Shown here: positions 1-64,000 of the stretch, piece by piece | How the letters are laid out: each line of letters opens with the position of its first letter | How positions within the stretch are numbered: position 1 is the first letter of the stretch | Assembly: GCA_964397755.1 (NCBI GenBank) | Contig: CAYNJY010000004.1 | Span: 1,117-65,116, forward strand | Origin: an uncultured Gammaproteobacteria bacterium | GTDB lineage: Bacteria > Patescibacteriota > Microgenomatia > UBA10105 > UBA927 | DNA length: 64,000 nucleotides | Direction of reading: 5' to 3' | Translations under genes and position numbers: made by a program | The notes under the pieces: generated by a model | What the model was told of the DNA's origin: nothing | What the model saw: only the letters and a program-made list of their open reading frames with translations | The model's database searches: none

Positions 1-265
1 GTTGGCTGGGCCAAGGGAAAGCTGGTGATGAGTTCTTGGCACGAGACCTCCCGTTGGACCAAGACTGTTCGGACAATTTCCAATCTGGTTTTATTTCCTA
101 AAGCTTGAAAAATGTCTTCAAGGTTCTTCGCTATATTCATTGATTTATTGAAATATCTCGATAAATATAATGTATAGCCAGACCTCTGTCAAGAGGCGCA
201 GGAAAAAACGGGCAGAAAAAAATTCAAAAAAGAAGTGGCTCATCCGTTGCCGTAGAGGGTGACAG

Positions 266-1366
266 TTATTCCAGGTAATCCTTGAGCCTTTTGCTTCGGC
301 TGGGGTGACGTAATTTTCTCAAGGCTTTCGCTTCAATTTGGCGTATCCGCTCGCGGGTAACGCCAAACTGCACCCCAACTTCTTCGAGCGTCCTCGGCCG
401 ACCATCCTCAAGACCAAAGCGTAGGATGAGGACTCTCTTTTCGCGGTCAGAGAGGGTCGCAAGGACCTCCTCCATGTGCTCTTTGAGAAGCTGCCGAGAG
501 GTCTGGTCATACGGCGTCGGTCCGGGGTCTGAGATGAAATCTCCAAGGTGACTGTCTTCCTCGTCGCCGACTGGCGTCTCTAGGCTCGTGGGCTCCTGCG
601 ATACCTTCATGATTTCGCGAACCTTCGCAACGTCAATCTCCATCGCTTTTGCGATTTCCTCAGGAAGCGGCTCGCGGCCGAGTTCCTGCATGAGACGGCG
701 CGAAATTCGCGCGAAGCGGTTAATCGTCTCGACCATATGGACCGGAATTCTGATTGTGCGGGCCTGGTCGGCAATGGCGCGGGTGATGGCTTGCCTGATC
801 CACCAGGTGGCGTAGGTAGAAAACTTGTAGCCTTTTCGCCAGTCGTATTTCTCAACAGCTCGGATGAGCCCCTGGTTCCCCTCCTGAATAAGGTCGAGGA
901 GGCTCATGCCTCGACCGATATACTTTTTTGCAATCGAGACAACCAGTCGGAGGTTGCTTTCGGTAAGCTTCTTTTTCGCCTTCTTGTCTCCTTTTTCGTA
1001 GCGTTTCGCAAGGTAAATCTCGTCAGCGAAGATGAGAAGTGGAATCCGACCGATTTCCTTAAGATACATCCGGACAGGATCAGAGACGTTTTCTGCGCTA
1101 GCTCTGGCGAGTGCCTCTATCTCTTTTTCAAGATCAGCAATGCTTTTACTCGCTTCTTTTTCTATGTCCTGCGAGGTGGTCTCAAAGACGTCAATGCCCG
1201 CGCGGATGAGCTTGTCATAGAGCTCGTCAAGCTCGACGATGTGTTCCTCGGGCTTCGGGTAGATGGTGAGGATATCGTCTTGGGTGACGAAACCGTTTTC
1301 TTTTCCTTCTGTGAGAAGATCAGGGACCGTGGTAATGTGGCGGGTTTTCATATGCTTCACCGACAA
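266..1366 (-). CDS. rpoD: RNA polymerase primary sigma factor (sigma-70)
   Basis: 366 aa ORF. It carries the conserved sigma-70 region 2 ([24 protein letters not shown]) and region 4 ([25 protein letters not shown]). It lies directly downstream of dnaG, the classic arrangement. Confidence 0.9.
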
Positions 1367-1413
1367 CCTCTGAAGTATCCAGATGGTTTCGCTTGAAAAG
1401 CAGGCCCATTGTA

Positions 1414-3234
1414 TCAGAGGGAGGCGGTTTTTTCTAGCTTCGCAAGTTTCTCCGTCAGAACCCGAATCGTCTGTTGCAACACCTCCGAAGCGTTCTCGTC
1501 ATCCGCTGTTTGGAGCTTACTCGTCTCCTGTCGTATCTTCGACTTTATTGCAACGCGCTGAAACTCAACAAGCGCGGTGTTCCATTGCCGGACCATGAGC
1601 TCCTCAGCCGAGAGAAACTCGGCAATGTCCCAGAGGAACGCTTCGTCGATCGTCGGGAGAAGCTCTTTGGGTACGGTCCCGGTGAAATCTTTTATGAAAA
1701 ATGTGCTGTTCGTCAAAAGAAACGGTTGGAGCTCCTCAAGGGTTCGACGAACTGCTGGTTGGGATATGAGATCCGCACCTCCCTCCTCTAAAAACTCATC
1801 AAAAAACTCCCGCGTTTTCCCTTGCAAGATAAACGCGAGGAGGTATACTTCGAGCTTTTCCTGGCGGCTGCCGGCAGGCATCTGAAAGGAGACCTCGGCC
1901 GGTTTCACCCCGGGCGCGACCTTTACCCGCGCCACGCCGTCGCTCACAGTATCCTCCGAAACAGCGAGGCTTGTTGCGAGCTTCCGAATGTAGTGGCCCT
2001 GGACGACCGGATTTTCGATTTTAGAAAGGATCGGGAAGAGCTCTTCGCTCACCTTCTTCTTGCCAAAAGCAGTGGTTGCATCAAAACGCTTGGTTGCTGA
2101 CGTTATGAAGTAATCGTAGATAGGCACAGCCGTTTCAATTGCCTTTTTCAGAAGCCCGGGGCCCTCTCGCGCCGCTTCGTCCGGGTCTTTCCCCGCGGAA
2201 AGCTGTACCACTCGCATGTCAAAACCCGCTGCCTCGGCAATCTCGATGCCGCGCCGTGCTGCCGCATCGCCTGCCGGATCAACATCCAAGGCAAACGTCA
2301 GCCGTTCGGCAAAGCGCCGAAGGAGTCGCGCGTGACCTTCGGTGAGCGCCGACCCTTTTATGGCAACCGTGTTGCCGATGCCAGCTTGGAAGGAGGAAAT
2401 CACATCCATCTCGCCTTCCATAACCACCGCCTCACCGCTTTTTTGGATCGCGTCTTTGGTCACATCCAGACCGTAGAGGACGTTGCCTTTCACATAGACC
2501 GGCGTTTCAGAGGTGTTAATATATTTTGCTTCCTGTCGGACTTGTCCTAAGGAGCGAAGCGACGAAGGATCGAGAACTCTTCCGGCAAATCCGACGACGT
2601 TGCCACGGTGATCTTTCAGGGTAAACATGACTCTGCCGCGAAAACGGTCATAAAAAAGGTTCTTCGCTCTTGGTGCTCGGTTCATGGTTCTCATGACTAA
2701 GCCTGCTGTCTCCAAGAGTTCCTCATCATAACCCTTCTTCTTTAAAAATTTTAAGAGTCCGTCCCAGTCCTTTGGACTGTACCCTAGGGTGAATGTTTTT
2801 ATCGATGTATCAGAAATACCCCTACCCTTGAGATACAAACGTGCTTTCTCGCCGACGGCGTGCGTGGTGAGGAGGTAGTGGTAGTATTCGCTGGCCAAGT
2901 GGTTCACCTCGTAGAGCTCTTGTTTGAGCTTTGCCTGCGGGCTGTCTGCTGGCCTTCGTTCGAGCTTGACGCCCGCGCGGGCAGCAAGTGTTTCGAGGGC
3001 CTCCGGAAAATCCACATGCTCAAAGAGCATGACAAAGTCAAAGATCGACCCGCCGCGGCCGCAGCCAAAACAATGGAACGTCTGGCGATCCGGAGACACG
3101 ATAAAAGAAGGGGTTTTCTCCGCGTGGAACGGACACAACGCCTTAAAGTTGTGGCCGGCTTTTTTGAGCGCCACGCGCTCGCTGACAATCTCAACGATGT
3201 TGAGCCTCGCCTTGACGTCGTCAATGTCGCTCAT
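1414..3234 (-). CDS. dnaG: DNA primase
   Basis: 606 aa. N-terminal CHC2 zinc finger ([20 protein letters not shown]) followed by a TOPRIM region. Located upstream of rpoD. Confidence 0.9.
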
Positions 3235-3305
3235 CGTGAGGGGAGAATAGCACGAAAGAGAAAAAACGTCTAATGGACGCGACTCGTTGTCTCAGTGACC
3301 ATACT

Positions 3306-3536
3306 CTATCGCCATGTAGTGTTATACTTTCGGTGTTTCGACAATGGGGAGAGGGAAAGGGGCGCTGCTGTTCCATCACGATCAAGGAACCCGCCGGGGA
3401 GTGCCCACTTACCGGATTCGAGCAGATCGCCGACGCGCTTAATCAAGAGAAGCTTCCCGTGCTTTTCGACGATCGCGTGAGTAACGATATGCCGAAGCGA
3501 CGCTCTGTAGCCCTTTTCAAACGTACAAGTGATCAT
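3306..3536 (-). pseudogene. NUDIX hydrolase N-terminal fragment (probable remnant)
   Basis: 76 aa ORF with LLIKRVGDLLESGKWALPGGFLDRDG. This resembles the start of a NUDIX fold, but the Nudix box (REx2EE) is not completed before the stop. Confidence 0.25.
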
Positions 3537-3658
3537 ACATTTATGATACGCCTTTGTGGCTCCGAACGAGTACGACGGATAATGGTAACACGGTGACGAG
3601 TTTTGTATATTATACGAAAACGTGCTAATTTTTGTTTATTTTGGATCAGTCTTGTATC

Positions 3659-3747
3659 TGGCGGAGGATGTGGGACTCGAACCCACGATACCCTTGCGGG
3701 TAAACGCGCTCTCCAAGCGCGCGCCATAGCCACTAGGCGAATCCTCC
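3659..3747 (-). tRNA. tRNA-Ser (anticodon GGA)
   Basis: Cloverleaf read from the sequence. Acceptor stem GGAGGAT/ATCCTCC, anticodon loop TTGGAGA, long variable arm, T-arm GGGTTCGAGTCCC, encoded CCA. Confidence 0.8.
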
Positions 3748-3897
3748 ATTATCACGAGGCACATTCAGCTTCTCAAAGGCAACCGATAGTTGCCTTTTAA
3801 TATCTCTTTTCCCATCACTCGACTTTAAGTACTTCTCTCTTCGTAGAGCATCGTCCTTATATAAATATCCCTCATAGTGAATCAGTTGCGCTGGAAG

Positions 3898-4017
3898 CTA
3901 ACGTTTGGTTGATTCAACAATTCCTTTATTGTGTTCACCTACCCTTCGTTTCAAATCGTCAGAGTGTCCAATATAGAGATTACGATTTTTCAACAACAAA
4001 ATATACACGTAATGCAT
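3898..4017 (-). CDS. GIY-YIG nuclease family protein, truncated or frameshifted
   Basis: Internal Met begins MHYVYILLLKNRNLYIGHSDDLKRRVGEHNKG, a GIY-YIG motif as in the YhbQ/UPF0213 family. The frame stops after about 39 aa. The next frame continues in GIY-YIG-like sequence (QLIHYEGYLYKDDALRREKYLK...) down to the tRNA-Ser. Confidence 0.4.
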   Translation of the reverse strand: MHYVYILLLKNRNLYIGHSDDLKRRVGEHNKGIVESTKR

Positions 4018-4188
4018 AGAATTCAGTACGGGACGAACCCGTGCCGCCCCGAGTTCATCTCGGGGCGAACTCGCGCGTGCCTTGCGGCACATCTCTTCTC
4101 CAAAGAGACGCAATGGGCCAACTATGCGATCCCACCACTCGTTTGGATTATACCATTCTCGCTCGTCTTTCCGTGCTATACTGTGCTC

Positions 4189-5097
4189 ATGTCTTCCCGT
4201 ACGAAGGCCCTGCTTGCGATGACCCTCGCCACCCTCCTCTGGTCAACTGCAGGGCTTTCCAAAATCCTCGTCCTGGCGCTCGACCCTTTTACTGCCGGCT
4301 TTCTCCGGTTCTTTGTCGCATCGCTCGTTGTTCTTCCGTTTTTCTTACGAGAAAAACGGAAGCGGGGGACATTCGCCGACCTCATCCCGGTCGGGATTTT
4401 TTCTACGGTAAACGTCGCCTTGTACTTTTGGGGACTCTCCCTCTCAACAGCCAACGCCGCAGCGATCATCTACAGTGCCATGCCGCTCGTCGTTGCCATC
4501 CTTGCCAAACGAATAATTAAAGAAAATGTGACGCCCAAAAAACTCCTGGGCATACTCATCGGGTTTACCGGTGCGCTCTTTGTCGTCGTCCTTCCGCTCC
4601 TTGAAAAAGGTGCCGTGGTGTCCGGAAACCCTTTCGGGAATGTGCTTTTTGCCGTCGCGGTGTTGGCGTGGTCTTCGTATACGATCACATCCAGACAAGC
4701 GCTGAACCGGGGGTACTCGCCGCTCTCCGTGAGCGCAGTCTCCATACTCACCTCGTGTGCGGTCTTTTTCTTTCTTGCTCTCCCGCACTATAGCCCTCTC
4801 TATGTTTCAGTAATCCTTCAGCCCGCGATGTTCCTTCTCCTGCTCCACATCTCGATACTCGTTACCGTTGGGACATTCTTCCTCTACCAGTGGGCGCTAC
4901 AACACTCATCGGCCACAACCGTGTCGCTCTATATTTACTTTCTTCCGCCGATCTCGGTCGTCATCAACGTCATCTTTTTAGGGGAAAAAATTACGACGGG
5001 GTTCGTCATCGGTAGTGCCCTCGTTCTCCTTGGTGTGTTTCTGGCAACAGGAAGCAATCTTACCTCCGAAGTAAGGTCGTGGTTTCGGAGACGCTAG
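4189..5097 (+). CDS. DMT/EamA family transporter
   Basis: About 300 aa polytopic membrane protein with two EamA-like halves. Start moved to ATG 4189 (MSSRTKALLAMTLATLLWSTAG); the upstream extension in the ORF track is not membrane-like. Confidence 0.7.
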   Translation: MSSRTKALLAMTLATLLWSTAGLSKILVLALDPFTAGFLRFFVASLVVLPFFLREKRKRGTFADLIPVGIFSTVNVALYFWGLSLSTANAAAIIYSAMPLVVAILAKRIIKENVTPKKLLGILIGFTGALFVVVLPLLEKGAVVSGNPFGNVLFAVAVLAWSSYTITSRQALNRGYSPLSVSAVSILTSCAVFFFLALPHYSPLYVSVILQPAMFLLLLHISILVTVGTFFLYQWALQHSSATTVSLYIYFLPPISVVINVIFLGEKITTGFVIGSALVLLGVFLATGSNLTSEVRSWFRRR

Positions 5098-5102
5098 AGG
5101 CT

Positions 5103-5675
5103 TCACTTTGCAAACTCTTCGTGGAGCGTGTCGCGGATATTCTTCCACCAGTCTTGGGAGTTTGTTTTTACGAGATCTTGCGCAAGCGCAACCGCCTCGG
5201 GAATTCGGAGGCGCTTGATGTTCGCCTCAAGCCACTCGCCGGCATGGGTGTTGCCTTTTTCAATAAGGAGTTTGAGCTCAACGAGAAACGCGATCACGTT
5301 TGCTTCATAGACGATTTTCGCCTCGAGTGTTTCCCTCTTTTCGTAGGTATCAAGTGATGCAAGGAGTGTATCGTCAACGCCCCCAAAAATATCCCGGTTG
5401 GCTTTGCCCTGATCACGCGTCATATAGAACTTTGCGATTTTGTCAAGGTCCCCGGTCCGCGCCTCGTGGAAATCATGAAAGACCGCCATGGTAAGCACCG
5501 TCTCAAGATTAGCGTGAAGCTCGCGGCCCAAGAAGTACGCGATAACCGAGGTCATAAACGTGTGCTCGCCCACGCCTTCCTGGTTGTCCCCCAAAATCTG
5601 CCAGCCGGTCCGCAACATCCGCTTGACGACCGCCGCTTCATAAATGAGGTTGGTTGTGTTTTTTGTATTTTTCAT
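5103..5675 (-). CDS. HD-domain phosphohydrolase (YfbR-like 5'-deoxynucleotidase family)
   Basis: 190 aa with HD motif region (AVFHDFHEARTGDL) and upstream His (GEHTFMTSVIAYFLG). Confidence 0.7.
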   Translation of the reverse strand: MKNTKNTTNLIYEAAVVKRMLRTGWQILGDNQEGVGEHTFMTSVIAYFLGRELHANLETVLTMAVFHDFHEARTGDLDKIAKFYMTRDQGKANRDIFGGVDDTLLASLDTYEKRETLEAKIVYEANVIAFLVELKLLIEKGNTHAGEWLEANIKRLRIPEAVALAQDLVKTNSQDWWKNIRDTLHEEFAK

Positions 5676-5718
5676 ACTAAGGCGTTTACGCAGAAAGTTT
5701 TCGCAGAAAATTATTCTG

Positions 5719-5790
5719 CGCCTCTGACCAGAATCGAACTGGTATCACCGGCTTCGGAGGCCAGTACTCTATCCGTTAAGCTACAGAGGC
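5719..5790 (-). tRNA. tRNA-Arg (anticodon CCG)
   Basis: 72-nt cloverleaf. Acceptor GCCTCTG/CAGAGGC, anticodon loop CTCCGAA, T-arm CCAGTTCGATTCTGG. CCA is not encoded. Confidence 0.75.
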
Positions 5791-5930
5791 CTGATTCGGG
5801 CGAGAGGGCCGCGTTCTATCCATTGTCAGCCAGAGGCTGATCCGCCTTCGGCGGAAACTGCAGGAGCTGGGTAACGTTGTCTTGTATTATAGCTCCTACC
5901 TCCTACTCTCTGCTACACGTTGCCTTATCA

Positions 5931-6347
5931 TTATTGAATCTTCACTAGATCTCCGTCTAAAACAACAGGCTGCATGGCGTGCATTTCCGTCTTGTAGTCC
6001 GTGTCCGGCACCGGGTGGATGAGGAAAATCTTTTTCCCTAGCCAGAACGCGAGCCCCATCTCAAGGAACGTATTGCCGCCGATATAGCCTTCGGTGCCCT
6101 TTTTGTCGTAGTTAAGGACCAGAATTGCGTCTGATTTTTCAATTTTCCGAAAGTGCTCCCGGATGAAGTCGTACTCAATTTTGGCGGTGATGCGCTCTTC
6201 ATCGGTAGTGGGGTGGACGAAGCCTTGTGTGTCTATGAGCTCTAAGCTCTTTGGCACAAGGACTGTGAATCCTCTTGCTTCAAGCACTTTTTGCGCCTCT
6301 CGCATTTTTTCCTGAAACTGCATACTGCCGCAGATGGTGATAGTCAT
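5931..6347 (-). CDS. nucleoside 2-deoxyribosyltransferase-like protein (Rcl/DNPH1-like fold)
   Basis: 138 aa. The pattern ICGSMQF...AILVLNYDKKGTEGYIGGNTFLEMGLAFWLGKKIFLI fits the deoxyribosyltransferase-like Rossmann family. It sits next to an HD nucleotidase, consistent with nucleotide salvage. Confidence 0.5.
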   Translation of the reverse strand: MTITICGSMQFQEKMREAQKVLEARGFTVLVPKSLELIDTQGFVHPTTDEERITAKIEYDFIREHFRKIEKSDAILVLNYDKKGTEGYIGGNTFLEMGLAFWLGKKIFLIHPVPDTDYKTEMHAMQPVVLDGDLVKIQ

Positions 6348-6413
6348 AGGTTAAAAATACAGGTTTCAACCGACTATTTTGTGCTTCTTCAAAAAAGCCT
6401 GCCCTGCACTAGG

Positions 6414-6500
6414 CGGAAGGAGCGAGATTTGAACTCGCGTGGGCCTTGCGACCCCCAAGGTTTTCGAGACCTGGCCGTTTAACCACTCCGGCATCCTTCC
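6414..6500 (-). tRNA. tRNA-Ser (anticodon CGA)
   Basis: 87-nt tRNA with long variable arm. The anticodon loop CTCGAAA is identical to E. coli serU. T-arm GCGAGTTCAAATCTCGC. Confidence 0.75.
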
Positions 6501-6541
6501 TACATCAATCGCCCAAAACGGTGGGTTCTAGCCGGTTTATG

Positions 6542-6614
6542 CGCGCCCGAAAGGAGTCGAACCTTCAATCGCCAGGTCCGCAACCTGGTGCTCTATCCAT
6601 TAAGCTACGGGCGC
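6542..6614 (-). tRNA. tRNA-Arg (anticodon GCG as read)
   Basis: 73-nt cloverleaf. Acceptor GCGCCCG/CGGGCGC, anticodon stem CCAGG/CCTGG with loop TTGCGGA, T-arm GAAGGTTCGACTCCTTT. Confidence 0.75.
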
Positions 6615-7091
6615 ATGTAAATTGTTATCTCTAAAGATATCTGCGCAGGCGTATGCATACTGCATAATCTGCTCTTTGAGATATACGCTATTATACCGCA
6701 CAAAACATATTCCCCCAACATTCTTGCGAGATCTCTTCTCTTTGCTTCTTTTCTTCCTATAAGATTTATTAAACTGATTTTCTGGTATTTTCAGTAATTT
6801 AGACCAGTAACGTTTTGCATCTCTCTCCTTATGATACCAATGCAGATGAAGTGCTATCCTAAATTTTTTCTCATCAAGGTCGAAACTTCTTCTCAAAAGA
6901 GTAACAAATAATAAAGCCAGTTCCGGGTCTGTGTTCGCGAATCTCACCACGCCCCGGGTTTTGGTACCCTCTGCCCAATAGAGCAGAGAGAGTAAAATTC
7001 TCGAAATAGTTCGATTCTTACTGAGATTCAAGAAGCAAAACTTAAGAAGGCTTTTCGAGAGGGATTTTTTGGGTGAGCCAGTGGGCGGCAT
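6600..7091 (-). CDS. hypothetical protein, possibly a degenerate LAGLIDADG-type homing-endonuclease-like protein
   Basis: 163 aa, the same size as single-motif LAGLIDADG enzymes. ILLSLLYWAEGTKTRGVVRF resembles the LLYLAGFVDGDGSI helix-turn-strand with the acidic residue kept. The body is AT-rich (about 38 percent GC). Its last five codons and stop lie inside the 5' part of tRNA-Arg. Confidence 0.3.
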   Translation of the reverse strand: MPPTGSPKKSLSKSLLKFCFLNLSKNRTISRILLSLLYWAEGTKTRGVVRFANTDPELALLFVTLLRRSFDLDEKKFRIALHLHWYHKERDAKRYWSKLLKIPENQFNKSYRKKRSKEKRSRKNVGGICFVRYNSVYLKEQIMQYAYACADIFRDNNLHAPVA

Positions 7092-7560
7092 TGTCTACCC
7101 AATTTTTATCCGGCTCCTCACGGAACGGAACGTGGCGCTCAACAAATTCTCGTACATCATCTTTCTTTAGACTTCCCAGTAAAACAACGACTCGGGAAGA
7201 AAGAAGTGGCCGCAAAATGAGAAGCGACTGACTCCATTGTTCTTCAAACCAAAAATCAGCTATCTCCTCCCAACGATAAAAGTGCCCTGCACTTTCTATA
7301 CCGAGACTCGTAATCCTGTGCTTCACTTCTTCCGGGGGGACGGTTGATAACACGTAGACAAAAAAAACAAGAGATAGCATCGCAATAATGAGAGCGTATT
7401 CCCGGGCAAATACAAAGATCACAGAAAGGAAAAAAACTATAGCGGCGATGTTGGTGAAGTACTCGCGATTCCGTTTTTTAAAAAGGCGGGACGGAGAGAC
7501 CCACGAAAGGTATTCTTCCTCTCGCCTTTCCTCAATCTTTGGTGCAGCCGAAGTTTCCAT
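7042..7560 (-). CDS. hypothetical membrane protein
   Basis: About 172 aa from internal Met (METSAAPKIE...). It has two predicted TM helices then a soluble domain, with no recognisable motif. Confidence 0.4.
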   Translation of the reverse strand: METSAAPKIEERREEEYLSWVSPSRLFKKRNREYFTNIAAIVFFLSVIFVFAREYALIIAMLSLVFFVYVLSTVPPEEVKHRITSLGIESAGHFYRWEEIADFWFEEQWSQSLLILRPLLSSRVVVLLGSLKKDDVREFVERHVPFREEPDKNWVDNAAHWLTQKIPLEKPS

Positions 7561-7895
7561 ATTGAAGTCAGTATACACTAGGTCATTGCAGACGAAAAGA
7601 GGTCGCAGTGTCATGAGTCACGCGCCCGAAGCCGAATCTTTCTTCGTCCCGGCTTAGCCGGGACATTCTGGCGAAGGAGAGGAAATGGGAAATTATACTC
7701 GTACACTAAATTGTGCTTTCCAACCGATCTCTTCCTCTTATCAATTTTGTTTATGATACGCTTACTATGATAAAATTGCAGCCAAGACTTCATATGAGGT
7801 CTCAAACAAAACGGGTGTGGTTATACGATCAAAAGAAAATGAACGAGTATTTGCAGATAGTTACTACATATAACCCACGCTTGTTGAAAAATTTT

Positions 7896-7985
7896 GGAGG
7901 AGTCCGATAGTTGGTCAATTCGGGAGGTTTGCTAAACCTCTGAGCCGTAAGGCTCACGTGGGTTCGAATCCCACCTCCTCCGCCC
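7896..7985 (+). tRNA. tRNA-Ser (anticodon GCU)
   Basis: Acceptor GGAGGAG/CTCCTCC, anticodon loop TTGCTAA, long variable arm, T-arm GTGGGTTCGAATCCCAC, and a 3' CCA. Confidence 0.8.
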
Positions 7986-7986
7986 A

Positions 7987-8073
7987 GGAGGGTTGGCCGA
8001 GCGGTTCAAGGCGCTAGTCTTGAAAACTAGTGGGAGCAATCCCTCACAGGTTCGAATCCTGTACCCTCCGCCA
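7987..8073 (+). tRNA. tRNA-Ser (anticodon UGA)
   Basis: It starts one nucleotide after the preceding tRNA. Anticodon stem CTAGT/ACTAG with loop CTTGAAA, long variable arm, T-arm ACAGGTTCGAATCCTGT, encoded CCA. Confidence 0.8.
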
Positions 8074-8114
8074 GTTGGGAAATGAAAGAGTTGGCTCGCC
8101 AAAATCGAGGATAA

Positions 8115-8198
8115 TGTAGTCTCGTCAAGCCAAGCGTGCAGACGGTTGCCAAGATCGCCAAAGCGTTAAAAGTTTCTATAGCGGAATTATTAAGCTAA
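8115..8198 (+). pseudogene. C-terminal remnant of an XRE-family helix-turn-helix regulator
   Basis: A 27-codon frame, CSLVKPSVQTVAKIAKALKVSIAELLS-stop, matches the recognition-helix region of HTH_XRE proteins (..PSL.TLLKIAKALGVSLDELL). A TAA stop immediately precedes it in frame, so the N-terminal part is missing. Confidence 0.4.
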
Positions 8199-8220
8199 AA
8201 GAGCGTCAAGGGGATAAATT

Positions 8221-8658
8221 ATGAAAAGATTATTTAGAAGAATAGCCCTGCACCATACAATTCCCGAGTATCTTATTTTTGATGGACTTGGTTTTGGCTG
8301 GGCAGGCTACTTTGTTTGGCAACATCAATTAATTTGGGCATTAGCTTCTGTTATAGTTCTCCCGCTTATTGGAACCTTACTTGTGTTAAAGAAAGACGAA
8401 GAGGAATACGCCGAGACTCCTCTTGGAAGATTTGCGTTAAGCCATCTTGCTCCTTGGAGCGTTGTTTTCCATATTCTTGGTTATGCTGTTCTTATTTATA
8501 GCCTTTGGATGCATTCAGGATTTTACATATTTTTAGCTATTTCATTCATTCTTTTGGGACATCTTCGGGATAAAACTACGAAAACTGACCAGTCAATATC
8601 CCCTAAGATGGATAACAAGGGAATTGATACTGTGGTCTCAAGTGAGGAAAAGAATTAA
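8221..8658 (+). CDS. hypothetical membrane protein (AT-rich gene)
   Basis: 145 aa with 4 predicted TM helices. It is clearly more AT-rich than the surrounding genes, and it sits right after the tRNA-Ser pair and the XRE remnant. Confidence 0.5.
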   Translation: MKRLFRRIALHHTIPEYLIFDGLGFGWAGYFVWQHQLIWALASVIVLPLIGTLLVLKKDEEEYAETPLGRFALSHLAPWSVVFHILGYAVLIYSLWMHSGFYIFLAISFILLGHLRDKTTKTDQSISPKMDNKGIDTVVSSEEKN

Positions 8659-8797
8659 GGCAATGGTCGAGATCTAAGATTGATGTAAAGAATTATTGAA
8701 AGAATTTGCCGCCAAAGAGTAAAATCAGTTCGCCCCAGTAGCAGTCCCGCTTGGCGGGACGCTACGGGGTAAAGATATTTTTCAAACAGACACCGCT

Positions 8798-9442
8798 CTA
8801 ATCTCTACTTTTAATGACGAGTGCAATTCCTTTGTGGACGTTAATTGTTGCGCTTTTTCTCTTCAACTCATTGCTGATGCCTCGAGATGTGCCTCGTTTC
8901 AGTTGGATGCCAACTAACGGATAGGTAAATCCAGAAAGAGACACAGTTACAGATTGTGTATGTGGTAAAAGCGAAAGGTATCGATATTGTTGTTTTTTGT
9001 TTACGCGGTACGAATCCTTTACCAGGATTATTTCATTTCTCTCATCGACAATCGCTGCTTTAATTCCTTTACTCAAAAATTTTTCAAGCATGTGTACTGC
9101 AGCGATGGTGTGATCTAGACGAGTTCCGATACCGCCAAAAATAATTACCTCTTTCGGTTTGAGACGAAAGGAATAATCGACAGCGAGTTCAAGGTCGGTA
9201 GCGTCTTTCTGCGCTGAAAACATAAGCACCTTTTTTGCTTTCTTTTTAATAAGCAGTAGTTCTCTCTTTGTCACCGAATCAAAATCTCCGAGTGCAACAT
9301 CGGGAGTAAGTTTATTTTTGATAAGCCACCGCGCGCCTCGATCAACACCGATTATTTTTTGGGCACGTCTGATTTGGCGAATCAGGCTTTTGTCCAACAC
9401 TCCTCCAGCAATTATCGCAACAGTAAGTCCATTTTTTTTCAT
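8798..9442 (-). CDS. thiamine pyrophosphokinase
   Basis: 214 aa. It has the GDFDS motif (VALGDFDSV), the GGIGTRLDH region and a C-terminal thiamin-binding-like domain. Confidence 0.7.
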   Translation of the reverse strand: MKKNGLTVAIIAGGVLDKSLIRQIRRAQKIIGVDRGARWLIKNKLTPDVALGDFDSVTKRELLLIKKKAKKVLMFSAQKDATDLELAVDYSFRLKPKEVIIFGGIGTRLDHTIAAVHMLEKFLSKGIKAAIVDERNEIILVKDSYRVNKKQQYRYLSLLPHTQSVTVSLSGFTYPLVGIQLKRGTSRGISNELKRKSATINVHKGIALVIKSRD

Positions 9443-9445
9443 ATA

Positions 9446-10141
9446 CTACCGAGCCATGGTGACACCCCAGACAAATTGAGTACCACTTCTTTTCAAAACA
9501 TTGGCTGCCGATCGCATAGTTGCACCGGTCGTAAAGACATCATCAAATAAAAATACATTGTTCCATTGTTTCATTGCTACATTGTTAGCTGCAAAAACTT
9601 TTTCCATATTTTTAAGCCTCTCCTCCCTCTTCTTCACTTCGACTTGCGGAGTCGTTTTACGAACTCGATACAGCAAATCCGTTCGCATGGGAATCTGCAA
9701 TTGTTGGGCAATGAGCGCGCCCAATATTTCTGCCTGATTATAGCCTCTTTCTCGAAGACGAGTAGGATGAAGCGGAATGGGAATTAAAAAAGAGCTTAGG
9801 GGCTTAGTGCTTAGCAGCTTAGTAAGATCAACAAAAGAAGAGGAAGGAATAAGGGTAGTAAATTCTTGGGCGAGATCGTAGACGTAGCGGTATTTCAATG
9901 CTTTGACCGCCTTTCGAATACTGCCGTCATAGTGGAAAAAGCTTGTTAAACCATCGAGGCCGTAGCGGGTTCTACACCGCGGGTGCGTTGCGCCGCCAAT
10001 GGCAGGCCGCTCGCAGACCGGACAGATCGCCTCATTTCGTTCGATAACCCGAATAATTGAAGTACATCGTTGACAAAAATATTTCCCACCTTTTCCGCAC
10101 CCCAAACAGCGCTTCGGAAAAACAATATCAAGAATCTTCAC
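9446..10141 (-). CDS. comFC: ComF family protein (double zinc ribbon plus phosphoribosyltransferase domain)
   Basis: CxxC...CxxC pairs (RCLGCGK, CQRC, CPVCERP) and a PRTase motif (VFLFDDVFTTGATM). The start is moved to GTG 10141, which follows a strong AAGGAGG Shine-Dalgarno. The longer ORF in the track (to 10273) overlaps the tmRNA gene. Confidence 0.8.
   Translation of the reverse strand: MKILDIVFPKRCLGCGKGGKYFCQRCTSIIRVIERNEAICPVCERPAIGGATHPRCRTRYGLDGLTSFFHYDGSIRKAVKALKYRYVYDLAQEFTTLIPSSSFVDLTKLLSTKPLSSFLIPIPLHPTRLRERGYNQAEILGALIAQQLQIPMRTDLLYRVRKTTPQVEVKKREERLKNMEKVFAANNVAMKQWNNVFLFDDVFTTGATMRSAANVLKRSGTQFVWGVTMAR
9556..9592. repeat. CAATGNNN-type octamer repeat (reverse orientation) inside comFC
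   Basis: acattgttccattgtttcattgctacattgtt. It encodes NNVAMKQWNNV just before the PRTase motif. Confidence 0.75.
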
Positions 10142-10203
10142 AAAAAGACCTCCTTGTCTATTGTACAAGGAGGTGCTTGCACTGAGACACTCTTGTGTCG
10201 AAG

Positions 10204-10590
10204 TGGAGACGGAGAGGAGTGAGCTCTCGTCCAGAATGACGATCCCAACACATCTACAGGCGTAGTCAATCATTGTTGTCGTCTCTTCCTGATCCGATTG
10301 ACAGGAAAGAAAAGATCAAGACGTATTGTTCTTCGTCTTAATTGGAACGTCGAACCATTAAGACTGCATCCCGGCTTTGTTTACACCTCAAGAATGTCAC
10401 CGAGAAAACGTTCAAGAGATGGCCTTACGCCTCTGCAAAGAGATATGCTCTCGGTGCTCGAGATGCGTAAAAGGCTGCTTCAGCTTGTTCAGCATCAGCA
10501 TTTATTGGTTTGACGGTTGTTTAACGACCACCCATCAAGGTCGGCCTGCAGTGTTAAAGAGCATCACTCTGTCGAATCTTGTACGTCCCC
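10204..10590 (-). ncRNA. ssrA: tmRNA (ssrA)
   Basis: The minus-strand 5' end is GGGGACGTACAAGATTCGACAGAG, nearly identical to the Bacillus subtilis tmRNA 5' end (GGGGACGTTACGGATTCGACAGGG). The 3' end is GGAC-GAGAG-CTCACTC-CTCTC-CGTCTCC-A. This matches the B. subtilis tRNA-like domain architecture (GGAC GTGGG TTCGACT CCCAC CGTCTCC A) and pairs with the 5' GGGGACG. It lies immediately upstream of smpB on the same strand. Confidence 0.7.
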
Positions 10591-10595
10591 GTTGT

Positions 10596-11039
10596 TTATT
10601 TCACCTTCCCCCGAAACTCAACTTCCAGTTCTCTTCGCTGGTCTTCCCGCTTTATGGCCTCCCGCTTCTCGTACTTCTTTTTCCCACGGGCAAGACCAAT
10701 CTCAAGCTTGATCCGGGAGCCTCTAGTATACCAAGCAAGCGGAACCAAGGTCAAACTGGCTCCGTCGATCTTGCCCTTCAAACTCATTATTTCCTTTTTG
10801 TGCAAAAGAAGCTTCCGTGTCCGTTTGGGGTCGTAGCCCTCCGGACGCGCAAAGATGTAGGGAAATATCTGGGCATTGACGAGGTACGCTTCTGAACCGA
10901 TGACCCGCACAAACGATCCCTCTAAACTCGCGTGCCCGCCGCGCAGCGACTTGACCTCCTGACCGGTCAGGTGCACCCCTGCCTCGAGGCGATCAGTAAT
11001 CGTATAGTCATAGGTGGCTTTGCGATGTACGATTCTCAT
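10596..11039 (-). CDS. smpB: SsrA-binding protein
   Basis: Start at internal ATG 11039 (MRIVHRKATYDYTI...). The body and the basic C-terminal tail (KKKYEKREAIKREDQRRELE) are characteristic of SmpB. Confidence 0.9.
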   Translation of the reverse strand: MRIVHRKATYDYTITDRLEAGVHLTGQEVKSLRGGHASLEGSFVRVIGSEAYLVNAQIFPYIFARPEGYDPKRTRKLLLHKKEIMSLKGKIDGASLTLVPLAWYTRGSRIKLEIGLARGKKKYEKREAIKREDQRRELEVEFRGKVK

Positions 11040-11047
11040 GGTCGTTT

Positions 11048-12826
11048 CTACTTCAAGGTGAGTGCGTAGATCTTCCCCTCTGCAAGAAGGAGAATTTTCC
11101 GCTGTGCCTCTGAGACGACCATTTGGGTCGGAATGAGGCTCCCTTCCCACACGTACTGGGCCAGGTACAAGCCGTCTTTGTCAAGAACCACAATCCGCTT
11201 GTTCACGCGATCAAGGACATAGGCGTTCTTTGCGCTATCGCTCGTGTAGACGAACAGATCACCCCCAAACGCCGGCTCAACGCCTTTGGGTAGAAACGTC
11301 ACGTCTCTTCCCTGCACGAATCGCACAATTTTCCCGTCCGGCGTTCCCACCCATACTGATCCGTCAATTGCCATCCCTGTTGCCTTCGACAAATCCGGAA
11401 GCGTATCGGGATTGAGGTACTCGCGACGTTCGGAAAAACCGTTTTCTGTGGCAACGTACTTCCAAATACGACTTTTCTCTCTGTCCAGGAGGTAAAGATT
11501 GCCCCCGTACGAAACAACACTCGATATCGTACCCCACTCTGCGTCTTTCCGAACAATGTCTGCTACCACTTTGTTGTCGCTCGTTCGTATCTCATGAATG
11601 CCGCTCGGGACGAGGATGTAAATCTTGTCTCCGTGGGAGGCAACGGCCGTAGCACCGGACAACCGTTCTCCACTCAACACCACGGCGCCGCTTTTGTTAG
11701 AAACCGACACCGCATAGACTGCATTCACGGCGTAATCCACAATGCCAAGCATGTCTCCAGAAAGAGCAAAACCAGAAACGACGGCGCCTTTGCGCAGTAA
11801 GCTCACGTCATAAAACAGCTCTGGTTCTGTCTGTGTGATGTGCATTGCAGACGTCAGATTTGCCACGGCATCTTCGTAAAGCTCAATCACCTGTCTTCCC
11901 TCTTTGGACCGCTTCGGGACACTCAAAAGGAGTGGCGCGAGGGTCTCTTTTGCCATGGTGAGCCGTTCCCGGCCTTTCACTGGATTGAGATCCAGTATCG
12001 CCATGCCTTCATCGAAGGCGCGCTGCGCTCCGGTGAGCGCCTCGCGTACGAGCGTGTTTCTCTTTACCCCAACCTGTTTCTGAATACCCAAAACCACGCT
12101 CCCGATAAATAGTATTGTCGAGGCAAGTGCGATAAGGGCGTAGAGACTGAAGCGTAGAGGAAAAACGCTTCCAGTGCGCCTCCATAGAGCCCCAAACATA
12201 TCTCTTCTCCTCGCTGACTCCGGCGGTCGTGCTTGCGCAACAACTGTGTGTGCCACTGTCTCCTCTGCCGTTTCAATGGAGGAGACTTGGAATATGAGTG
12301 CCGCTCCGCCTTCGCCACCCTGTTTCCCATGGAGCAAAACGGTAAGCTTTTCCGCGACGTCCGCCGGCGGAAGATGGTCAAAGATGTGCCCTAGCTCATC
12401 CGTTGAAAGCGCCATAAGAAATCCTCGTGTAGCAAGAAGGAGACTGTCCCCTCCGGCTACGTTTCCCGAGATCTCTCCCATACCATCAACGAGGGTGGCT
12501 ATCTTCTCTCCGCGCTTAAGGTACACGCGCCCACTGCCACGAACCACGAGGTACAACACCGCGCCAACAGGAACAAGGAGCAGAAGTGAGCGCACCGAAC
12601 CATCTACCATGGAATCTGCAATAGCCGCAAGCCCTCCAAGACTTTTTGGAGGAAAGACGAGGAGTCGAGACAATTTTGTCAAAAGTCCCACACCGTGCTG
12701 ACGCGCAACAGGATCCTCCGTCTCAACCTCTAATACACCAAATGCTGCCGGTGATTGGAGTACCTGTCCCCAGACGGTCTCTGTCGAGTGTCCGACAACC
12801 GTTGCAATGACTGGCCGAATCTGCAT
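11048..12826 (-). CDS. hypothetical membrane-anchored protein with repeat-rich C-terminal domain
   Basis: Start at ATG 12826 (MQIRPVIATVV...). About 260 aa cytoplasmic region, one TM helix (LYALIALASTILFIGSVVLGI), then about 300 aa of beta-rich repeats (possible propeller). No motif recognised. Confidence 0.55.
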   Translation of the reverse strand: MQIRPVIATVVGHSTETVWGQVLQSPAAFGVLEVETEDPVARQHGVGLLTKLSRLLVFPPKSLGGLAAIADSMVDGSVRSLLLLVPVGAVLYLVVRGSGRVYLKRGEKIATLVDGMGEISGNVAGGDSLLLATRGFLMALSTDELGHIFDHLPPADVAEKLTVLLHGKQGGEGGAALIFQVSSIETAEETVAHTVVAQARPPESARRRDMFGALWRRTGSVFPLRFSLYALIALASTILFIGSVVLGIQKQVGVKRNTLVREALTGAQRAFDEGMAILDLNPVKGRERLTMAKETLAPLLLSVPKRSKEGRQVIELYEDAVANLTSAMHITQTEPELFYDVSLLRKGAVVSGFALSGDMLGIVDYAVNAVYAVSVSNKSGAVVLSGERLSGATAVASHGDKIYILVPSGIHEIRTSDNKVVADIVRKDAEWGTISSVVSYGGNLYLLDREKSRIWKYVATENGFSERREYLNPDTLPDLSKATGMAIDGSVWVGTPDGKIVRFVQGRDVTFLPKGVEPAFGGDLFVYTSDSAKNAYVLDRVNKRIVVLDKDGLYLAQYVWEGSLIPTQMVVSEAQRKILLLAEGKIYALTLK

Positions 12827-12878
12827 AGCAGCTGTAGCGTAGCACACTAGCCGTGAAAGCGCACGAGCATGGAGGAAC

Positions 12879-13091
12879 TTACAGAAGGACCGCTGCCAAG
12901 ACAAGAACGGCGATGGCTGCGATGAAGTGAGCAACGGTGAGCACCTTGAGTACCGGCTCAAAGGCATCTTCGAGTACGTTCTCCATGAGTTGCTCCTGTC
13001 GAATCATTACTGCCGCAAACAGGACATACAGGAGGAGTCCGATGAGGGCCAGCGTTTTTACGAATATCAGGATGGTTGCAGACAGTACCAT
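12879..13091 (-). CDS. small two-TM membrane protein
   Basis: 70 aa, two hydrophobic helices. It is packed tightly between the bPH-domain gene and the large membrane protein on the same strand. Confidence 0.4.
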   Translation of the reverse strand: MVLSATILIFVKTLALIGLLLYVLFAAVMIRQEQLMENVLEDAFEPVLKVLTVAHFIAAIAVLVLAAVLL

Positions 13092-13093
13092 AG

Positions 13094-13750
13094 TTACGGC
13101 GAGTTTTGTCTGCCTGCTTGGGCCGCAAGCTCTCCGATCGCTTGCACAACTTTCTCTGGATTTGGGACTCCAAGGAACTCAAAGTTCGGCAGTCCCCCTG
13201 CGGTCTGAACGTACACGTTGCCGTAGTTAAAAAGGGCCGAGAGAATGCCTCCTGACTTATAGGTGACATCCTGAATCTTTGTGAGTCGGGCTTCTGAAAA
13301 TTCTTTATACAGAAGGTTGATGAAATCGACATCGACAACTCTGTGGTTTGTTACAATGTAGATGTTAAAAAACCACCGGAGGAAACCAGTCAGTACAAGA
13401 CCAAAAGTTGCGACGTACCAGAAGAGCGTCCCTATAACGATGTAACTCGACGGCAGCTTTACAGGGAGAAGGGAGAATTTCAGAAAAAAGGGGAAGAGAA
13501 CTGATGGTGCAAATAAAAGGGTAAGGATAAGAACGGCACGTGGCACAAGGAAGATGACGTGCTGCCGAAGAAACAGAATTACTTCCTCCCCGCGCTCTTG
13601 CGTTTCAAACCGCACCCCCCCAGGGCTTACGGCGAAACAGGTGAGCGGCCCCATGGGGATTCGTGCTCTTTGCACCTCAGCGGTCACACCCTGTTTTTCT
13701 TTCTTTGCAACTGGCTTCTCCCGACGTGATGAGTCAAAGAGTGTCGGCAT
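13094..13750 (-). CDS. membrane protein with bacterial PH-like (bPH_2/YdbS-like) domain
   Basis: Two N-terminal TM helices followed by a domain ending VTNHRVVDVDFINLLYKEFSEARLTKIQDV..YKSGGILSALFNYGNVYVQTAGG, typical of the bPH_2 family. Start at ATG 13750 to avoid overlap with the upstream gene. Confidence 0.55.
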   Translation of the reverse strand: MPTLFDSSRREKPVAKKEKQGVTAEVQRARIPMGPLTCFAVSPGGVRFETQERGEEVILFLRQHVIFLVPRAVLILTLLFAPSVLFPFFLKFSLLPVKLPSSYIVIGTLFWYVATFGLVLTGFLRWFFNIYIVTNHRVVDVDFINLLYKEFSEARLTKIQDVTYKSGGILSALFNYGNVYVQTAGGLPNFEFLGVPNPEKVVQAIGELAAQAGRQNSP

Positions 13751-13763
13751 CGAGCATATTGTA

Positions 13764-15491
13764 CTACTTCCGTTCAATATTAAAAAGGCTGTTGCGGATC
13801 GATATGTAGCCTGGCGCACGAAGATTAAAGACTTGCTTAAAATCAGCTCCTGAGATAGTAGCACCCCCTCGATTGGTCTGCAGAATCACGCTTTCGGTAT
13901 ATCCGCCGCTGTTGTATGTAACTGAAATGGACGAAACAGACGAATATGCGCCACCGAGGCTGCTTGCCGCTTCGCGCATTTCGCTCATGGAATAGGGATT
14001 TCCTGAAGCACCGCCAATTGAGCAACTATTTATCGTTACCGGAAGTACCCTACTCTTGTCACCGCCTTGAGTTAAGACCACCCAGGCATTGAGGATATCC
14101 GCAAATTCCTCTCCTGTAAGCCACGGATGAGACCGACCGCACTTCCCTGAGGAGTTATAGTAGTCGGCGGTGTACCATCCTTTGTAAAACCAAGGGCTGC
14201 CCGCAATCTTTTCGTACGCGCCGTTTGTCCAGCATCCCTGATTCCCACAGGTTGTGTCCCACCCCATGGTCGAAAGGTACCCTCCGGTTGTCGAGGAATA
14301 GTAGCCAACAACGTCCTCAAGAATCTGGCCGCGCGTCTCCTCCACCGCAGACCGCCACTCTGCCGGAGGGCTATCAGCTTTTGATTTTGAAAACACCTGA
14401 CATGCTTGCGTCGTACAAATCGTCAAACCGCCCGTTTTGTAGCGCCAAGCATAGGTGCGAGCAGCCACGGCTTGCGCCTTGAGCGCTTCTTTCGGAAACG
14501 AGGAAGGCATCTCGGCAATCCCCATGAGGTAGAAGCTCTCAAACTCAAGGTTGCCGTAGCCAGAAACACTGATCGTGCCTCCGGTGTCCTTCTCCACCGG
14601 CTCTTTGCCGTAGTACGCGCGCAGAATATCCCGGTACCCCTGCCCACTCTCTGCCCTTCCTTTCGCGCCGTACTGACTCATGCCTTTTTTGTGCGTATAG
14701 GCGCCAAAGGAAAATCCTCCAAAAGCCGGCCGGAAGCCCGGATCGAATTCCGGCGAGGCGTTCGGGTCATCGGCAAGGGGAACATCACCCAAACTTGTGG
14801 TAAACGTGCCTGAGCGAGCATTTAAGATCGCCTGCTGCTGCGCGGTTAAGCTTGCGATGAAGCCAGATATTTTCGTTTGGTAGGCACGAGCCTCGCCAAC
14901 GAGCTTTCGCACACTGACCGCTCGCCGGTCGGTTTCTTCCCTGAGGTACGCGAGCGTCCCTTTTTCTTTCTCAAGCACCCTCTTTTTGCCCTCAAGAGTA
15001 TGCACCAGCACCGCAACCTGACTAATTGCCTTCTTGTCTTCGTTAATCACCGCTCTCTGGTAGGCAAACATCCGAACAACCGATCCGACATTCGTGCCAC
15101 TGAGAAACGGCGTGAGGGAACTAAAAGAGGAGGTTTTCCGGTAGAGCTGTCCGATGCGCCGGCTCGCAAGGAGAAGGAGGTTTCCGAGTTCGCGTTCGCC
15201 TGTATCTATTGCAGCTGACTTCCGTGACACATCAGCCTCAATGATTTTAATGCGATTTTGGAACGCAGTGATGTCGGCCTCCATCTTGCGAAGCGCGTCT
15301 TCGTGTGGCTTTTTTGCAACCTCCATTTGGTTCCACGCTTCCTGACACTTCCCTATTTTCTGCCGACATTCATCAACGCCACTGCAAGTTGGGTCGCACG
15401 TCTGAGCAGATACCACCGGTACCAGCTTGAAACAGAATACCGCGTTGATACAGACACTAAAAATGGCGAGTCCAACTACGTTTTTTCGCAT
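13764..15491 (-). CDS. SpoIID/LytB domain protein (secreted, with N-terminal coiled-coil region)
   Basis: Signal peptide, a long coiled-coil segment, then a SpoIID/LytB core (SGYGNLEFESFYLMGIAEMP...AQAVAARTYA). Confidence 0.75.
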   Translation of the reverse strand: MRKNVVGLAIFSVCINAVFCFKLVPVVSAQTCDPTCSGVDECRQKIGKCQEAWNQMEVAKKPHEDALRKMEADITAFQNRIKIIEADVSRKSAAIDTGERELGNLLLLASRRIGQLYRKTSSFSSLTPFLSGTNVGSVVRMFAYQRAVINEDKKAISQVAVLVHTLEGKKRVLEKEKGTLAYLREETDRRAVSVRKLVGEARAYQTKISGFIASLTAQQQAILNARSGTFTTSLGDVPLADDPNASPEFDPGFRPAFGGFSFGAYTHKKGMSQYGAKGRAESGQGYRDILRAYYGKEPVEKDTGGTISVSGYGNLEFESFYLMGIAEMPSSFPKEALKAQAVAARTYAWRYKTGGLTICTTQACQVFSKSKADSPPAEWRSAVEETRGQILEDVVGYYSSTTGGYLSTMGWDTTCGNQGCWTNGAYEKIAGSPWFYKGWYTADYYNSSGKCGRSHPWLTGEEFADILNAWVVLTQGGDKSRVLPVTINSCSIGGASGNPYSMSEMREAASSLGGAYSSVSSISVTYNSGGYTESVILQTNRGGATISGADFKQVFNLRAPGYISIRNSLFNIERK

Positions 15492-15569
15492 ATCCGGAAT
15501 TACTTCATTGTATCATCGGAGGCTACTCTTGCGCTTCCTTTTCTATACCCCTTTTGCTACACTATTTCT

Positions 15570-16352
15570 GTGAAAGATCTACTCCGCATTCTAGCAATCT
15601 TTATACTCTCTTTTTGGGTGTTCATGCATCCCACAGGAGCAGGGGCGGCGAGTTGTGGTGATATCATCTTGTCTCTAGACCCGCCGGCACCCGCACAGAA
15701 TCAAAACGTAGACGCAATTATCACCATTTCCAATAACGACAAACTGGAGCTCTACGTCGATGCTCGAAGTTCGACGAGCACATTGCGTCGTATAGTCCAA
15801 ACGGTTCTTTCCCGAAAAGTAAAAACGATACAGGGGCCGGTCACCAATCTCCGCGTCCCAATGGGTACACTGAAAAAAAGCGACTACGTGATGTGGCTTG
15901 AACGGTCAACGCTCTTTGGGCCGCTGCGAGCTGACCCGAATGTCTGCTCCCAAACGTTCACAGTGTCTGAAACAGGTGGTCAGGTTAGCTCTGAAATACT
16001 CCGCAATGTCTGTCGGACCGTGTCAGAGAAAGACGGAAAGAAAAAAACATGTGAAGAGTGCTTCTTAAACCGTGGCGGCGCATGGACCGCGCTCGGCTGC
16101 ATCGAGATAACACCGGACAAATTTATTCAAAAATTTCTCTCCTTCGGCGTGAGTGTCGGCGGGGGCATCGCGTTCCTCCTTGTTCTGTTCGGTGGCTTCC
16201 AGGTTCTCACGAGTGCCGGAAACCCGGAACGCTTGATCGCCGGGAAAGAGCTCGTCGGCGCAGCAATCTCCGGCCTTCTCCTTATCATCTTCTCGCTCTT
16301 TCTCCTCCGACTCGTTGGATTGACTATACTTGGGCTCCCCGGATTTGAGTAA
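15570..16352 (+). CDS. pilin-like protein with N-terminal Cys-containing ectodomain fused to a VirB2/TrbC-like two-helix pilin module
   Basis: Start at GTG 15570 gives a signal-peptide-like N-terminus. A roughly 170 aa domain with 6 Cys follows. The C-terminal 70 aa are FLLVLFGGFQVLTSAGNPERLIAGKELVGAAISGLLLIIFSLFLL, which has the same helix-GGxK loop-helix pattern as the pilin paralogs at 25.7-28.0 kb. Confidence 0.55.
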   Translation: MKDLLRILAIFILSFWVFMHPTGAGAASCGDIILSLDPPAPAQNQNVDAIITISNNDKLELYVDARSSTSTLRRIVQTVLSRKVKTIQGPVTNLRVPMGTLKKSDYVMWLERSTLFGPLRADPNVCSQTFTVSETGGQVSSEILRNVCRTVSEKDGKKKTCEECFLNRGGAWTALGCIEITPDKFIQKFLSFGVSVGGGIAFLLVLFGGFQVLTSAGNPERLIAGKELVGAAISGLLLIIFSLFLLRLVGLTILGLPGFE

Positions 16353-16353
16353 C

Positions 16354-16707
16354 ATGGTATCTATGAAAAACCTCCTTGCTCAGGCACTGACTCTTCCGGA
16401 TAACACCAAGCTCGTGTACCCAAACGAGTTTCAAGATTTCCAGACTCGCTTTCCATCTCTTGGGAGTATCCTGACCATGGCACTGCGATTTATCTTTGCC
16501 TTTGCCGGAATTGGGCTCCTCCTTATGATTCTCTCCTCTGGTTTTACACTCCTCACGAGCGGCGGGGACCCAAAAAAACTTGAGATGGGAAGAAACCGAA
16601 TCACCAATGCGATTGTTGGGTTTGTGATTATTTTCGTCGCGTTTTGGCTGACGCAACTTATGGGAATTATCTTTGGTATTGCCGAGATCGGTACAATCTT
16701 CAAGTAG
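16354..16707 (+). CDS. VirB2/TrbC-like T4SS pilin family protein (paralog 2)
   Basis: 117 aa. FAFAGIGLLLMILSSGFTLLTSGGDPKKLEMGRNRITNAIVGFVIIFVAFWLTQLMG, two hydrophobic helices flanking a conserved SGGD-KKL--RNRITN loop. Confidence 0.6.
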   Translation: MVSMKNLLAQALTLPDNTKLVYPNEFQDFQTRFPSLGSILTMALRFIFAFAGIGLLLMILSSGFTLLTSGGDPKKLEMGRNRITNAIVGFVIIFVAFWLTQLMGIIFGIAEIGTIFK

Positions 16708-16709
16708 CG

Positions 16710-17411
16710 CTAAGTCCCGAATCGCCGCTGTCGCCTGAAAAACTCCGCAATTACCTCATCAAGCTTCTCGGGGGTAAACTCCGGCATGTACCACGGAGGA
16801 AAAACAATTTCACTGTACTCGCTTTGCCAAAGAAGAAACCCGCTCAAACGCTGCTCGCCACCGGGACGAACGATGAGATCCGGATCGGGAATGCCTGCGG
16901 TGTCCAAGAGCGAAGAAAAGATTTGTTCGCTCAATTTGAAATTTGAAATTTGAAATTTGAAATTTCCGTGCAATCTTTGGATTGCACGGATGATCTCGTC
17001 TCTTCCGCCGTAGTTCAACGCAAACACTACCGTAATTTTTGTATTGTCCTTCGTTTGTTCAACCACCTTCTCAAGGGCATTTTTTATATCCGGCGCGAAC
17101 TTTGATATATCGCCTATTGCCAACACGCGCACACCTTTCTCATGAAGCCTTTGCCAGCGCTTCTGTATGACGTGTCGAAAGAGGCGCATGACTCCCTCCA
17201 CCTCCCTTTTGTCCCGCTGCCAATTCTCTGTTGACCAGGCCCAGAAGGTCATGAACTTAACGCCCCGCTTGGCGGCATACTCAATGAGGGGTTCTAAAAT
17301 TTTGTCCGTCACCCGCCGATGTCCTTCCAGAACCGGCAATCCCTGCTCCCGCGCCCACCGCCGATTGCCGTCCATGATGACGGCGATATGTTGAGGGATA
17401 TTTTTTCCCAT
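16710..17411 (-). CDS. uppS: undecaprenyl diphosphate synthase (cis-prenyltransferase)
   Basis: Conserved motifs HIAVIMDGNRRWA, FWAWSTENWQR and RPGGEQRLSGFLLWQSEYSE. It carries an in-frame insertion, NFKFQISNFKL, encoded by an (AAATTTC)n tandem repeat. Confidence 0.85.
   Translation of the reverse strand: MGKNIPQHIAVIMDGNRRWAREQGLPVLEGHRRVTDKILEPLIEYAAKRGVKFMTFWAWSTENWQRDKREVEGVMRLFRHVIQKRWQRLHEKGVRVLAIGDISKFAPDIKNALEKVVEQTKDNTKITVVFALNYGGRDEIIRAIQRLHGNFKFQISNFKLSEQIFSSLLDTAGIPDPDLIVRPGGEQRLSGFLLWQSEYSEIVFPPWYMPEFTPEKLDEVIAEFFRRQRRFGT
16932..16966. repeat. heptamer tandem repeat (GAAATTT)x4-5 inside uppS
   Basis: Plus strand reads caatttgaaatttgaaatttgaaatttgaaatttcc. The same unit in the same coding orientation recurs at 49165-49205. 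Confidence 0.85.
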
Positions 17412-17414
17412 ATC

Positions 17415-18398
17415 TTAAAATAGATGCTCTGTCGCAAGCCGTGCTCCTCGCGCTGGTTTGTTCACAATAATCTGCTGTACTCCATTAACTTCGCGTACTC
17501 TTTCTAAAACTTTCGTTTCATCCTTCGCTTCGCAAATAAGATGAACATTAGGGCCTGCGTCGATGGTGAAATATACCGGTATTCCTTCTTTTCTCCAATC
17601 ACCGGCCGCTTTCATAATTTTTTTGGTACCCTCGTTCCAGTACAGAAGAGGTGGATTCTGTGTTTGCATCACCTGATGCATAGAGAGCGCGTCTTCTTCA
17701 ATTGCCGGACCGAGGGTAGACAAATTTTTTCCTTCTAATCCTTGCGTAACTCGTTTAATACGGTCTGGTAATTCCTGTAATCGTTTCTCAAAAAAAGGAC
17801 TCGTGTGTATCCCATTGTGTCCGGCGGAAGACGAAACATCTTTTGCGTTATTTTCCACAATGACCAATATATCTCGCAGATCCCAGTGCGTTGAGGGAAA
17901 AAGCGAATACGCATACGAATCATCTGACGTTTCGCCTGTTTTCCACTCAACAAATCCATCGGGAATCGACCGGCACGCAGAACCGGATCCAACGCGAGCG
18001 AGAATTGTTAATTCTTTTTCAGAAAGTGTCAACCCTAATGCTGTAGTTGCAGCGACTGTGAGGGCGGCAAATCCAGACGCAGAGGATGCTGCACCCGAGG
18101 ATTTCGGAAATGAATTTTTTGTTGCAACCCGGGCAAACAAGTTCTTCTCTAATTTTTCTCGTATCACATCAAGCTGTCGAACTACTCGTGCAACTTCAGA
18201 ATCACTGAATCCCCCCTTTTCAAGAAGATCAACCCTGTCCTTTAATAAATCTTTTGAAAATTCAACAGTTGTTGTCGTCGTCGAAGCACTAAGATTCATC
18301 GAAATGGAAGTATTATGGGGAAGCCGAAGTTTTGCATCTTTTCGACCCCAATATTTGATAAACGCAATGTTTGCCGGAGCGATTGCTGTGGTTCTCAT
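17415..18398 (-). CDS. mvaD: diphosphomevalonate decarboxylase
   Basis: 327 aa, N-terminal APANIAFIKYWGRKD and a GHMP-kinase fold. It is the last gene of the mevalonate operon. Confidence 0.85.
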   Translation of the reverse strand: MRTTAIAPANIAFIKYWGRKDAKLRLPHNTSISMNLSASTTTTTVEFSKDLLKDRVDLLEKGGFSDSEVARVVRQLDVIREKLEKNLFARVATKNSFPKSSGAASSASGFAALTVAATTALGLTLSEKELTILARVGSGSACRSIPDGFVEWKTGETSDDSYAYSLFPSTHWDLRDILVIVENNAKDVSSSAGHNGIHTSPFFEKRLQELPDRIKRVTQGLEGKNLSTLGPAIEEDALSMHQVMQTQNPPLLYWNEGTKKIMKAAGDWRKEGIPVYFTIDAGPNVHLICEAKDETKVLERVREVNGVQQIIVNKPARGARLATEHLF

Positions 18399-19303
18399 AG
18401 TTCTATCCTCACCCCTTCTGCATTCGGACGGACATCTAGTGCCTGTCCGCCTGCTTGTTGTATTGCCTTGCTTATCTCTTCTCTCTTATCGCTTTTTGCA
18501 AGGGCAATCATGCAATCTCCGCCGCCTGCGCCAGAAAGTTTTGCCCCCCAAGCCCCGGCGCGCTTGGCAGCGCTGATTAAGTCCTCAAGCTTCTGTGTGC
18601 TGACACCCAGATCCCGCAAGTACTCCTGATTAAAATCCATAAGCTTCCCGAGCCGTTCCCAGTTTTGAGAAAGAAGCGCTTCTTTTCCGCTAGCCACAAG
18701 TTTTCCGACCCCTTGCATGATTCGATCTACTTTTTCCGGATATGCTTCTCTCTTTCTCCCAACGTCGCGCACAAGCTCAACAGTATCCGCTTTCACTCCT
18801 GTATAGCCAACAACAAGAGGAATGGTGCCTACCGCTAACGGCTCGGCGGTCTTCCTTGAACCCGTATAATATACTGTTCCTCCCCAGACTGCTGCTGCGA
18901 CATCAAATCCAGAACCAACTCCTTGCACGGAAAGCACTGCTCTGTAGGACAACTCAAAAAGCTCTCTTTGGCCAACTACTTTCTCATACAACATACTCAG
19001 AGCCTTGAGCGTTGCAACGGTCACTGCGGAAGAGGATCCAAAACCATAGCCGTTGAGCTGTCCTTGGGTCGTGATTCGAATGCCTCCATCTGTGCCCCAT
19101 GCCTTCTTGGCAACGCCGATCGCCGCGTCGATGAACCGCGTATCATGTACCTGCGGCGAGTTAATGATACTTTTGTATCCTTTACTCTTTTCAACTGTCA
19201 CTGAAAGCCTTTGATCAACCGCCGTCACAATGCACGGCTGTCCATAGACCACCGCGTGTTCCCCCATGAGCAGTAATTTCCCTGGAGCGGAAACCTTAAC
19301 CAT
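18395..19303 (-). CDS. mevalonate kinase (GHMP kinase family)
   Basis: 302 aa with N-terminal SAPGKLLLMGEHAVVYG and a GHMP glycine-rich motif (GYGFGSSSAVTVA). Confidence 0.75.
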   Translation of the reverse strand: MVKVSAPGKLLLMGEHAVVYGQPCIVTAVDQRLSVTVEKSKGYKSIINSPQVHDTRFIDAAIGVAKKAWGTDGGIRITTQGQLNGYGFGSSSAVTVATLKALSMLYEKVVGQRELFELSYRAVLSVQGVGSGFDVAAAVWGGTVYYTGSRKTAEPLAVGTIPLVVGYTGVKADTVELVRDVGRKREAYPEKVDRIMQGVGKLVASGKEALLSQNWERLGKLMDFNQEYLRDLGVSTQKLEDLISAAKRAGAWGAKLSGAGGGDCMIALAKSDKREEISKAIQQAGGQALDVRPNAEGVRIEL

Positions 19304-20306
19304 ACAAATGTCTCAATCCGACCAATAATTTTTTTCGTTTCTGTTCCAGCCGTATCCCCTCTTCTCCTAATTGGATCTCTTGCAAAGTATATCCGTGAGG
19401 CCGACAGACGGCTTCTACAATTTTGCGCTGCCGATGGTAGCAGAGGAGAAACCCTACCGGGCCGCTCCTGCCGCCCCCTCCGAGGATTTTGGCTGCACCT
19501 CCGGCCTTCTCAATTGAACGGATGAGAGGAATAACCCTCCGGCTCACCACGCCCATACCCTCGAGTGTTCGCAGGCCTTTACGGATAGCGCTCTTAAGTT
19601 TTTCTTCGTTCCCTTGTTTGAGCGCTGCTGTTACCCTTCTTACCTGCTCTTCATTTTCATTAAACAATTTCTCCATTTTTGATTTTTGATATTTGACTTT
19701 TGCTTTTACGTACGCCACCATCTCTCCGGTTGTCTCCTTGGGTCTTCCGGTATCAACGAGGAAAAAGTGGTCGAGCTCTGGCGGCAGTTTTATCGGCAGC
19801 TGCCAAAAACTTCGTAAAAATTCAAGTTCTTTCCGATACCAGAGAAACCCGCCGAAGGTTACCGCTGTATTATCTCCGCCGGACGGGTTGCCGTGCATTT
19901 TTTTCTCGACTTCATAGGCAAGCTGGTTGATGGCCACCGGGTTCCAGACTTTTTTTAGAAAATAGATGAGCGCTCCAACTGTCGCGACGGCCACTGCAGC
20001 CGAAGATCCCACGTGATATCCTGCCGGAATTTGAGATGAAACAGTAACTTTAAGCTTCGGCAAGCTCTCCAGCTTAAGGTGCTCGCGCACTTTCTCGACT
20101 GCATGCCGCACATAGTCCATCGACTCACTTGCTTCAATCAATAATGTGTTACTTGTTGATGGGTGCTTGTCCCGAGTCTTTCCGGGGGAGTGGGTAATGG
20201 TTACAAAGAGCCGCAGGTTTACGGCGGCGATGAGGGCCGGCTTGCCGTAGACCACCGCGTGTTCCCCCATTACATGAATTTTACCGGGAACGGAGACTGT
20301 TACCAT
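19296..20306 (-). CDS. second GHMP kinase of the mevalonate operon (probable phosphomevalonate kinase)
   Basis: 336 aa with VPGKIHVMGEHAVVYG and a GHMP motif (GYHVGSSAAVAVA). It is a paralog of the adjacent kinase. An oligo-repeat encodes KAKVKYQKSKM in frame. Confidence 0.65.
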   Translation of the reverse strand: MVTVSVPGKIHVMGEHAVVYGKPALIAAVNLRLFVTITHSPGKTRDKHPSTSNTLLIEASESMDYVRHAVEKVREHLKLESLPKLKVTVSSQIPAGYHVGSSAAVAVATVGALIYFLKKVWNPVAINQLAYEVEKKMHGNPSGGDNTAVTFGGFLWYRKELEFLRSFWQLPIKLPPELDHFFLVDTGRPKETTGEMVAYVKAKVKYQKSKMEKLFNENEEQVRRVTAALKQGNEEKLKSAIRKGLRTLEGMGVVSRRVIPLIRSIEKAGGAAKILGGGGRSGPVGFLLCYHRQRKIVEAVCRPHGYTLQEIQLGEEGIRLEQKRKKLLVGLRHLYG

Positions 20307-20337
20307 ACAACAACTGCAAATTTTAAAGTTTGAATTT

Positions 20338-20643
20338 TTAAGTACCCAATGGTTTCACCTTTATCCCATACGGAATCACCCCGTCAGGGTCAGGGTGCGT
20401 GACGCGGCGGATAACTGTCACCACCTTCATCCCAATACGTGATTTTTCCTCGGTCGGGTCGACCAGTTGTGCCATGATGCGTCCTCCTCCGCTAAGCGCC
20501 ACGATAACCACCGGGTACGGAGCTTGATCGCTAAATTCTGCCGGCGGTACGCGGACAATTGTCCACGAAATAATCTTCCCTTCCTTGCCGAGAAGGGCTG
20601 CTACTTTTTTCTGATTCCGCCAAATTTTGACCGGACTAAGCAT
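20338..20643 (-). CDS. DUF35-type OB-fold protein (thiolase/HMG-CoA synthase scaffold family)
   Basis: 101 aa OB-fold-like protein located between thiolase and the kinases. This is the position of the DUF35 scaffold in archaeal-type mevalonate operons. No zinc-ribbon part is present. Confidence 0.55.
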   Translation of the reverse strand: MLSPVKIWRNQKKVAALLGKEGKIISWTIVRVPPAEFSDQAPYPVVIVALSGGGRIMAQLVDPTEEKSRIGMKVVTVIRRVTHPDPDGVIPYGIKVKPLGT

Positions 20644-20650
20644 AGGGTAA

Positions 20651-21832
20651 TTACCTTTGTACTATGTGTACCACCGCTGTCGCGCCGCTGCCGCCGACAT
20701 TGTGCGCGAGGCCCACCCGCGCTCCTTTGACTTGACGGTTGCCCGCACGTCCTCGCAGCTGTTCAAACAGCTCAACGACTTGTTTGACTCCGGTTGCCCC
20801 CACCGGGTGTCCACACCCTTTGAGTCCTCCTGATGGATTCACAACCCGCTTCTTTGCTCTGCCGAGGGTCACTTCGCCTCGTGCGACCCCAGAAGCTGCT
20901 TCACCTTTTTTGTAAAAGCCAAGGTCCTCAAGAGCCAAGATTTCAGCAATGGTGAAACAGTCATGGAGCTCAACGACGTCGACGTCTTTTGTCCCGAGTC
21001 CAGCTTGTTCATATGCCCGCTTGGCTGCCTCCCGCGTTGCCTTAAGCTCTGTCAGGCTTTCTCTCTGCGCCAGCCCGAGAGTATCCGTCGCCACAGCAGA
21101 AGCAATAATTTTAACGGCTTTTTTGGTCATTGAAATTTGCTTGCCCTGAGTCTTACCGAAGGGGGATCTGTGATTTGCCGTCAGAATGACGGCTGCCGCT
21201 CCATCCGATATCGGCGAACAGTCCAGAAGCTTGAGGGGGTCGGCGACGCAGCTACTTTTCATAACGTGTTCCACGGTTAAGACCGTGCAAAACTGCGCGT
21301 TGGGGTTCAGCGAGGCATGAAAGTGGTTTTTGACCGCTACGGCCGCAAGCTCCTCTTCGCTCGTCCCGAATTCTCTCATGTGTACGTGAGCCAAAAGGGC
21401 GTAAAGCCCCGGAAATGTGGCGCCGGCGAGCCGCTCCTCGTCGCTTCCTGCGCCCATGAGGGCGGTGGCGACATCCTCGGGCTTGTGGTCCGTCATTTTC
21501 TCTACCCCCAAAACCGCCACCGTTTTGTACTGACCTGAAAGAATACTATTGATGGCTGTGTGAAGCGCCAGTCCGCCGGAAGCACACGCGCCTTCTACTT
21601 TAAATGCGGGAACAAGAAGTCCCAGTTCTTCGGCAAAAAACGCGCCCAAATGCTCCTGTCCGCCGAGCATGCCCGAGAGCATGTTGCCCACGAAAAGTGC
21701 TTCGATATCAGAAACTGATATCTCAGCATCGCCAAGCGCGTCGCTGACCGCTTGCCGCGCGAGCGTTCGGGGAGACACTCCCCAGAGCTCACCGAACTTC
21801 GTGGTTGCTGCACCGATTATTGAAACGTCCAT
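20651..21832 (-). CDS. acetyl-CoA acetyltransferase (thiolase)
   Basis: 393 aa. Active-site Cys regions (VEGACASGGLALH, GHPVGATG) and thiolase N- and C-terminal domains. Confidence 0.85.
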   Translation of the reverse strand: MDVSIIGAATTKFGELWGVSPRTLARQAVSDALGDAEISVSDIEALFVGNMLSGMLGGQEHLGAFFAEELGLLVPAFKVEGACASGGLALHTAINSILSGQYKTVAVLGVEKMTDHKPEDVATALMGAGSDEERLAGATFPGLYALLAHVHMREFGTSEEELAAVAVKNHFHASLNPNAQFCTVLTVEHVMKSSCVADPLKLLDCSPISDGAAAVILTANHRSPFGKTQGKQISMTKKAVKIIASAVATDTLGLAQRESLTELKATREAAKRAYEQAGLGTKDVDVVELHDCFTIAEILALEDLGFYKKGEAASGVARGEVTLGRAKKRVVNPSGGLKGCGHPVGATGVKQVVELFEQLRGRAGNRQVKGARVGLAHNVGGSGATAVVHIVQR

Positions 21833-21908
21833 AATCTATACATCTGCACATGGCAAATCTGCGTCAGTCATGTATTTGCTTATTTGTAGATTTGTTTATT
21901 TGTAGATT

Positions 21909-22952
21909 TTAAATCGTATGTGTCTGCTTCAAATACTGCACGTAATCAATGTACGTCTTGTCCTTCATCTGATCTCTCACCGTCATCTTTCTCGTCGTTC
22001 GTTGTTTGTTGTATGGTGTAAGTCCGCGGGTTGTTTCAAAAAGCAGCGCGTCGCTTCCGGCCCCCGACCCGTACGACACCATGAAAATTCTCTCGCCTGG
22101 TTTGGCAATATCGAGAACCGCGGCTAAACCGACCATTGACGATGCCGAGTAGGGGTTCCCAATCTGATCAACAACAAGTGATGGCGCGAGCTGTTCCATA
22201 GCAAATCCGAGTCGATCAGCAACAATCCGCGGAAATTTCCCATTCGGCATGTGGAACACGCAGTAGTCGATGTCTTGCGGTTTGATGTGGATCTTTTCAA
22301 AAAGGCGAAGCGCCGCCCCTGTAACGTGCGCAAAGTATGCCGGCTCTCCGGTAAAACGGCCCGCATGCGACGGGTAGCGGATCCCGTCGCGTCGCCAAAA
22401 ATCAGGCGTATCTGAGGAGTAGGATGTGTAAGCAAGAAGTTTTGCAACTACCTTTTCTTTTCCAAGGAGAAATGCTGCTCCTCCCGCTGCCGACGTGTAT
22501 TCAAGAACATCGTGGGGTTTGCTCTGCGCCGTATCGGATCCGATTGCAAGTCCGTACCGTGCCTGCCCGCTTGTGATGAACACTGCGATTGCCTGCATGC
22601 CAGCGGTACCAGCTTTGCAGGCAAATTCAAGATCCGCCGCCAGATAATTGTTTCCAATGCCTAAAAGCTCACCGACTATTGTCGACGTCGGGTTGACGGC
22701 ATAGGGATGGCTCTCTGACCCAACAAGTAAGGCTTCAATATCCGAGGGTTTACCCTTCCATGCCTGAAGACACCTCAAGGAAGCCTCAACGGCGATGGTG
22801 ACCGCGTCCTCGTCGTAGGCAGGAACAGCCTTCTCTGTGAGTCCTAAAGATCTGGTGACCTCGCCCGGATCCTTTCTCCACGCCGAGGCAATATCGGCGA
22901 CCTTGAGCCGATACTCTGGAATATAGATGCCGTAGGAAACAATGCCAACCAT
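21909..22952 (-). CDS. hydroxymethylglutaryl-CoA synthase
   Basis: Start at ATG 22952 (MVGIVSYGIYIP...). The HMGS-type condensing-enzyme fold carries the catalytic Cys region (AGSDALLFE..). The upstream extension in the ORF track is made of repeat sequence. Confidence 0.85.
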   Translation of the reverse strand: MVGIVSYGIYIPEYRLKVADIASAWRKDPGEVTRSLGLTEKAVPAYDEDAVTIAVEASLRCLQAWKGKPSDIEALLVGSESHPYAVNPTSTIVGELLGIGNNYLAADLEFACKAGTAGMQAIAVFITSGQARYGLAIGSDTAQSKPHDVLEYTSAAGGAAFLLGKEKVVAKLLAYTSYSSDTPDFWRRDGIRYPSHAGRFTGEPAYFAHVTGAALRLFEKIHIKPQDIDYCVFHMPNGKFPRIVADRLGFAMEQLAPSLVVDQIGNPYSASSMVGLAAVLDIAKPGERIFMVSYGSGAGSDALLFETTRGLTPYNKQRTTRKMTVRDQMKDKTYIDYVQYLKQTHTI

Positions 22953-22954
22953 AT

Positions 22955-22985
22955 GTTTCAAATCCCAAATCTCAAATCCCAATGT
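22955..22985. repeat. oligomer tandem repeat (CAAATCC-type x4) at the HMGR/HMGS junction
   Basis: caaatcccaaatctcaaatcccaatg. It spans the HMGR stop and the 20-nt gap before the HMGS start. Confidence 0.8.
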
Positions 22986-24153
22986 CCAAGCCTCGCGCCA
23001 AGCGCTGGTGTGCCGCTGCAAGCGTCCCTTCAGATAGCGAGGCCAGAAGCGATAGCTCACCGGCAAGCACTGCTCCTGCTACTATCTCTGCAAACCTCTC
23101 TGCGTTCTCTCCCTTGTTTCCTCCTGCAACACCCAGTATCTCAAGCGCTTCCTTCTGTGTCGCCAGCCCCGTCCCCCCGCCCACCGTCCCGACCATGAGA
23201 TTAGGAAGGTACACGCTCACATATACATCTTCATTTCTTCCGTTTTCCTTTCTTACGACTTCCATCGTCGTTATGCCAAGCGCTCCCTCGGCGACGTGCC
23301 CGGGATCCTGTCCAGTCGCAAGAAACAGCGCCGCGACAACGTTGGCGTATTGGGCGTTGAATCCCACCGACCCGCTCATGGCTGAACCGATCATACATTT
23401 AGCTAACCACACGTCAAAGATTTTCTGTGCAGAGGTTTTAAGAGTATGGCGAAGCACTGACGAAGGAAGTGTTACCTCAGCCCATACTTTGAACCCTCGC
23501 CCCTCAATCACATTGAGCCAGGATGGTTTTTTATCAACGTCAAAGTTTCCGGCTAAACTAACACAGCGCGCTCGGGTCTTTCGTTCAATTGTTCGAACAA
23601 TTGAACTCGTGGCGATGGTTGCCATATTCATCCCCATGGCATCCTGGGTATCAAAGACGAAGCGGACAAAGCAGTACCTTCCTACTCCCCGGGCGAGAAA
23701 TTTTTTGAGGGTTACGTGCGCTGAGGTCTTTTGGGCAATCTTTTGAAGCAGTTCGAAATGCTCCTCAAGAAAGTTGTTCAGTCGATCGTTTTGGGCTAGG
23801 TTGGCCAGCTTAAATACCACACCCCGGGTGGCTCCCACCCGGTAGCTGTCCACCACCGCCCCACCACTCTCGGTTATTGCTTTACACCCGCGGTTAACCG
23901 ACGCCACCAGCGCCCCTTCGGTGGTAGCCAAAGGAATAAAATAACTTTTAACTTTTACCTTTAAACTTTTGACTTGTAATGGGCCGGCGACTCCCATGGG
24001 AATCTGCGCCACGCCGATCATGTTCTCGCAGTTACGGGAGGCGGCAACCGACTCGTCAAGGGTGAAGGAGCCGGTGTTTTTTAAATCGACTTGTAACTCC
24101 TTTTCCAAAGCCTCTCTTCTTTCCTTAACGGTCTTCATGTCGCGTAGCTTCAT
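22972..24153 (-). CDS. hydroxymethylglutaryl-CoA reductase
   Basis: HMGR signature regions (EGRGFKV, DAMGMNM, GTVGG). Start assigned to MKLRDMK; the upstream MFHCQKLNVTMEQ stretch is encoded by repeat DNA. The last residues (LDIGI) are encoded by a CAAATCC-type repeat. Confidence 0.8.
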   Translation of the reverse strand: MKLRDMKTVKERREALEKELQVDLKNTGSFTLDESVAASRNCENMIGVAQIPMGVAGPLQVKSLKVKVKSYFIPLATTEGALVASVNRGCKAITESGGAVVDSYRVGATRGVVFKLANLAQNDRLNNFLEEHFELLQKIAQKTSAHVTLKKFLARGVGRYCFVRFVFDTQDAMGMNMATIATSSIVRTIERKTRARCVSLAGNFDVDKKPSWLNVIEGRGFKVWAEVTLPSSVLRHTLKTSAQKIFDVWLAKCMIGSAMSGSVGFNAQYANVVAALFLATGQDPGHVAEGALGITTMEVVRKENGRNEDVYVSVYLPNLMVGTVGGGTGLATQKEALEILGVAGGNKGENAERFAEIVAGAVLAGELSLLASLSEGTLAAAHQRLARGLDIGI

Positions 24154-24235
24154 GGTTTCATGGCTACATTGCTCCATGGTTACATTGAGTTTTTGACAAT
24201 GAAACAATGTGGCAATGGAACAATGTTGTACTAAA
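24150..24235. repeat. CAATGNNN-type octamer repeats at the HMGR start
   Basis: catggtttcatggctacattgctccatggttacattgagtttttgacaatgaaacaatgtggcaatggaacaatgttg. This is near-identical to the copies at 9556-9592 and 46850-46878. Confidence 0.75.
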
Positions 24236-24848
24236 GGAACGGCACTTTAAAGATCCCCCACCGGTACATGAGCCAGCTGTAGGCAGCAAGGACCGGCGCG
24301 GTGAGCCCCCACACGGCGACAATCCGCGGGAGATCGAGCTTCATACCGAAACGGAGCGTAAGGTACCCAAGGATAACTTTCCAATAAAACAGGGTCGCAG
24401 AAAACACAAGATAGAGCGTGCTAAACGCCACCCCAAGGGCACGCTCTGTCCGGGGCGGAGGCAGGACCACGTAGAGGAGCGATGTTGCCAGAAACCACGC
24501 AGTCGTCGGAACGAGCGTATACGCCCACGTAAGCGCGAGAGAAGTCGCTCCCCCTCTTCCGCCAAATAGCCGCGAAATCAAAGAGAGCATAGCGACAGCA
24601 ATAAGATAGCCAAGAGCTGCACCGGCGGACAAAAGAACAAACTGCTTCGTCAGAAGGAACGGCCGGAATGCCGCAGTTTTGACGATTGAGGCGAGCGCAA
24701 AGTAGGCTGCCAACATAGCACCAATGTAGACAAGCTCCCAGAGACTCCCTCGATCAACAATCCTGCGGTACGTTTCGTACGGCCGTACCACAAGGCCGAT
24801 TATATTTCGGCAAAAAGAAACCCCGGCGATGAGAAGGTGGTCAACCAT
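24231..24848 (-). CDS. hypothetical polytopic membrane protein (Yip1-like?)
   Basis: 205 aa with 5 predicted TM helices. No catalytic motif recognised. Confidence 0.45.
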   Translation of the reverse strand: MVDHLLIAGVSFCRNIIGLVVRPYETYRRIVDRGSLWELVYIGAMLAAYFALASIVKTAAFRPFLLTKQFVLLSAGAALGYLIAVAMLSLISRLFGGRGGATSLALTWAYTLVPTTAWFLATSLLYVVLPPPRTERALGVAFSTLYLVFSATLFYWKVILGYLTLRFGMKLDLPRIVAVWGLTAPVLAAYSWLMYRWGIFKVPFL

Positions 24849-24886
24849 ACAGTAGCGCGTGGTAAGATATTAGTCGGAGCTGAAGG

Positions 24887-25114
24887 CTAAAACCCGCGCT
24901 GGAGGATGGTCACAAGCAGGGTGATTGCCGACCCAACGAGGAGGTACAACCCGACGACGGTAACCAGGCTTACCAGAACCAGAAGCGGCCACGGCATGAC
25001 CTTGAGCCGGCGGGCTAGCTCCTTATAAAACGGCGTCAGCGGCCCGAGTGTCTGGGGCGGAAGGTCGGTGACCTCCTCCCAGCGTTTTACGAACTTTTGA
25101 TATGTTGTTGTCAT
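24887..25114 (-). CDS. small single-TM membrane protein co-transcribed with the ECF sigma factor (anti-sigma candidate)
   Basis: 75 aa. Its start overlaps the stop of the sigma gene (ATGA). One TM helix (LLVLVSLVTVVGLYLLVGSAI). Confidence 0.4.
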   Translation of the reverse strand: MTTTYQKFVKRWEEVTDLPPQTLGPLTPFYKELARRLKVMPWPLLVLVSLVTVVGLYLLVGSAITLLVTILQRGF

Positions 25115-25650
25115 GTTGATAAAAAAAGCTCCACGAAGGCCTTCCGTGCGCGGAAGAGCCGAGATTCGGCGCTTTTGAACGTGATGGACAGTTTTTTCGC
25201 AATATCCTCGACCGAGAAGTCTTCCAGGTACTTAAGTGTCAGAACGTTGCGGTAGATGGGGAGGAGGCGAGCTAAAACATGGCGAATTTTTTCTTTGAGT
25301 ATCATCACGTCAAACTCCTCTTCCGGGCTCACGATCGGCGAAACCAGTGATTCAAGCTGGGGGAACTGAGAAAACACCACGTGCTTGATCTTCTTCTTGC
25401 GGTAGAAATCGACAATCTTGTGCTGGCAGATGGAAAACAGAAACGTCTTGATGCTCGCGTTCCCGTGGAAATCGCGGATTGCCTCAAGAAACCCAAACAG
25501 CGTGTCTTGAAGAATTTCTTCGACGTCGTTGGGATTCTGTACCTTCGCGAGGAGAAGTCGCCGGAGAAGCGGCGTATATGTTCTGTAAAAAGCCGCTAGT
25601 GCCTGCCGGTCGCGCCGGAGTATGTTTCGAACGAGCTCGTCATCCTTCAT
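25111..25650 (-). CDS. ECF-type sigma-70 family RNA polymerase sigma factor
   Basis: Start at ATG 25650 (MKDDELV...). Region 2 (VEEILQDTLFGFLEAIRDFHGNASIKTFLFSICQHKIVDFYRKKK) and region 4 (FSVEDIAKKLSITFKSAESRLFRARKAF). It is divergent from the pilin array. Confidence 0.75.
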   Translation of the reverse strand: MKDDELVRNILRRDRQALAAFYRTYTPLLRRLLLAKVQNPNDVEEILQDTLFGFLEAIRDFHGNASIKTFLFSICQHKIVDFYRKKKIKHVVFSQFPQLESLVSPIVSPEEEFDVMILKEKIRHVLARLLPIYRNVLTLKYLEDFSVEDIAKKLSITFKSAESRLFRARKAFVELFLST

Positions 25651-25687
25651 GGAGGAGGTAGTGGAGACTATACCACGGGGAGGGCTC

Positions 25688-25722
25688 GTTGACAACCGCC
25701 CTGCCCCTCACATACACTGATC
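25688..25722 (+). promoter_or_regulatory. sigma-70-like promoter for pilin paralog 3 (leaderless candidate)
   Basis: TTGACA, an 18-nt spacer, TACACT, then ATG about 3 nt after the -10. The TTG used as start in the ORF track is the first triplet of the -35 TTGACA. Confidence 0.35.
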
Positions 25723-25724
25723 GT

Positions 25725-26027
25725 ATGGATGGCGTCAATCTCGGCGATCCGTTGGTCTTTTCTCCTGCTACATCTTTCCCCACATTTGGGGATTTTGTTG
25801 GAATCGTCATAAAGAACGCGTTTGTCGTCGCGGGACTGTTAAGCTTTATCATATTGATTTTGGGCGGTTTCCGACTTATAGTAGCTGGTGGAGACACGAA
25901 GAAGCTTGATCAGGCAAGGGGAGCAGTCAGCGGTGCTGTTACTGGTTTGATTCTTGTGGTCTCATCGTACTGGATTGTACAGATAGTTGAAGCGATTACC
26001 GGTCTCCCACTATTATCACCCAAGTAG
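25725..26027 (+). CDS. VirB2/TrbC-like T4SS pilin family protein (paralog 3)
   Basis: VVAGLLSFIILILGGFRLIVAGGDTKKLDQARGAVSGAVTGLILVVSSYWIVQIV. Start assigned to ATG 25725. Confidence 0.6.
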   Translation: MDGVNLGDPLVFSPATSFPTFGDFVGIVIKNAFVVAGLLSFIILILGGFRLIVAGGDTKKLDQARGAVSGAVTGLILVVSSYWIVQIVEAITGLPLLSPK

Positions 26028-26031
26028 CTAT

Positions 26032-26382
26032 ATGGACAAGAATGTTTCGGACTTATTTGGTACGATCACAAATCCGCTGAATCGCTACGGCGGCCTTGAC
26101 GAAGACGGGCTTATCTTATTCCTCACAAACATACTTCGCTTGGTGTTCGTCGCTGCGGGCGTGTACGCTTTCCTCAACATCATCGTTGCCGGCTTCCAGT
26201 TCATGAACGCAGACGGTGATAGCAAGGCCATTGCTACTGCCTGGAAACGCATCTGGCAATCGCTCGTGGGGCTCGTTCTCATTACTGGGTCGTTTGCTCT
26301 CGCTGCTGTTTTTGGCTATCTCATATTTGGCGACGCGGGCTTTATCCTCCGACCGCGCGTCTTTGGCCCGGGAGGAGAGTAA
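26032..26382 (+). CDS. VirB2/TrbC-like T4SS pilin family protein (paralog 4, divergent loop)
   Basis: FVAAGVYAFLNIIVAGFQFMNADGDSKAIATAWKRIWQSLVGLVLITGSFALAAVFG. Same two-helix topology. The loop is diverged. Confidence 0.55.
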   Translation: MDKNVSDLFGTITNPLNRYGGLDEDGLILFLTNILRLVFVAAGVYAFLNIIVAGFQFMNADGDSKAIATAWKRIWQSLVGLVLITGSFALAAVFGYLIFGDAGFILRPRVFGPGGE

Positions 26383-26387
26383 AGCAT

Positions 26388-26792
26388 ATGGCAACACCAA
26401 CTGGAACACCGATCGGAGAAATTTCAGGACCAGGGCTCGGACCGTTTGGGACAATTACGAAAGAACTCGCCTCTGGTGAAGCCGGCGGTGTTACCGGCCT
26501 CCAAAAAGTCTCAAACATCATCTCGGGCATTATCGGCATCTTAACAGTCGCCGCAGGTATTTGGTTCATGATCCAGTTTCTCATCGGGTCCTTCTACTGG
26601 ATCACCTCTGGTGGAGATAAAGGGAAGCTTCAAGAAGCGAAAAACAGAATCACGCACGCGTTTATCGGCCTCATTATCGTCATTGCCGGCTGGTCGATTA
26701 TCGCCCTCATGGGTAAATTCTTCAATTTTGATATCCTCCTTTCTGAGCCAAGAACGATTATCCGAGGTCTCTACCCTGGAGGAGGTCAGTAA
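26388..26792 (+). CDS. VirB2/TrbC-like T4SS pilin family protein (paralog 5)
   Basis: IIGILTVAAGIWFMIQFLIGSFYWITSGGDKGKLQEAKNRITHAFIGLIIVIAGWSIIALMG. ATG start. A 1-nt gap separates it from the next paralog. Confidence 0.65.
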   Translation: MATPTGTPIGEISGPGLGPFGTITKELASGEAGGVTGLQKVSNIISGIIGILTVAAGIWFMIQFLIGSFYWITSGGDKGKLQEAKNRITHAFIGLIIVIAGWSIIALMGKFFNFDILLSEPRTIIRGLYPGGGQ

Positions 26793-26793
26793 C

Positions 26794-27144
26794 ATGGAAC
26801 GAGCGCTCGCGGTGATTCGAAACCCCATTCTTCCACCCTCCCTTGGCGGCGGCACCGCGCCATCGGTTGAATCGGGTGGCAAGGGGGTGGGGCTTCTTAT
26901 CGGGAACATCATTGGTGGGCTTTTTATCTTTGGGTTTATCATTGCTTTTTTCTACCTTCTCACGGGCGCGTTCTTCTGGATTACGAGTGGCGGCGATAAG
27001 AACGGGTTGGAAAGTGCAAGAAACCGCATCATTCACTCCCTTGTTGGGCTTTTAATCCTCGCATCTGCCTGGGCGATGTTCTCACTGGTTGGGAAGTTTT
27101 TCGGTATAGATCTGCGGAACCTGCCGATCCCATCAATTAAATAA
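26794..27144 (+). CDS. VirB2/TrbC-like T4SS pilin family protein (paralog 6)
   Basis: Start at ATG 26794 (MERALAV...). FIFGFIIAFFYLLTGAFFWITSGGDKNGLESARNRIIHSLVGLLILASAWAMFSLVG. Confidence 0.65.
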   Translation: MERALAVIRNPILPPSLGGGTAPSVESGGKGVGLLIGNIIGGLFIFGFIIAFFYLLTGAFFWITSGGDKNGLESARNRIIHSLVGLLILASAWAMFSLVGKFFGIDLRNLPIPSIK

Positions 27145-27168
27145 ACCCCTATTGACAAGGCTCCTCTT

Positions 27169-27198
27169 GTTGCACAACAATGAATGGTAGCGTATAAT
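27169..27198 (+). promoter_or_regulatory. sigma-70 promoter upstream of pilin paralog 7
   Basis: TTGCAC, an 18-nt spacer, TATAAT, then GAGGAGG Shine-Dalgarno 7 nt before ATG 27224. Confidence 0.5.
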
Positions 27199-27223
27199 CA
27201 TTTTGTTTCACGAGGAGGACTCT

Positions 27224-27556
27224 ATGCATAAAGTGCTCGCACAGGCGAAAATTGAAATCAAGCAACCGTCTTCCATCAGAATCACTGAAATCGGACAACT
27301 CATTAGCGCGGTTGTCGGCACTCTTCTCATCGTTGCAGCCCTGTTGGCGTTCCTCTACCTCATTCTCGGAGGCATCAAGTGGATTACAAGCGGCGGAGAC
27401 AAAGCCGGCATGGAAGAAGCGCGCAATAAAATCACCCACGCAATCGTCGGACTTATTATCGTCGGCGCTGCCTGGGCCATCATGACGCTCATTCAAAACT
27501 TCCTCGGCGTCACGATCATTGGCGGAACCATTGAGTTTCCAAAGCCTTTTTTATAG
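27224..27556 (+). CDS. VirB2/TrbC-like T4SS pilin family protein (paralog 7)
   Basis: LLIVAALLAFLYLILGGIKWITSGGDKAGMEEARNKITHAIVGLIIVGAAWAIMTLI. Start at the SD-preceded ATG 27224. Confidence 0.65.
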   Translation: MHKVLAQAKIEIKQPSSIRITEIGQLISAVVGTLLIVAALLAFLYLILGGIKWITSGGDKAGMEEARNKITHAIVGLIIVGAAWAIMTLIQNFLGVTIIGGTIEFPKPFL

Positions 27557-27639
27557 GCAAAAACACTAAGGGACGTAAAAATCCTCGACGACAGCCGGGG
27601 ATTTTTGTTTTTCAGGAAATACCGTATACTCTACGTACC

Positions 27640-27969
27640 ATGATTCTCCCGCTTCTTTCCGTCATCCGGGCCGCGCCCCTCACGGATACGATCGAGGACG
27701 TTCCAACAATTCTCTCGTTCGAGTCGCTCTTCCGCAATATTGTTGGTGCCGTCGTTGCACTCTCTGGGATTGCGATTTTCATCATGCTCCTCGTCGGGGG
27801 CTTTACGTACCTCTTCTCCGGGGGTGACCAAAAAAAGCTCGAGCAAGCCCGTGGCACTATCACCAATGCTGTCGGCGGGCTTGTCATTATCGTCGCAGCC
27901 TACCTCATCCTTCAGACCATCAAGGCGTTCACCGGCGTTGACGTCACAATCTTTCGCATTCCTCGGTAA
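27640..27969 (+). CDS. VirB2/TrbC-like T4SS pilin family protein (paralog 8)
   Basis: VVALSGIAIFIMLLVGGFTYLFSGGDQKKLEQARGTITNAVGGLVIIVAAYLILQTI. Confidence 0.65.
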   Translation: MILPLLSVIRAAPLTDTIEDVPTILSFESLFRNIVGAVVALSGIAIFIMLLVGGFTYLFSGGDQKKLEQARGTITNAVGGLVIIVAAYLILQTIKAFTGVDVTIFRIPR

Positions 27970-27983
27970 CCCTACGGCGTGAT

Positions 27984-28012
27984 TGACGCAGGTGCGATTC
28001 GTAGCGCATAAT
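27984..28012 (+). promoter_or_regulatory. sigma-70 promoter upstream of the VirB6-like gene
   Basis: TTGACG, a 17-nt spacer, CATAAT, 14 nt before ATG 28026. Confidence 0.45.
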
Positions 28013-28025
28013 ACAAAGCGATACC

Positions 28026-29570
28026 ATGAAAAAACACTTTGTTCGTCTTAGTGCGTTCCTCCTCACGCTTCTTGTTGCGATCGGTCTCCTTTCTCGTCCG
28101 ACAATTGTTCGTGCCCAAGGCGCTCCTCCTAATTCTATTCAGAGCTGGTTTTCTCACACGGCGGCTAGCTTTATTCAAGATCTAGAAGCTGCACGCGCCG
28201 GCGGCATTGTGAAAGAAGCTGCAGACAGTTCAAGCATCATTAATCCGCAGCTTGTCCTTGCGTGCGAAATTCTCGGGTGCACCAATGATCTCACGCACCC
28301 GTTTGGGTACCAGCGGAGTCTCCTTGCGTTCGTCGACCGAACGGTTATTGCGATGTACGCAACACCGGTTGCGAGCACCCAGCTTTTCCTCGTTGACCTT
28401 GGAAAAAGCATCGGTCTCCTCCACCCGGCATACGCGCAGGGCGTCGGGTTCTCCGGACTTGAGCCGCTCCTTCCTATATGGAAGGCGTTTCGCAATATCG
28501 CTTACATCCTCCTTGCCATCATCCTCATCGCAGTCGGCTTCATGGTGATGCTGCGGAAGAAGATCGATCCGAAAACGGTGGTCACGGTACAAAATTCCCT
28601 TCCGCGCATCGTCGTTGCCCTTATTCTCATCACCTTCTCCTACGCAATCGTCGGACTCATGATTGACCTCATGTACCTCTCCATGCTGTTTCTCATCACG
28701 ATACTGGTCAACGCAAGCGGCGGGCTTCTCGGGAGTGATACTGCGGCAAAATACCTCGGCGGAGGATTCTGGAGTGCAGTTGGCGCGCTCTTTTCCGGAG
28801 GTATCCGCGCATTTGATGACTTTATCGCGCTTATTCCGAAGGGTGTGAGCGCAACAATTACGATTGTCCCTGGACTTCTCGCTGGCCTCTTTAGCGGAGG
28901 AAAACTGAGCGGCTTCATCACTGGCCTTGCTGCAGCACCCGCACTTTTTTTGCTTCTCATCGCCCTCGTCGTTCTCTTTGGCATAGTGCGGCTCCTGTTC
29001 ATGCTCATCGACGCCTACATCCATATCATTATCGCGCTTTTGACTGCGCCTATTCAACTTCTGTTTGATGCGATCCCGGGGGTCAACGCCTTTGGCGCGT
29101 GGTTCCGAAACCTCCTCTCCCGTCTCATCGTATTCCCGGTGACTGCCGCCATGCTCCTCATCGGCACGATTCTCACGCGCTATGAAAAAAATCCTGTCGG
29201 TATCCCTGGATTCGGGTCACAAAGCCCGGCGCTCTGGGGTCCGCCGTTTCTGACGAGCGATTCCGGCGTCCACGGCATGGCCGGGTTCATCGGCCTTGGC
29301 ATCCTCCTTTCGATCCCGATGATTGTCGCTGGGATTCAAAAAACACTCAAGGGCGAATCGATTATTCCCGGAGGCCCCGGCGCCATCTTCGGCCCAGCCG
29401 GTGCAGCATTCGGACAGCTTCTTCAGGTCGGCTACTATGGAACATTTATTACAAGCGCCTTCCGTCACAAGCAAGCAGAGAAGTCAGCCTACCAGCAGGT
29501 GCGCGAGGGAGCATCAAAAGGCATTGGGGTGCTCACAGGCGGCGGTGGAACGGGCGGTGGCGGACACTAA
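28026..29570 (+). CDS. VirB6/TrbL-like polytopic T4SS membrane protein
   Basis: 514 aa. Signal peptide, a roughly 130 aa N-terminal extracytoplasmic segment, then 7 or more TM helices with Gly-rich loops and a Gly-rich C-terminus. It is immediately downstream of the pilin array. Confidence 0.5.
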   Translation: MKKHFVRLSAFLLTLLVAIGLLSRPTIVRAQGAPPNSIQSWFSHTAASFIQDLEAARAGGIVKEAADSSSIINPQLVLACEILGCTNDLTHPFGYQRSLLAFVDRTVIAMYATPVASTQLFLVDLGKSIGLLHPAYAQGVGFSGLEPLLPIWKAFRNIAYILLAIILIAVGFMVMLRKKIDPKTVVTVQNSLPRIVVALILITFSYAIVGLMIDLMYLSMLFLITILVNASGGLLGSDTAAKYLGGGFWSAVGALFSGGIRAFDDFIALIPKGVSATITIVPGLLAGLFSGGKLSGFITGLAAAPALFLLLIALVVLFGIVRLLFMLIDAYIHIIIALLTAPIQLLFDAIPGVNAFGAWFRNLLSRLIVFPVTAAMLLIGTILTRYEKNPVGIPGFGSQSPALWGPPFLTSDSGVHGMAGFIGLGILLSIPMIVAGIQKTLKGESIIPGGPGAIFGPAGAAFGQLLQVGYYGTFITSAFRHKQAEKSAYQQVREGASKGIGVLTGGGGTGGGGH

Positions 29571-29583
29571 CACCATATTGACG

Positions 29584-32500
29584 TTAATGGCCGCCCTTTT
29601 TCTCTTCTTCTGCAATCGCTTTTTCCGCAGCCACCGCAATCGTCGCAGCCACAAGGACCCACCAATATTTGCGTGCCATTGCAAGCATTCGCCAGTTGAG
29701 CGTGGTTTTGAATTCCTTCCGCAGGTCATGGGCAAGCTCAGGTTTATCCGTGAACAACCCCATGTCCTCCATGGTATTGATGACCTCTTGAATCTTAAAC
29801 TCGTCCCACGCATTACCTTCAGAACCGGTGTAGCGGACTGAATACGAAATCGCCTGAGCGATCGAGTGCGGCCAGTGAGAGACCCGTTTTTCGGCGATGT
29901 TGTGCCACCTGCCATTGGTTAGTTTATTGAGAAGTTTATTGTCCTTCCAGTCCCGAGCATCAATTTCGTGGGCGTGCTTCATAAGCGTAGAAAGCCCGGG
30001 GACCCAACCAACGCTCCGCAGTGACCGGTGGCGGTTGAACTCGATGAACACCCGCGCGAGCTCCTTCATGACCGGTTCAGAAACTGGCGTGCCTACGTAG
30101 TTATTGATCGCGGCGCGAATTTTATAGAAGTGCTTAATCGTCTCTACCGGATCATTCGGCGACATAAGACTCGCTTCTGACATAAAGGCGAGGATCCCAT
30201 CCCTCGTCTCCATTTGATTGCCGATATCGCGAATCCTGCGGTGCATCGCAATCGAACCAAGTTGGAAAAAGTTTACGTCTTTCCAGTTAAAATCTGTTAG
30301 AGACAATGTGAGGGGCAATGCTTCGTTCGCGATCGCTTCGAGTATTGATTTATACTGGATGCCTTCGATCTTCGTATCTCTTCTTTTTGTAAGCTCTTCC
30401 TGCATGTCAACGAGTACGCCGCGGAGTGCCTCAAACCTTCCTTCAGGAACGCCTCTTGTTCGTAAAAATGGCACGATAACTGCGTCGAAATCTTCCTTTT
30501 TTGCAAGATCCATCTTCGCGAGGCTAAACCTCTTATCATCGTACAGCTTCACCTCGGCAAGTGAAAGAGCGCCTTGAAACGACCCCCATTCTTCCTTTGT
30601 AATTCCTCGTTTTTCAAGAATCCTACCCGTATCGTCGCGAAGAAGAGAGAGGAACTTCGATGGATTCCGGCGCATCATGCGCTCGAGAATACCCATCCTT
30701 CTGCCAGGACTTTTTTCTACTAGAAACTGAATGCTAAGCGCCTGATTTTCAAGCTGGGCTCCGTCGGGAAGTTTCTGCATCTCGAGGACTTTATTCCGAA
30801 CTTGCTCTGCCGCGCCTTTGTCTATCCTCCAGGCGCTCCCGTCCATTTGGCCGCCGCCTGAGAGGAATCCCGGTCCCAGAAGTTCGGTGAAGGAGATGCC
30901 GGTATTTTGCTCGGCAAACTCCATAACCTCCATGGCATAGCGCACCTCGGGATGCTTCTCTGTTTTGAATCGCTCCTTCCACTCTTTGGTCTGGGTGACT
31001 TTAAAGCCTCTCGGCGCTTCCTGTTTCTTCGTCATTCTGAGGTTTCTCCGGAGTATTCCGCGGGCGGTTTTGCCCATCTCGCCACCGATATTAAACCTAT
31101 GCGCGAATGCTTCTGGGTTAAAGATCCGAACCAAATCCTCAAACGCCGGCGCGCGCATGACGTCTTTTCCAGACGGCGCCGCAAACTCCGGGTACTCGTA
31201 GCGGGCTGGAGTAGACATGAAGGCGCTGATTGCCGCCATGCGACCGCTTCCGATCATGGCAGTTCGTGCCGCCCAGATAGCCATCCGAACCTTCCATTCT
31301 GGAGGATCCCCGTTTTCTCCCATTACCTCCCCCTTCATTTTACCCTCTGTTTTGAGATACTCGAGCAACCGCTCTCGAACTTCGATATCAATAGGCGACA
31401 GTCCGCGGGTTGCAATGAGTTCCTTGGTGTAACTCTCGTCCAGAGTCGCCTTCCGACGGCTGTAGAGTGTGTAGAGCTTGTTTGCACGCTCGAGCTCCTC
31501 CTGCTCAATCTCAGTAAGCGTCCCTCCTTTGTTGAGTTTTTCCACAAGTGCATCTCTGTATGCTCGTGTTTTTTCAAGAACAAGATACACCTCTGTGTAG
31601 CTGAGGACATCATCGTCCCAGAGGGAAACTCCTTCTGCCGCAAGATCCCGCTTTGCCTCAATCTCAAGCATCATTCTCTGCTCTTCGGTTGTCAGGGTGC
31701 CGTACGTGGTTTCTCCCGGCGTGGCGCCGGGAACTTCCTCTGCGTGTTTCTCTCGTAGAATCTTGAGTAAGTCCTCGCGGCTTATACGCCTCTTTTCATA
31801 GAGGGCTTTATTGGGGTTTTCTATAGCCTTTTTCCCGACTTTTTTCTCCGGTGGAGCTTTGCCGAAGAGCGGATTGTCTACCTCCTCCTTCAAAAATCGT
31901 ATAGCCTCTTGGTACTTGCCTTGCCTTTCGGCAAGCGTTTCGGCAACCACGTGTTCGTAGAGGCTCGCCGCGTAGTTTGAAAATTCGTAGTTTTTATAGA
32001 GGTGGTCAAGATCAGCTCCCGTGAGGAGCGCCATTGCTTTGAGCCGGTCCTTGACGTCGCCGGGGTTGTAGAGAAGCCCTTTGACTGCGTATTCGTAGGT
32101 ACCGCGACCATCCCAGTGCTTCTGGTAGAGCTCGTTGACTAGGTTGTACTCTGCGCCGTACTTCCACCGCAGGTACCGCTTAAACTCTTCAAACTTCTGC
32201 ATCTGTGGCAGGTCCGGGTGCGATTGCTCCTTTCCCAACCGGTAAATTTCGTCAATGAAGTTAAAGTACCAATCTGCCTCTCCGTCCGACCCGTTTCGTA
32301 TGTTTCTCACCTCATCCTCACCGAAATAATCTGAAAAAATATAATCTTCTTTTCCGATTCTCTCTGCCCGTTCGCGTTCAGCCTTCGGCGCTTGGCTGGC
32401 AATGTCGTCCCATCGGACGACGCGCTCCCCGAAGCGCTGTTTCCGACTACTTTCAAGCTGTGTCACGGAAGCATGCGCAGAAATTTCTTGGAGTATCTTG

Positions 32501-33237
32501 AGGCGCTTTCCTATTTCTTCCCGTACTATTGGGTCCTCGAACTGCTTCGCGCCGAGCTCCCGGATGCTTTGGATGTAGTGTTCAAGCTCTTTGGGATTCT
32601 GCGCTGCCTGCGCATCAAGGGTAAGCTCGCGTTTAATCTGCTGTATGCGGCCTCCGACCTCTGTGTCTTTCAATGGATCGATCTTATCGGCATACAGATT
32701 GTCAATCAGACCATCAAGACGGACTATGGGGGTGTCTAAAATTTCGTGGAATTCTGCTCTCAGCGTCGGCTGGTGTTCTGTGATTCTACGCAGGTACCGC
32801 GCAGCTTCCCTCCCTGCGGGGCTATGAATTTTTTCGTCTTCAATAATTGCCTTGAGTTTCTCCCCGACGCGGCGTAGGTACGCGGGGTCTACAAGGCGTG
32901 CCTCGTCAGCAGAAGCCATCTCTTCAACTGCCTCAAAAACGCGGAGGTTCCTTGGCTTCTCGCCGCCTAAAATTTTTCTCGCTGCTTCTGACGAACTTTC
33001 TGCAAGTTTCTTTGTAAGTTCCTCAAGTCTATCCGCAGGGATGTCGTGTTTCTCGGTTTTTCTCTTTGGCTTCTTGGCTTCCTCTTCTCCCCCCGGAGGT
33101 TTCTCGGGCTCTTTGGGTACTTCTGCCCCGGGCACCGCGGCATCTGCCGGCGGCTTCTCCGACGGAGGACCTCCAGCTCCGCCCCCAGCTTTTCCTCCCA
33201 GTGCACCCGGTCCTTTGAGTACTTCTTCACCAGCCAT
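29584..33237 (-). CDS. very large hypothetical protein (about 1217 aa) with disordered Gly/Pro/Glu/Lys-rich N-terminus and C-terminal TM anchor
   Basis: Start assigned to MAGEEVLKGPGALGGKAGGG. The body is predicted largely alpha-helical with no recognisable catalytic motif. The C-terminus is ...RKYWWVLVAATIAVAAEKAIAEEEKKGGH. It is convergent with the VirB6-like gene. Confidence 0.55.
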   Translation of the reverse strand: MAGEEVLKGPGALGGKAGGGAGGPPSEKPPADAAVPGAEVPKEPEKPPGGEEEAKKPKRKTEKHDIPADRLEELTKKLAESSSEAARKILGGEKPRNLRVFEAVEEMASADEARLVDPAYLRRVGEKLKAIIEDEKIHSPAGREAARYLRRITEHQPTLRAEFHEILDTPIVRLDGLIDNLYADKIDPLKDTEVGGRIQQIKRELTLDAQAAQNPKELEHYIQSIRELGAKQFEDPIVREEIGKRLKILQEISAHASVTQLESSRKQRFGERVVRWDDIASQAPKAERERAERIGKEDYIFSDYFGEDEVRNIRNGSDGEADWYFNFIDEIYRLGKEQSHPDLPQMQKFEEFKRYLRWKYGAEYNLVNELYQKHWDGRGTYEYAVKGLLYNPGDVKDRLKAMALLTGADLDHLYKNYEFSNYAASLYEHVVAETLAERQGKYQEAIRFLKEEVDNPLFGKAPPEKKVGKKAIENPNKALYEKRRISREDLLKILREKHAEEVPGATPGETTYGTLTTEEQRMMLEIEAKRDLAAEGVSLWDDDVLSYTEVYLVLEKTRAYRDALVEKLNKGGTLTEIEQEELERANKLYTLYSRRKATLDESYTKELIATRGLSPIDIEVRERLLEYLKTEGKMKGEVMGENGDPPEWKVRMAIWAARTAMIGSGRMAAISAFMSTPARYEYPEFAAPSGKDVMRAPAFEDLVRIFNPEAFAHRFNIGGEMGKTARGILRRNLRMTKKQEAPRGFKVTQTKEWKERFKTEKHPEVRYAMEVMEFAEQNTGISFTELLGPGFLSGGGQMDGSAWRIDKGAAEQVRNKVLEMQKLPDGAQLENQALSIQFLVEKSPGRRMGILERMMRRNPSKFLSLLRDDTGRILEKRGITKEEWGSFQGALSLAEVKLYDDKRFSLAKMDLAKKEDFDAVIVPFLRTRGVPEGRFEALRGVLVDMQEELTKRRDTKIEGIQYKSILEAIANEALPLTLSLTDFNWKDVNFFQLGSIAMHRRIRDIGNQMETRDGILAFMSEASLMSPNDPVETIKHFYKIRAAINNYVGTPVSEPVMKELARVFIEFNRHRSLRSVGWVPGLSTLMKHAHEIDARDWKDNKLLNKLTNGRWHNIAEKRVSHWPHSIAQAISYSVRYTGSEGNAWDEFKIQEVINTMEDMGLFTDKPELAHDLRKEFKTTLNWRMLAMARKYWWVLVAATIAVAAEKAIAEEEKKGGH

Positions 33238-33353
33238 AGAAAAATCGCGCCACTGTGACGCTCTCCTGACTATTCTACTGCCACGAAATGCCGGGCGCAA
33301 GCACAGAATACTAGTTGTCGTCAGCCTGTATTACATCACTTTAGAATCCCCGC

Positions 33354-34130
33354 CTAGGGGAGAAATGGGAGATGGTGTTTGAAGCTGTTCTTTTTTACCC
33401 ACGCTTTAACTTTCTCAACTACCCCATATGGGATTCTCTTCATGACAATCTCCTTCGTGGACTTTCTCTTATCGTAAAGAAGAAAAAGGATTTCATCGGC
33501 TTGCGCGTAGCTAAAGCCAAAGTCGCCTTCATCGGTCTGGCCCTCCCAGAGCCCGGCTGTGGGAGTCTTCTCTACAATTACTTCCGGAACACCTAGATAC
33601 CGTGCCAGTTGGTACACCTGGGTTTTGTAGAGCCCTCTCAGCGGTTCTACGTCGCTTGCCTCATCGCCAAAGCGGGTGTAATAACCGAGCATATGCTCAC
33701 TTTTATTCTCTGTACCGATAACCAGCGCGTGGCGCTTCTTTGCCTGATCAAAAAGGAGGGTCATCCGCACCCGGGCCATGATGTTTCCCCGCCGAACTCG
33801 ATCCATCGCAGGATCGCGACTCACCATCGGGTCAACGAAAGGCGCAATGTTAACCATAACAGCGTTTTCTACTGGAATCTCTAAAGACGTGATCACCGCC
33901 TGCGCGTCCTCCAAACCCTGTGGATTGAGGCCTTTATACGGAAGAAGCACGGGGCAGACGTTTCCCTTTCCGAGCGCACGAACGGCAAGCGCACAGGCCG
34001 TTGCCGAGTCGACGCCACCAGAGAGCGCAATCACCGCGCGAGAAAAACCCTCTTTCTCAAAAGAAGACGATAAAAAAGAAACGAGTTCGAGCATCGTTTT
34101 TTTGGTATCAACCTCCAGTAATTTCTTCAT
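33354..34130 (-). CDS. nadE: NH3-dependent NAD+ synthetase
   Basis: 258 aa with PP-loop SGGVDS (IALSGGVDSATACALAV) and the NadE fold. Confidence 0.85.
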   Translation of the reverse strand: MKKLLEVDTKKTMLELVSFLSSSFEKEGFSRAVIALSGGVDSATACALAVRALGKGNVCPVLLPYKGLNPQGLEDAQAVITSLEIPVENAVMVNIAPFVDPMVSRDPAMDRVRRGNIMARVRMTLLFDQAKKRHALVIGTENKSEHMLGYYTRFGDEASDVEPLRGLYKTQVYQLARYLGVPEVIVEKTPTAGLWEGQTDEGDFGFSYAQADEILFLLYDKRKSTKEIVMKRIPYGVVEKVKAWVKKNSFKHHLPFLP

Positions 34131-34148
34131 AGCTTTTCAATCTGGAAT

Positions 34149-34706
34149 TTACGTGTAGAGTCCGTGTTTCTCGATATACGCCGCTACGTCTTTCGGCACG
34201 AACTGGTCGACGGAAAATCCCCTAGCAACGCGCTCGCGGATCTTTGTGGAGGAGATGTCGGTTGTCATAAGAAGCTCGTGGGTGAGAAGCGTCATGTTGG
34301 GGTACAGGGGCTTATTGGGATAGCCCTGCCGCGGAAACACAACGAAGGGAAGCTTCTTAACAAGCTCCTCCCAGTGGCCCCACTCATGAAATCGCGGCAG
34401 CCAGTCGCTCCCGATGACGAATCGGTATTCGTGTTCTTTCGGCAGATACGGAAGAAGGCTGATGGTACTCCCGTCAAGTTTGTGATCTATCTCGATCGTC
34501 GAGACGCGCGCGCGCGGAAGCGAAAGGAGCCTGACCATTGCTCGGCGATGGGAAGTCTCCGCGACTCCTGGTTTCGGCGGGTTCTGGCCGTAGCTTGGGA
34601 GAAACCACAGTTCGTCAGCGTCAGAGAAATCGAGAACTTGCCGTGCGATGAGGACGTGGCCCAGGTGCGGTGGGTTAAAGACCCCCCCAAAAAGAGCTAG
34701 TTTCAT
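34149..34706 (-). CDS. nadD: nicotinate-nucleotide adenylyltransferase
   Basis: 185 aa with GGVFNPPHLGHVLIA (the HxGH motif) and a C-terminal ISSTKIR motif. Confidence 0.85.
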   Translation of the reverse strand: MKLALFGGVFNPPHLGHVLIARQVLDFSDADELWFLPSYGQNPPKPGVAETSHRRAMVRLLSLPRARVSTIEIDHKLDGSTISLLPYLPKEHEYRFVIGSDWLPRFHEWGHWEELVKKLPFVVFPRQGYPNKPLYPNMTLLTHELLMTTDISSTKIRERVARGFSVDQFVPKDVAAYIEKHGLYT

Positions 34707-34775
34707 ACGTTGCCTATTATAATTCGTGAAAAGAAAAATTGGTAGTTTTCACGATTCTGATGCGCTTTTTTATAC

Positions 34776-34804
34776 TTGATGCCAGCGGTATAACCTTCTA
34801 CAAT
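34776..34804 (+). promoter_or_regulatory. sigma-70 promoter upstream of the T4SS-like operon
   Basis: TTGATG, a 17-nt spacer, TACAAT, about 40 nt upstream of ATG 34844. Confidence 0.4.
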
Positions 34805-34843
34805 ACTTTCTGCGGCTCTCAGTGTATACTTTGCTATCAACGA

Positions 34844-35950
34844 ATGATGAACACGCGACCTATGGAGCAACACCCAGTACCACAAAATGTCACAACGTTC
34901 CAGTTTCGCCTTGTTGGCGACATGACCATCAAGCAGTTTGGGTATCTTGCCGCCGGGGCGATCCTCGCATTCGTAAGTTACAAGTTGCCGCTTCCTTTAT
35001 TCTTTACGTGGCCGCTGACGAGCTTCTTTACCTTTTTAGGCATTGGATTTGCCTTTGTCCCGATCGAAGAGCGACCGATGGACGTCTGGGTTTTTTCATT
35101 TCTCCGAAGTGTCTACAGTCCCACGCAGTACGTGTGGCAACCGCGGCCGGTAGCCCACGTACAGGAACCTCCGAAACCTCCGAACGGTAACGGCCGTAAA
35201 CAGGCCTATCCTTCCCCTGTGTCAAAAGAAGCCTCACTGATGTCAAAGCTTTTTGATGCCTTTGGCATGCCCGCGCGTAAGCCCGAAACTTCCCCACGCG
35301 TTCTGCCGACCCAACAAAAACAGGAGGTCCCCTCGCCTGCCGAGCTTGCGGCTCTTGCCGGTCGCATATCCCAGCTTCAGCATGAGGTTGAAACAAAACA
35401 TAAAACAGAAGATCGGCTCCTTGAGCTTCAATCGCAGCTCACCGCTCTGCTTGCCGACAAGAAGCGGCTTGAGGACAGACTCATGTCTCTCGGGCACGCG
35501 CAAAGCGCACAAACATCACCGTTATCAAAACCAGCCCCTACCTTACCGGTAAACACTCCGGGTGCGACAGTCAAGGTTATTGGTCCGGCACAAGCGCCGC
35601 GTATTGGCATACCAAAACTTACAACTGTGCCAAACGTGCCTTCTGGCATCATCAAAGACAATCAGGGGAACTTTCTCCCCGGAGTCATTGTGACAATTCG
35701 GGATGCGGAGGGGATTCCTCTTCGGGCGCTCAAGACGAATAAACTCGGACAGTTTGCAGCATCCACTCCACTCACCAACGGAACCTACACTGTAGAGGTT
35801 GAGGATCCGCGCGCTCGCTATGTCTTTGACCGCGCGCAGATACCGCTCTCTGGCGCGGTCGTGCCCGCGCTTGAAATAACAGCAATAAGCCAGAAAGAAA
35901 TTTCCCGGCAAAAACTTGCACAGCAAATATTCGGCGACCAAAACATATAG
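34844..35950 (+). CDS. T4SS-associated membrane protein (two-TM N-domain, Pro-rich linker, coiled coil, C-terminal beta-rich domain)
   Basis: Start at ATG 34844. FQFRLVGDMTIKQFGYLAAGAILAFV plus a second TM helix, then a coiled coil (LQHEVETKHKTEDRLLELQSQLTALLADKKRLEDRL), then about 130 aa C-terminal. It is directly upstream of VirB4, the position of VirB3/VirB8-like components. Confidence 0.45.
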   Translation: MMNTRPMEQHPVPQNVTTFQFRLVGDMTIKQFGYLAAGAILAFVSYKLPLPLFFTWPLTSFFTFLGIGFAFVPIEERPMDVWVFSFLRSVYSPTQYVWQPRPVAHVQEPPKPPNGNGRKQAYPSPVSKEASLMSKLFDAFGMPARKPETSPRVLPTQQKQEVPSPAELAALAGRISQLQHEVETKHKTEDRLLELQSQLTALLADKKRLEDRLMSLGHAQSAQTSPLSKPAPTLPVNTPGATVKVIGPAQAPRIGIPKLTTVPNVPSGIIKDNQGNFLPGVIVTIRDAEGIPLRALKTNKLGQFAASTPLTNGTYTVEVEDPRARYVFDRAQIPLSGAVVPALEITAISQKEISRQKLAQQIFGDQNI

Positions 35951-35953
35951 CCC

Positions 35954-36643
35954 ATGACAGACCCAGTCGCTCCCATAAAAGATTCTACGCAAATGTTTAC
36001 AGAAATTGAGGACGTGAAAGACGGCGTCATCCTTTTCATAGATGGTTCAGCTGCAATGATTGTGTCTGTCTCTGCGGTAAACTTTGGCCTGCTCTCAGAG
36101 AGAGAGCAGGACGCGATTATCTATGCATACGCCGGGTTTCTAAATTCCCTCTCGTTCCCAATCCAGATCCTTGTTCGCACCCAGCAGAAAGACGTCACGG
36201 CATACCTTCGCTCCCTTGAGGAGCAACAAGAACGGCAGAAAAATCCGAAGCTTGTGGGGAGTATCAAGGCGTACCGCGCTTTCATCGCAACAACCGTGAA
36301 GGAAAAAGACGTGCTTGATAAAAAATTCTACATCGTGATTCCTTTTTCTAACCTTGAACTCGGCGCTGCGCCGTCACTTCTCTTTGGCACGACGAAGAAA
36401 CGCGGCCTTCCCTACCCGAAACCGTATATCTGGGAAAAGGCAAAAACGGCTCTCTCTCCCAAGAGAGACCACGTCATTCGGATTCTCGCGCGCGTCGGGC
36501 TTCGCTCGACGGCTATGACGGACGAGCTCATCGTCCGACTCTTTTTTGGCATATACAACCCAGGGAGCCCAGCACCCGTCCTTCCTTTAGATACCATCCA
36601 GCCGCACAAGCTCGTGTCGGGCGCACCGACTATGCTGCCGTAG
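35954..36643 (+). CDS. VirB4-like ATPase, N-terminal segment separated by an in-frame TAG
   Basis: 229 aa. It is in the same frame as the downstream ATPase ORF, interrupted only by TAG 36641-36643 followed by 5 sense codons. Confidence 0.5.
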   Translation: MTDPVAPIKDSTQMFTEIEDVKDGVILFIDGSAAMIVSVSAVNFGLLSEREQDAIIYAYAGFLNSLSFPIQILVRTQQKDVTAYLRSLEEQQERQKNPKLVGSIKAYRAFIATTVKEKDVLDKKFYIVIPFSNLELGAAPSLLFGTTKKRGLPYPKPYIWEKAKTALSPKRDHVIRILARVGLRSTAMTDELIVRLFFGIYNPGSPAPVLPLDTIQPHKLVSGAPTMLP

Positions 36644-36658
36644 AAGAACGCCCTGCCT

Positions 36659-38557
36659 ATGAACCTTTCGTCAATGATTCAACAATTTCTCCGGCCCCCT
36701 GCCGCCGATCCTACGATACAAACGCCGCCCGGGCGACTCATGACACCGACTGATATTGTTGCACCGCCAGCAATTGAGGTGGACTTCGATCACCTTAAAA
36801 TCGGCGAGTGGCACTATCGAACCCTCTTTGTGGCGGGGTATCCTCGATTTGTCAGCTCAAATTGGCTTGAACCACTCATCTCCTTTGGTCATACGCTCGA
36901 TATTTCAATGTTTATCTACCCTGCTCGCTCAGGGGAAATCCTCGACAACCTCAAGCGGAAAGTCGGCGAGATGGAAGCGACAATTCAGTCTGATCTCAAA
37001 CGCGGCAAAACCATAGAACCGTCGGTTCAAATTGCACTCGAGGACGCCCTCACACTGCAACAGGACCTCGCCAAAGGAGCGCAGCGCTTCTTTCAATTCG
37101 GCCTCTACATTACCATCCCAGCAAAAACAAAAGAAGATCTCGACAAGACAACGAAGCAGATAGAGGCTACTCTCGGATCCCTCCTTGTCGTAAGCAAGAA
37201 AGCGACGCTACAAATGGAAGAAGGCTTCAAAACGACGCTTCCGATTGGAAAAGACCGGCTCCTCGTGACGCGGAATATGGATACGACCTCCCTTGCGGCC
37301 ACCTTCCCTTTCACGACCTCAGAGCTCTCCGCCAACGAGGGCATCCTTTACGGCATTAACACCGGCAACGACAGCCTCATTGTGTTTGACCGCTTCTCTT
37401 TGGAAAACGCCAACGCGGTCGTCTTCGGCAAATCGGGCTCGGGAAAATCGTACCTGATCAAGCTGGAAATTATGCGCAGCCTCATGTTTGATACCGACGT
37501 CATTGTGATCGACCCTGAAAATGAGTATGAAGCGCTGACCTACGCCCTTGGCGGCGAGTATGTTCGCTTTCATTTCGGGGCGGCCACAAAAATCAACCCG
37601 TTTGATCTCGCCATTCTGACAGGAAAAACGCGAGACGACGAAAACGAGCTCAACCAAAAAATACTCTCTCTCCACGGCTTCTTTCGCGTTGTCATGGGCG
37701 CGCTTACCCCGACAGAGGACGCTCTCCTCGATCGCGCACTCGTGCTTTCATATAAACAGAAAGGGATGACCCCTGATCCTACGACGCAAAAGGCTGAGCC
37801 GCCCCTCATGGAAGATCTCTACAAGGTGCTCGTCGGCATGGAAGATCCCGTCGCACGATCTCTCGCAGACCGGATCGAAAAGTTTGTCAAAGGAAGCTTG
37901 GTTGGCATTTTTGACGAGCAGACAAACATAGAGATACGAAATCAGCTCACTGTTTTCTCTATTCGGGATCTTGAAAATGAGCTCCGCCCCATTGCGATGC
38001 ACCTAATACTCGATTTTATATCGAACAAAATTCGGCGTGACACCAAAACGCGGCTCCTTGTCGTTGACGAGGCGTGGTACCTCATGAAATTTCCAGACTC
38101 TGCACAGTTTCTGAACTCAATCGCAAAGCGAGCGAGAAAATATTTCCTGGGCCTGACAACCATTACACAGGATGTCGAGGATTTTCTCGCGGTCGATCTT
38201 GGAAAAACGATTATTCAAAACAGCAGTCTTCAAATTCTCCTCAAACAGTCGCCTGCGGCAATCGACACGGTCGCAAATCTTTTCTACCTGTCAGAGGGAG
38301 AGAAAAGGCTCCTCTTGTCTGCGGGCGTCGGCCAGGGCCTCTTTTTTGCCGGTCCAGCCCACGCATCGATGCGCGTCGTTGCAAGCCCGGAGGAACACGC
38401 GCTGGCTACCACCCATCCGAAAGACATCTATGAGAATGCGGGGCCGGGAGGAAGGGATATCCCCCATCTCCCAGAGCAACGCCCAGGCGTATCTACCAAT
38501 CGGCCGGTATTCACTGTTGAGCCAGTGCAGAAAGAGACCCCCTCGTCCGATGTGTAA
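36659..38557 (+). CDS. VirB4/TrbE-like T4SS ATPase (C-terminal segment with Walker motifs)
   Basis: Walker A VVFGKSGSGKSY, Walker B RLLVVDEAWYLM. Together with the upstream segment the length is about 860 aa, typical for VirB4. Confidence 0.75.
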   Translation: MNLSSMIQQFLRPPAADPTIQTPPGRLMTPTDIVAPPAIEVDFDHLKIGEWHYRTLFVAGYPRFVSSNWLEPLISFGHTLDISMFIYPARSGEILDNLKRKVGEMEATIQSDLKRGKTIEPSVQIALEDALTLQQDLAKGAQRFFQFGLYITIPAKTKEDLDKTTKQIEATLGSLLVVSKKATLQMEEGFKTTLPIGKDRLLVTRNMDTTSLAATFPFTTSELSANEGILYGINTGNDSLIVFDRFSLENANAVVFGKSGSGKSYLIKLEIMRSLMFDTDVIVIDPENEYEALTYALGGEYVRFHFGAATKINPFDLAILTGKTRDDENELNQKILSLHGFFRVVMGALTPTEDALLDRALVLSYKQKGMTPDPTTQKAEPPLMEDLYKVLVGMEDPVARSLADRIEKFVKGSLVGIFDEQTNIEIRNQLTVFSIRDLENELRPIAMHLILDFISNKIRRDTKTRLLVVDEAWYLMKFPDSAQFLNSIAKRARKYFLGLTTITQDVEDFLAVDLGKTIIQNSSLQILLKQSPAAIDTVANLFYLSEGEKRLLLSAGVGQGLFFAGPAHASMRVVASPEEHALATTHPKDIYENAGPGGRDIPHLPEQRPGVSTNRPVFTVEPVQKETPSSDV

Positions 38558-38576
38558 TTTGTCACGCTAAACACGT

Positions 38577-40805
38577 ATGGAAGCGGAATCACTGCTCCTT
38601 CTTGATTTTCTTGAACGCATAGTCCAAGAGCTAGCGAAGGAGAAGGGCGTCCCGGTAAGCGCAGCCCGGGCATATATCGAGAGCCAACAGTACCCGTTTC
38701 TCCGTCAGTTTCTGTCCGCGAGAAAGGAGGGGCTGATCCAGTCATTTCTCGCGGGGGACCGCGCGTTTACCAATGCGCTTCTTCGGCTTCTCCGCGAGGC
38801 GCGCATGAGCGTCCGTGAGCAACTAACGGCATTCCAAAAAGAAAAACCAGATACGCCACTTTCACCCCAAGAGGTCGTCCAGAGGGCCCTCTACTGGCAG
38901 GAGGCTCAGAAAACTATCGCCCACGCGCAAGAAAACTACCTTCTCGCTGCGCGCGGAAAGCGTAGGCAGCGCGTTCACGATCTTATAGCCCGATGGGTGT
39001 CCGAACAAAAAAACGAAACCCTCTCATCTTCCCTCCCCGACCTTATTCGTCAAGCAGACAGCGCGCTCGGGAAGCAGAATCAATACGGCGATGTTCTCTA
39101 CACGGTAAGCTCGCTCCTTCGCGCGCGTAAAGAAACGCAACCGTTCTTTGAGAAAAATCCAGATCTTTTAAGAGATATCGCCCTCCGGGTTCCTCCGCCT
39201 CGTGAAGAAACCCAGCTTGCCAAATCAGCCTCTATGCTTCAGCTGTCTCTTGGTGCGGCTCTTGTTTCCTCTCCGCTCCTCACCAGGGCGGATTACCTTG
39301 CCGGGCTTCTAGTCCAAGGCGTCGACGTCAGTCGGACTCTCTCCATTGTGAGAGTTCTCGAAGCGCTCGACTCTCCGTTACCGCTTGATGAGCTCCTCTC
39401 CTGCGGCCGCGTGTTTCGGTCTCTCTCAAAAAGCCCAATCCAGAAAACCTTTGCGCCACTTGCTGATTCTGTTTTCCTCCGACTGCCGAGAGGGACCAGG
39501 CGCGCTATCCTCGAGAAGGTGGTTGGTCGGTCGCTTGAACACGCGCTCGATTACCTTCAGCGATCGCTCGGCGCTGCCATTATCAACACCCCGGCATACC
39601 AGTCGCTTCTTGTCACACAAAACACTCTCTTGGGCGGCCCTCCTCTCTCGCTTGCCCTGTCCGGATTCTCCAAGTTTACGGGTGACATTTTTACGACAAT
39701 CTTTCGTGGACCAAACGAGGCTGCCATTCTGTATTTTGAGGCGTCTCGAAGATCTATCGGTCAAGGAAGTCCGCTGGGCCTCTCGCCTCTTCTCTCCGGC
39801 TCCCTTGCACTCTCTTTCCCAACCCTCTATAAAACGTACTTCGATCCTGTATCTGGTCGGTGGGCAGTCGGAACGCAATCGTCTCTTCGGAGGATCGCTG
39901 CTTTTGGCTCGGGCGCAGCTTCGCGCGCAGGGCGTGGCTTGTTCGGTTTCGCATCCCGCATCCTCGGCACAGGGCTCCTTGCGATCGGCGCACTCCTCCA
40001 AGCTGGGTTTGGCGGTCTCATTAGCGCTCTCTCCGGGGGCAAAGTCTCACTCTCTCTTCGTCAAGCCATTCACGGAATTTTTCCTCCAACAAAGCTTACA
40101 GATGACCTTCCGAAGCTTATCTCGGTATCAACGACGATCGCCATAGTCCTTCTTTTTGTCCTCCCGACATTTTTTAACCCCTCGTTTACTTCCTGGCTCA
40201 GCAAAACGAGCGCACTCCTGGTGAGTCTTGCGAGCCCAGAGGCACAGGGGGGGCCAGTCCCAAAATACCCCCAGGCACCCTGTGTTCCAACGAGCCAGGG
40301 ATTGTGCAGGTGGCCAACCGCTGGATGCATCTCTCAGGGACCATACAGCCCGTGGCCAGGATCCCATAGAGGAGGAGCTGCCAACGCGATCGACATCTCG
40401 GCCTCAAGCGGAACGACGGTCACCTCAACAATACAAGGGCGCGTCGAGGCGGTCTATGCTCGGTGTTTTGATAACTCAGGATACCGAGGGAACACCTGTG
40501 GCGGCGGCTACGGCAACTATGTTGTCGTCATATCGAGCGATGGAACTATCCGACTCCTCTACGGTCACCTCTCGCGCCGAGGACTCCCGAGGCCCGGTGC
40601 GCTCGTCTCTCTCGGAGCCCCCCTTGGAAACGTTGATCAAACTGGCAATTCGAGCGGGCCACACCTTCACTACCAACTCGACAGCGCACAACACATAAAC
40701 AGCAGGCTCCCGTTCCCGGTTCCCTCTTGTATCGGAAAGGCCCTTTGTGATGCAGCCATCCGTCTCCAATCGAAAGGAAAATACACATGCAACGTAAAAC
40801 CATAG
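38577..40805 (+). CDS. transmembrane M23-family peptidoglycan endopeptidase with large N-terminal cytoplasmic domain
   Basis: 742 aa. About 480 aa N-terminal domain of unknown function, two TM helices, then an M23 domain (GSHRGGAANAIDIS ... GNSSGPHLHYQLD). Confidence 0.7.
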   Translation: MEAESLLLLDFLERIVQELAKEKGVPVSAARAYIESQQYPFLRQFLSARKEGLIQSFLAGDRAFTNALLRLLREARMSVREQLTAFQKEKPDTPLSPQEVVQRALYWQEAQKTIAHAQENYLLAARGKRRQRVHDLIARWVSEQKNETLSSSLPDLIRQADSALGKQNQYGDVLYTVSSLLRARKETQPFFEKNPDLLRDIALRVPPPREETQLAKSASMLQLSLGAALVSSPLLTRADYLAGLLVQGVDVSRTLSIVRVLEALDSPLPLDELLSCGRVFRSLSKSPIQKTFAPLADSVFLRLPRGTRRAILEKVVGRSLEHALDYLQRSLGAAIINTPAYQSLLVTQNTLLGGPPLSLALSGFSKFTGDIFTTIFRGPNEAAILYFEASRRSIGQGSPLGLSPLLSGSLALSFPTLYKTYFDPVSGRWAVGTQSSLRRIAAFGSGAASRAGRGLFGFASRILGTGLLAIGALLQAGFGGLISALSGGKVSLSLRQAIHGIFPPTKLTDDLPKLISVSTTIAIVLLFVLPTFFNPSFTSWLSKTSALLVSLASPEAQGGPVPKYPQAPCVPTSQGLCRWPTAGCISQGPYSPWPGSHRGGAANAIDISASSGTTVTSTIQGRVEAVYARCFDNSGYRGNTCGGGYGNYVVVISSDGTIRLLYGHLSRRGLPRPGALVSLGAPLGNVDQTGNSSGPHLHYQLDSAQHINSRLPFPVPSCIGKALCDAAIRLQSKGKYTCNVKP

Positions 40806-41737
40806 TACTATTTCTCTTTCTCATCGTCCTCGTCTCGGCGATTGTCGGTGAGTACCTTTCTCGAAAAACAGTAGGCACGAAGCCGCCATCTCAGGAGGAA
40901 CAACGCTCTCTTCCTCGGCCTGTATCGACGGAAGATTTCGTGCCGACAGCGCCTCGCGACGTTACCTTCTCTCCCCTTCCTCAACCACAACAGCCCCCAC
41001 GGGAATACACGACCTTTCACGCCTCCTTCTCTTATAGTCCTGTCGCGCTTACGGAAAGGCTCGCGTCGGACATGGGCCTTGCGCTAACCCAAGCTCAAGA
41101 CGAGGGGGGCCTCAGATTCAGGCAGTGGGAGTCAACTCCCACCTCTCTCTCGCTCATGATCGATGGTGGAATCGCTTCTCTTTCGCTGCAGAACGAGGCA
41201 ACGGGTGCAGGGGCCACGTCAGTAAGCGTCGAGCAGGCGTTCCAATACTTCCTCGTTCGATTTCTCCCTCCAGTTGCTCACGTGCCCAAGGCACTCATAA
41301 AAAGGGAGGAAACCCCGGAGGGCTTTCTTTTCCTTGCCTACCAGTTTCTTATCCGGGACGCGCCGATGCTTCTTGCCAACTATGATCCCGTGTCGCTCGC
41401 GGTCCAGCTAGACGGGAGCGGAGCCGTGCGATCGCTCTCTCTTGTTTTTCCTCCGGACCAAACGGTAGCACAGGAGCAAAGGCTGTCTCTGACGCCCCAA
41501 GAGATCGAAGGTGGCCTCAACGACAATCGCGGGCTCCTCATCTACTCGCTTGATTCGGAAGATAACCCGTACGGATCAACGCCCGTCTTCAACCATGTCT
41601 CGGTGCGGGGAACGACACTCGCCTACCTCCTTAATCCCGACGCAAAGCTCCTTCTTCCTGTTTACCTCATCGATGGTGTTGGCGAATCTGAAGAAAAATT
41701 ACAAGTCGTCCGCTACCTTATCCGGGCAACACACTAG
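40787..41737 (+). CDS. hypothetical membrane-anchored protein (last gene of the T4SS-like operon)
   Basis: 316 aa. N-terminal TM helix (IVLFLFLIVLVSAIVG), then an extracytoplasmic domain. It overlaps the upstream gene by 19 nt. Confidence 0.45.
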   Translation: MQRKTIVLFLFLIVLVSAIVGEYLSRKTVGTKPPSQEEQRSLPRPVSTEDFVPTAPRDVTFSPLPQPQQPPREYTTFHASFSYSPVALTERLASDMGLALTQAQDEGGLRFRQWESTPTSLSLMIDGGIASLSLQNEATGAGATSVSVEQAFQYFLVRFLPPVAHVPKALIKREETPEGFLFLAYQFLIRDAPMLLANYDPVSLAVQLDGSGAVRSLSLVFPPDQTVAQEQRLSLTPQEIEGGLNDNRGLLIYSLDSEDNPYGSTPVFNHVSVRGTTLAYLLNPDAKLLLPVYLIDGVGESEEKLQVVRYLIRATH

Positions 41738-41851
41738 GGCCTTTTAAAAACTTCCTCCACAAGGCCAAAAGCTTTGCGGGTGAGGTGGGTAGGGGCAAAG
41801 CCCAAAGCCCCTAGGGGAAGGGCCGCGAGAGCAAGGGGGCTACGGTGATTT

Positions 41852-42958
41852 CTATGTTTGGACGCGAACAGGCATGATTATGTGGAGAAAAGAGGCGTCT
41901 TTCACTGGTTTAAAAACACCCGGGTTCAGCGACCCAGTCATCTCAAAAAGAAATTCCTCGTCTGAAAAATTCGCAAGAAAATCAAGAAGAAACCTGCTGT
42001 TAAATGCAATCTCCCCTCCTTCTCCATCAATCTTTGCAGACATCGTCGCGCTCCCCCCTCCAACGAGGGGCGCGTTTGCGCTGACCGTAAGCTTCTGTCC
42101 CTCAAGCGCGAGGCGGACAATGTTTGCGTTGTCGCGGGCAAACACCGAAGCAGACCTGGTTGCCCTTGTAAACGACTCCCTGTCCAAAAGGGCGCGCGTC
42201 GTAAAGCTCTTTGGAATAATTTTTTCGTACTTTGGAAACTCGCCGTCGAGAAGCCTCGTGGTAAGACGTGTGTCCCCTATCGTAAATTCAAGCTGGTTGT
42301 CTTTTGCAAATACGGCGTGGGCTTCTTTTTCTTCTTTCTCTTCCTGAGCAACGCGGATGAGCTCTTGAAGAGCGCGGGCTGGAATCACCATGTCGGGAAT
42401 GGTTTTCGTGGAAACTTCAACCCGTCCGACAGAGAGCCTGTACCCGTCAGTTGCAGCAAGAATAAGGGCGTCTTTTTCCCCGTGCAGCTTGGCACCGGTT
42501 AGTATTGGTCTCCCCTCGTCTGTTGCCGCAGCGAACGCCACTCGTGAAAGCGCTCCCACAAAGACGTCTTTATCGAGCGTGATTTCTGTTCCTCTGCCTG
42601 CCGGGGGAACTGGTGGGAACTCTGTTGCTGGAAGTGTTGGGAAAGCAGCAGTAAACCCTTCGCATTCAAGCCGAAACTCCTCTTTTATCAACGACACGTG
42701 CACGGTTCCGGCTGGAAGAGACGACACAAATTCACTGAGCGTCTTTGCCGGAACACACACGTCCCCTTCTTTTTCTACTTTCGCCCCTATCCACGTAGAT
42801 TCTGTCGTTTCTAGGTTTGTTGCGGTTATGTAAACACCGTCTTTCGTTGCCTGAAGGAGAAAGTTTTGAACGACCGGAAGCTGGGGGCGGGAGGGGATTG
42901 TCCTCCCTGTTCTTGTTATTGCCCGAAGGAAATTTTCTTGTAAGAGAGAGGCTTTCAT
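41852..42958 (-). CDS. dnaN: DNA polymerase III beta sliding clamp
   Basis: 368 aa with three-domain clamp architecture. It is immediately downstream of dnaA. Confidence 0.9.
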   Translation of the reverse strand: MKASLLQENFLRAITRTGRTIPSRPQLPVVQNFLLQATKDGVYITATNLETTESTWIGAKVEKEGDVCVPAKTLSEFVSSLPAGTVHVSLIKEEFRLECEGFTAAFPTLPATEFPPVPPAGRGTEITLDKDVFVGALSRVAFAAATDEGRPILTGAKLHGEKDALILAATDGYRLSVGRVEVSTKTIPDMVIPARALQELIRVAQEEKEEKEAHAVFAKDNQLEFTIGDTRLTTRLLDGEFPKYEKIIPKSFTTRALLDRESFTRATRSASVFARDNANIVRLALEGQKLTVSANAPLVGGGSATMSAKIDGEGGEIAFNSRFLLDFLANFSDEEFLFEMTGSLNPGVFKPVKDASFLHIIMPVRVQT

Positions 42959-43135
42959 GTGTATATACCTAGTTGTAGTAGAAGAGGCCAGCGTGGAGAA
43001 GTGTATTGCTTTTTGTTCCGGGTGTCAACGGCGGAGGTTTTGAGGTTTTTAGAGAGGGGAAAAAGGTGGGTTTTTATGTGGAAAAGGATGTGGATAAAAA
43101 GGAAAAAATTGTGGAAAAGTGGATAACCCCAGTTT
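42959..43135. promoter_or_regulatory. DnaA-box cluster in the dnaA-dnaN intergenic region (origin element)
   Basis: Perfect box TGTGGATAA at 43089-43097, near-perfect GTGGATAAC at 43119-43127, TTATGTCCACA at about 43133-43143. AT-rich flanks. Confidence 0.55.
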
Positions 43136-44503
43136 TTATGTCCACAGCTGTTGTTTTATCCCCTCAACGGCGTTCCTGAGGTTTTCGTTTGTTGCTAATT
43201 CTGCAGTAATTGTTTCAACGCCGTGCATAATGGTCGTGTGGTCTCTCCCCCCGAGAAGCCCCCCGATATCATCGAGGGTCATCCCGAGCTCGGTTTTACA
43301 AAGATACATAAACACCTGTCGCGGCCGGGCAATGGGCCGGTCTCTCTTTGGTCCCTTCATGGTTGTTGTTTTAAGACCAAAAACACTTGCAACGGCGGTT
43401 AAAACCTCGTGGGCATCAACGCGGCGCGCCCTGTTGGCTGGATCACGTACCGCCACCCCTTTTGTGTTGAGCAGGATGGACACAAGGTGCTCGTCAATGT
43501 TTTGGCCTCGCGCCGCTGATTCGGTGCTGAGTCGGCGCAGAAAGCCCTCAATCGCGCGCGTGTCAGTAATGTTTGCTGCGATGAGCCGTGCGGCGCCTGG
43601 GGGGACAGAGAGGCCGAGTGCTTTTGATTTGATGTTAATAATTGCAGCGCGTAGCTCAAAATCCGGGGGGGAAATGTCGGCGGCTAAGCCTCCTTCAAAG
43701 CGAGAGCGCAGGCGATCTTCAAGCTTGCTTATTTCTGACGGCGAGCGATCAGATGTGAGAATAATTTGGCCTCCTTCACGGAGAACAGCGTTAAACGTGT
43801 GAAAAAACTCTTCCTGGGCGGTTTGCTTACCGGCGATGAATTGAACGTCGTCAACCATGAGCAGCCGCGCGCTTCGATATTTCTGTTTAAACAGGCGTGC
43901 AGATTTTGTTTGAATTGCCTCAATAATCTCGTTTAAAAATTCCTCTCCCATACAGTAGACGATCCGGGTAGACTGCCGTTTTTCGAGAAGCGCATTTGCA
44001 ACCGCCTGCATGAGGTGTGTTTTTCCCACACCAACGCCCCCGTAGAGAAACAGCGGGTTGTAAGCGGTACCCGGGCTTTTTGCTACGGCTGTAGCAGCAG
44101 CGTACGCGAGTTGGTTGGTTGTGGAGACGGCAAAATTGTCAAACGTGAGGTTTTCCTGTAAGTGGAGCCGGCGAGCGGCCGAGGATATCTCCTCTTGAGG
44201 AGAGCGGATGGCCGTTTCAAAAAGGGGACCAGGAGGTTTTTGGGAAGCGTCGTCTTTTTTTGGAGAGACGATAAAAAGCAAGCTTGTATTTTGTTTCGTT
44301 CGGGCATCAAGAAGGGTCTTAACGAGGCCGTAGTAGCGAGTTTCAACAAGCGTTCGCATGAGAGGGCTTGTACAACCAATGGTCGCCACACGAGACGCAA
44401 GCGAGATAAGTCTTGTGTGGGCAAAGTGGGTTTGATAGGTGGGTTTGGTTACCGACAGCTCAATTTCTGCCAAAACCGCTTTCCATAATTGGTGCAGGTC
44501 CAT
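43136..44503 (-). CDS. dnaA: chromosomal replication initiator protein
   Basis: Start at ATG 44503 (MDLHQLWKAVL...). AAA+ Walker A GGVGVGKTHL, a C-terminal DNA-binding domain and the DnaA signature. Confidence 0.9.
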   Translation of the reverse strand: MDLHQLWKAVLAEIELSVTKPTYQTHFAHTRLISLASRVATIGCTSPLMRTLVETRYYGLVKTLLDARTKQNTSLLFIVSPKKDDASQKPPGPLFETAIRSPQEEISSAARRLHLQENLTFDNFAVSTTNQLAYAAATAVAKSPGTAYNPLFLYGGVGVGKTHLMQAVANALLEKRQSTRIVYCMGEEFLNEIIEAIQTKSARLFKQKYRSARLLMVDDVQFIAGKQTAQEEFFHTFNAVLREGGQIILTSDRSPSEISKLEDRLRSRFEGGLAADISPPDFELRAAIINIKSKALGLSVPPGAARLIAANITDTRAIEGFLRRLSTESAARGQNIDEHLVSILLNTKGVAVRDPANRARRVDAHEVLTAVASVFGLKTTTMKGPKRDRPIARPRQVFMYLCKTELGMTLDDIGGLLGGRDHTTIMHGVETITAELATNENLRNAVEGIKQQLWT

Positions 44504-44738
44504 AGGTAAACTAGTAAGGCAGGGAGTTGGGGTGGGGATAAACCGTCCACATAGTAGATAAGATATCCACACCTGTCAAGGGGCGACCGACCAGCAGGAG
44601 ATACTTCATCACCCCCATATACATCTTTTTCATATGGCTTCTTTTTGGCGTGTTTGCTGTTGTCCATAATTGTATTGGCCTATTTTATCCTTGTCAGTTT
44701 TGATACGGCTTGAGAAGGGAGTATAGTCCCCCCGCTCT
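44504..44738. promoter_or_regulatory. candidate oriC segment upstream of dnaA (DnaA boxes plus AT-rich stretch)
   Basis: ATATCCACA at about 44563-44571, the reverse complement of GGGGATAAA, TTGTCCATA, and an AT-rich segment ttttcatatggcttctttttgg. Confidence 0.5.
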
Positions 44739-45374
44739 ATGGTAAAAGCGATTATTTTTGACCTTGACGGCGTCATTGTTTTATCTGATCAGGGGCAATT
44801 TACGGTGCTCCAACGGGTATTTCGTCAGAAAGGATTACCTCTTCCAAAAAGCAAGTTCCCCCAGCTCATCGGCCGCACAACACACAAATTTTTGGAGAAA
44901 CTCAAGCCGCGACCCACAAAGCCGCTCGTTGAGGAAATTTATGAATCATACACCAAGGAATTTAAGGGACATCTTTTGAAATACATTAAACCCGTACCTC
45001 CTACAATTAAATTCATAGCTGGTTACAAAGGAGCACCGAAGGTAGCACCTGCCTCCATGAGTTTGATGAAAACGATTGCGGAAGTAACTCGCCATCTCAA
45101 AATTTTTAAAAAATTCGACCGTATTGTTTCTCGTGATGAGATCACCAAGCACAAACCAGATCCGGAAATTTATCTTCGTACGGCGAAAAAATTGGGGGTG
45201 AAACCGAGCGAACGTGCGGTGGTTGAGGATTCAGTGGTTGGGGTCCAAGCTGCTCGCCGAGCTAGCATGCAGTGCTACGTATTCTTAAATGGCATAAATA
45301 AGCGTTCACAATTTTCCCGGTTGAAGGTGAGCGGGTTTATTCGAACGCTCTCCGATTACAAACGAATTCTATAA
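44739..45374 (+). CDS. HAD-superfamily hydrolase (beta-phosphoglucomutase-like)
   Basis: FDLDGV motif I at the N-terminus, and motif IV EDSVVGVQAA. Confidence 0.7.
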   Translation: MVKAIIFDLDGVIVLSDQGQFTVLQRVFRQKGLPLPKSKFPQLIGRTTHKFLEKLKPRPTKPLVEEIYESYTKEFKGHLLKYIKPVPPTIKFIAGYKGAPKVAPASMSLMKTIAEVTRHLKIFKKFDRIVSRDEITKHKPDPEIYLRTAKKLGVKPSERAVVEDSVVGVQAARRASMQCYVFLNGINKRSQFSRLKVSGFIRTLSDYKRIL

Positions 45375-45497
45375 CTTTTTCCGTCTTGGCCTGACGGGCT
45401 GTGGTTTATTGAGTTTCTTAAGCGGCTTGCTGAAAAGTTTGGTATTTTTCAACCCCTGCTTTGCTGCCGAGCGCGACAGGCGCCCGCTCGTCATCTT

Positions 45498-46301
45498 TCA
45501 CCGCCCTATAAAATATTTCGCCACTTTCCGGGTGTGCTTGAGGACATGAGGAAGGACTTTTGGTGCGCAGGCAATATGGCCGGATTCGGTAAAGAGCGGA
45601 TAGTCGCGACCAAGGAAGTCCGTCACGACTCCACCCGCCTCTCTTATGATATGGATTCCTGCGGCAAAATCCCAAACTGAGGGATAGATCGCAAGCATCC
45701 CTTGAAAATTCCCTTTTGCAACCTGGCCGAGCATGTACGCTTCACCGGCGGACATATGAAGGAATCTCACTTCGAGCGAGAGAGGCGGCGCGAGCTTAAA
45801 CATGGCAAGTTTGCGCTTGCGGATGCTCTGATCAAAGCCGATGATGCTCTTTTCCCACGGCAAATCTTTAACACGGATTGGTTTTTTGCCGGCAAACGCG
45901 CCTTTGCCCTTTTCCGCCCAGAGGATTTCTTTTGTGTCAGCCATGTATAAAGCACCGGAAACTACCTCGCCGTCTACAGCGTACGCGACCGAGACGGTAT
46001 AAAACGGCAGGCCGGCAGCAAAGGAGATCGTGCCATCAATCGGATCGACGATCCAGAGGCGCGCATGTTTCTTGGGGTCGATTGTGGGGCTGGTTTCTTC
46101 CGAGAGGATAGCGTCGGCGGGGAAGGAGCGGTGGATGATCTGGATAATGAGTTTTTCTGATCGGATGTCTACTTCGGTAACGATGTCAGGGTGGACACCC
46201 TCCTCCTTCACCGTTTCCCTGTGGGGTCGGCGGATTGCCGAAGCGAGGTATTTCCCTGTCTGACTGGCTGCTTCAGTCGCCACCTGCGTTGGTTTGAGCA
46301 T
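45498..46301 (-). CDS. inositol monophosphatase family protein
   Basis: Start at ATG 46301. It has the WIVDPIDGT metal-binding motif and an IMPase-family C-terminal region. Confidence 0.75.
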
Positions 46302-46373
46302 AAGGGATTCCTCAATACTACCAAAATTCCCTCTGTCTTGTTGCACTCGTCCTTTTTTGTGTATACTAAGGCC

Positions 46374-46511
46374 ATGCCCAAACGCACGTATCAGCCCCAA
46401 AAGTTAAAGCGCCAAAGGAAACACGGTTTTCGTGCCCGCATGAGTACCAGAAACGGCCGCAAGGTGCTTAAGCGCCGAAGATTTAGCGGTCGTCAGCGGC
46501 TGACTGTTTAG
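46374..46511 (+). CDS. rpmH: 50S ribosomal protein L34
   Basis: [45 protein letters not shown]. The start is inside a longer ORF in the track. Confidence 0.9.
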
Positions 46512-46514
46512 TTC

Positions 46515-46871
46515 ATGCTCCCCAAGCCCTACCGACTTCCGGCTCCTGGTATAAGAAATGTTTTACTTAGCACGCTTCGTGTCGCGGATAGAACCACGCA
46601 GTTGATTTATGTGCGCAACAGCCGTGCCGTTTCCCGCTTTGCGATCATTGCTTCAGCGAAAGCAGACAAACGAGCCGCTGGCCGCAACCGCATCAAGCGT
46701 CTTGTTCGCGAATCCATACGGCTGCTTCTCCCTCGCCTAACGCCCGGGTGGGATACGGTCATTGTGGCGAGACAGCCGTTCGGCGATGTGAGTCAACCGC
46801 ACGTGCAAAGAAACCTCGAAGAACTCCTTCGCCGTGCGCACCTTTTTCACAATGGAACAAGGGAACAATGA
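46515..46871 (+). CDS. rnpA: ribonuclease P protein component
   Basis: 118 aa basic protein in the rpmH-rnpA position. Its C-terminal residues are encoded by a CAATG-type repeat. Confidence 0.85.
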   Translation: MLPKPYRLPAPGIRNVLLSTLRVADRTTQLIYVRNSRAVSRFAIIASAKADKRAAGRNRIKRLVRESIRLLLPRLTPGWDTVIVARQPFGDVSQPHVQRNLEELLRRAHLFHNGTREQ

Positions 46872-47110
46872 AACACTTCATCCTTGCCGCTATCCGCTTC
46901 TACCAGCGCCACCTCTCGTTTGAAAGCGGGATCCTGAAGTTCCTATTCCTCACGGACCGCGCGTGCCGGTATTCGCCAACATGCAGCGAGTATATGTATC
47001 AGGCGGTCAGCCGCTATGGTATAATGACCGGATTGTGGCTGGGGACCAAGCGTGTTCTCCGCTGTCACCCATGGGCGGCTGGCGGCCATGACCCCGTGCC
47101 AGCGAGGTAA
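46868..47110 (+). CDS. yidD: membrane protein insertion efficiency factor
   Basis: Start at ATG 46868 (MKHFILAAIRFYQRHLS). Conserved CRYSPTCSEY and RCHPW motifs. Confidence 0.85.
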   Translation: MKHFILAAIRFYQRHLSFESGILKFLFLTDRACRYSPTCSEYMYQAVSRYGIMTGLWLGTKRVLRCHPWAAGGHDPVPAR

Positions 47111-47113
47111 ACC

Positions 47114-47866
47114 ATGCAGCAACTCTTTTTCCAATTTATCCTCATGATCTACCACACGGTCGCGTTCCAAAACCTGGGCACTACCATTATTGTCCTTGCG
47201 GCGCTTTCGCGGATACTTCTCTACCCGGTCATCAAGCAGCAACTGGCCTTGAGTAAAAAGATGGCCGACATTAAACCCCACCTCGACGCAGTGAAAGAGA
47301 GACACAAAGGAGACAAAGCGAAGCTCCAACGGGCGCAGATGGAGCTTTTTAAACAGCACGGCGTCAACCCGGCCGCGGGGTGTCTGCCGAGCATCGTTCA
47401 GATTGTGGTGCTCTTTGGTCTTCTTGGCGCGATCAATCAGATTCTTACGAAAGGGGTAAACATCAACACGGTTTTCTGGGTGTGGGACATGGCGAAACCC
47501 GATGCGATACGGATTGCCGGCTCTCCGATACTGCTTCCGGGGGTTCTCGTTATGCTAGCGGCCGCGACGCAGTATATCCAGATGAAAATGATGATGCCTA
47601 CCGCCCCGAAAGTTCGAAAAGAAGACAAGCCGGCCGAGAGAAAAGAAAAAAAAGACTTCCAGGAAAGTTTTGCCGACGCGCAAAGTTCAACGATGTGGAT
47701 GTTTCCGCTCATGTTTCTGCTCTTTGGTACGCAGTGGCCGTCGGGGCTTGCGCTCTACTGGTCGGTCAGCAGTGTCCTTGCCATAGTTCAGCAGTACCAG
47801 GTTTCTGGACCCGGCGGGCTGGAGCCCGTAGTGCACTTCTTGAAAAACAAGAAGGCGGACGTATAA
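47114..47866 (+). CDS. yidC: membrane protein insertase YidC (short form)
   Basis: 250 aa. It has the conserved GCLP motif and a 5-TM core. Confidence 0.85.
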   Translation: MQQLFFQFILMIYHTVAFQNLGTTIIVLAALSRILLYPVIKQQLALSKKMADIKPHLDAVKERHKGDKAKLQRAQMELFKQHGVNPAAGCLPSIVQIVVLFGLLGAINQILTKGVNINTVFWVWDMAKPDAIRIAGSPILLPGVLVMLAAATQYIQMKMMMPTAPKVRKEDKPAERKEKKDFQESFADAQSSTMWMFPLMFLLFGTQWPSGLALYWSVSSVLAIVQQYQVSGPGGLEPVVHFLKNKKADV

Positions 47867-48336
47867 TGTGGACTAATTCTATGGAAGCGGCGGAGACAGC
47901 AAAGAGTTTAACCCAGGACCTTCTCGCCCGACTGGCTATCGACGCGAGCGTCGATAGCACGATGGACGAAACCGGCGCACTGCGTGTCCACATTGAGACA
48001 GAAGAAACAGGTCTTCTTATCGGCACCCACGGCAGGACCCTTGAGAGTTTTCAGATTCTCCTCGCCATCATGGTGTCGAAAGAGATCGGGAGTTGGGTGA
48101 AGGTCTATGTCAACGTCGGTGATTACCGCGAGAAGCGAGAAGAGGCGCTCATGCACGTGGCCCAGCGAGCTGCCGAGCGCGCGCTTGCGCTCGGCAGACC
48201 CGTTGAGCTGACCCGCCTCTCCCCGTCCGAGCGGCGCGTCATCCACCTCACGCTTTCCGGCGATGACCGGGTAGCGACAGAGTCAGTTGGTGAAGGCGAC
48301 GGACGCGTCCTCATCGTCAAGCCGAAGGCGCTATAA
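47866..48336 (+). CDS. Jag/KhpB-like RNA-binding protein (KH and R3H domains)
   Basis: Start ATG 47866 overlaps the yidC stop (TAATG). LLIGTHGRTLESFQ KH-like segment and a C-terminal R3H segment (RLSPSERRVIHLTL). Confidence 0.75.
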   Translation: MWTNSMEAAETAKSLTQDLLARLAIDASVDSTMDETGALRVHIETEETGLLIGTHGRTLESFQILLAIMVSKEIGSWVKVYVNVGDYREKREEALMHVAQRAAERALALGRPVELTRLSPSERRVIHLTLSGDDRVATESVGEGDGRVLIVKPKAL

Positions 48337-48344
48337 TAGCGCTA

Positions 48345-49691
48345 GTGATGTACCACCGTTTCTTTTTTGCGTTACTCCTAATTTTTCTGCCGACCCAACT
48401 GGGTCTTCACTTCTGGCCCGACTGGGCGATGGTATTGGGGAGAAGAGTGGACTACCTCGCGCCCACAATATTTTTGACTGACCTTCTTGTTTTTTTGACC
48501 GTCGGATGTTGGTTGGCATCGAGGGTTGTCCAGTGGGTGCGAGGAAATCCCAAATCCCAAATCCCAATTTCCAAACAAATCCTAAAGATCAAAAGTCAAA
48601 TGTTTCAAACAAAACGCCTGTGGTTGGTGGGAGTGACAGCATCGGTAGTTATGAATGTGTTTATTGCAACAAATCCGCCGGTTGCGATGTATACATTGGT
48701 GAAAGTTTCGGAGCTTCTGATGGTTGGGTGGTATATTGTGAAGACGAAGCCGAACTTTTCGCTTGTCGCTTTTTGCTTATCGCTCGGGGTTTTGTATTCA
48801 TCGCTTCTTGCCATTGCGCAGTTTGCGCTGCAGCATTCCGTCGGCGGGGCATTCTGGTTTTTGGGTGAGCGGACGTTTTCGGCGGATACTCCGGGCATTG
48901 CGCACATTCCCCTTTCTTGGTCATTGAGGCCCTACGCCACCTTCCCTCACCCGAATGTGCTCGGCGGATATCTCGCGGCAACACTGCCGCTCATAACCGC
49001 TCAATTGTTGCACTGTCACATTGCCACAGTGTCAAAAAATAGGAAAGAAAAAAATCCTAGGTGGCAGAAAATCTACTACGGCTTAGTTGTGCTTTTCGGA
49101 ATGGCAGCGCTCATGTTGTCTTTTAGTCGGAGTGCGATCGTGGTTGGAGCACTCGCAACCGTGGCAACGGTTGCGAATTTCAAATTTCAAATTTCAAATT
49201 TCAAATTGTTGCCAACTATTTTTCTTGTGGGTTTTTTTGCCGCCCTCCTTATCACCTATCACCTATCACGTATCACTCCCAACGAAGAATCTGTTGTGGT
49301 TCGTCAACAGCTCAACGCAGCTGCCATAAAACTTTGGTCTAGCTCCCCCCTTTTTGGCGTCGGGCTAGGAAACTTCTTGGTGCGGTTGCCGGACGTTCTC
49401 CCATCTCGCGAGGTGTACTTTCTTCAGCCCGTGCACAATATCTACCTCCTGGTTCTATCGGAAACAGGGAGTGTGGGTTTAGCGCTTTTTTTTCTGTTAG
49501 TCTGGCGTAGCACGAGGAAATCTGTTCATTCTCCTTGTATCACTTTTCTTCTCCTCGGTCTCGTCGACCACTACCCGCTCACCCTCCAGCAGGGACAGCT
49601 GCTGTTCACCGTTCTCCTTGCCCTCTCGTATACCCCTCGTTCTTCTCTGCCCCCTAGTCTCAAACTCTCTCATGCTACAATGACGCCATGA
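48345..49691 (+). CDS. O-antigen ligase-like (Wzy_C/WaaL family) membrane protein
   Basis: 448 aa polytopic protein with the ligase-domain pattern (LSFSRSAIVVG ... FGVGLGNF). It carries two in-frame oligo-repeat insertions (PKSQIPISKQILKIKSQ and ANFKFQISNFKLL). Confidence 0.65.
   Translation: MMYHRFFFALLLIFLPTQLGLHFWPDWAMVLGRRVDYLAPTIFLTDLLVFLTVGCWLASRVVQWVRGNPKSQIPISKQILKIKSQMFQTKRLWLVGVTASVVMNVFIATNPPVAMYTLVKVSELLMVGWYIVKTKPNFSLVAFCLSLGVLYSSLLAIAQFALQHSVGGAFWFLGERTFSADTPGIAHIPLSWSLRPYATFPHPNVLGGYLAATLPLITAQLLHCHIATVSKNRKEKNPRWQKIYYGLVVLFGMAALMLSFSRSAIVVGALATVATVANFKFQISNFKLLPTIFLVGFFAALLITYHLSRITPNEESVVVRQQLNAAAIKLWSSSPLFGVGLGNFLVRLPDVLPSREVYFLQPVHNIYLLVLSETGSVGLALFFLLVWRSTRKSVHSPCITFLLLGLVDHYPLTLQQGQLLFTVLLALSYTPRSSLPPSLKLSHATMTP
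48537..48600. repeat. composite oligomer tandem repeat (CCCAAAT units then TCAAAAG/TCAAATG units) inside the ligase-like gene
   Basis: cccaaatcccaaatcccaatttccaaacaaatcctaaagatcaaaagtcaaatg. Confidence 0.8.
49165..49205. repeat. heptamer tandem repeat (AATTTCA)x4-5 inside the ligase-like gene
   Basis: gcgaatttcaaatttcaaatttcaaatttcaaattg. The unit and coding orientation are identical to the uppS repeat and encode NFKFQISNFKL in both proteins. Confidence 0.85.
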
Positions 49692-50944
49692 TGGTAGAAA
49701 CGATCCTTGGAAGCCCCATTCGCCGTCTCATCGTACGCAACACAATTGCCCAGCTTGGCACAAAACTCGTCAGCGCCGGGGCAGTATTTTTTATCAGCAT
49801 ACTTGTTGCCAGCCGCGCCGGCGCCTCGGGCTACGGAGATTTCACAAAAATTACGACCTACGCGTCGTTCTTTTTTTTGGCAGCAGATTTTGGTCTCAAT
49901 GCGGTGATGCTTCAGAAAAAAGATACTCGGGCGTGGTGGCAGACTCTTTTTACGGTCCGCACAGCGGGCAGCGTGTTTCTTGTTGGCGGTGCCATTCTCC
50001 TTCTCGGACTTTTTCCCAGAGGGACAACCGATGGCTATACTCCCCTTGTTCGGACAGGTATTGCCCTTTTCGCCCCGACGATTTTTTTCCAGTCCCTTCT
50101 CACTACCGCAAACGCGGCGTTTCAACGAGAGCTTCGCTACGACTACGCAACAGCCGCCGTGAGTGTCGGCGCTGTTGTCTCGATACTTCTTGCGTTCTTT
50201 CTCATGAGACAGACAGCCGTACCGGCCGCTTTTGCCGGAAGCCTCTCGATCCTCGCGGGAAGTTTTGTTATGGCAACTGTCAGTATCGCCATCGCGCGGA
50301 GGCTTGTCGGAACACTGCGGTTTTCTTGGAACTGGCGGCAGATGCGCGAGCTCATTGCCTCTTCGACGCCTCTTGGAATCACGCTCCTTTTTACGATTGT
50401 TCTCTCTCATGCAGATAGCGTCATTCTGACCTTGTTTCGCGCGACAAACGAGGTCGGCATCTACGGGCTTGCGTACAAAGTATTTGAGGTGCCGCTCGTG
50501 ATCCCGACGTTTGTCATGAACGCCACGTATCCGCTCCTTCTCAAAGCGCGGAGCGACCGTCGCCGGATGCTAAGAATTTTGCGTCAAACGGCTCTTTTTT
50601 TGGGCGCAGGGTCCGTTCTTGCCGCCGTCGCTACGTGGTTTGGTGCTCCCCTTTTGCCGCTCATCCGCGGAGATTTTTCTGCGAGTATTCGTCCCCTTCG
50701 GATTCTCTCGCTGTCTTTTCCTCTCTTTTTTATCTCGGCTGTCGCGATGTGGGGGGTTATTGCTCTTCAAAAGCAGGCAGCACTCCTCTGGATTTACGGC
50801 GCGGCGATGGCGGCGAACGTCGTTCTCAATCTTCTCTTCGTTTCGAAGTTTGGATACCTCGCTTCAGCGTGGATTACTCTTGTAACAGAGGCCATTGTGC
50901 TGGTTGCGCTGCTGGGGCGTCTTTTAAAAACAAAACAAACATGA
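49688..50944 (+). CDS. polysaccharide biosynthesis flippase-like transporter (MOP/Wzx family)
   Basis: 418 aa with 12-14 TM helices. It overlaps its neighbours by 4 nt on both sides. Confidence 0.7.
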   Translation: MMVETILGSPIRRLIVRNTIAQLGTKLVSAGAVFFISILVASRAGASGYGDFTKITTYASFFFLAADFGLNAVMLQKKDTRAWWQTLFTVRTAGSVFLVGGAILLLGLFPRGTTDGYTPLVRTGIALFAPTIFFQSLLTTANAAFQRELRYDYATAAVSVGAVVSILLAFFLMRQTAVPAAFAGSLSILAGSFVMATVSIAIARRLVGTLRFSWNWRQMRELIASSTPLGITLLFTIVLSHADSVILTLFRATNEVGIYGLAYKVFEVPLVIPTFVMNATYPLLLKARSDRRRMLRILRQTALFLGAGSVLAAVATWFGAPLLPLIRGDFSASIRPLRILSLSFPLFFISAVAMWGVIALQKQAALLWIYGAAMAANVVLNLLFVSKFGYLASAWITLVTEAIVLVALLGRLLKTKQT

Positions 50945-51369
50945 ACATTGTGGTTCATACCGATGGTGGCGCTCGGGGAAACCCCGGCCCTGCCGCAGTC
51001 GGCGTGGTCATAGAACTATCACATACGGTCATTGAATTTGGGAAAAGGATCGGGGAGGCGACGAACAATGTCGCCGAGTATACCGCGGTGATTGAGGCCT
51101 TACGACACATCAAAGATGAAAGACCACGTAGTGATTTAAACCCGAAAGAAAAAATCGAGATTGATTTTTATGTAGACTCCAACCTCGTGGTGCAACAACT
51201 CAATGGGCGATTTAAGGTAAAGGACCCAACACTGCGGGAGCTTTTAGTAAAGGTTCGTTTGCTTGAGGCGGAGATAGGGGGAGAGGTGCGATACGCTGTC
51301 GTCTCCCGAGAGGAAAATAGCCGCGCGGACTTCCTCGTTAACCAAGCCCTCGACGACAAAAGTTACTAG
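50941..51369 (+). CDS. rnhA: ribonuclease HI
   Basis: Start at ATG 50941 (MNIVVHTDGGARGNPGPAAVG). It carries the RNase H active-site pattern. Confidence 0.85.
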   Translation: MNIVVHTDGGARGNPGPAAVGVVIELSHTVIEFGKRIGEATNNVAEYTAVIEALRHIKDERPRSDLNPKEKIEIDFYVDSNLVVQQLNGRFKVKDPTLRELLVKVRLLEAEIGGEVRYAVVSREENSRADFLVNQALDDKSY

Positions 51370-51512
51370 TTTTTTGGTTACATAGTTACGTACCAGGCGG
51401 TCATTCACCGGCTCACGAGGCGTGTTAGGGGAAGCGCGAGGTGTAATAATCAAAAATCCGTTGTTTTCGGCCAGCCTTTCTGCCATAATACAATCACGCA
51501 AACGCCGCGTTT

Positions 51513-54011
51513 GTGCGACGAGACATCCTCTGTATGTCGCCTGCTGAACACCAACTTGTCCGCGACACATCTGAAGACTTTCCGGTGGTACTTCTTGAGG
51601 CAGAGGACGAAACGGAGACGCATATCCTTCGGGAATTTCTTTCGGCTCACGGGTGTGAGGTGGTTACGCGCGCCGTCGACAAAAAACCAGTCAGGTATCA
51701 TATCGTCTGCGGTACGTATCACTTCGTGAATAAAATTTTTTCTGCCACCTCCGCCTCTTCAGAAAAAGAATTTGCAATTATCTACGGGGGGGCGCCGGAA
51801 GACGGGTATCTCTTTCCTGACCGCAAAACAAAAATAGTATTGATTGATCCACAACCACTTACGCCGGGTCTCGCCAGAGATATTTTTGAGTTTTTCTTTA
51901 CCGGAAAAGGAAAAATTCATAACTCCCGAAAACATCACACGTTTGACATGAAGCAGTTTAGACAGCCAGAACAGGCAAAACGTGAGGAGGAGACCCCCGA
52001 TGAAACTCGCGTCGAACTCCTCCTCAACGAACTATACAACAAGAAAAAAAAACAGGCACCTCTCCCCTTTTTAAAACCGAACCTCCGCGTCCTTGCGGTT
52101 GGACTTGCGATTTTTCTTCCGCTCTTGTACCTCGGTCTCTTGGGTATCGGGATTGGCTCGTACGCCGCGAGCGCTCGCCTTCTTGTGTCTGGGAAAGTGC
52201 GGCTGGGAGCGACCTTTCTCGCAATGGGTAACGGGGGAGTTGCCGGAGCGCGGTGGCTTCTTGGCGCAGCATCCTTCGTATCCCCCCCGAGCTTCTTCGA
52301 CGGGTTTGTGAAGAATCAAGAGAGGGTGCTTGTTTTTCTTCGCCGTATCGGCGAGACAGAGAACCGCGCGATTGCGCTCTTTTCACTGTCGCAAGAGGGG
52401 CTTGCGGGCTTCGTCTCTCCGAAGCAAACGACGACCAACCCCGTACCGACGGTTGCCCGGATGAACGCTCTCCGGTCGGAAGTTGACGCGATGTATACAG
52501 AGCTTTCTCTCCTCCAGGGAGACCTTGACGGCCTACTTAGAGATCGACCATTTCCGATTTCCATAGGCCCACTAGGCAAGGCGCTTGTTGATTTCAAACG
52601 CCAGGCCTCAATTGTGCGCCAGGGAGTAGAGACCGCGAATCACCTCCTTGGGTTGTATCCGCATGTTGCTGGGGTGCGTGAGGGTCAGGAGTACCTTGTA
52701 CTTTTTCAAAACAGCATGGAGCTCCGGCCCACCGGTGGATTTATCGGCAGCCTCATGGCGGTGCGTTTGGTGGATGGGGTTATCGGTGAAATGAAGATAG
52801 AGGATGTCTACGTCGTTGACGGACAGCTTCGGGGGCACGTTGACCCGCCGCAAGCGATCCGAGAACTCTTGGGTCAAGAACATTGGTATCTCAGGGATAG
52901 CAACTGGGACCCAGACTTTTCGGAAAGCGGGAGAATGGCTGCATGGTTTTACAAAAAAGAGACAGATCGCGACACGAGCGGCGTCATCGGTATAAGCCTG
53001 CCGCTCATCCTGCGCCTTCTTCGGTTTACCGGACCGATCGAACTCGTTGACTACGGTGATCGAATTTCAGCAGACAATTTTTTTGCAAAGTCAGTCGTGT
53101 ATACCAACAAGGATTTTTTTCCTGGGTCGACGCAAAAGAAAGATTTTTTAGGAAGTTTAGCAACCGCGCTCCTCGATCGCATCACTCATTTGAAGGAAGA
53201 CGAGTCAATTCAGCTCTTACGGGAGCTCATGAGTGGACTTGCGTCTCGGGATATCCAGTTGTATTTCCAAGACCAAAATCTCCAAGCGCTCGTTACTCGC
53301 TACGGGTGGTCGGGGAGTCTGCCGACTGCTGAGACGGTATGTCAGGGTGACGGTGCGCGGTGCTATCCAGATTTCGTTTCTGTCGTTGAGGCGAATCTGG
53401 GCGTCAATAAAGCAAACTATTTTGTATCGAGAAACGTTCTCGATACGGTTTCTATCTCTGCCGCCGGCGATGTTTCACGTCAGCTCGTCCTGTCATACAA
53501 GAATGATGCGGCCGTAGACGCAGGCATTACCGGAGGTTTGTACAAAGTATACACACGAGTCTATTTGCCGAACGACGCGAGAAGGATTCAGGTACAGGTC
53601 GATAACTTCACTCTTCCCTTTCGAGACACGCGAAAAAAGGAACCATCACCCTTGCCATACGCTGAGCTTTCGGCTGTCAGCGGAGAGTCTGTTGCTGTCG
53701 GCGTTGCATTCGAGGTCCAGCCGCAGGCGGAGCGCGCCATTGACGTCACGTACGAACGGGGCCGCCCCTTGTTCTCCGAGGAGCGCGATTCGACGTACCG
53801 CCTTTTTATAAGGAGACAAGCCGGATTTATGAACACATCATGGAGAACGGTCCTTCGCTACCCGATATTTTGGAAGGTGGAGTCGTTGGGAGGAAGCGCA
53901 GGAGGGGCCATACACGAACAGAACGCGTTCCTTGCAAAAGACGCGCAACGCACGTACAATACAACTCTTGAGCGCGACGCAACAATCGCGCTTACATTTG
54001 TTAAGCCATGA
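51513..54011 (+). CDS. DUF4012-like large membrane-anchored protein
   Basis: 832 aa. A TM helix at about residue 190, then the characteristic LVLFQNSMELRPTGGFIGS motif of the DUF4012 family. The start codon is uncertain. Confidence 0.5.
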   Translation: MRRDILCMSPAEHQLVRDTSEDFPVVLLEAEDETETHILREFLSAHGCEVVTRAVDKKPVRYHIVCGTYHFVNKIFSATSASSEKEFAIIYGGAPEDGYLFPDRKTKIVLIDPQPLTPGLARDIFEFFFTGKGKIHNSRKHHTFDMKQFRQPEQAKREEETPDETRVELLLNELYNKKKKQAPLPFLKPNLRVLAVGLAIFLPLLYLGLLGIGIGSYAASARLLVSGKVRLGATFLAMGNGGVAGARWLLGAASFVSPPSFFDGFVKNQERVLVFLRRIGETENRAIALFSLSQEGLAGFVSPKQTTTNPVPTVARMNALRSEVDAMYTELSLLQGDLDGLLRDRPFPISIGPLGKALVDFKRQASIVRQGVETANHLLGLYPHVAGVREGQEYLVLFQNSMELRPTGGFIGSLMAVRLVDGVIGEMKIEDVYVVDGQLRGHVDPPQAIRELLGQEHWYLRDSNWDPDFSESGRMAAWFYKKETDRDTSGVIGISLPLILRLLRFTGPIELVDYGDRISADNFFAKSVVYTNKDFFPGSTQKKDFLGSLATALLDRITHLKEDESIQLLRELMSGLASRDIQLYFQDQNLQALVTRYGWSGSLPTAETVCQGDGARCYPDFVSVVEANLGVNKANYFVSRNVLDTVSISAAGDVSRQLVLSYKNDAAVDAGITGGLYKVYTRVYLPNDARRIQVQVDNFTLPFRDTRKKEPSPLPYAELSAVSGESVAVGVAFEVQPQAERAIDVTYERGRPLFSEERDSTYRLFIRRQAGFMNTSWRTVLRYPIFWKVESLGGSAGGAIHEQNAFLAKDAQRTYNTTLERDATIALTFVKP

Positions 54012-54730
54012 AAAAACACACGCTCAAAGCAGAGAAACGCTCTGTCGTTGGTCGAAAAGTGAAACAGCTGCGCGCTGGTGGTCAGGTGCCGGCAACCGTT
54101 TACGGGAAGAAAGTATCCAGCACGTCAGTGTCGGTACAAGCCTCTGATTTTGCAAAAGTTTACGGCGAGGCAGGAGAAACTGGTTTGGTAGAGCTTTCCG
54201 TTGCCGGCGATGTCCGCCCGGTCCTTATCCACAGCGTGCAGAAACACCCAGTCCATGGGAACATCCTCCATGTAGAATTTTTTCAGGTTGACCTCAAAGA
54301 AAAGGTGCGCGCTAAAGTGCCGATAGAATTCATTGGTGAGTCTCCGGCTGTGGTTAATAAGCAGGGCGTCCTCTTGACCCTCCTCACAGAACTTGAGGTA
54401 GAAGCCTTCCCGACTGACCTCCCAGAAAAATTTTTTCTTGACGTATCAACACTTGCCGCCGTTAACCAAGAGTTCAAGGTGGCTGACGCGAAGGTACCAT
54501 CAGGAGTAACACTCGTGACCGACGTGAGCCTTCCCGTTGTGAAAGTTGGAGCGCTGGTCAGCAAAGAGGCGGAAGAACAGGCAGCGGTAGAAGCTGCTGC
54601 GGCGGCAGCAGCCACCCCGGCCGAGGGGGAGGTAGCTCCCGCAGGAGGAGAAGCGCCAGCAGAAGGAGCGAAGAATGAAGGAAAAGCAGAGGAAGCAAAG
54701 AAAGAAGAGCAGGAACAAAAACAAGGTTAA
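54008..54730 (+). CDS. rplY: 50S ribosomal protein L25 (general stress protein Ctc form)
   Basis: N-terminal L25 domain (VGRKVKQLRAGGQVPATVYG) and a C-terminal Ala/Glu-rich extension. Confidence 0.85.
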   Translation: MKKHTLKAEKRSVVGRKVKQLRAGGQVPATVYGKKVSSTSVSVQASDFAKVYGEAGETGLVELSVAGDVRPVLIHSVQKHPVHGNILHVEFFQVDLKEKVRAKVPIEFIGESPAVVNKQGVLLTLLTELEVEAFPTDLPEKFFLDVSTLAAVNQEFKVADAKVPSGVTLVTDVSLPVVKVGALVSKEAEEQAAVEAAAAAAATPAEGEVAPAGGEAPAEGAKNEGKAEEAKKEEQEQKQG

Positions 54731-55299
54731 AGAGAAAGCTCCTTAAGAAGCGACAGTGCGAGCGCATCATCCGACCCGAGTTGTACGGCTTGAGTAAGGT
54801 ACTGTCTTGCTTCGGATAGCTTCCCTAGCTGGTAGGCGGCAGCTCCTGCCCGAACGTAGCCAGGTACGTACGTTGGTTTCTCCCGAACGACAGACTCCCA
54901 GTATTCATACGCCTTGGCGATTTGGAGCGGCTCACGCTCCCATTGAGTAAGCAACTCAAATGGAGGAGCTGACGCGCCAAGGACAGGCTGATCAGTCAAT
55001 GACTCCACGCGCGACAAGCCCTCCTCTGCGAGGAGAAGTTCTCGCCTGGCAAGATAGAGAAGTCCTTTCTGAAAGAGGGTAGCGGCGTATTCGACGTGGG
55101 GCTCCCTCGCGTACGGTTCGCGAAGCACACCCATCCGTTTGGCCATGAACGGATCAACGGAGGAAGAGCGTACGCGGACGTTGATCGCGATGAGGAGCGC
55201 GAGGCAGAGCCAGAGGATAAGTCTTCCAAGGTTGGATACGCGCTTGTTTGAAAGGAGTGCGGAGAAAATTCGGGGATACTGCGGGAATTCTAGCTTCAT
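54727..55299 (-). CDS. TPR-repeat protein with N-terminal membrane anchor
   Basis: 190 aa. One TM helix then TPR-like helical repeats (AKAYEYWESVVREKP ... AAAYQLGKLSEARQYLTQAV). Confidence 0.5.
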   Translation of the reverse strand: MKLEFPQYPRIFSALLSNKRVSNLGRLILWLCLALLIAINVRVRSSSVDPFMAKRMGVLREPYAREPHVEYAATLFQKGLLYLARRELLLAEEGLSRVESLTDQPVLGASAPPFELLTQWEREPLQIAKAYEYWESVVREKPTYVPGYVRAGAAAYQLGKLSEARQYLTQAVQLGSDDALALSLLKELSL

Positions 55300-55322
55300 C
55301 CTATGATATAGTGTAGGAAGCT

Positions 55323-56060
55323 ATGACAGGAAGCGCAAGAGGTGAATCTGTTGAGGCGCGAAAAGCAAGGACACGGAAGGTAATTGAATGTCTCAAGAGG
55401 GAATACCCACGAGCGAGAATCATACTCCGCTACGGCAATCCCTGGGAGCTTCTGGTGGCAGTCGTCCTTTCCGCCCAGTGCACCGATAGCGTGGTTAACC
55501 GCGTTACGGAGAAGCTGTTTGCCACATACAAAACCCTTGAAGACTACGTGAATGCGCAACCACACGAATTTGAGCAAGACATTAAGTCCACAGGCTTCTT
55601 TCGCAGTAAAGCCAAGAACATTCTCGCCGCGGCAAAGCTTGTCAAAGGAAAATTCGGCGGCAAAGTGCCTCAAACAATGCTTGAGCTCGTCACTCTTCCT
55701 GGCGTGGCGCGTAAAACCGCCAACATCATCCTCGGCAACGCCTTTGGCGTGGTCGAGGGGATTGCGGTTGACACCCACGTCCTGCGCCTCAGTCAGCGCC
55801 TGCGATTGGTCGATCTTGGTACGATTGGGGGGAAGAAACTCATTGTTTTTAAAAGGGGCCCCCTGCAAAAGAATCCTGATTTCACCAAAGACGCCGATCC
55901 GGTCAAAATAGAACAGCAGCTTATGGATGTCGTTCCCCGAATTGACTGGTTTAAGCTCACCTACCTCCTTATCGACCACGGCCGGGCAGTGTGTCGCGCC
56001 CAAAATCCCAACTGCGCCTCATGTGTCCTCAACAGGCTCTGTCCCGCTTCGCGGGTGTAG
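55323..56060 (+). CDS. nth: endonuclease III
   Basis: HhH-GPD motif (LPGVARKTANIIL), catalytic Asp region, and a C-terminal 4Fe-4S cluster ligand pattern (CRAQNPNCASCVLNRLC). Confidence 0.9.
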   Translation: MTGSARGESVEARKARTRKVIECLKREYPRARIILRYGNPWELLVAVVLSAQCTDSVVNRVTEKLFATYKTLEDYVNAQPHEFEQDIKSTGFFRSKAKNILAAAKLVKGKFGGKVPQTMLELVTLPGVARKTANIILGNAFGVVEGIAVDTHVLRLSQRLRLVDLGTIGGKKLIVFKRGPLQKNPDFTKDADPVKIEQQLMDVVPRIDWFKLTYLLIDHGRAVCRAQNPNCASCVLNRLCPASRV

Positions 56061-56063
56061 CAT

Positions 56064-56926
56064 ATGTGGATACCTCTTGCTTTGACGACCGCGGTAGTCA
56101 CCTCGATCAATTGGGTGATCTTTAAGCACCTGACGCGCCGGACGCACTATACCATCGTTGCCCTGGGGCAGATGATCGCAGCCTTGCCGTTTCAGGCGCT
56201 TATTGTTTTTTTTTGGTATCGACCGATGGCGCTTGAGCCGATGTTCTGGGTAGGAATGCTCGGGAGTGGACTCCTCAATATTGTGACAACAATTCTTTCT
56301 TTTAAGACCTTAATTATGGAAGATATCTCGTTCCTCGCGCCGATTGCGGCGTTCAATCCGCTCCTTGTCACCTTCGTTTCCAGCCTCACCCTCAAGGAGT
56401 ATCCGAGTGTTACCGGGATAGTGGGGATAGTACTTATTGGGCTTGGGGCGTCTCTGCTTGGTCGAGAAGGGAAAGAGCGGCCCCATGTTTCTCTTCTTCG
56501 GCTGTTTGGCAGAAAGAGCGTCCGGTATATGCTTGTCGTCTACGCATCTGGGCGCTGACGCCTACATTGGAAAAGCTCGCGCTCGCCAACTCAGTTCCGC
56601 CAAACCCACCTCTTCTCTCCTTGGGAAGCGGGAGCATCATCCTTTTCGGGCTGCTTCCGGTGGTTGCAAGGAGAACCAGGAGCCAAGTTTCCAAGCTTTG
56701 GAGTATTGCGCCGGTTGTGCTTGTTACTGGCCTTCTTGCGACACTCTCCCAAATTGCCGCCTTCACCGCGTTCACCTTGACCAACGTCGGCTACGCGACC
56801 GCGGTGTTTAAGCTGAATATGCTCTTTACCATTCTCCTTGCGCACGCGTTCCTCAAGGAGAGAGTTACGGCCCGACTTCCCGCTACGATTTTCATGTTCA
56901 CTGGCGTTCTCCTTCTTGCCGCGTGA
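56064..56926 (+). pseudogene. DMT/EamA transporter split into two frames (frameshift or authentic split)
   Basis: ORFs 56064-56558 (5 TM, EamA half 1) and 56567-56926 (EamA half 2) sum to about 283 aa, the size of one DMT protein. They lie in different frames separated by about 10 nt. Confidence 0.4.
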
Positions 56927-56952
56927 GCCTCTACCATGTCAGATGTGGGGTC

Positions 56953-57537
56953 TCACCTGGCCGTAGCAACGACGTTTCTTCGAAGAAGGAGCATTGCGAC
57001 GAAAGCCCAGTTCGCACAGACAAGGTACACAGGATAGAGAGCTGTGACGAGTGATACTTTCTCCAAAGCAAAAAAGGCGATAAGAAACTTGAGACCGCTT
57101 ATTGCATAGGTGATGAGTGTCTCCTCGTGGGGTTTGACGTACGATTTGCGGAAGGTTGGAAAAAACCCAAGCGCATCAACAAGGGTAATGAGGATGACGG
57201 AGAGAAGCGGACCTTTGGTGAGAAACCAGAGCGCAAGGGCACTACCGGCACCAATCAAGCTCCACCAGTCGGAGCGAGTAATCGTTCGTTCACCCCGGGA
57301 AGTCCCAAGGAAAAATATTGCGGTGCAGGCAATAGCGGTGAACCCGGTCACCCATGCGCCGGAACCAGCACCCCCAGACAGCTGACCGAAGAATCCTATG
57401 GTTGTGATGGCAGCCCACACGAGCCAGGAGAACGCGTGGGGTTTCGTGCGGCCGGCAAAAACGTCGCGGAAGTAGGGGATGTAGGAAAAGAGGGCAATCA
57501 CTGTTGCGAGCGAGCCGAAGAACACCTTAAGGTTCAT
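56953..57537 (-). CDS. hypothetical polytopic membrane protein
   Basis: Start at ATG 57537 (MNLKVFFGSL...). 6 predicted TM helices. Confidence 0.45.
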   Translation of the reverse strand: MNLKVFFGSLATVIALFSYIPYFRDVFAGRTKPHAFSWLVWAAITTIGFFGQLSGGAGSGAWVTGFTAIACTAIFFLGTSRGERTITRSDWWSLIGAGSALALWFLTKGPLLSVILITLVDALGFFPTFRKSYVKPHEETLITYAISGLKFLIAFFALEKVSLVTALYPVYLVCANWAFVAMLLLRRNVVATAR

Positions 57538-57553
57538 ACGCGTACGCTCTATC

Positions 57554-57967
57554 TTACCACCCGCGCTCGGAGAAGAATACTCCTTTTTGGTACGCCTCAA
57601 TTGCGGCGCGAATATAGAGGACAGTGTCTCGTGGGAGTTGGCTCAATGGGAACCATCGCAAGTCGTCGCACTTTTCCGGCTCGCAGATAGAAGGCGTTCC
57701 GTTCCACGACGATACATGGAAGAAAAAATCCATGCGGATGTCAAACTCTTTTCGGTGCATGACGTGGACAAGGGTTAGGCTCGAGGGCTTGAGAGAAAGG
57801 CCTACCTCCTCCCGCACCTCGCGGCATAAAGAGTCGGTCAGCGACTCATCCTCCTCAACGTGTCCTGCCGGCAGGCTGTACATGCCGTCCGCGTAGCCGG
57901 TGTTTCTGCGCCGGGCGAGAAGAATCTTCTTGTTCTTGATGAAGAAAGGGTAGCAGGAGGCAATCAT
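57554..57967 (-). CDS. NUDIX hydrolase
   Basis: Nudix box GHVEEDESLTDSLCREVREEVGL. Start assigned to MIASCYPFF. Confidence 0.75.
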   Translation of the reverse strand: MIASCYPFFIKNKKILLARRRNTGYADGMYSLPAGHVEEDESLTDSLCREVREEVGLSLKPSSLTLVHVMHRKEFDIRMDFFFHVSSWNGTPSICEPEKCDDLRWFPLSQLPRDTVLYIRAAIEAYQKGVFFSERGW

Positions 57968-58072
57968 TTTGAATCGAGCTCGAGGGTTTCTCATGTGTCT
58001 GTTTATACCACAAAGAGAGTTTTGGAGGCGAGGCGTTTGCACAAATGCCTAAAATGGTGGAAAATAGGCATT

Positions 58073-58837
58073 ATGGAGGACGTGTTCCTGCGGCTGCCGT
58101 TTGCCGGCGATTACCCAATAAGCCTGGGTTTCGGAAGTAGCCCGAGCGACTCAACCCTTGGCCAGAAGTTCCAGGAATGGGGCATCGCCGGCCACCACGG
58201 GATTGACTTCGCCCTGCCGGTGGGCACACCGATTCTCGCTTCTGATTTTGGTACAGTGTTGCAAGTTGGTGACGATGGAGACTGGGGGATCTCAATCAGG
58301 CTTTCCCACTCGTGGGGGGAGAGTATCTTCGGCCACCTGTCACAAGCTCTGGTTGCTACAGGGCAGGCGGTTGCCAAAGGAGAGCTTCTCGGATACTCCG
58401 GGCAGACTGGCGCCGCGGTCGGTCCGCACCTCCACTTTGGCATCCGGCCGGAGAGCTATGACCTAAACAACGGCTACCTCGGCTATGTAGATCCGACGCC
58501 ATTTTTTAGTCAATCACAAGAGGCGATAGGCTCGCCAGTTACCCAAGCGGCCGAGGAGGGAGGAGTAGCGCCGGTGGGCCTCGGCGAGGGATCAGGCGAC
58601 AGACTTAGACGCCTCCGAAATCGAGCGCTTGAAGTGCGTAGAGAGAAGCGGGAGGAGATTCTTTCCGAAATAGTCGAGCTTGCGCGTGAGAATCCGGTCA
58701 CAAGCGGAATGCTTCAGAAGACGTTTCGTATCTCGCGACAAACCGCGACCAACTACCTTGCCGCGCTTGTGGGAGAAGGACGCCTTGTCCGAAGTGGGAA
58801 AAATCGAGGGGCGCGCTACAACGCCCCGAAATCGTAG
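58073..58837 (+). CDS. M23-family peptidase with C-terminal winged-helix-like domain
   Basis: The M23 core has HHGIDFA, the GDDGDW region and GPHLHFGI. The C-terminal 70 aa (ILSEIVELARENPVTSGMLQKTFRISRQTATNYLAALVGEGRLVRSG) look like a wHTH. Start assigned to ATG 58073. Confidence 0.65.
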   Translation: MEDVFLRLPFAGDYPISLGFGSSPSDSTLGQKFQEWGIAGHHGIDFALPVGTPILASDFGTVLQVGDDGDWGISIRLSHSWGESIFGHLSQALVATGQAVAKGELLGYSGQTGAAVGPHLHFGIRPESYDLNNGYLGYVDPTPFFSQSQEAIGSPVTQAAEEGGVAPVGLGEGSGDRLRRLRNRALEVRREKREEILSEIVELARENPVTSGMLQKTFRISRQTATNYLAALVGEGRLVRSGKNRGARYNAPKS

Positions 58838-58887
58838 ACAAAGAGCACCAATTGCCCACAGGCGTGAAGTGTGGTATCCTTCGGCCT

Positions 58888-59553
58888 ATGCCGAAAACAA
58901 AACGGTCAAAGAAGTCAAAAGCGCTCCGCGTCAAACTTCCACCAACTGCTCCTGAGGGCGTGATGCCAAGCTTTCAGAATGCCCCCAAAACAAAGTCCTG
59001 GAAAGTCCCAGTCTTCCTCGTGGTGCTTCTCGTTCTCCTTGTTGCGGCGCGAAAAGGGTGGATCGTTTCCGCAGTTGTCAACGGCCGGCCGATCTTTAGC
59101 TGGCAGCTCAATAACGTCCTCGTGTCGCGCTTTGGCAAACAGACGCTTGAGGGCATGGTTGGCGAAACACTCATCGTTCAGGAAGCGCGAAAAGCCGGTG
59201 TCCGCGTCATTCAGGCGGATATTGACGCGAAAGCGAGCGAGTTTACCCAGAGCCTCGGCTCGGGAGTCAACCTCGACGACCTCCTGCGGCTCCAGGGGAT
59301 GACGAAAGAAGACTTTGAAAATCAAATCCTCGTGCAGCTCACCATTGAAAAGCTCCTCAGCCGTGATCTCGTTATTACCGAGAGCGACATAGACACCTTC
59401 ATCGCCACCAACCGTGCGCGTTTAACGGCAACGACAGAAGCCGCACTTCGCGACGAAGCGCGCCAGACAATCACCGCAGACTTCGTCGGCGAAAAGATCC
59501 AGACGTGGTTCACCGAGCTCAAAGCCAAAGCCAAAATCCTCAGATTGCTGTGA
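58888..59553 (+). CDS. SurA N-terminal domain-like periplasmic chaperone-like protein (no PPIase domain)
   Basis: N-terminal TM or signal anchor, then a SurA_N-like helical domain (QADIDAKASEFTQ ... DFENQILVQLTIEKLL). Confidence 0.45.
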   Translation: MPKTKRSKKSKALRVKLPPTAPEGVMPSFQNAPKTKSWKVPVFLVVLLVLLVAARKGWIVSAVVNGRPIFSWQLNNVLVSRFGKQTLEGMVGETLIVQEARKAGVRVIQADIDAKASEFTQSLGSGVNLDDLLRLQGMTKEDFENQILVQLTIEKLLSRDLVITESDIDTFIATNRARLTATTEAALRDEARQTITADFVGEKIQTWFTELKAKAKILRLL

Positions 59554-59628
59554 AGACCTGTCCTTCGGAAAGACTCAGGACTTCGGAATGCTTACGCATT
59601 CCTCCGGCACTGACGTACAATGTACACC

Positions 59629-60687
59629 ATGTCTGCATGGCGTAGACTGCTCGATAAGCCTGAGCTTTGGGAGCGCTACTTTATCCGGGAAAAGGTTGTT
59701 AAGGCGATCCGCTCCTTTTTTGACGAGGGCGGTTTCCGTGAAGTAGAGACGCCGCTTCTTATTTCTCACCCGCCGGCAGAAAGCTACCTTGATGTGTTTG
59801 AAACAACGCTGTTTGACCGGAATCGCAAACCGACGAAGGCCTACCTCTCAACCTCTCCGGAAGTTTCACTCAAGAAACTCATGGTTGCAGGGCTCGGCAA
59901 CTGCTACAGTCTCACCAAAAGCTTTCGCAACATGGAGATCTACGGGAAGCTCCATAACCCGGAATTCACCATCCTCGAATGGTACCGCGTTGGTGTCGAC
60001 TATAAAAAAATCATGTCCGACTGCGAGAAGCTGCTCAATCGGATCGCCCGCTCTCTTTCTCAACCTGGGTTTGTCCTTGAATACCAAGGGCGGCGGGTGG
60101 ACCTTACCCCTCCATGGGAACGGTTGACGGTGGCCGAGGCATGTGCCACATGGGCGCACGTAGACCTTGAAGAATTTTTTGACATAGACGCTGCCCGACG
60201 AATTGCCAAGGGGAAAGGCTATAACGTCGAGGCGAAGACCACGTGGGGAGAACTCTTTCATCAAATATTTCTCAACGAAGTCGAGCCAAAGTTGGGGAGG
60301 GGACGGCCTACCATTCTGTACGAGTTTCCGGGATCCATGGCGGCTCTGGCGCGAAAGAAACCTTCTGACCCGCGTTTCGCCGAGCGCTTCGAGTTTTACA
60401 TCGAGGGCTTGGAGCTGGGCGACTGCTACAGCGAGCTCACCGACGCGAGAGAACAAGAGGAGCGGTTCAAAAAAGAGCTTGCCGAAGTAAAAAGACTAGG
60501 CAAGACAGCCTACGATTTTGATCACGACTTTATCGAAGCGCTCAAAGTCGGGTTGCCAGAGTGTAGCGGGATAGCTGTGGGCGTTGACCGGCTGGTGATG
60601 CTCTTTGCCGATGTTACCGACATTGCCGATACCCTGTTTTTTCCGGCAAAGGAGTTGTTTAGCAACAAGAAGAACGATGGTACGTAA
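59629..60687 (+). CDS. epmA: EF-P lysine aminoacylase (class II lysyl-tRNA synthetase paralog)
   Basis: Class II aaRS catalytic core lacking an anticodon-binding domain (FREVETPLL motif 1, motif 2 region, GIAVGVDRLVML motif 3). It is immediately upstream of efp. Confidence 0.8.
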   Translation: MSAWRRLLDKPELWERYFIREKVVKAIRSFFDEGGFREVETPLLISHPPAESYLDVFETTLFDRNRKPTKAYLSTSPEVSLKKLMVAGLGNCYSLTKSFRNMEIYGKLHNPEFTILEWYRVGVDYKKIMSDCEKLLNRIARSLSQPGFVLEYQGRRVDLTPPWERLTVAEACATWAHVDLEEFFDIDAARRIAKGKGYNVEAKTTWGELFHQIFLNEVEPKLGRGRPTILYEFPGSMAALARKKPSDPRFAERFEFYIEGLELGDCYSELTDAREQEERFKKELAEVKRLGKTAYDFDHDFIEALKVGLPECSGIAVGVDRLVMLFADVTDIADTLFFPAKELFSNKKNDGT

Positions 60688-60868
60688 GGAATGCTTTGTA
60701 GGCCAAGAGGAACGCGACAAAAAGAAGCGCTGATCCGAGAATCACTGCGGCAAAATATCCGGCAGAAAGGTTTACCAGCACATCAGCAACCGTCTGAAAA
60801 AAAGGAGTGGATCTATACGAACCATTATGCGATAATACAGGTGTCCCGTGCGGGATATTTTTATTGTT

Positions 60869-61432
60869 ATGGCAACGATTACTACAGCAAATTTCAGAAA
60901 AGGCATATGTATTGAGTTTAAAGATGAGCCGCACCAGATACTGGAGATGCAATTTGTGAATCCCGGGAAGGGCTCTGCCTTTATCCGCACTCGCCTCAAG
61001 TCTCTCAAAACCGGCCGGGTGCAGGAGTTTACCTTCAAGTCCGGCGAGTCAGTCGAGGAGGTGCCGGTTGTGACCCGCGAGATGCAGTACCTCTACCAAG
61101 AAGGGGACACGTACGTGTTTATGGACAACCGGACCTATGAGCAGTATGGACTTGTGGAAGGCCTACTCGAGGATTACGCACAGTACCTCAAACCGAACGA
61201 CACGTATCAAATTCTGCTTCACGGTGAAGAAGCTGTCGGCATCCGCTTCCCCAAAAAAGTCCGCCTGGCGGTCACCGAGGCCGAGGAGGGCAGCCGCGGC
61301 GATACGGTTTCTGGAGCCACCAAGATCGTGACCATTGAAACAGGCCTCAAGGTAACCGTGCCCTTGTTTATCAAAAAGGGAGAGGTGATAGCAATCGACA
61401 CCGAAACCGGCGAGTACCTAGAGAGAGCGTAG
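60869..61432 (+). CDS. efp: elongation factor P
   Basis: Start at ATG 60869 (MATITTANFRKG). It has the conserved modification-loop lysine in NPGKGSAF. Three-domain EF-P length (187 aa). Confidence 0.9.
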   Translation: MATITTANFRKGICIEFKDEPHQILEMQFVNPGKGSAFIRTRLKSLKTGRVQEFTFKSGESVEEVPVVTREMQYLYQEGDTYVFMDNRTYEQYGLVEGLLEDYAQYLKPNDTYQILLHGEEAVGIRFPKKVRLAVTEAEEGSRGDTVSGATKIVTIETGLKVTVPLFIKKGEVIAIDTETGEYLERA

Positions 61433-61522
61433 AACCCCCAAGCGACAAAGACACGCCATAGCGTGGATTTGTCGCTTTCGTGGATGCGGTGGTTGTGGGC
61501 ACGAGATTGTATAATTGGCTGG

Positions 61523-62305
61523 ATGCGCAAGCTCCTTACTTTTTTGGCAATCTTTCTTGTTGGTTTTGGGACAAGTCAACTCATTTCTTTCTTCCGTACC
61601 CCCGGAATCAGGCTGTTAAACAAATCGGTGGAGGTTACCAAAGAAGCAACCGCAACCAGCGTGCTCACCGATAAAGCACGTGAAGAAGCTCGTGTAAGCC
61701 GCGTCATTGATGGGGATACGATCGAGCTTGAGGGTGGACGCAAGGTTCGCTACATCGGCATTGATACGCCCGAGGTGGTGGATCCGCGAAAACCTGTTGA
61801 GTGCTTTGGGAAAGAGGCGAAAGAAGAGAATAGACGACTGGTAGACGGGAGGACAGTAAAACTTGAAAAGGACGTATCCGAGATTGATCGCTACGGACGG
61901 TTACTTCGATATATCTACATTGGCGATGTGATGATCAATGAAGCACTAGTTCGAAATGGTTTTGCCCACGCGTCGAGCTACCCGCCGGACGTGAAGAACC
62001 AAGAGCGACTCTTTGCTGCCGAGCGAGAAGCGCGGGAGAATAATCGCGGGTTGTGGGGAGGATGTACTTCTTCAACAATACAACAATTTAACAATGTAAC
62101 AATTTCACCAACAGTAGTAGGCGGTAGTTCATCAGATTGTAGTATCAAGGGTAATATTAGCTCAAAGGGAGAAAAGATCTACCACCTTCCCGGCTGCGGA
62201 TCGTATAACAAGACGGCAATCGATGAATCCAAAGGCGAACGCTGGTTTTGCATAGAGGGCGAAGCCCTCTCCGCCGGCTGGCGCAAAGCCAAAAACTGCC
62301 CGTAG
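61523..62305 (+). CDS. thermonuclease (SNase-like) with C-terminal Cys-containing domain
   Basis: Signal anchor, then an SNase core ([24 protein letters not shown] ... [11 protein letters not shown] ... [18 protein letters not shown]), then a C-terminal domain with 4 Cys ([20 protein letters not shown]...[19 protein letters not shown]). Confidence 0.8.
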
Positions 62306-62356
62306 TGACACTAATGAGAGTTGACAGTTATGAGGTGCGGGTGAAAGAATAAAAAC

Positions 62357-63238
62357 ATGGACGACCCACTGCACACAGAAAAGAACGTTACGCAGGGACA
62401 ATTGCAGCCAAGCCCACAAGAGCAAACGCCAGAGGGCATAGCGATTGAGGAAACGCCGATCGTCGAAGACGCTCCGCCAGCCCCGATTGAATCGGGGCCA
62501 GGACGCCCGCGCAAAGGATCGTTCATAGCATTCATCGAGACACTTCTCATTCTCGGTATTCTTTTTACGTTCGGCGTGTGGATTGGCATGGTATTGCCGG
62601 ATTACCTCTCGCGTTTTACGACAGAAGAAGCAGTTCCTCCACCACCACGCGCGAGCGTGACAGTAGCCCCGACACCGACGCCAGAGCCGCCCCAATGGAA
62701 AATTTACCGGGTCATAAGCGGTACAACGAAACTCCCGGTTGAGGGAATTTCCTACCAGTTGCCATCGAGCATGCTCGAGCCTGTCTGTGATGGAGCAAGT
62801 TGCGCGTCGCAGGGCACGTACCTTCCCGGCGGCAGCCGCCTTACCGTTGCGGCGCGTGGGAGCGGCCAGCTTCTCCCTGACTATCGCGGTCGGGTTGTAA
62901 GCGACCTTCGCGGTCAGGCCTTCACCGTAGGCCAGAGGCTCGTTTCCGGCAGGCCGGCTGTTGAGTTCTCAGGCGATTTTAGCGGCGCGACGGTGAGCGG
63001 GTACAGCTTCTCAAAGATGCGGGGCGTCATGGTAGAACTGAACGAGAACGCGTCGGTGGAGATCAATCATTTTACGCCGCTTGGCGTCACGGCGAACTTC
63101 GTTGCGGATGAGGTGCTCTTTGATGAAATTCTCGCTAAAGTCGTTGTCACAACCGTGGGTCCCGTGATTCCAGCAGGCACGAGCGAAAAAGGGATCGAGC
63201 CATCAACGCCCTCCGGCTCATCGGAGTCACTTCGCTAA
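62357..63238 (+). CDS. hypothetical membrane-anchored protein
   Basis: Pro/Glu-rich N-terminus, one TM helix, a Pro-rich linker, then a beta-rich domain. No motif recognised. Confidence 0.45.
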   Translation: MDDPLHTEKNVTQGQLQPSPQEQTPEGIAIEETPIVEDAPPAPIESGPGRPRKGSFIAFIETLLILGILFTFGVWIGMVLPDYLSRFTTEEAVPPPPRASVTVAPTPTPEPPQWKIYRVISGTTKLPVEGISYQLPSSMLEPVCDGASCASQGTYLPGGSRLTVAARGSGQLLPDYRGRVVSDLRGQAFTVGQRLVSGRPAVEFSGDFSGATVSGYSFSKMRGVMVELNENASVEINHFTPLGVTANFVADEVLFDEILAKVVVTTVGPVIPAGTSEKGIEPSTPSGSSESLR

Positions 63239-64000
63239 TGAAGTCGTCGCCGGCCACGAGGAGACGATGAGGGGGTCAGTGTGTTGGCGCGGCAAGCTGC
63301 TCCAGAGTTCTTCCGTTAGAAAGGGCATAAACGGGTGGAGGAGTTTGAGGATTGTTAAGAATACGTGCCGAAGAACCGCCAGAGCTTGCACGTCTCCCTC
63401 TTTAAATCTATCTTTGTTTTTTTCCAGATGGACGTCGGCGAGGGTATGCCAGGTAAAGTCGTAGATTTTTTGCGCCGCGTCAGAGAAGTGGTAACTCTCC
63501 ATGTCCTTCGTCACTCCACTAGCGAGCATGTTGAGCTCTGAAATTATTCTTTTATCGTTTGGATTTTTTAGCGTTTTATGCATCTTTTCATCATACATTT
63601 GAGTTTTGACATTTGAGTTTTGAGCTCGCAGATTCATCTCGATGAATCTGCCAATGTTCCAGAGTTTATTGGCAAAATTCCTCATCCCTCGGATTTTATC
63701 TTCCGATAGCGACTGGTCGTTGCCCGCGGCAGTGCCGTAGACGAGCGCAATCCGGAGCGCATCGGCGCCGTATTTATCGATCATCTCCAGGGGATTGACC
63801 ACATTGCCTTTGCTTTTGCTCATTTTCTGTCCCTTGGCATCGCGGACAAGTCCATGAAGATAAACCGTTCGGAATGGCACATCGCCAGTCATGTAGAGGC
63901 CGAGCATGATCATCCGGCACACCCACCAGGGGAGGATATCGTACCCTGTCTCCATGACGGAGGTGGGATAGAAGTAATCAAAATCCGTCCCCGTGGTTTT
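63227..64000 (-). CDS. valS: valyl-tRNA synthetase (3' part; the gene continues beyond the window end)
   Basis: KMSKS motif (GQKMSKSKGNVVNP), then a ValRS-type anticodon-binding region and C-terminal helices. An oligo-repeat encodes in-frame residues near 63590-63625. Confidence 0.8.
   Translation of the reverse strand, partial: KTTGTDFDYFYPTSVMETGYDILPWWVCRMIMLGLYMTGDVPFRTVYLHGLVRDAKGQKMSKSKGNVVNPLEMIDKYGADALRIALVYGTAAGNDQSLSEDKIRGMRNFANKLWNIGRFIEMNLRAQNSNVKTQMYDEKMHKTLKNPNDKRIISELNMLASGVTKDMESYHFSDAAQKIYDFTWHTLADVHLEKNKDRFKEGDVQALAVLRHVFLTILKLLHPFMPFLTEELWSSLPRQHTDPLIVSSWPATTSLAK

Follow-up and report, generated by a model that had tools for sequence, protein, structure and literature searches.

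The locus lies within the window, i.e., the whole 64-kb stretch of DNA that was analyzed, and consists of a tight plus-strand operon (34844-41737) encoding five proteins (Table 1), one fewer than the six co-directional genes of the original prediction. The operon is considered tight because its genes are separated, in order, by gaps of 3, 15, and 19 nt, with the last two genes overlapping by 19 nt. All genes of the T4SS locus were found to be intact, and the GC content of the operon resembles that of its flanks. The operon is bordered on the left by nadD and nadE and on the right by dnaN and dnaA. Its predicted placement between nadD and dnaN beside the replication origin was in agreement with (i) these flanking genes; (ii) a cluster of four DnaA boxes about 1.3 kb from the operon end, with 19 DnaA-box matches in the window compared with 8.75 ± 3.07 expected; and (iii) a minimum in the cumulative GC skew of the window at about 42-43 kb. 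The sigma-70-type promoter thought to precede the operon lacked statistical support, as the two weak matches in the divergent intergenic region (score 9/12) were no better than chance, with 5 such sites in the region vs 4.0 ± 1.9 in shuffles.

Table 1. Genes and other features of the T4SS locus and its surroundings in the window
Feature	Position	Strand	Size	Details
comFC	9446-10273			25 kb from the T4SS locus
Solitary seventh T4SS_pilin paralogue	16330-16707	+		PF18895, E = 8.3e-9, above gathering score; 9 kb from the array
Six divergent VirB2-like pilin genes	25689-27969	+		PF18895 T4SS_pilin, E = 1e-10 to 6e-4
Polytopic membrane protein, VirB6-like candidate	28026-29570	+	514 aa	Signal peptide, ~7 TM
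Soluble protein with C-terminal TM anchor	29584-33300	-	1238 aa	Conserved neighbor of the 7-TM gene
nadD	34149-34706	-		Left flank
Divergent intergenic region, nadD/prgI-like gene	34707-34843		137 bp	Sigma-70-like matches at 34748-34776 and 34776-34804
PrgI/VirB3-like membrane protein	34844-35950	+	368 aa	From ATG at 34844; PF12666, E = 5.7e-6
TrsD-like protein	35954-36643	+	229 aa	N-terminal-most segment of long VirB4/TraC ATPases as a separate polypeptide
VirB4 ATPase, CD1110 (MPF_FATA-type) family	36659-38557	+	632 aa	PF19044, E = 2.7e-24; Walker motifs intact
Membrane peptidoglycan hydrolase, VirB1 analogue	38577-40805	+	742 aa	Peptidase_M23 at residues 603-703, E = 6.4e-15
Bitopic membrane protein, YycI/PepSY-like	40787-41737	+	316 aa	Overlaps the hydrolase gene by 19 nt
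dnaN	41852-42958	-		Right flank
DnaA boxes	43077-43126			Four boxes
dnaA	43136-44572	-		Right flank
Membrane-anchored SNase	61463-62305			20 kb from the T4SS locus

VirB4, TrsD-like, and PrgI-like proteins

The VirB4 protein was assigned to its family by NCBIfam model NF045971 (conju_CD1110), against which it scored 391.5 bits (cutoff 325), and its Walker A (GKSGSGKS) and Walker B (LLVVDEAW) sequences carry all expected residues. A homologue search returned at least 8000 scored candidates, all at E ≤ 1e-10; the closest proteins were 72-78% identical, and those with a named source came from Patescibacteria or Gottesmanbacteria. Two VirB4 segments had been predicted from the sequence and were recovered by the model alignments, with the match of the VirB4 protein beginning at about position 185 of a 752-position model or 297 of an 894-position model and the TrsD-like protein matching VirB4_plasma at positions 126-235 of 894 (E = 1.8e-5, below the curated cutoff). 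The latter also matched the TrsD model NF041427 (E = 7.6e-5), likewise below the curated cutoff, and PF11130 (TraC_F_IV) was matched by 10 of 23 members of its family. This family is strongly conserved (37 invariant columns), and the gene is present in 80 of 84 loci; a sequence-profile search of the family against the PDB gave nothing significant. We also considered whether the TrsD-like protein is a paralogue of the N-terminal part retained in VirB4, which was ruled out since hhalign detected no significant similarity between its family and the first 245 residues of the local VirB4 family and the protein matches the segment that precedes this part. Judged by these alignments, the split into TrsD and VirB4 is a known arrangement and not a broken gene.

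The PrgI-like open reading frame spans 34739-35950, with the likely start at 34844 or at 34862, the position from which its orthologue in locus L001 aligns. The protein begins with a TM hairpin, continues with a Pro-rich linker and a coiled coil, and ends in a CarboxypepD_reg-like beta-sandwich (PF13620, E = 1.3e-5), the last of which was absent from the original prediction. Its PF12666 score of 27.2 bits is slightly over the gathering score of 27, and 79 sources, made up of 78 loci and the window, yielded homologues.

Hydrolase and PepSY-like protein pair

The prediction of a 742-aa transmembrane M23 hydrolase with an unusual N-domain was upheld: the M23 domain scored 55.6 bits against PF01551 (cutoff 28.7), TM segments were found, and the N-domain (450 aa) had no family match. 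The predicted zinc ligands are H597...D606 and H696-L-H698, with an H-to-D spacing that exceeds the classical HxxxD. Two to three TM segments were located within residues 455-532, only two of which pass the hydropathy threshold. With two TM segments taken at face value, the N-domain and the M23 domain would both face one side of the membrane; a proposed topology with three would fit the positive-inside rule. The M23 domain is carried by 16 of 24 orthologues, and the others have different hydrolase domains on the same scaffold.

The 316-aa protein encoded by the last gene starts with a TM helix and has a Pro-rich linker and three PepSY-like alpha/beta domains in tandem. By fold search, a confident model of this protein was found to resemble YycI, YycH, YpeB, and the M4/M36 propeptides; a separate single-sequence AlphaFold2 prediction reached a pLDDT of only 40 and was uninformative. 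The likeness is one of fold and not of sequence, as no Pfam YycI, YycH, or PepSY match was above threshold in the protein, YycI was matched by only 3 of 23 family members (best E = 0.004), and a sequence-profile search of the family against the PDB gave nothing significant. An exhaustive representative search identified 63 homologues; earlier searches returned few (only the protein itself from the single sequence and two proteins from a 23-sequence profile) because the word index was too coarse for this fast-evolving family. YycI, YycH, YpeB, and the M4/M36 propeptides regulate or chaperone wall-hydrolase or peptidase activity; by analogy, the 316-aa protein may have a regulatory role. YycI and YycH, which regulate WalK, and YpeB, which partners the cortex-lytic enzyme SleB, act in the context of a two-component system or spore germination, whereas the 316-aa protein is encoded in a T4SS operon. 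The hydrolase and 316-aa genes are always adjacent, with the 316-aa gene always second, and the pair has relocated together upstream of prgI in loci L063 and L066. The original prediction had listed a VirB3/8-like component, of which the VirB3 half stands, based on the PF12666 match of the PrgI-like protein. The VirB8 half does not: fold comparison found no NTF2-like domain behind the TM helix of the 316-aa protein, the YycI/PepSY-like fold led us to reject it as VirB8-like, and no VirB8-like component (PrgL/TcpC/TraM) was detected at the locus.

Upstream genes and the remainder of the window

Each pilin of the upstream array has two TM segments forming a hairpin, and three of the six pass the gathering score. 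The array lies 7-9 kb upstream of the operon and not 5 kb as predicted; only the 7-TM gene is found at about 5 kb. The assignment of this 7-TM gene as VirB6-like is consistent with its topology and position and is not borne out by sequence, as PF04610 (TrbL/VirB6) was touched by only 2 of 15 family members (E ≥ 0.16) and a sequence-profile search of the family against the PDB gave nothing significant. The gene is a conserved neighbor in 35 loci. The 1238-aa protein encoded next to it had no family or PDB match; its orthologues occupy the same position in 15 loci, and its membership in the T4SS is uncertain. The comFC and thermonuclease genes noted originally were both recovered by Pfam scan, with the SNase being membrane-anchored. 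A 639-aa open reading frame (11048-12967) was considered as a hidden rRNA gene or relaxase and was set aside, as its product is membrane-anchored with no family match and Rfam detected no rRNA.

Conservation of the locus and distribution of mobility genes

The synteny comparison called for in the original prediction was performed, and the order PrgI-TrsD-VirB4-(hydrolase)-(small protein)-dnaN-dnaA was found in nearly all of 80 species-level genomes of Microgenomatia/Gottesmanbacteria. VirB4 identity is 60-77% across the 80 species sharing this gene order and the nadD, dnaN, and dnaA flanks, and the locus occupies the same chromosomal site in all relatives. Because the gene order recurs beside dnaN-dnaA, the apparatus is vertically inherited and chromosomal rather than an integrated conjugative element. 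No relaxase, integrase, or VirD4 was detected when about 50 open reading frames of the window were scanned with Pfam; tblastn with the T4CP of relatives found no VirD4-like protein in the 64 kb; and no att-like flanking direct repeats were found. The proposals of a chromosomally fixed apparatus and of a window free of relaxase, VirD4, and integrase are thus in accord with the synteny, the flank-like GC content, and the domain searches.

The absence of a coupling protein, by comparison, is not a property of the system: of the 38 closest loci, about 30 have a gene for a VirD4-like ATPase (724-761 aa; DUF87, TrwB_AAD_bind, and TraG-D_C domains) between nadD and prgI, directly beside prgI and divergent from it. 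The window genome has no VirD4-like gene at this position, and its absence is apparently one of several independent losses or relocations. A coupling protein may be encoded elsewhere in this genome, and coupling-protein-dependent substrate export may take place in the clade, as most close relatives carry the adjacent VirD4-like ATPase.

Relationship to known T4SSs

The locus is a chromosomal, origin-adjacent, relaxase-free T4SS cluster typical of ultrasmall Patescibacteria (CPR), and the original reading is correct in this respect. The Gram-positive-style T4SS core that it described was identified by domain searches in the form of the pilins, VirB3-like protein, VirB4, and wall hydrolase. The implied novelty did not stand, as the system is already published (Wang et al. 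2023, PMC10633639; Quiñonero-Coronel et al. 2025, PMC12102498) and is reviewed in PMC12857230. The 2025 study describes a Patescibacteria VirB4 clade, TrsD, PrgI, pilin arrays, the rarity of relaxases (109 homologues in 103 Patescibacteria genomes vs thousands with VirB4-linked components), the scarcity of VirB6 in Microgenomatia, and dnaA/dnaN proximity in Microgenomatia. In Southlakia epibionticum, the T4SS and pilin genes are essential, and no coupling protein or relaxase is recognizable (Wang et al. 2023). Features shared by these systems (PMC12102498; S. epibionticum SEML1_0006-0019, PMC10633639) and the present locus include (i) a VirB4 of MPF_FATA ancestry with adjacent TrsD and PrgI/VirB3; (ii) an array of divergent VirB2-like pilins, six in number both here and in S. 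epibionticum; (iii) a wall hydrolase of the peptidase type encoded immediately after virB4; and (iv) a relaxase-free chromosomal location beside dnaA/dnaN (explicit for Microgenomatia). Details that we did not encounter in either published account are the YycI/PepSY-like fold of the small protein that follows the hydrolase, the interchangeable catalytic domains on the hydrolase scaffold, and a VirD4-like gene that is usually adjacent in the Gottesmanbacteria-like clade and missing in the window genome. The locus is one more Microgenomatia example that leaves the published picture unchanged.

Likeness to the monoderm MPF_FATA T4SSs (pGO1/pSK41 Trs, pCF10 Prg, C. difficile CTn, Tn916/ICEBs1) is seen in the VirB4 passing the CD1110-family model, the TrsD-like N-terminal segment made as a chain of its own, a feature also of pGO1 (TrsD plus TrsE), and the combination of a PrgI-type VirB3 with a membrane-anchored multidomain wall hydrolase. 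PrgK of pCF10 carries a LytM/M23 domain. Unlike these conjugation systems, the locus has no relaxase, oriT, integrase, adhesin, or detectable VirB8-like protein, possesses the VirB2-like pilins that they lack, and is fixed at one chromosomal site. The T4CP-independent T4SSs (Helicobacter ComB, Bordetella Ptl, Brucella VirB) likewise have no coupling protein or relaxase at the locus; however, these are diderm systems with VirB7/9/10 core complexes, and the T4CP absence observed here is, unlike theirs, lineage-specific and may reflect gene relocation.

Proposed function and alternative explanations

We estimate a probability of about 85% that the locus encodes a patescibacterial T4SS that evolved from the conjugation machinery of monoderms (MPF_FATA) and has ceased to serve in conjugation. 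From the observed component identities, operon, synteny, and gene absences, we infer a working model, including its functional steps, direction of transport, and substrate. The PrgI/VirB3-like hairpin protein and the TrsD-like protein would dock the VirB4 ATPase at the membrane, and VirB4 would power the extraction and assembly of the VirB2-like pilins (the six of the array and the one elsewhere), together with the 7-TM VirB6-like candidate. The M23 hydrolase may open the cell wall locally, positioned or restrained by the 316-aa protein. The product would be a pilus or conduit at the site of host-cell contact, which may exchange macromolecules with the host or hold on to it, rather than transfer the cell's own DNA.

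An integrated conjugative element, or its decayed remnant near the origin with the relaxase, T4CP, and integrase lost or outside the window, would account for components of monoderm conjugation ancestry (CD1110-family VirB4, TrsD, PrgI) and for the VirD4-like gene beside the operon in relatives. We rejected this explanation on the synteny and the lack of att repeats and regard it as highly improbable: the same gene order and housekeeping flanks at the above VirB4 divergence largely refute it, all genes are intact, the composition is native, no integrase or relaxase was found among the scanned open reading frames of the window, and relaxases are rare in the phylum (PMC12102498). Export of protein effectors into a bacterial host (cf. 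Streptococcus suis 89K and the Xanthomonas-type killing T4SS) is possible although not probable. In this case, the VirD4-like ATPase, whose gene adjoins the operon in most of the 38 closest loci (about 30) and perhaps lies elsewhere here, would recruit the substrates, and the conserved 1238-aa tail-anchored protein beside the 7-TM gene could be cargo or scaffold; such export has been speculated upon (PMC10633639, PMC11665869). However, the locus has shed the T4CP gene, by loss or relocation, on several apparently independent occasions, one of them in the window genome, the T4CP is not essential in S. epibionticum (PMC12102498), and no effector-like genes with recognizable toxin domains were found at the locus.

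A DNA-import machine similar to Helicobacter ComB or archaeal Ced, with host or environmental DNA serving as a nucleotide source through comFC/comEC and a secreted nuclease, is unlikely. This idea, raised in PMC12102498 and PMC11665869, is consistent with the window having no T4CP or relaxase, with comFC and the membrane-anchored SNase being encoded in the same window, and with VirB4 weakly matching the model of the DNA importer CedB, at a score far short of the cutoff (E = 5.5e-14). Counter to it, comFC and the nuclease are distant from the operon and show no conserved linkage to the T4SS across the loci examined, and most relatives have the VirD4-like ATPase that ComB systems lack. Furthermore, deletion of comEC in S. 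epibionticum, the sole experimental model, abolishes competence with viability kept, and the T4SS is essential (PMC12857230); thus, the essential role of the T4SS in that organism is not exerted via ComEC.

No T4SS before the patescibacterial one had been shown to be essential for the growth of its owner, and this system may hold a central place in the feeding of ultrasmall epibionts on their hosts; its role was described as 'completely unknown' even in Saccharibacteria (PMC11665869). Of possible use to the field is that the missing 'VirB8 slot' is filled here by a YycI/PepSY-like protein genetically coupled to a wall hydrolase. More speculatively, and in our view rather doubtful, the hydrolase and 316-aa protein might be a self-contained two-gene module in the place of VirB1/VirB8, with a catalytic head swapped between lineages (M23, C39-like, SLT-like) that might cut the host wall at the contact site, either in place of the cell's own wall or in addition to it, and with the PepSY-like protein acting as a gatekeeper; recurrent loss of the adjacent VirD4-like gene, also seen in the window genome, would then imply that the machine can operate as a pilus or import conduit with no coupling protein. 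Within this one clade, loci that carry an adjacent VirD4-like ATPase exist naturally alongside loci that do not, which offers a comparative handle on the need for a coupling protein.

Operon architecture and the TrsD/VirB4 pair

The T4SS operon of the original prediction was confirmed by ORF calling, which identified five closely packed ORFs on the forward strand (34.7-41.7 kb) instead of the six genes proposed. The junctions were, in order, gaps of 3 nt, 15 nt, and 19 nt, followed by a 19-nt overlap of the last pair. By hydropathy analysis, the PrgI-like protein has a TM hairpin, the hydrolase has two to three TM segments (residues 455-532), and the 316-aa product of the last gene (p316) has a single N-terminal TM helix. 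In VirB4, both the Walker A (GKSGSGKS) and the Walker B (LLVVDEAW) motif were intact. The sigma-70-type promoter placed before the operon was not upheld, as the matches at 34748-34804 were at chance level (5 sites in the region vs 4.0 +/- 1.9 in shuffles).

Features of the T4SS locus and of other regions of the window
Feature	Position	Strand	Properties
comFC	9446-10273		longest ORF
smpB	10596-11150	-
Solitary T4SS_pilin	16330-16707	+	PF18895, E=8.3e-9
75-aa TM protein	24887-25114	-	possible anti-sigma factor
ECF-type sigma factor	25111-25695	-
Six T4SS_pilin paralogues	25689-27969	+	PF18895
514-aa protein	28026-29570	+	signal peptide, ~7 TM segments
1238-aa protein	29584-33300	-	soluble except C-terminal anchor
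PrgI/VirB3-like	34739/34844-35950	+	368 aa from 34844; PF12666 E=5.7e-6; CarboxypepD_reg-like C-terminal domain
TrsD-like	35954-36643	+	229 aa; NCBIfam support; no Pfam match for the single sequence
VirB4	36659-38557	+	632 aa; PF19044 E=2.7e-24, PF12846, PF03135
M23 hydrolase	38577-40805	+	742 aa; Peptidase_M23 at 603-703, E=6.4e-15
p316	40787-41737	+	316 aa; no Pfam match
Four DnaA boxes	43077-43126		between dnaA and dnaN
Second M23 peptidase	57860-58837	+	325 aa, E=1.7e-22; weak C-terminal HTH_11-like match
Thermonuclease	61463-62305

The 229-aa and 632-aa proteins had been described as two VirB4 segments, which was found to be fair; the pair represents the known TrsD plus VirB4 arrangement from pGO1, which is reported as the commonest T4SS component of Patescibacteria (PMC12102498). 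Among NCBIfam models, the 229-aa protein matched mycoplasma VirB4 (positions 126-235 of 894, E=1.8e-5) and TrsD (NF041427, positions 30-142 of 201, E=7.6e-5), and the 632-aa protein matched mycoplasma VirB4 (positions 297-875, E=1.3e-73), the CD1110 model (positions 185-730 of 752, 391.5 bits), and TIGR00929 VirB4_CagE (positions 249-726 of 792, E=5.4e-45). The two proteins, in this order, aligned to consecutive parts of the long VirB4 models, and hhalign detected no similarity of the 229-aa family to the first 245 residues of the 632-aa protein; therefore, the 229-aa protein corresponds to the segment preceding what the 632-aa VirB4 retains. PF11130 (TraC_F_IV) was weakly matched by 10 of 23 members of the 229-aa family.

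The hydrolase and p316

An M23 domain was found in 16 of 24 hydrolase orthologues; in others, the same scaffold bore a Peptidase_C39_2, SLT_3, or different Zn-peptidase-like domain. The window hydrolase keeps H597...D606 and H696-L-H698. Its 450-aa N-domain had no match in Pfam, NCBIfam, and PDB sequence searches and would be cytoplasmic only given a third, weaker TM segment, which is predicted from the positive-inside rule.

The p316 family was found to be fast-evolving (13-31% identity), with no match for p316 in Pfam and PDB sequence searches. An AlphaFold2 model built from 58 sequences of an exhaustive representative search was confident (pLDDT 92.2, pTM 0.82) and displayed three helix-plus-beta-sheet domains in tandem, preceded by a TM helix at the N-terminus and a Pro-rich linker. 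The fold matches of this model (scores in parentheses) were 5coz, an uncharacterised Eubacterium rectale protein (12.9), YycI (11.4), YycH (9.3), the YpeB C-terminal domain (9.2), and the propeptides of M36 (8.7) and M4 (7.1); Foldseek was concordant (5coz, E=3.7e-8). VirB8, TcpC, TraM, and PrgL structures were not among the fold-search matches. Judging from the model, p316 shares the topology of VirB8 and not its fold, and the VirB8 part of the 'VirB3/8-like' label was dropped. The p316 gene was always directly 3′ of the hydrolase gene, and in two related loci (L063 and L066) the pair was located upstream of prgI, not downstream of virB4. By analogy with YpeB-SleB and PepSY propeptides, p316 may position or restrain the hydrolase.

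Genes upstream of the operon

The 514-aa protein is a candidate VirB6-like component by topology and position; at the sequence level, this assignment was not supported, as only 2 of 15 members of its family matched TrbL/VirB6, at E>=0.16. The 1238-aa protein occupied the same position in 15 loci (mean column identity 47%) and had no match in Pfam, NCBIfam, and PDB sequence searches. In one pilin paralogue, the second TM helix (THAIVGLII) is encoded by 28 nt (27432-27459) that recurred within the 514-aa gene (28636-28663; SYAIVGLMI) at 86% identity and in two other pilins at 71-75%; this could reflect either a motif in common or a trace of gene conversion. Divergent from the pilin array were reverse-strand genes (24231-25695) for the ECF-type sigma factor, the 75-aa TM protein, and a Yip1-domain membrane protein, which could regulate the array; tblastn found no counterparts of these three in the fetched loci, most of which end short of that region. 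A seventh, solitary pilin gene was located 9 kb from the array, beside uppS and the mevalonate operon.

Chromosomal setting and distribution

The operon is preceded by nadE and nadD and followed by dnaN and dnaA, all four of which are on the reverse strand. DnaA-box matches with at most one mismatch numbered 19 in the window (8.75 +/- 3.07 in shuffles), four of them between dnaA and dnaN, and the cumulative GC skew turned at ~42-43 kb; thus, the operon ends ~1.3 kb from the likely origin. The pilin array, 7-TM (514-aa) gene, and T4SS operon (25689-41737) all read towards oriC at ~43.1 kb and are therefore head-on to the leftward replication fork, with negative GC skew throughout. This placement is unusual for an essential operon with a proposed high level of expression, and nearly all of the 84 loci kept the convergence of virB4 and dnaN. 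Elsewhere, the gene content of the window is consistent with a small patescibacterial chromosome: a mevalonate pathway, DUF4012, an ECF sigma factor, rnpA-yidC-khpB beside dnaA, and tmRNA with SmpB.

The best database matches of VirB4 were at 72-78% identity, with those of named source assigned to Patescibacteria or Candidatus Gottesmanbacteria; each of the 8000 candidates scored was at E <= 1e-10. A GTDB scan of one genome per species, which did not include the genome of the window, yielded 80 loci (VirB4 identity 60-77%) from Gottesmanbacteria, Woesebacteria, Beckwithbacteria, Shapirobacteria, Chisholmbacteria, Roizmanbacteria, and other Microgenomates. Many record titles of loci L006-L084 read 'uncultured Gammaproteobacteria', 'Pseudomonadales', 'Clostridia', 'Nevskiaceae', or 'Bathyarchaeia', which on genomes with a patescibacterial locus look like taxonomy mislabels in public records.

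Nearly all 84 loci displayed the order PrgI-TrsD-VirB4-[large protein]-[small protein]-dnaN-dnaA, where the large protein is 470-1400 aa and often M23 and the small protein about 130-360 aa; the closer half also shared pilins-[7-TM protein]-[giant protein, reverse strand]-(nadE)-nadD upstream. This conserved order indicates that the locus is vertically inherited at a fixed site beside the origin. An ordinary integrated conjugative element was excluded, since (i) neither integrase nor relaxase was found among the scanned window ORFs, (ii) no att-like flanking repeats were found, (iii) the GC content of the operon is like that of its flanks, and (iv) synteny places the locus at a fixed site.

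The coupling protein and relationship to the described system

In ~30 of the 38 closest loci, a divergent gene for a 724-761-aa protein was found between nadD and prgI, which in the window are separated by only 137 bp. This protein has DUF8128, DUF87, TrwB_AAD_bind, and TraG-D_C domains, with weak NCBIfam matches to TraD and VirD4-like CD1115. The statement that no VirD4 is present was true of the window, as tblastn detected no trace of the relatives' gene in the whole 64 kb; however, this absence is no defining trait of the system. Published counts agree, with 5,713 VirD4 homologues across 2,918 patescibacterial genomes and only 148 near virB4, and the homologue of Southlakia epibionticum was not essential (PMC12102498). 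The adjacent gene was likewise absent in five other loci (L010, L014, L022 on the complete chromosome OY969569.1, L035, and L037), and loci of this type were scattered on a rough VirB4 neighbour-joining tree, suggesting repeated loss or relocation. The VirD4-like ATPase of the related locus L001 (5672-7855, reverse strand; same position in ~30 other loci) has an N-terminal DUF8128 region and, unlike canonical T4CPs, no obvious N-terminal TM segments. The relatives' ATPase also weakly matched the archaeal DNA-translocating ATPase CedD (E=2.9e-9).

Wang et al. 2023 described an essential T4SS (SEML1_0006-0019) in S. epibionticum, in which the pilin genes were essential and coupling protein and relaxase were not recognisable (PMC10633639). 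In the phylum survey of Quiñonero-Coronel et al. 2025, VirB4 formed a distinct clade related to MPF_FATA, and TrsD, PrgI, M23-type hydrolases, and arrays of VirB2 were reported, the last above all in Microgenomatia and Saccharimonadia; VirB6 and VirB8 were scarce, relaxases were rare, few T4CPs were encoded close to virB4, and proximity to dnaA/dnaN was noted in Paceibacteria and Microgenomatia (PMC12102498). A 2025 FEMS review regards the system as a recognised T4SS subtype (PMC12857230), and the function of the patescibacterial T4SS has been called 'completely unknown' (PMC11665869). Since the first three sources already cover every element of the original prediction, its novelty was not sustained; its interpretation was largely right, apart from the overstated absence of a coupling protein and the mislabelled last gene. 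The locus is one more ordinary example of a system that had been described before. The modest new points are that the hydrolase has a YycI/PepSY-like partner, that its catalytic heads are modular, and that the neighbouring VirD4-like gene has been lost repeatedly.

Other features of the window

The second, smaller M23 peptidase is unrelated to the T4SS operon. The region at 6000-10000 has a GC content of 0.42-0.46 (vs 0.52) and includes six tRNA genes (four Ser and two Arg) and two overlapping ORFs, 6600-7091 and 7042-7614, both with no family match. The comFC and thermonuclease genes noted previously were both found to be real. A tmRNA (134 bits) lies directly beside smpB, within 10201-11150 on the reverse strand, and overlaps the longest comFC ORF; the true comFC start is therefore probably further downstream.

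Follow-up and report, generated by a model that had tools for sequence, protein, structure and literature searches.

The gene pair and its surroundings

The stretch of DNA analyzed here, hereafter the window, is 64,000 nucleotides long and contains a small gene cluster with a VirB4-type T4SS ATPase. The features of the cluster and of its 3' border are as follows:

34739..35950, + strand: PrgI/VirB3-like membrane protein with a CarboxypepD_reg-like domain, 403 aa (Pfam PrgI, E 5.7e-6; CarboxypepD_reg, E 1.3e-5)
35954..36643, + strand: ORF1, stand-alone TrsD/TraC-like protein, 229 aa, ATG start, TAG stop at 36641-36643
36644..36658, no strand: intergenic spacer AAGAACGCCCTGCCT, 15 nt, keeping the frame of both genes
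36659..38557, + strand: ORF2, VirB4-type T4SS ATPase, 632 aa, ATG start, TAA stop
38577..40805, + strand: M23 peptidase-domain protein, 742 aa (Pfam Peptidase_M23, E 6.4e-15)
40787..41737, + strand: 316-aa protein with N-terminal hydrophobic residues 1-19, overlapping the end of the M23 gene
41852-42958, - strand: dnaN (Pfam DNA_pol3_beta domains)
43136-44572, - strand: dnaA (Pfam Bac_DnaA)

The TAG-ended ORF1 and the downstream ORF2 lie in a common frame, both start coordinates being equal to 2 modulo 3 in the sequence and in the ORF list. The initial annotation had described them as two ORFs of one frame separated by the TAG and the five codons K N A L P, and the sequence, the ORF list and the translation all confirm this description. 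The spacer reads AAG AAC GCC CTG CCT, and the otherwise uninterrupted translation across ORF1, spacer and ORF2 contains a single '*'. The remark that TAG is a genuine terminator elsewhere in the window was also correct: this codon ends 23 of the 66 crude non-overlapping ORFs, the others ending with TAA (25) or TGA (18). None of the six tRNAs of the 64-kb window has a CUA anticodon, and the data give no indication of a recoding signal for the TAG at 36641-36643.

The PrgI-like gene, whose product has two hydrophobic segments, is the first of the conserved cluster and is found directly 5' of the ORF1 homolog in the related loci L001, L003, L004 and L086. The M23 gene occupies the same position 3' of VirB4 in L003, L004 and L086, and its product is probably the cell-wall hydrolase of the system with a VirB1-like role. 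The 316-aa protein has no Pfam or NCBIfam match. Its gene has a counterpart downstream in L086 and is a possible member of the cluster. Some 100 nt separate the dnaN and dnaA genes from the last gene of the cluster, which places the cluster near the replication origin, as is frequent for Patescibacteria T4SS. Because these two genes adjoin it, the cluster is chromosomal and borders on the replication origin region. Genes resembling nadE and nadD are found upstream of the cluster. A separate observation is a 514-aa protein encoded at 28026-29570, which has about ten predicted transmembrane segments and no Pfam match.

The junction in related species

We took 80 loci from a genome collection, one per species, and determined for each of them where ORF1 stops and in which frame the ORF2 homolog lies. 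The two frames coincide (offset 0) in 8 loci and are shifted by +1 in 30 and by +2 in 42, so that the homologs are out of frame in 72 of the 80 species, and they form two ORFs in 79. The initial annotation had read the locus as one VirB4 gene interrupted by a TAG. It had suggested checking close relatives for the same split, and had named orthologs that are separate genes as the finding that would speak against its reading. That is essentially what these loci contain, and the interrupted-gene reading is thus not supported.

The ORF1 homologs end with TAA in 48 loci, with TGA in 24 and with TAG in 7. Among the junctions, an ATGA in which stop and start overlap is the most frequent (19 of 80 loci), and further junctions are often small overlaps or spacers of 2-11 nt. 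L001, which holds the closest non-identical match to ORF1 (72% protein identity), has an offset of +1. A single in-frame stop with a spacer of one or two codons is present in L006, L014, L039 and L061, and the stops of the in-frame species are TAA as well as TAG. In all loci that have both genes on the contig, the ORF1-like gene is adjacent to virB4, frequently with a stop/start overlap. The order PrgI-like, ORF1-like, VirB4 and M23 peptidase recurs across the 80 species representatives. The neighborhoods of three homologs likewise consist of a PrgI-like gene, an ORF1-like gene of 218-222 aa, a VirB4 gene of 600-757 aa and then a large protein, often with an M23 peptidase domain.

Neighboring genes on the same strand are expected to share a frame one third of the time. 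With this prior expectation and with 8 of the 80 other species in frame, the shared frame of ORF1 and ORF2 does not exceed chance and is a coincidence. It is the minority state, reached by chance, of a freely drifting junction.

We also searched a large protein collection with the concatenated ORF1 and ORF2 protein as a read-through query. In such a search a fused ortholog would rank first, its score being the total of those for the two parts. None was present in the best 120 matches: in 119 of them (596-662 aa) the ORF2 part alone is covered, which is about 70% of the query, and the remaining one is a protein of 1,227 aa, the precomputed Pfam domains of which include intein and LAGLIDADG families. 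The sole fused ORF among the 80 species was found in L027 (JBBTTP010000088.1, an 8-kb MAG contig). This 820-aa fusion lacks the ORF1 tail and approximately the first ten ORF2 codons, so that its YNPG motif almost directly abuts the ORF2 N-terminal NPMP. Judging by the missing segment, it seems to have arisen secondarily, by an in-frame deletion that removed the junction. The L027 fusion shows that a single-chain form of VirB4 occurs in this lineage, and it suggests that a fused protein is tolerable.

This layout bears on the idea that read-through or amber suppression yields a small fraction of covalently fused full-length VirB4 beside the separate proteins. The in-frame arrangement, the leaky-type stop and the five-codon spacer would permit it, the four related loci with a single in-frame stop share these prerequisites in part, and the fusion in L027 suggests that the product would be tolerated. 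However, in nine species out of ten the two frames differ and cannot yield one continuous read-through polypeptide. Programmed read-through would be recognized by a conserved frame and stop or by a suppressor tRNA, whereas here only 8 of the 80 species are in frame, their stops include TAA, the tRNAs of the window have no CUA anticodon, and the TAG is a frequent terminator with no sign of recoding. The initial annotation had listed local read-through as an option; read-through as a conserved trait is contradicted by this variation of frame, and even an occasional fused product at this locus is quite improbable.

ORF1 and ORF2 as parts of VirB4

The search for ORF1 homologs in the large protein collection returned 2,479 matches, which make up a large family of proteins encoded on their own, about 205-230 aa in length. 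The best 120 of these 2,479 matches are all 203-232 aa long, and the named ones belong to Gottesmanbacteria or Patescibacteria. In an alignment of 25 homologs the first Met is conserved, 66 columns are invariant, and the conserved core extends until a YNPG.P.P motif at about residue 208. It is followed by a non-conserved tail of 3-27 residues, and the TAG of the window lies inside this tail. Such a position is typical of a genuine protein end rather than of a stop that cuts into a conserved domain, and the ortholog alignment proposed in the initial annotation gives a negative answer as to a conserved residue at this position. A public gene call of the identical protein (P0001) starts at Met14 of ORF1, and the aligned N-termini lead us to favor the upstream Met at 35954 over this shorter call.

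The family assignment of ORF1 relies on several weak signals. ORF1 matches the TrsD/TraD family NF041427 (NCBIfam) with an E-value of 7.6e-5 and 22.6 bits, far under the 200-bit cut-off, residues 27-129 being aligned to profile positions 30-142 of 201. The layout is that of TrsD/TraD genes, as the 229-aa ORF1 lies 15 nt 5' of ORF2 and its homologs are similarly placed in relatives. With this score, ORF1 is a distant relative of TrsD/TraD by remote homology, outside the curated NF041427 family. ORF1 also weakly matches the N-terminal profile positions of VirB4_plasma (126-235 of 894) and of conju_CD1110 (11-123 of 752, E 0.019). A local Pfam search found no family for ORF1 at E-values up to 10. 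When it was extended to the 25 aligned homologs, 9 of them had weak matches to TraC_F_IV (best E 0.0041), which gives no usable family. The precomputed annotation of P0001, that is of ORF1 from Met14, and of an identical gene in L086 does contain PF26593, 'TraC-like'.

A profile of the ORF1 family gave insignificant matches to PDB sequences, e.g. DciF with an E-value of 0.09. The AlphaFold2 model of ORF1 calculated from the 25-sequence alignment has a pLDDT of 75 and a pTM of 0.66. In a Foldseek search of the PDB with this model, the top 11 matches were R388 T4SS TrwK/VirB4 chains, with E-values of 0.03-0.14 and a probability of up to 0.97. These signals are individually weak but agree with each other, and they identify ORF1 as a remote homolog of the N-terminal part of VirB4.

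The second ORF is easier to place. ORF2 has a P-loop domain of the VirB4/TraG type with Walker A (GKSGSGKS) and Walker B motifs, and it matches Pfam P-loop_TraG (E 2.7e-24), AAA_10 (E 1.1e-15) and, weakly, CagE_TrbE_VirB. Its match to the C-terminal domain of VirB4 in PDB 4ag5 has an E-value of 2.8e-45. With 391.5 bits (E 7.3e-117) it passes the cut-off of 325 for the NCBIfam family NF045971 (conju_CD1110), and it spans positions 185-730 of the 752 in this profile, which is less than the whole profile. In VirB4_plasma it spans positions 297-875. ORF1 and ORF2 match consecutive positions in the same profiles and thus tile a single-chain VirB4 in order, ORF2 being without the first 180-190 residues or so. 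Based on these profile matches, the CD1110 family is represented here by two polypeptides. Residues 251-556 of ORF2 align to residues 445-740 of TrwK, which means that TrwK extends about 194 residues further at its N-terminus, a length close to that of the ORF1 core.

In an alignment of 40 ortholog N-termini, the Met at 36659 falls into the column that contains the start Met of many orthologs. Past this Met, the orthologs have in common a short hydrophobic segment, an NPMP-type motif and the strongly conserved DIIAPPAIEVDFD block. A public call of the identical protein (P0121) starts at Met28 of ORF2, and we favor the upstream Met at 36659 over it in view of this alignment.

The statement in the initial annotation that both parts carry VirB4 N-domain-like sequence holds only loosely, insofar as they correspond to different, consecutive parts of the N-terminal half of VirB4. 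It does not hold in the sense of mutual similarity. We also considered ORF1 as a duplicate of the N-terminal domain of ORF2. An hhalign comparison of the ORF1 family with residues 1-245 of the ORF2 family gave a probability of 0.4%, and this candidate was rejected. The absence of similarity to the N-terminal region of ORF2 shows ORF1 to be the missing N-terminal module and not a duplicate. Among the options of the initial annotation, a functional two-piece VirB4 is the one supported, because ORF1 accounts for the N-terminal and ORF2 for the remaining positions of the fused profiles.

That ORF1 might be an unrelated neighbor gene with no functional link to VirB4 is very improbable in light of this ordered tiling of the profiles. 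It is further contradicted by the adjacency to virB4, often with overlapping stop and start codons, wherever both genes are found on a contig, by TrwK/VirB4 taking all 11 top places in the Foldseek search, by the fit of the TrwK length arithmetic and by the natural fusion in L027.

According to another reading, an ancestral single-chain VirB4 of about 860 aa recently gained the TAG and was left as two fragments, i.e. a pseudogene. The two ORFs, in frame and one stop and five codons apart, have the appearance expected of such an event, and L027 does encode an 820-aa fused form. However, apart from L027 all relatives examined in their genomic context have two ORFs, mostly out of frame, including L001 with the closest non-identical ORF1 match, and no fused ortholog is present in the best 120 matches of the read-through query. 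Conservation is strong in both ORFs and neither of them shows decay. The stop is located in the variable tail rather than in a conserved column, and ORF2 starts at an orthologous Met. A recent nonsense mutation is therefore extremely improbable.

The window comes from a metagenome-type assembly, and a 71-kb NCBI contig is the recorded source of the identical proteins, so that a sequencing or assembly error could be thought to have made a false stop. The exact 229-aa ORF1 is, however, encoded on two Logan contigs, from runs ERR3478686 and ERR4904391, which have 8 and 1 mismatches to the window (99.89% and 99.91% identity), respectively, all of them outside the junction. Over the 61 nt of the junction, TAG and spacer included, both contigs agree with the window in every base. 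As two independent assemblies have the same TAG junction and the two-gene layout is the norm of the family, an assembly error is unlikely as the source of the TAG, to the point of having next to no probability.

A TrsD and VirB4 pair of the Patescibacteria type

Hence, the most likely explanation, and one that we hold with high confidence, is that ORF1 and ORF2 are two separate, intact and co-transcribed genes of a chromosomal T4SS of Patescibacteria (Gottesmanbacteria-like, as judged from the nearest relatives in Gottesmanbacteria/Microgenomates), that the TAG is the ordinary stop of ORF1, and that the shared frame is coincidental. ORF1 encodes a TrsD/TraC-like protein matching the first 190-200 residues or so of single-chain VirB4, and ORF2 encodes the rest, namely the second N-terminal subdomain and the P-loop ATPase. 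The data demonstrate that the genes are separate, that this is conserved and that the pair is homologous to single-chain VirB4, and the mechanism is inferred from them. The ribosome would stop at the TAG at 36641-36643 and initiate ORF2 15 nt downstream. Translation of ORF2 is probably coupled to the termination of ORF1, because stop and start often overlap in relatives and no clear Shine-Dalgarno sequence precedes position 36659. The two polypeptides presumably associate non-covalently, with ORF1 as the N-terminal module. The equivalent part of VirB4 is in contact with VirB3 in the R388 structures, and the counterpart contacted by the ORF1 module would be the PrgI-like protein encoded just upstream.

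Single-chain VirB4 proteins such as TrwK of R388, the CD1110 and Mbov_0397 families and TraC of F are covered by ORF1 and ORF2 in profile order, and the predicted structure of ORF1 most resembles TrwK. The difference is that about 190 N-terminal residues reside on a separate polypeptide here, with a fusion in only one of the 80 related species (L027). In the staphylococcal and enterococcal plasmids pGO1, pSK41 and pIP501, TrsD/TraD is encoded 5' of the VirB4 homolog TrsE/TraE. Like ORF1, it is a small protein of its own that is encoded beside virB4 and remotely resembles the N-terminus of VirB4. However, these systems are plasmid-borne whereas the one described here is chromosomal, and the score of ORF1 is far under the cut-off of their family.

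The window has what is expected of a Patescibacteria T4SS, i.e. a VirB4 gene with an adjoining TrsD homolog and a PrgI/VirB3 homolog, in a synteny retained in relatives. Of all T4SS components in Patescibacteria, TrsD was found to be the most abundant, with 2,272 homologs, 1,664 of them associated with VirB4 (Quinonero-Coronel et al. 2025, PMC12102498). These T4SS are often located near the origin of replication (PMC12102498), and the Patescibacteria T4SS is reported to be essential for epibiotic growth. The TrsD homolog that adjoins VirB4 in Ca. S. epibionticum is listed among the essential genes in PMC12102498, with reference to Wang et al. 2023, and the peptidase and lysozyme homologs 3' of virB4 in S. 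epibionticum are essential as well (PMC12102498). The TrsD and VirB4 pair of these systems (PMC12102498; Wang et al. 2023 for S. epibionticum) consists, as here, of a TrsD-like gene of about 220 aa directly 5' of a VirB4 gene of about 630 aa. The PrgI/VirB3-like gene upstream, the peptidase downstream, the chromosomal location by dnaA/dnaN and the closest homologs in Gottesmanbacteria/Patescibacteria complete the likeness. There is no essential difference from the published pair, the shared frame and the 15-nt spacer being particular to the window, and the arrangement is the already known Patescibacteria TrsD and VirB4 arrangement. Compared with the T4SS loci of relatives, several of which have a VirD4-like coupling protein gene just 5' of the PrgI-like gene, no such protein was found in the 64-kb window.

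The value of the locus is mainly that of a negative result, and the role of the separate N-terminal module in Patescibacteria T4SS gains nothing new from it. Where a whole lineage has the split, an in-frame stop between adjacent ORFs that together resemble one protein is not evidence that the gene is a pseudogene, is misassembled or is recoded. The appropriate annotation of ORF1 is TrsD/TraC-like VirB4 N-terminal-domain protein.

Start sites of ORF1 and ORF2

The public database proteins identical to the two window ORFs are both called from internal methionines: P0001, the ORF1 counterpart, at position 35993 (216 aa) and P0121, the ORF2 counterpart, at position 36740 (605 aa). Alignments of orthologs favour as starts the methionines further upstream, at 35954 and 36659, which give proteins of 229 and 632 aa. 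In the related locus L017 (2427-2490), the conserved N-terminal peptide of ORF2 (…SAFKKFVNPMP) is encoded in frame immediately past the ORF1 TAA codon. As there is no ATG, GTG or TTG ahead of the methionine of NPMP, ORF2 of this locus starts at either this internal methionine or a non-canonical codon.

Fused and intein-bearing homologues

Only one of the 80 species compared carries ORF1 and ORF2 as a single reading frame, 820 aa in length:

L027 (JBBTTP010000088.1, Patescibacteria isolate H52-bin037_1, 8-kb contig), 4001-6463: fused ORF1-ORF2

The fused ORF lacks the tail of ORF1 and roughly the first 10 codons of ORF2, both deleted in frame, and the joined sequence reads …YNPGATYGLLNPMPED…. 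This could be a genuine, secondary re-fusion, or it could stem from faulty assembly of the 8-kb contig.

One VirB4 homologue among the best 120 matches to the concatenated read-through query, P0240, is 1,227 aa long, almost twice the usual length. Intein_splicing (PF14890) and LAGLIDADG_3 (PF14528) are among the Pfam domains precomputed for this protein, so that it appears to be a Patescibacteria VirB4 that contains an intein.

Gene neighbourhood of the cluster

The PrgI/VirB3-like protein encoded directly upstream of ORF1 (34739-35950) has 403 aa and is much larger than a classical VirB3. It has a C-terminal CarboxypepD_reg / SdrD-B-like Ig-fold domain, and this architecture also occurs in relatives. 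Several relatives encode, between the CTP_transf_like and PrgI-like genes, a VirD4-like coupling protein of about 730 aa with DUF8128, DUF87 and TrwB_AAD_bind domains:

L001, 333-2543, opposite strand
L003, 46-2253, opposite strand
L004, 315-2489, opposite strand

In the window, the CTP_transf_like gene directly adjoins the PrgI-like gene (region 34149-34739) with no gene in between, and tblastn with the L001 protein found no homologue across the 64 kb.

Further genes of the window:

28026-29570, plus strand: 514-aa ORF with about 10 predicted hydrophobic segments
29584-33300, minus strand: 1,238-aa ORF, adjoining the former
41852-44572, minus strand: dnaN and dnaA, immediately downstream of the cluster

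Neither of the first two had a match in the Pfam search; the 514-aa ORF could encode a putative VirB6-like or other membrane component. Given the position of dnaN and dnaA, the window covers the replication-origin region of the chromosome.

Taxonomic labels of the records

The title ‘uncultured Gammaproteobacteria bacterium’ stands on many of the MAG records with this Patescibacteria-type locus (L007, L009, L012, L014 and many others). Of L066 and L076, one bears the label Pseudomonadales and the other ‘Candidatus Bathyarchaeia archaeon’. Such non-Patescibacteria titles probably reflect placeholder names, errors of taxonomy or mis-binned contigs.
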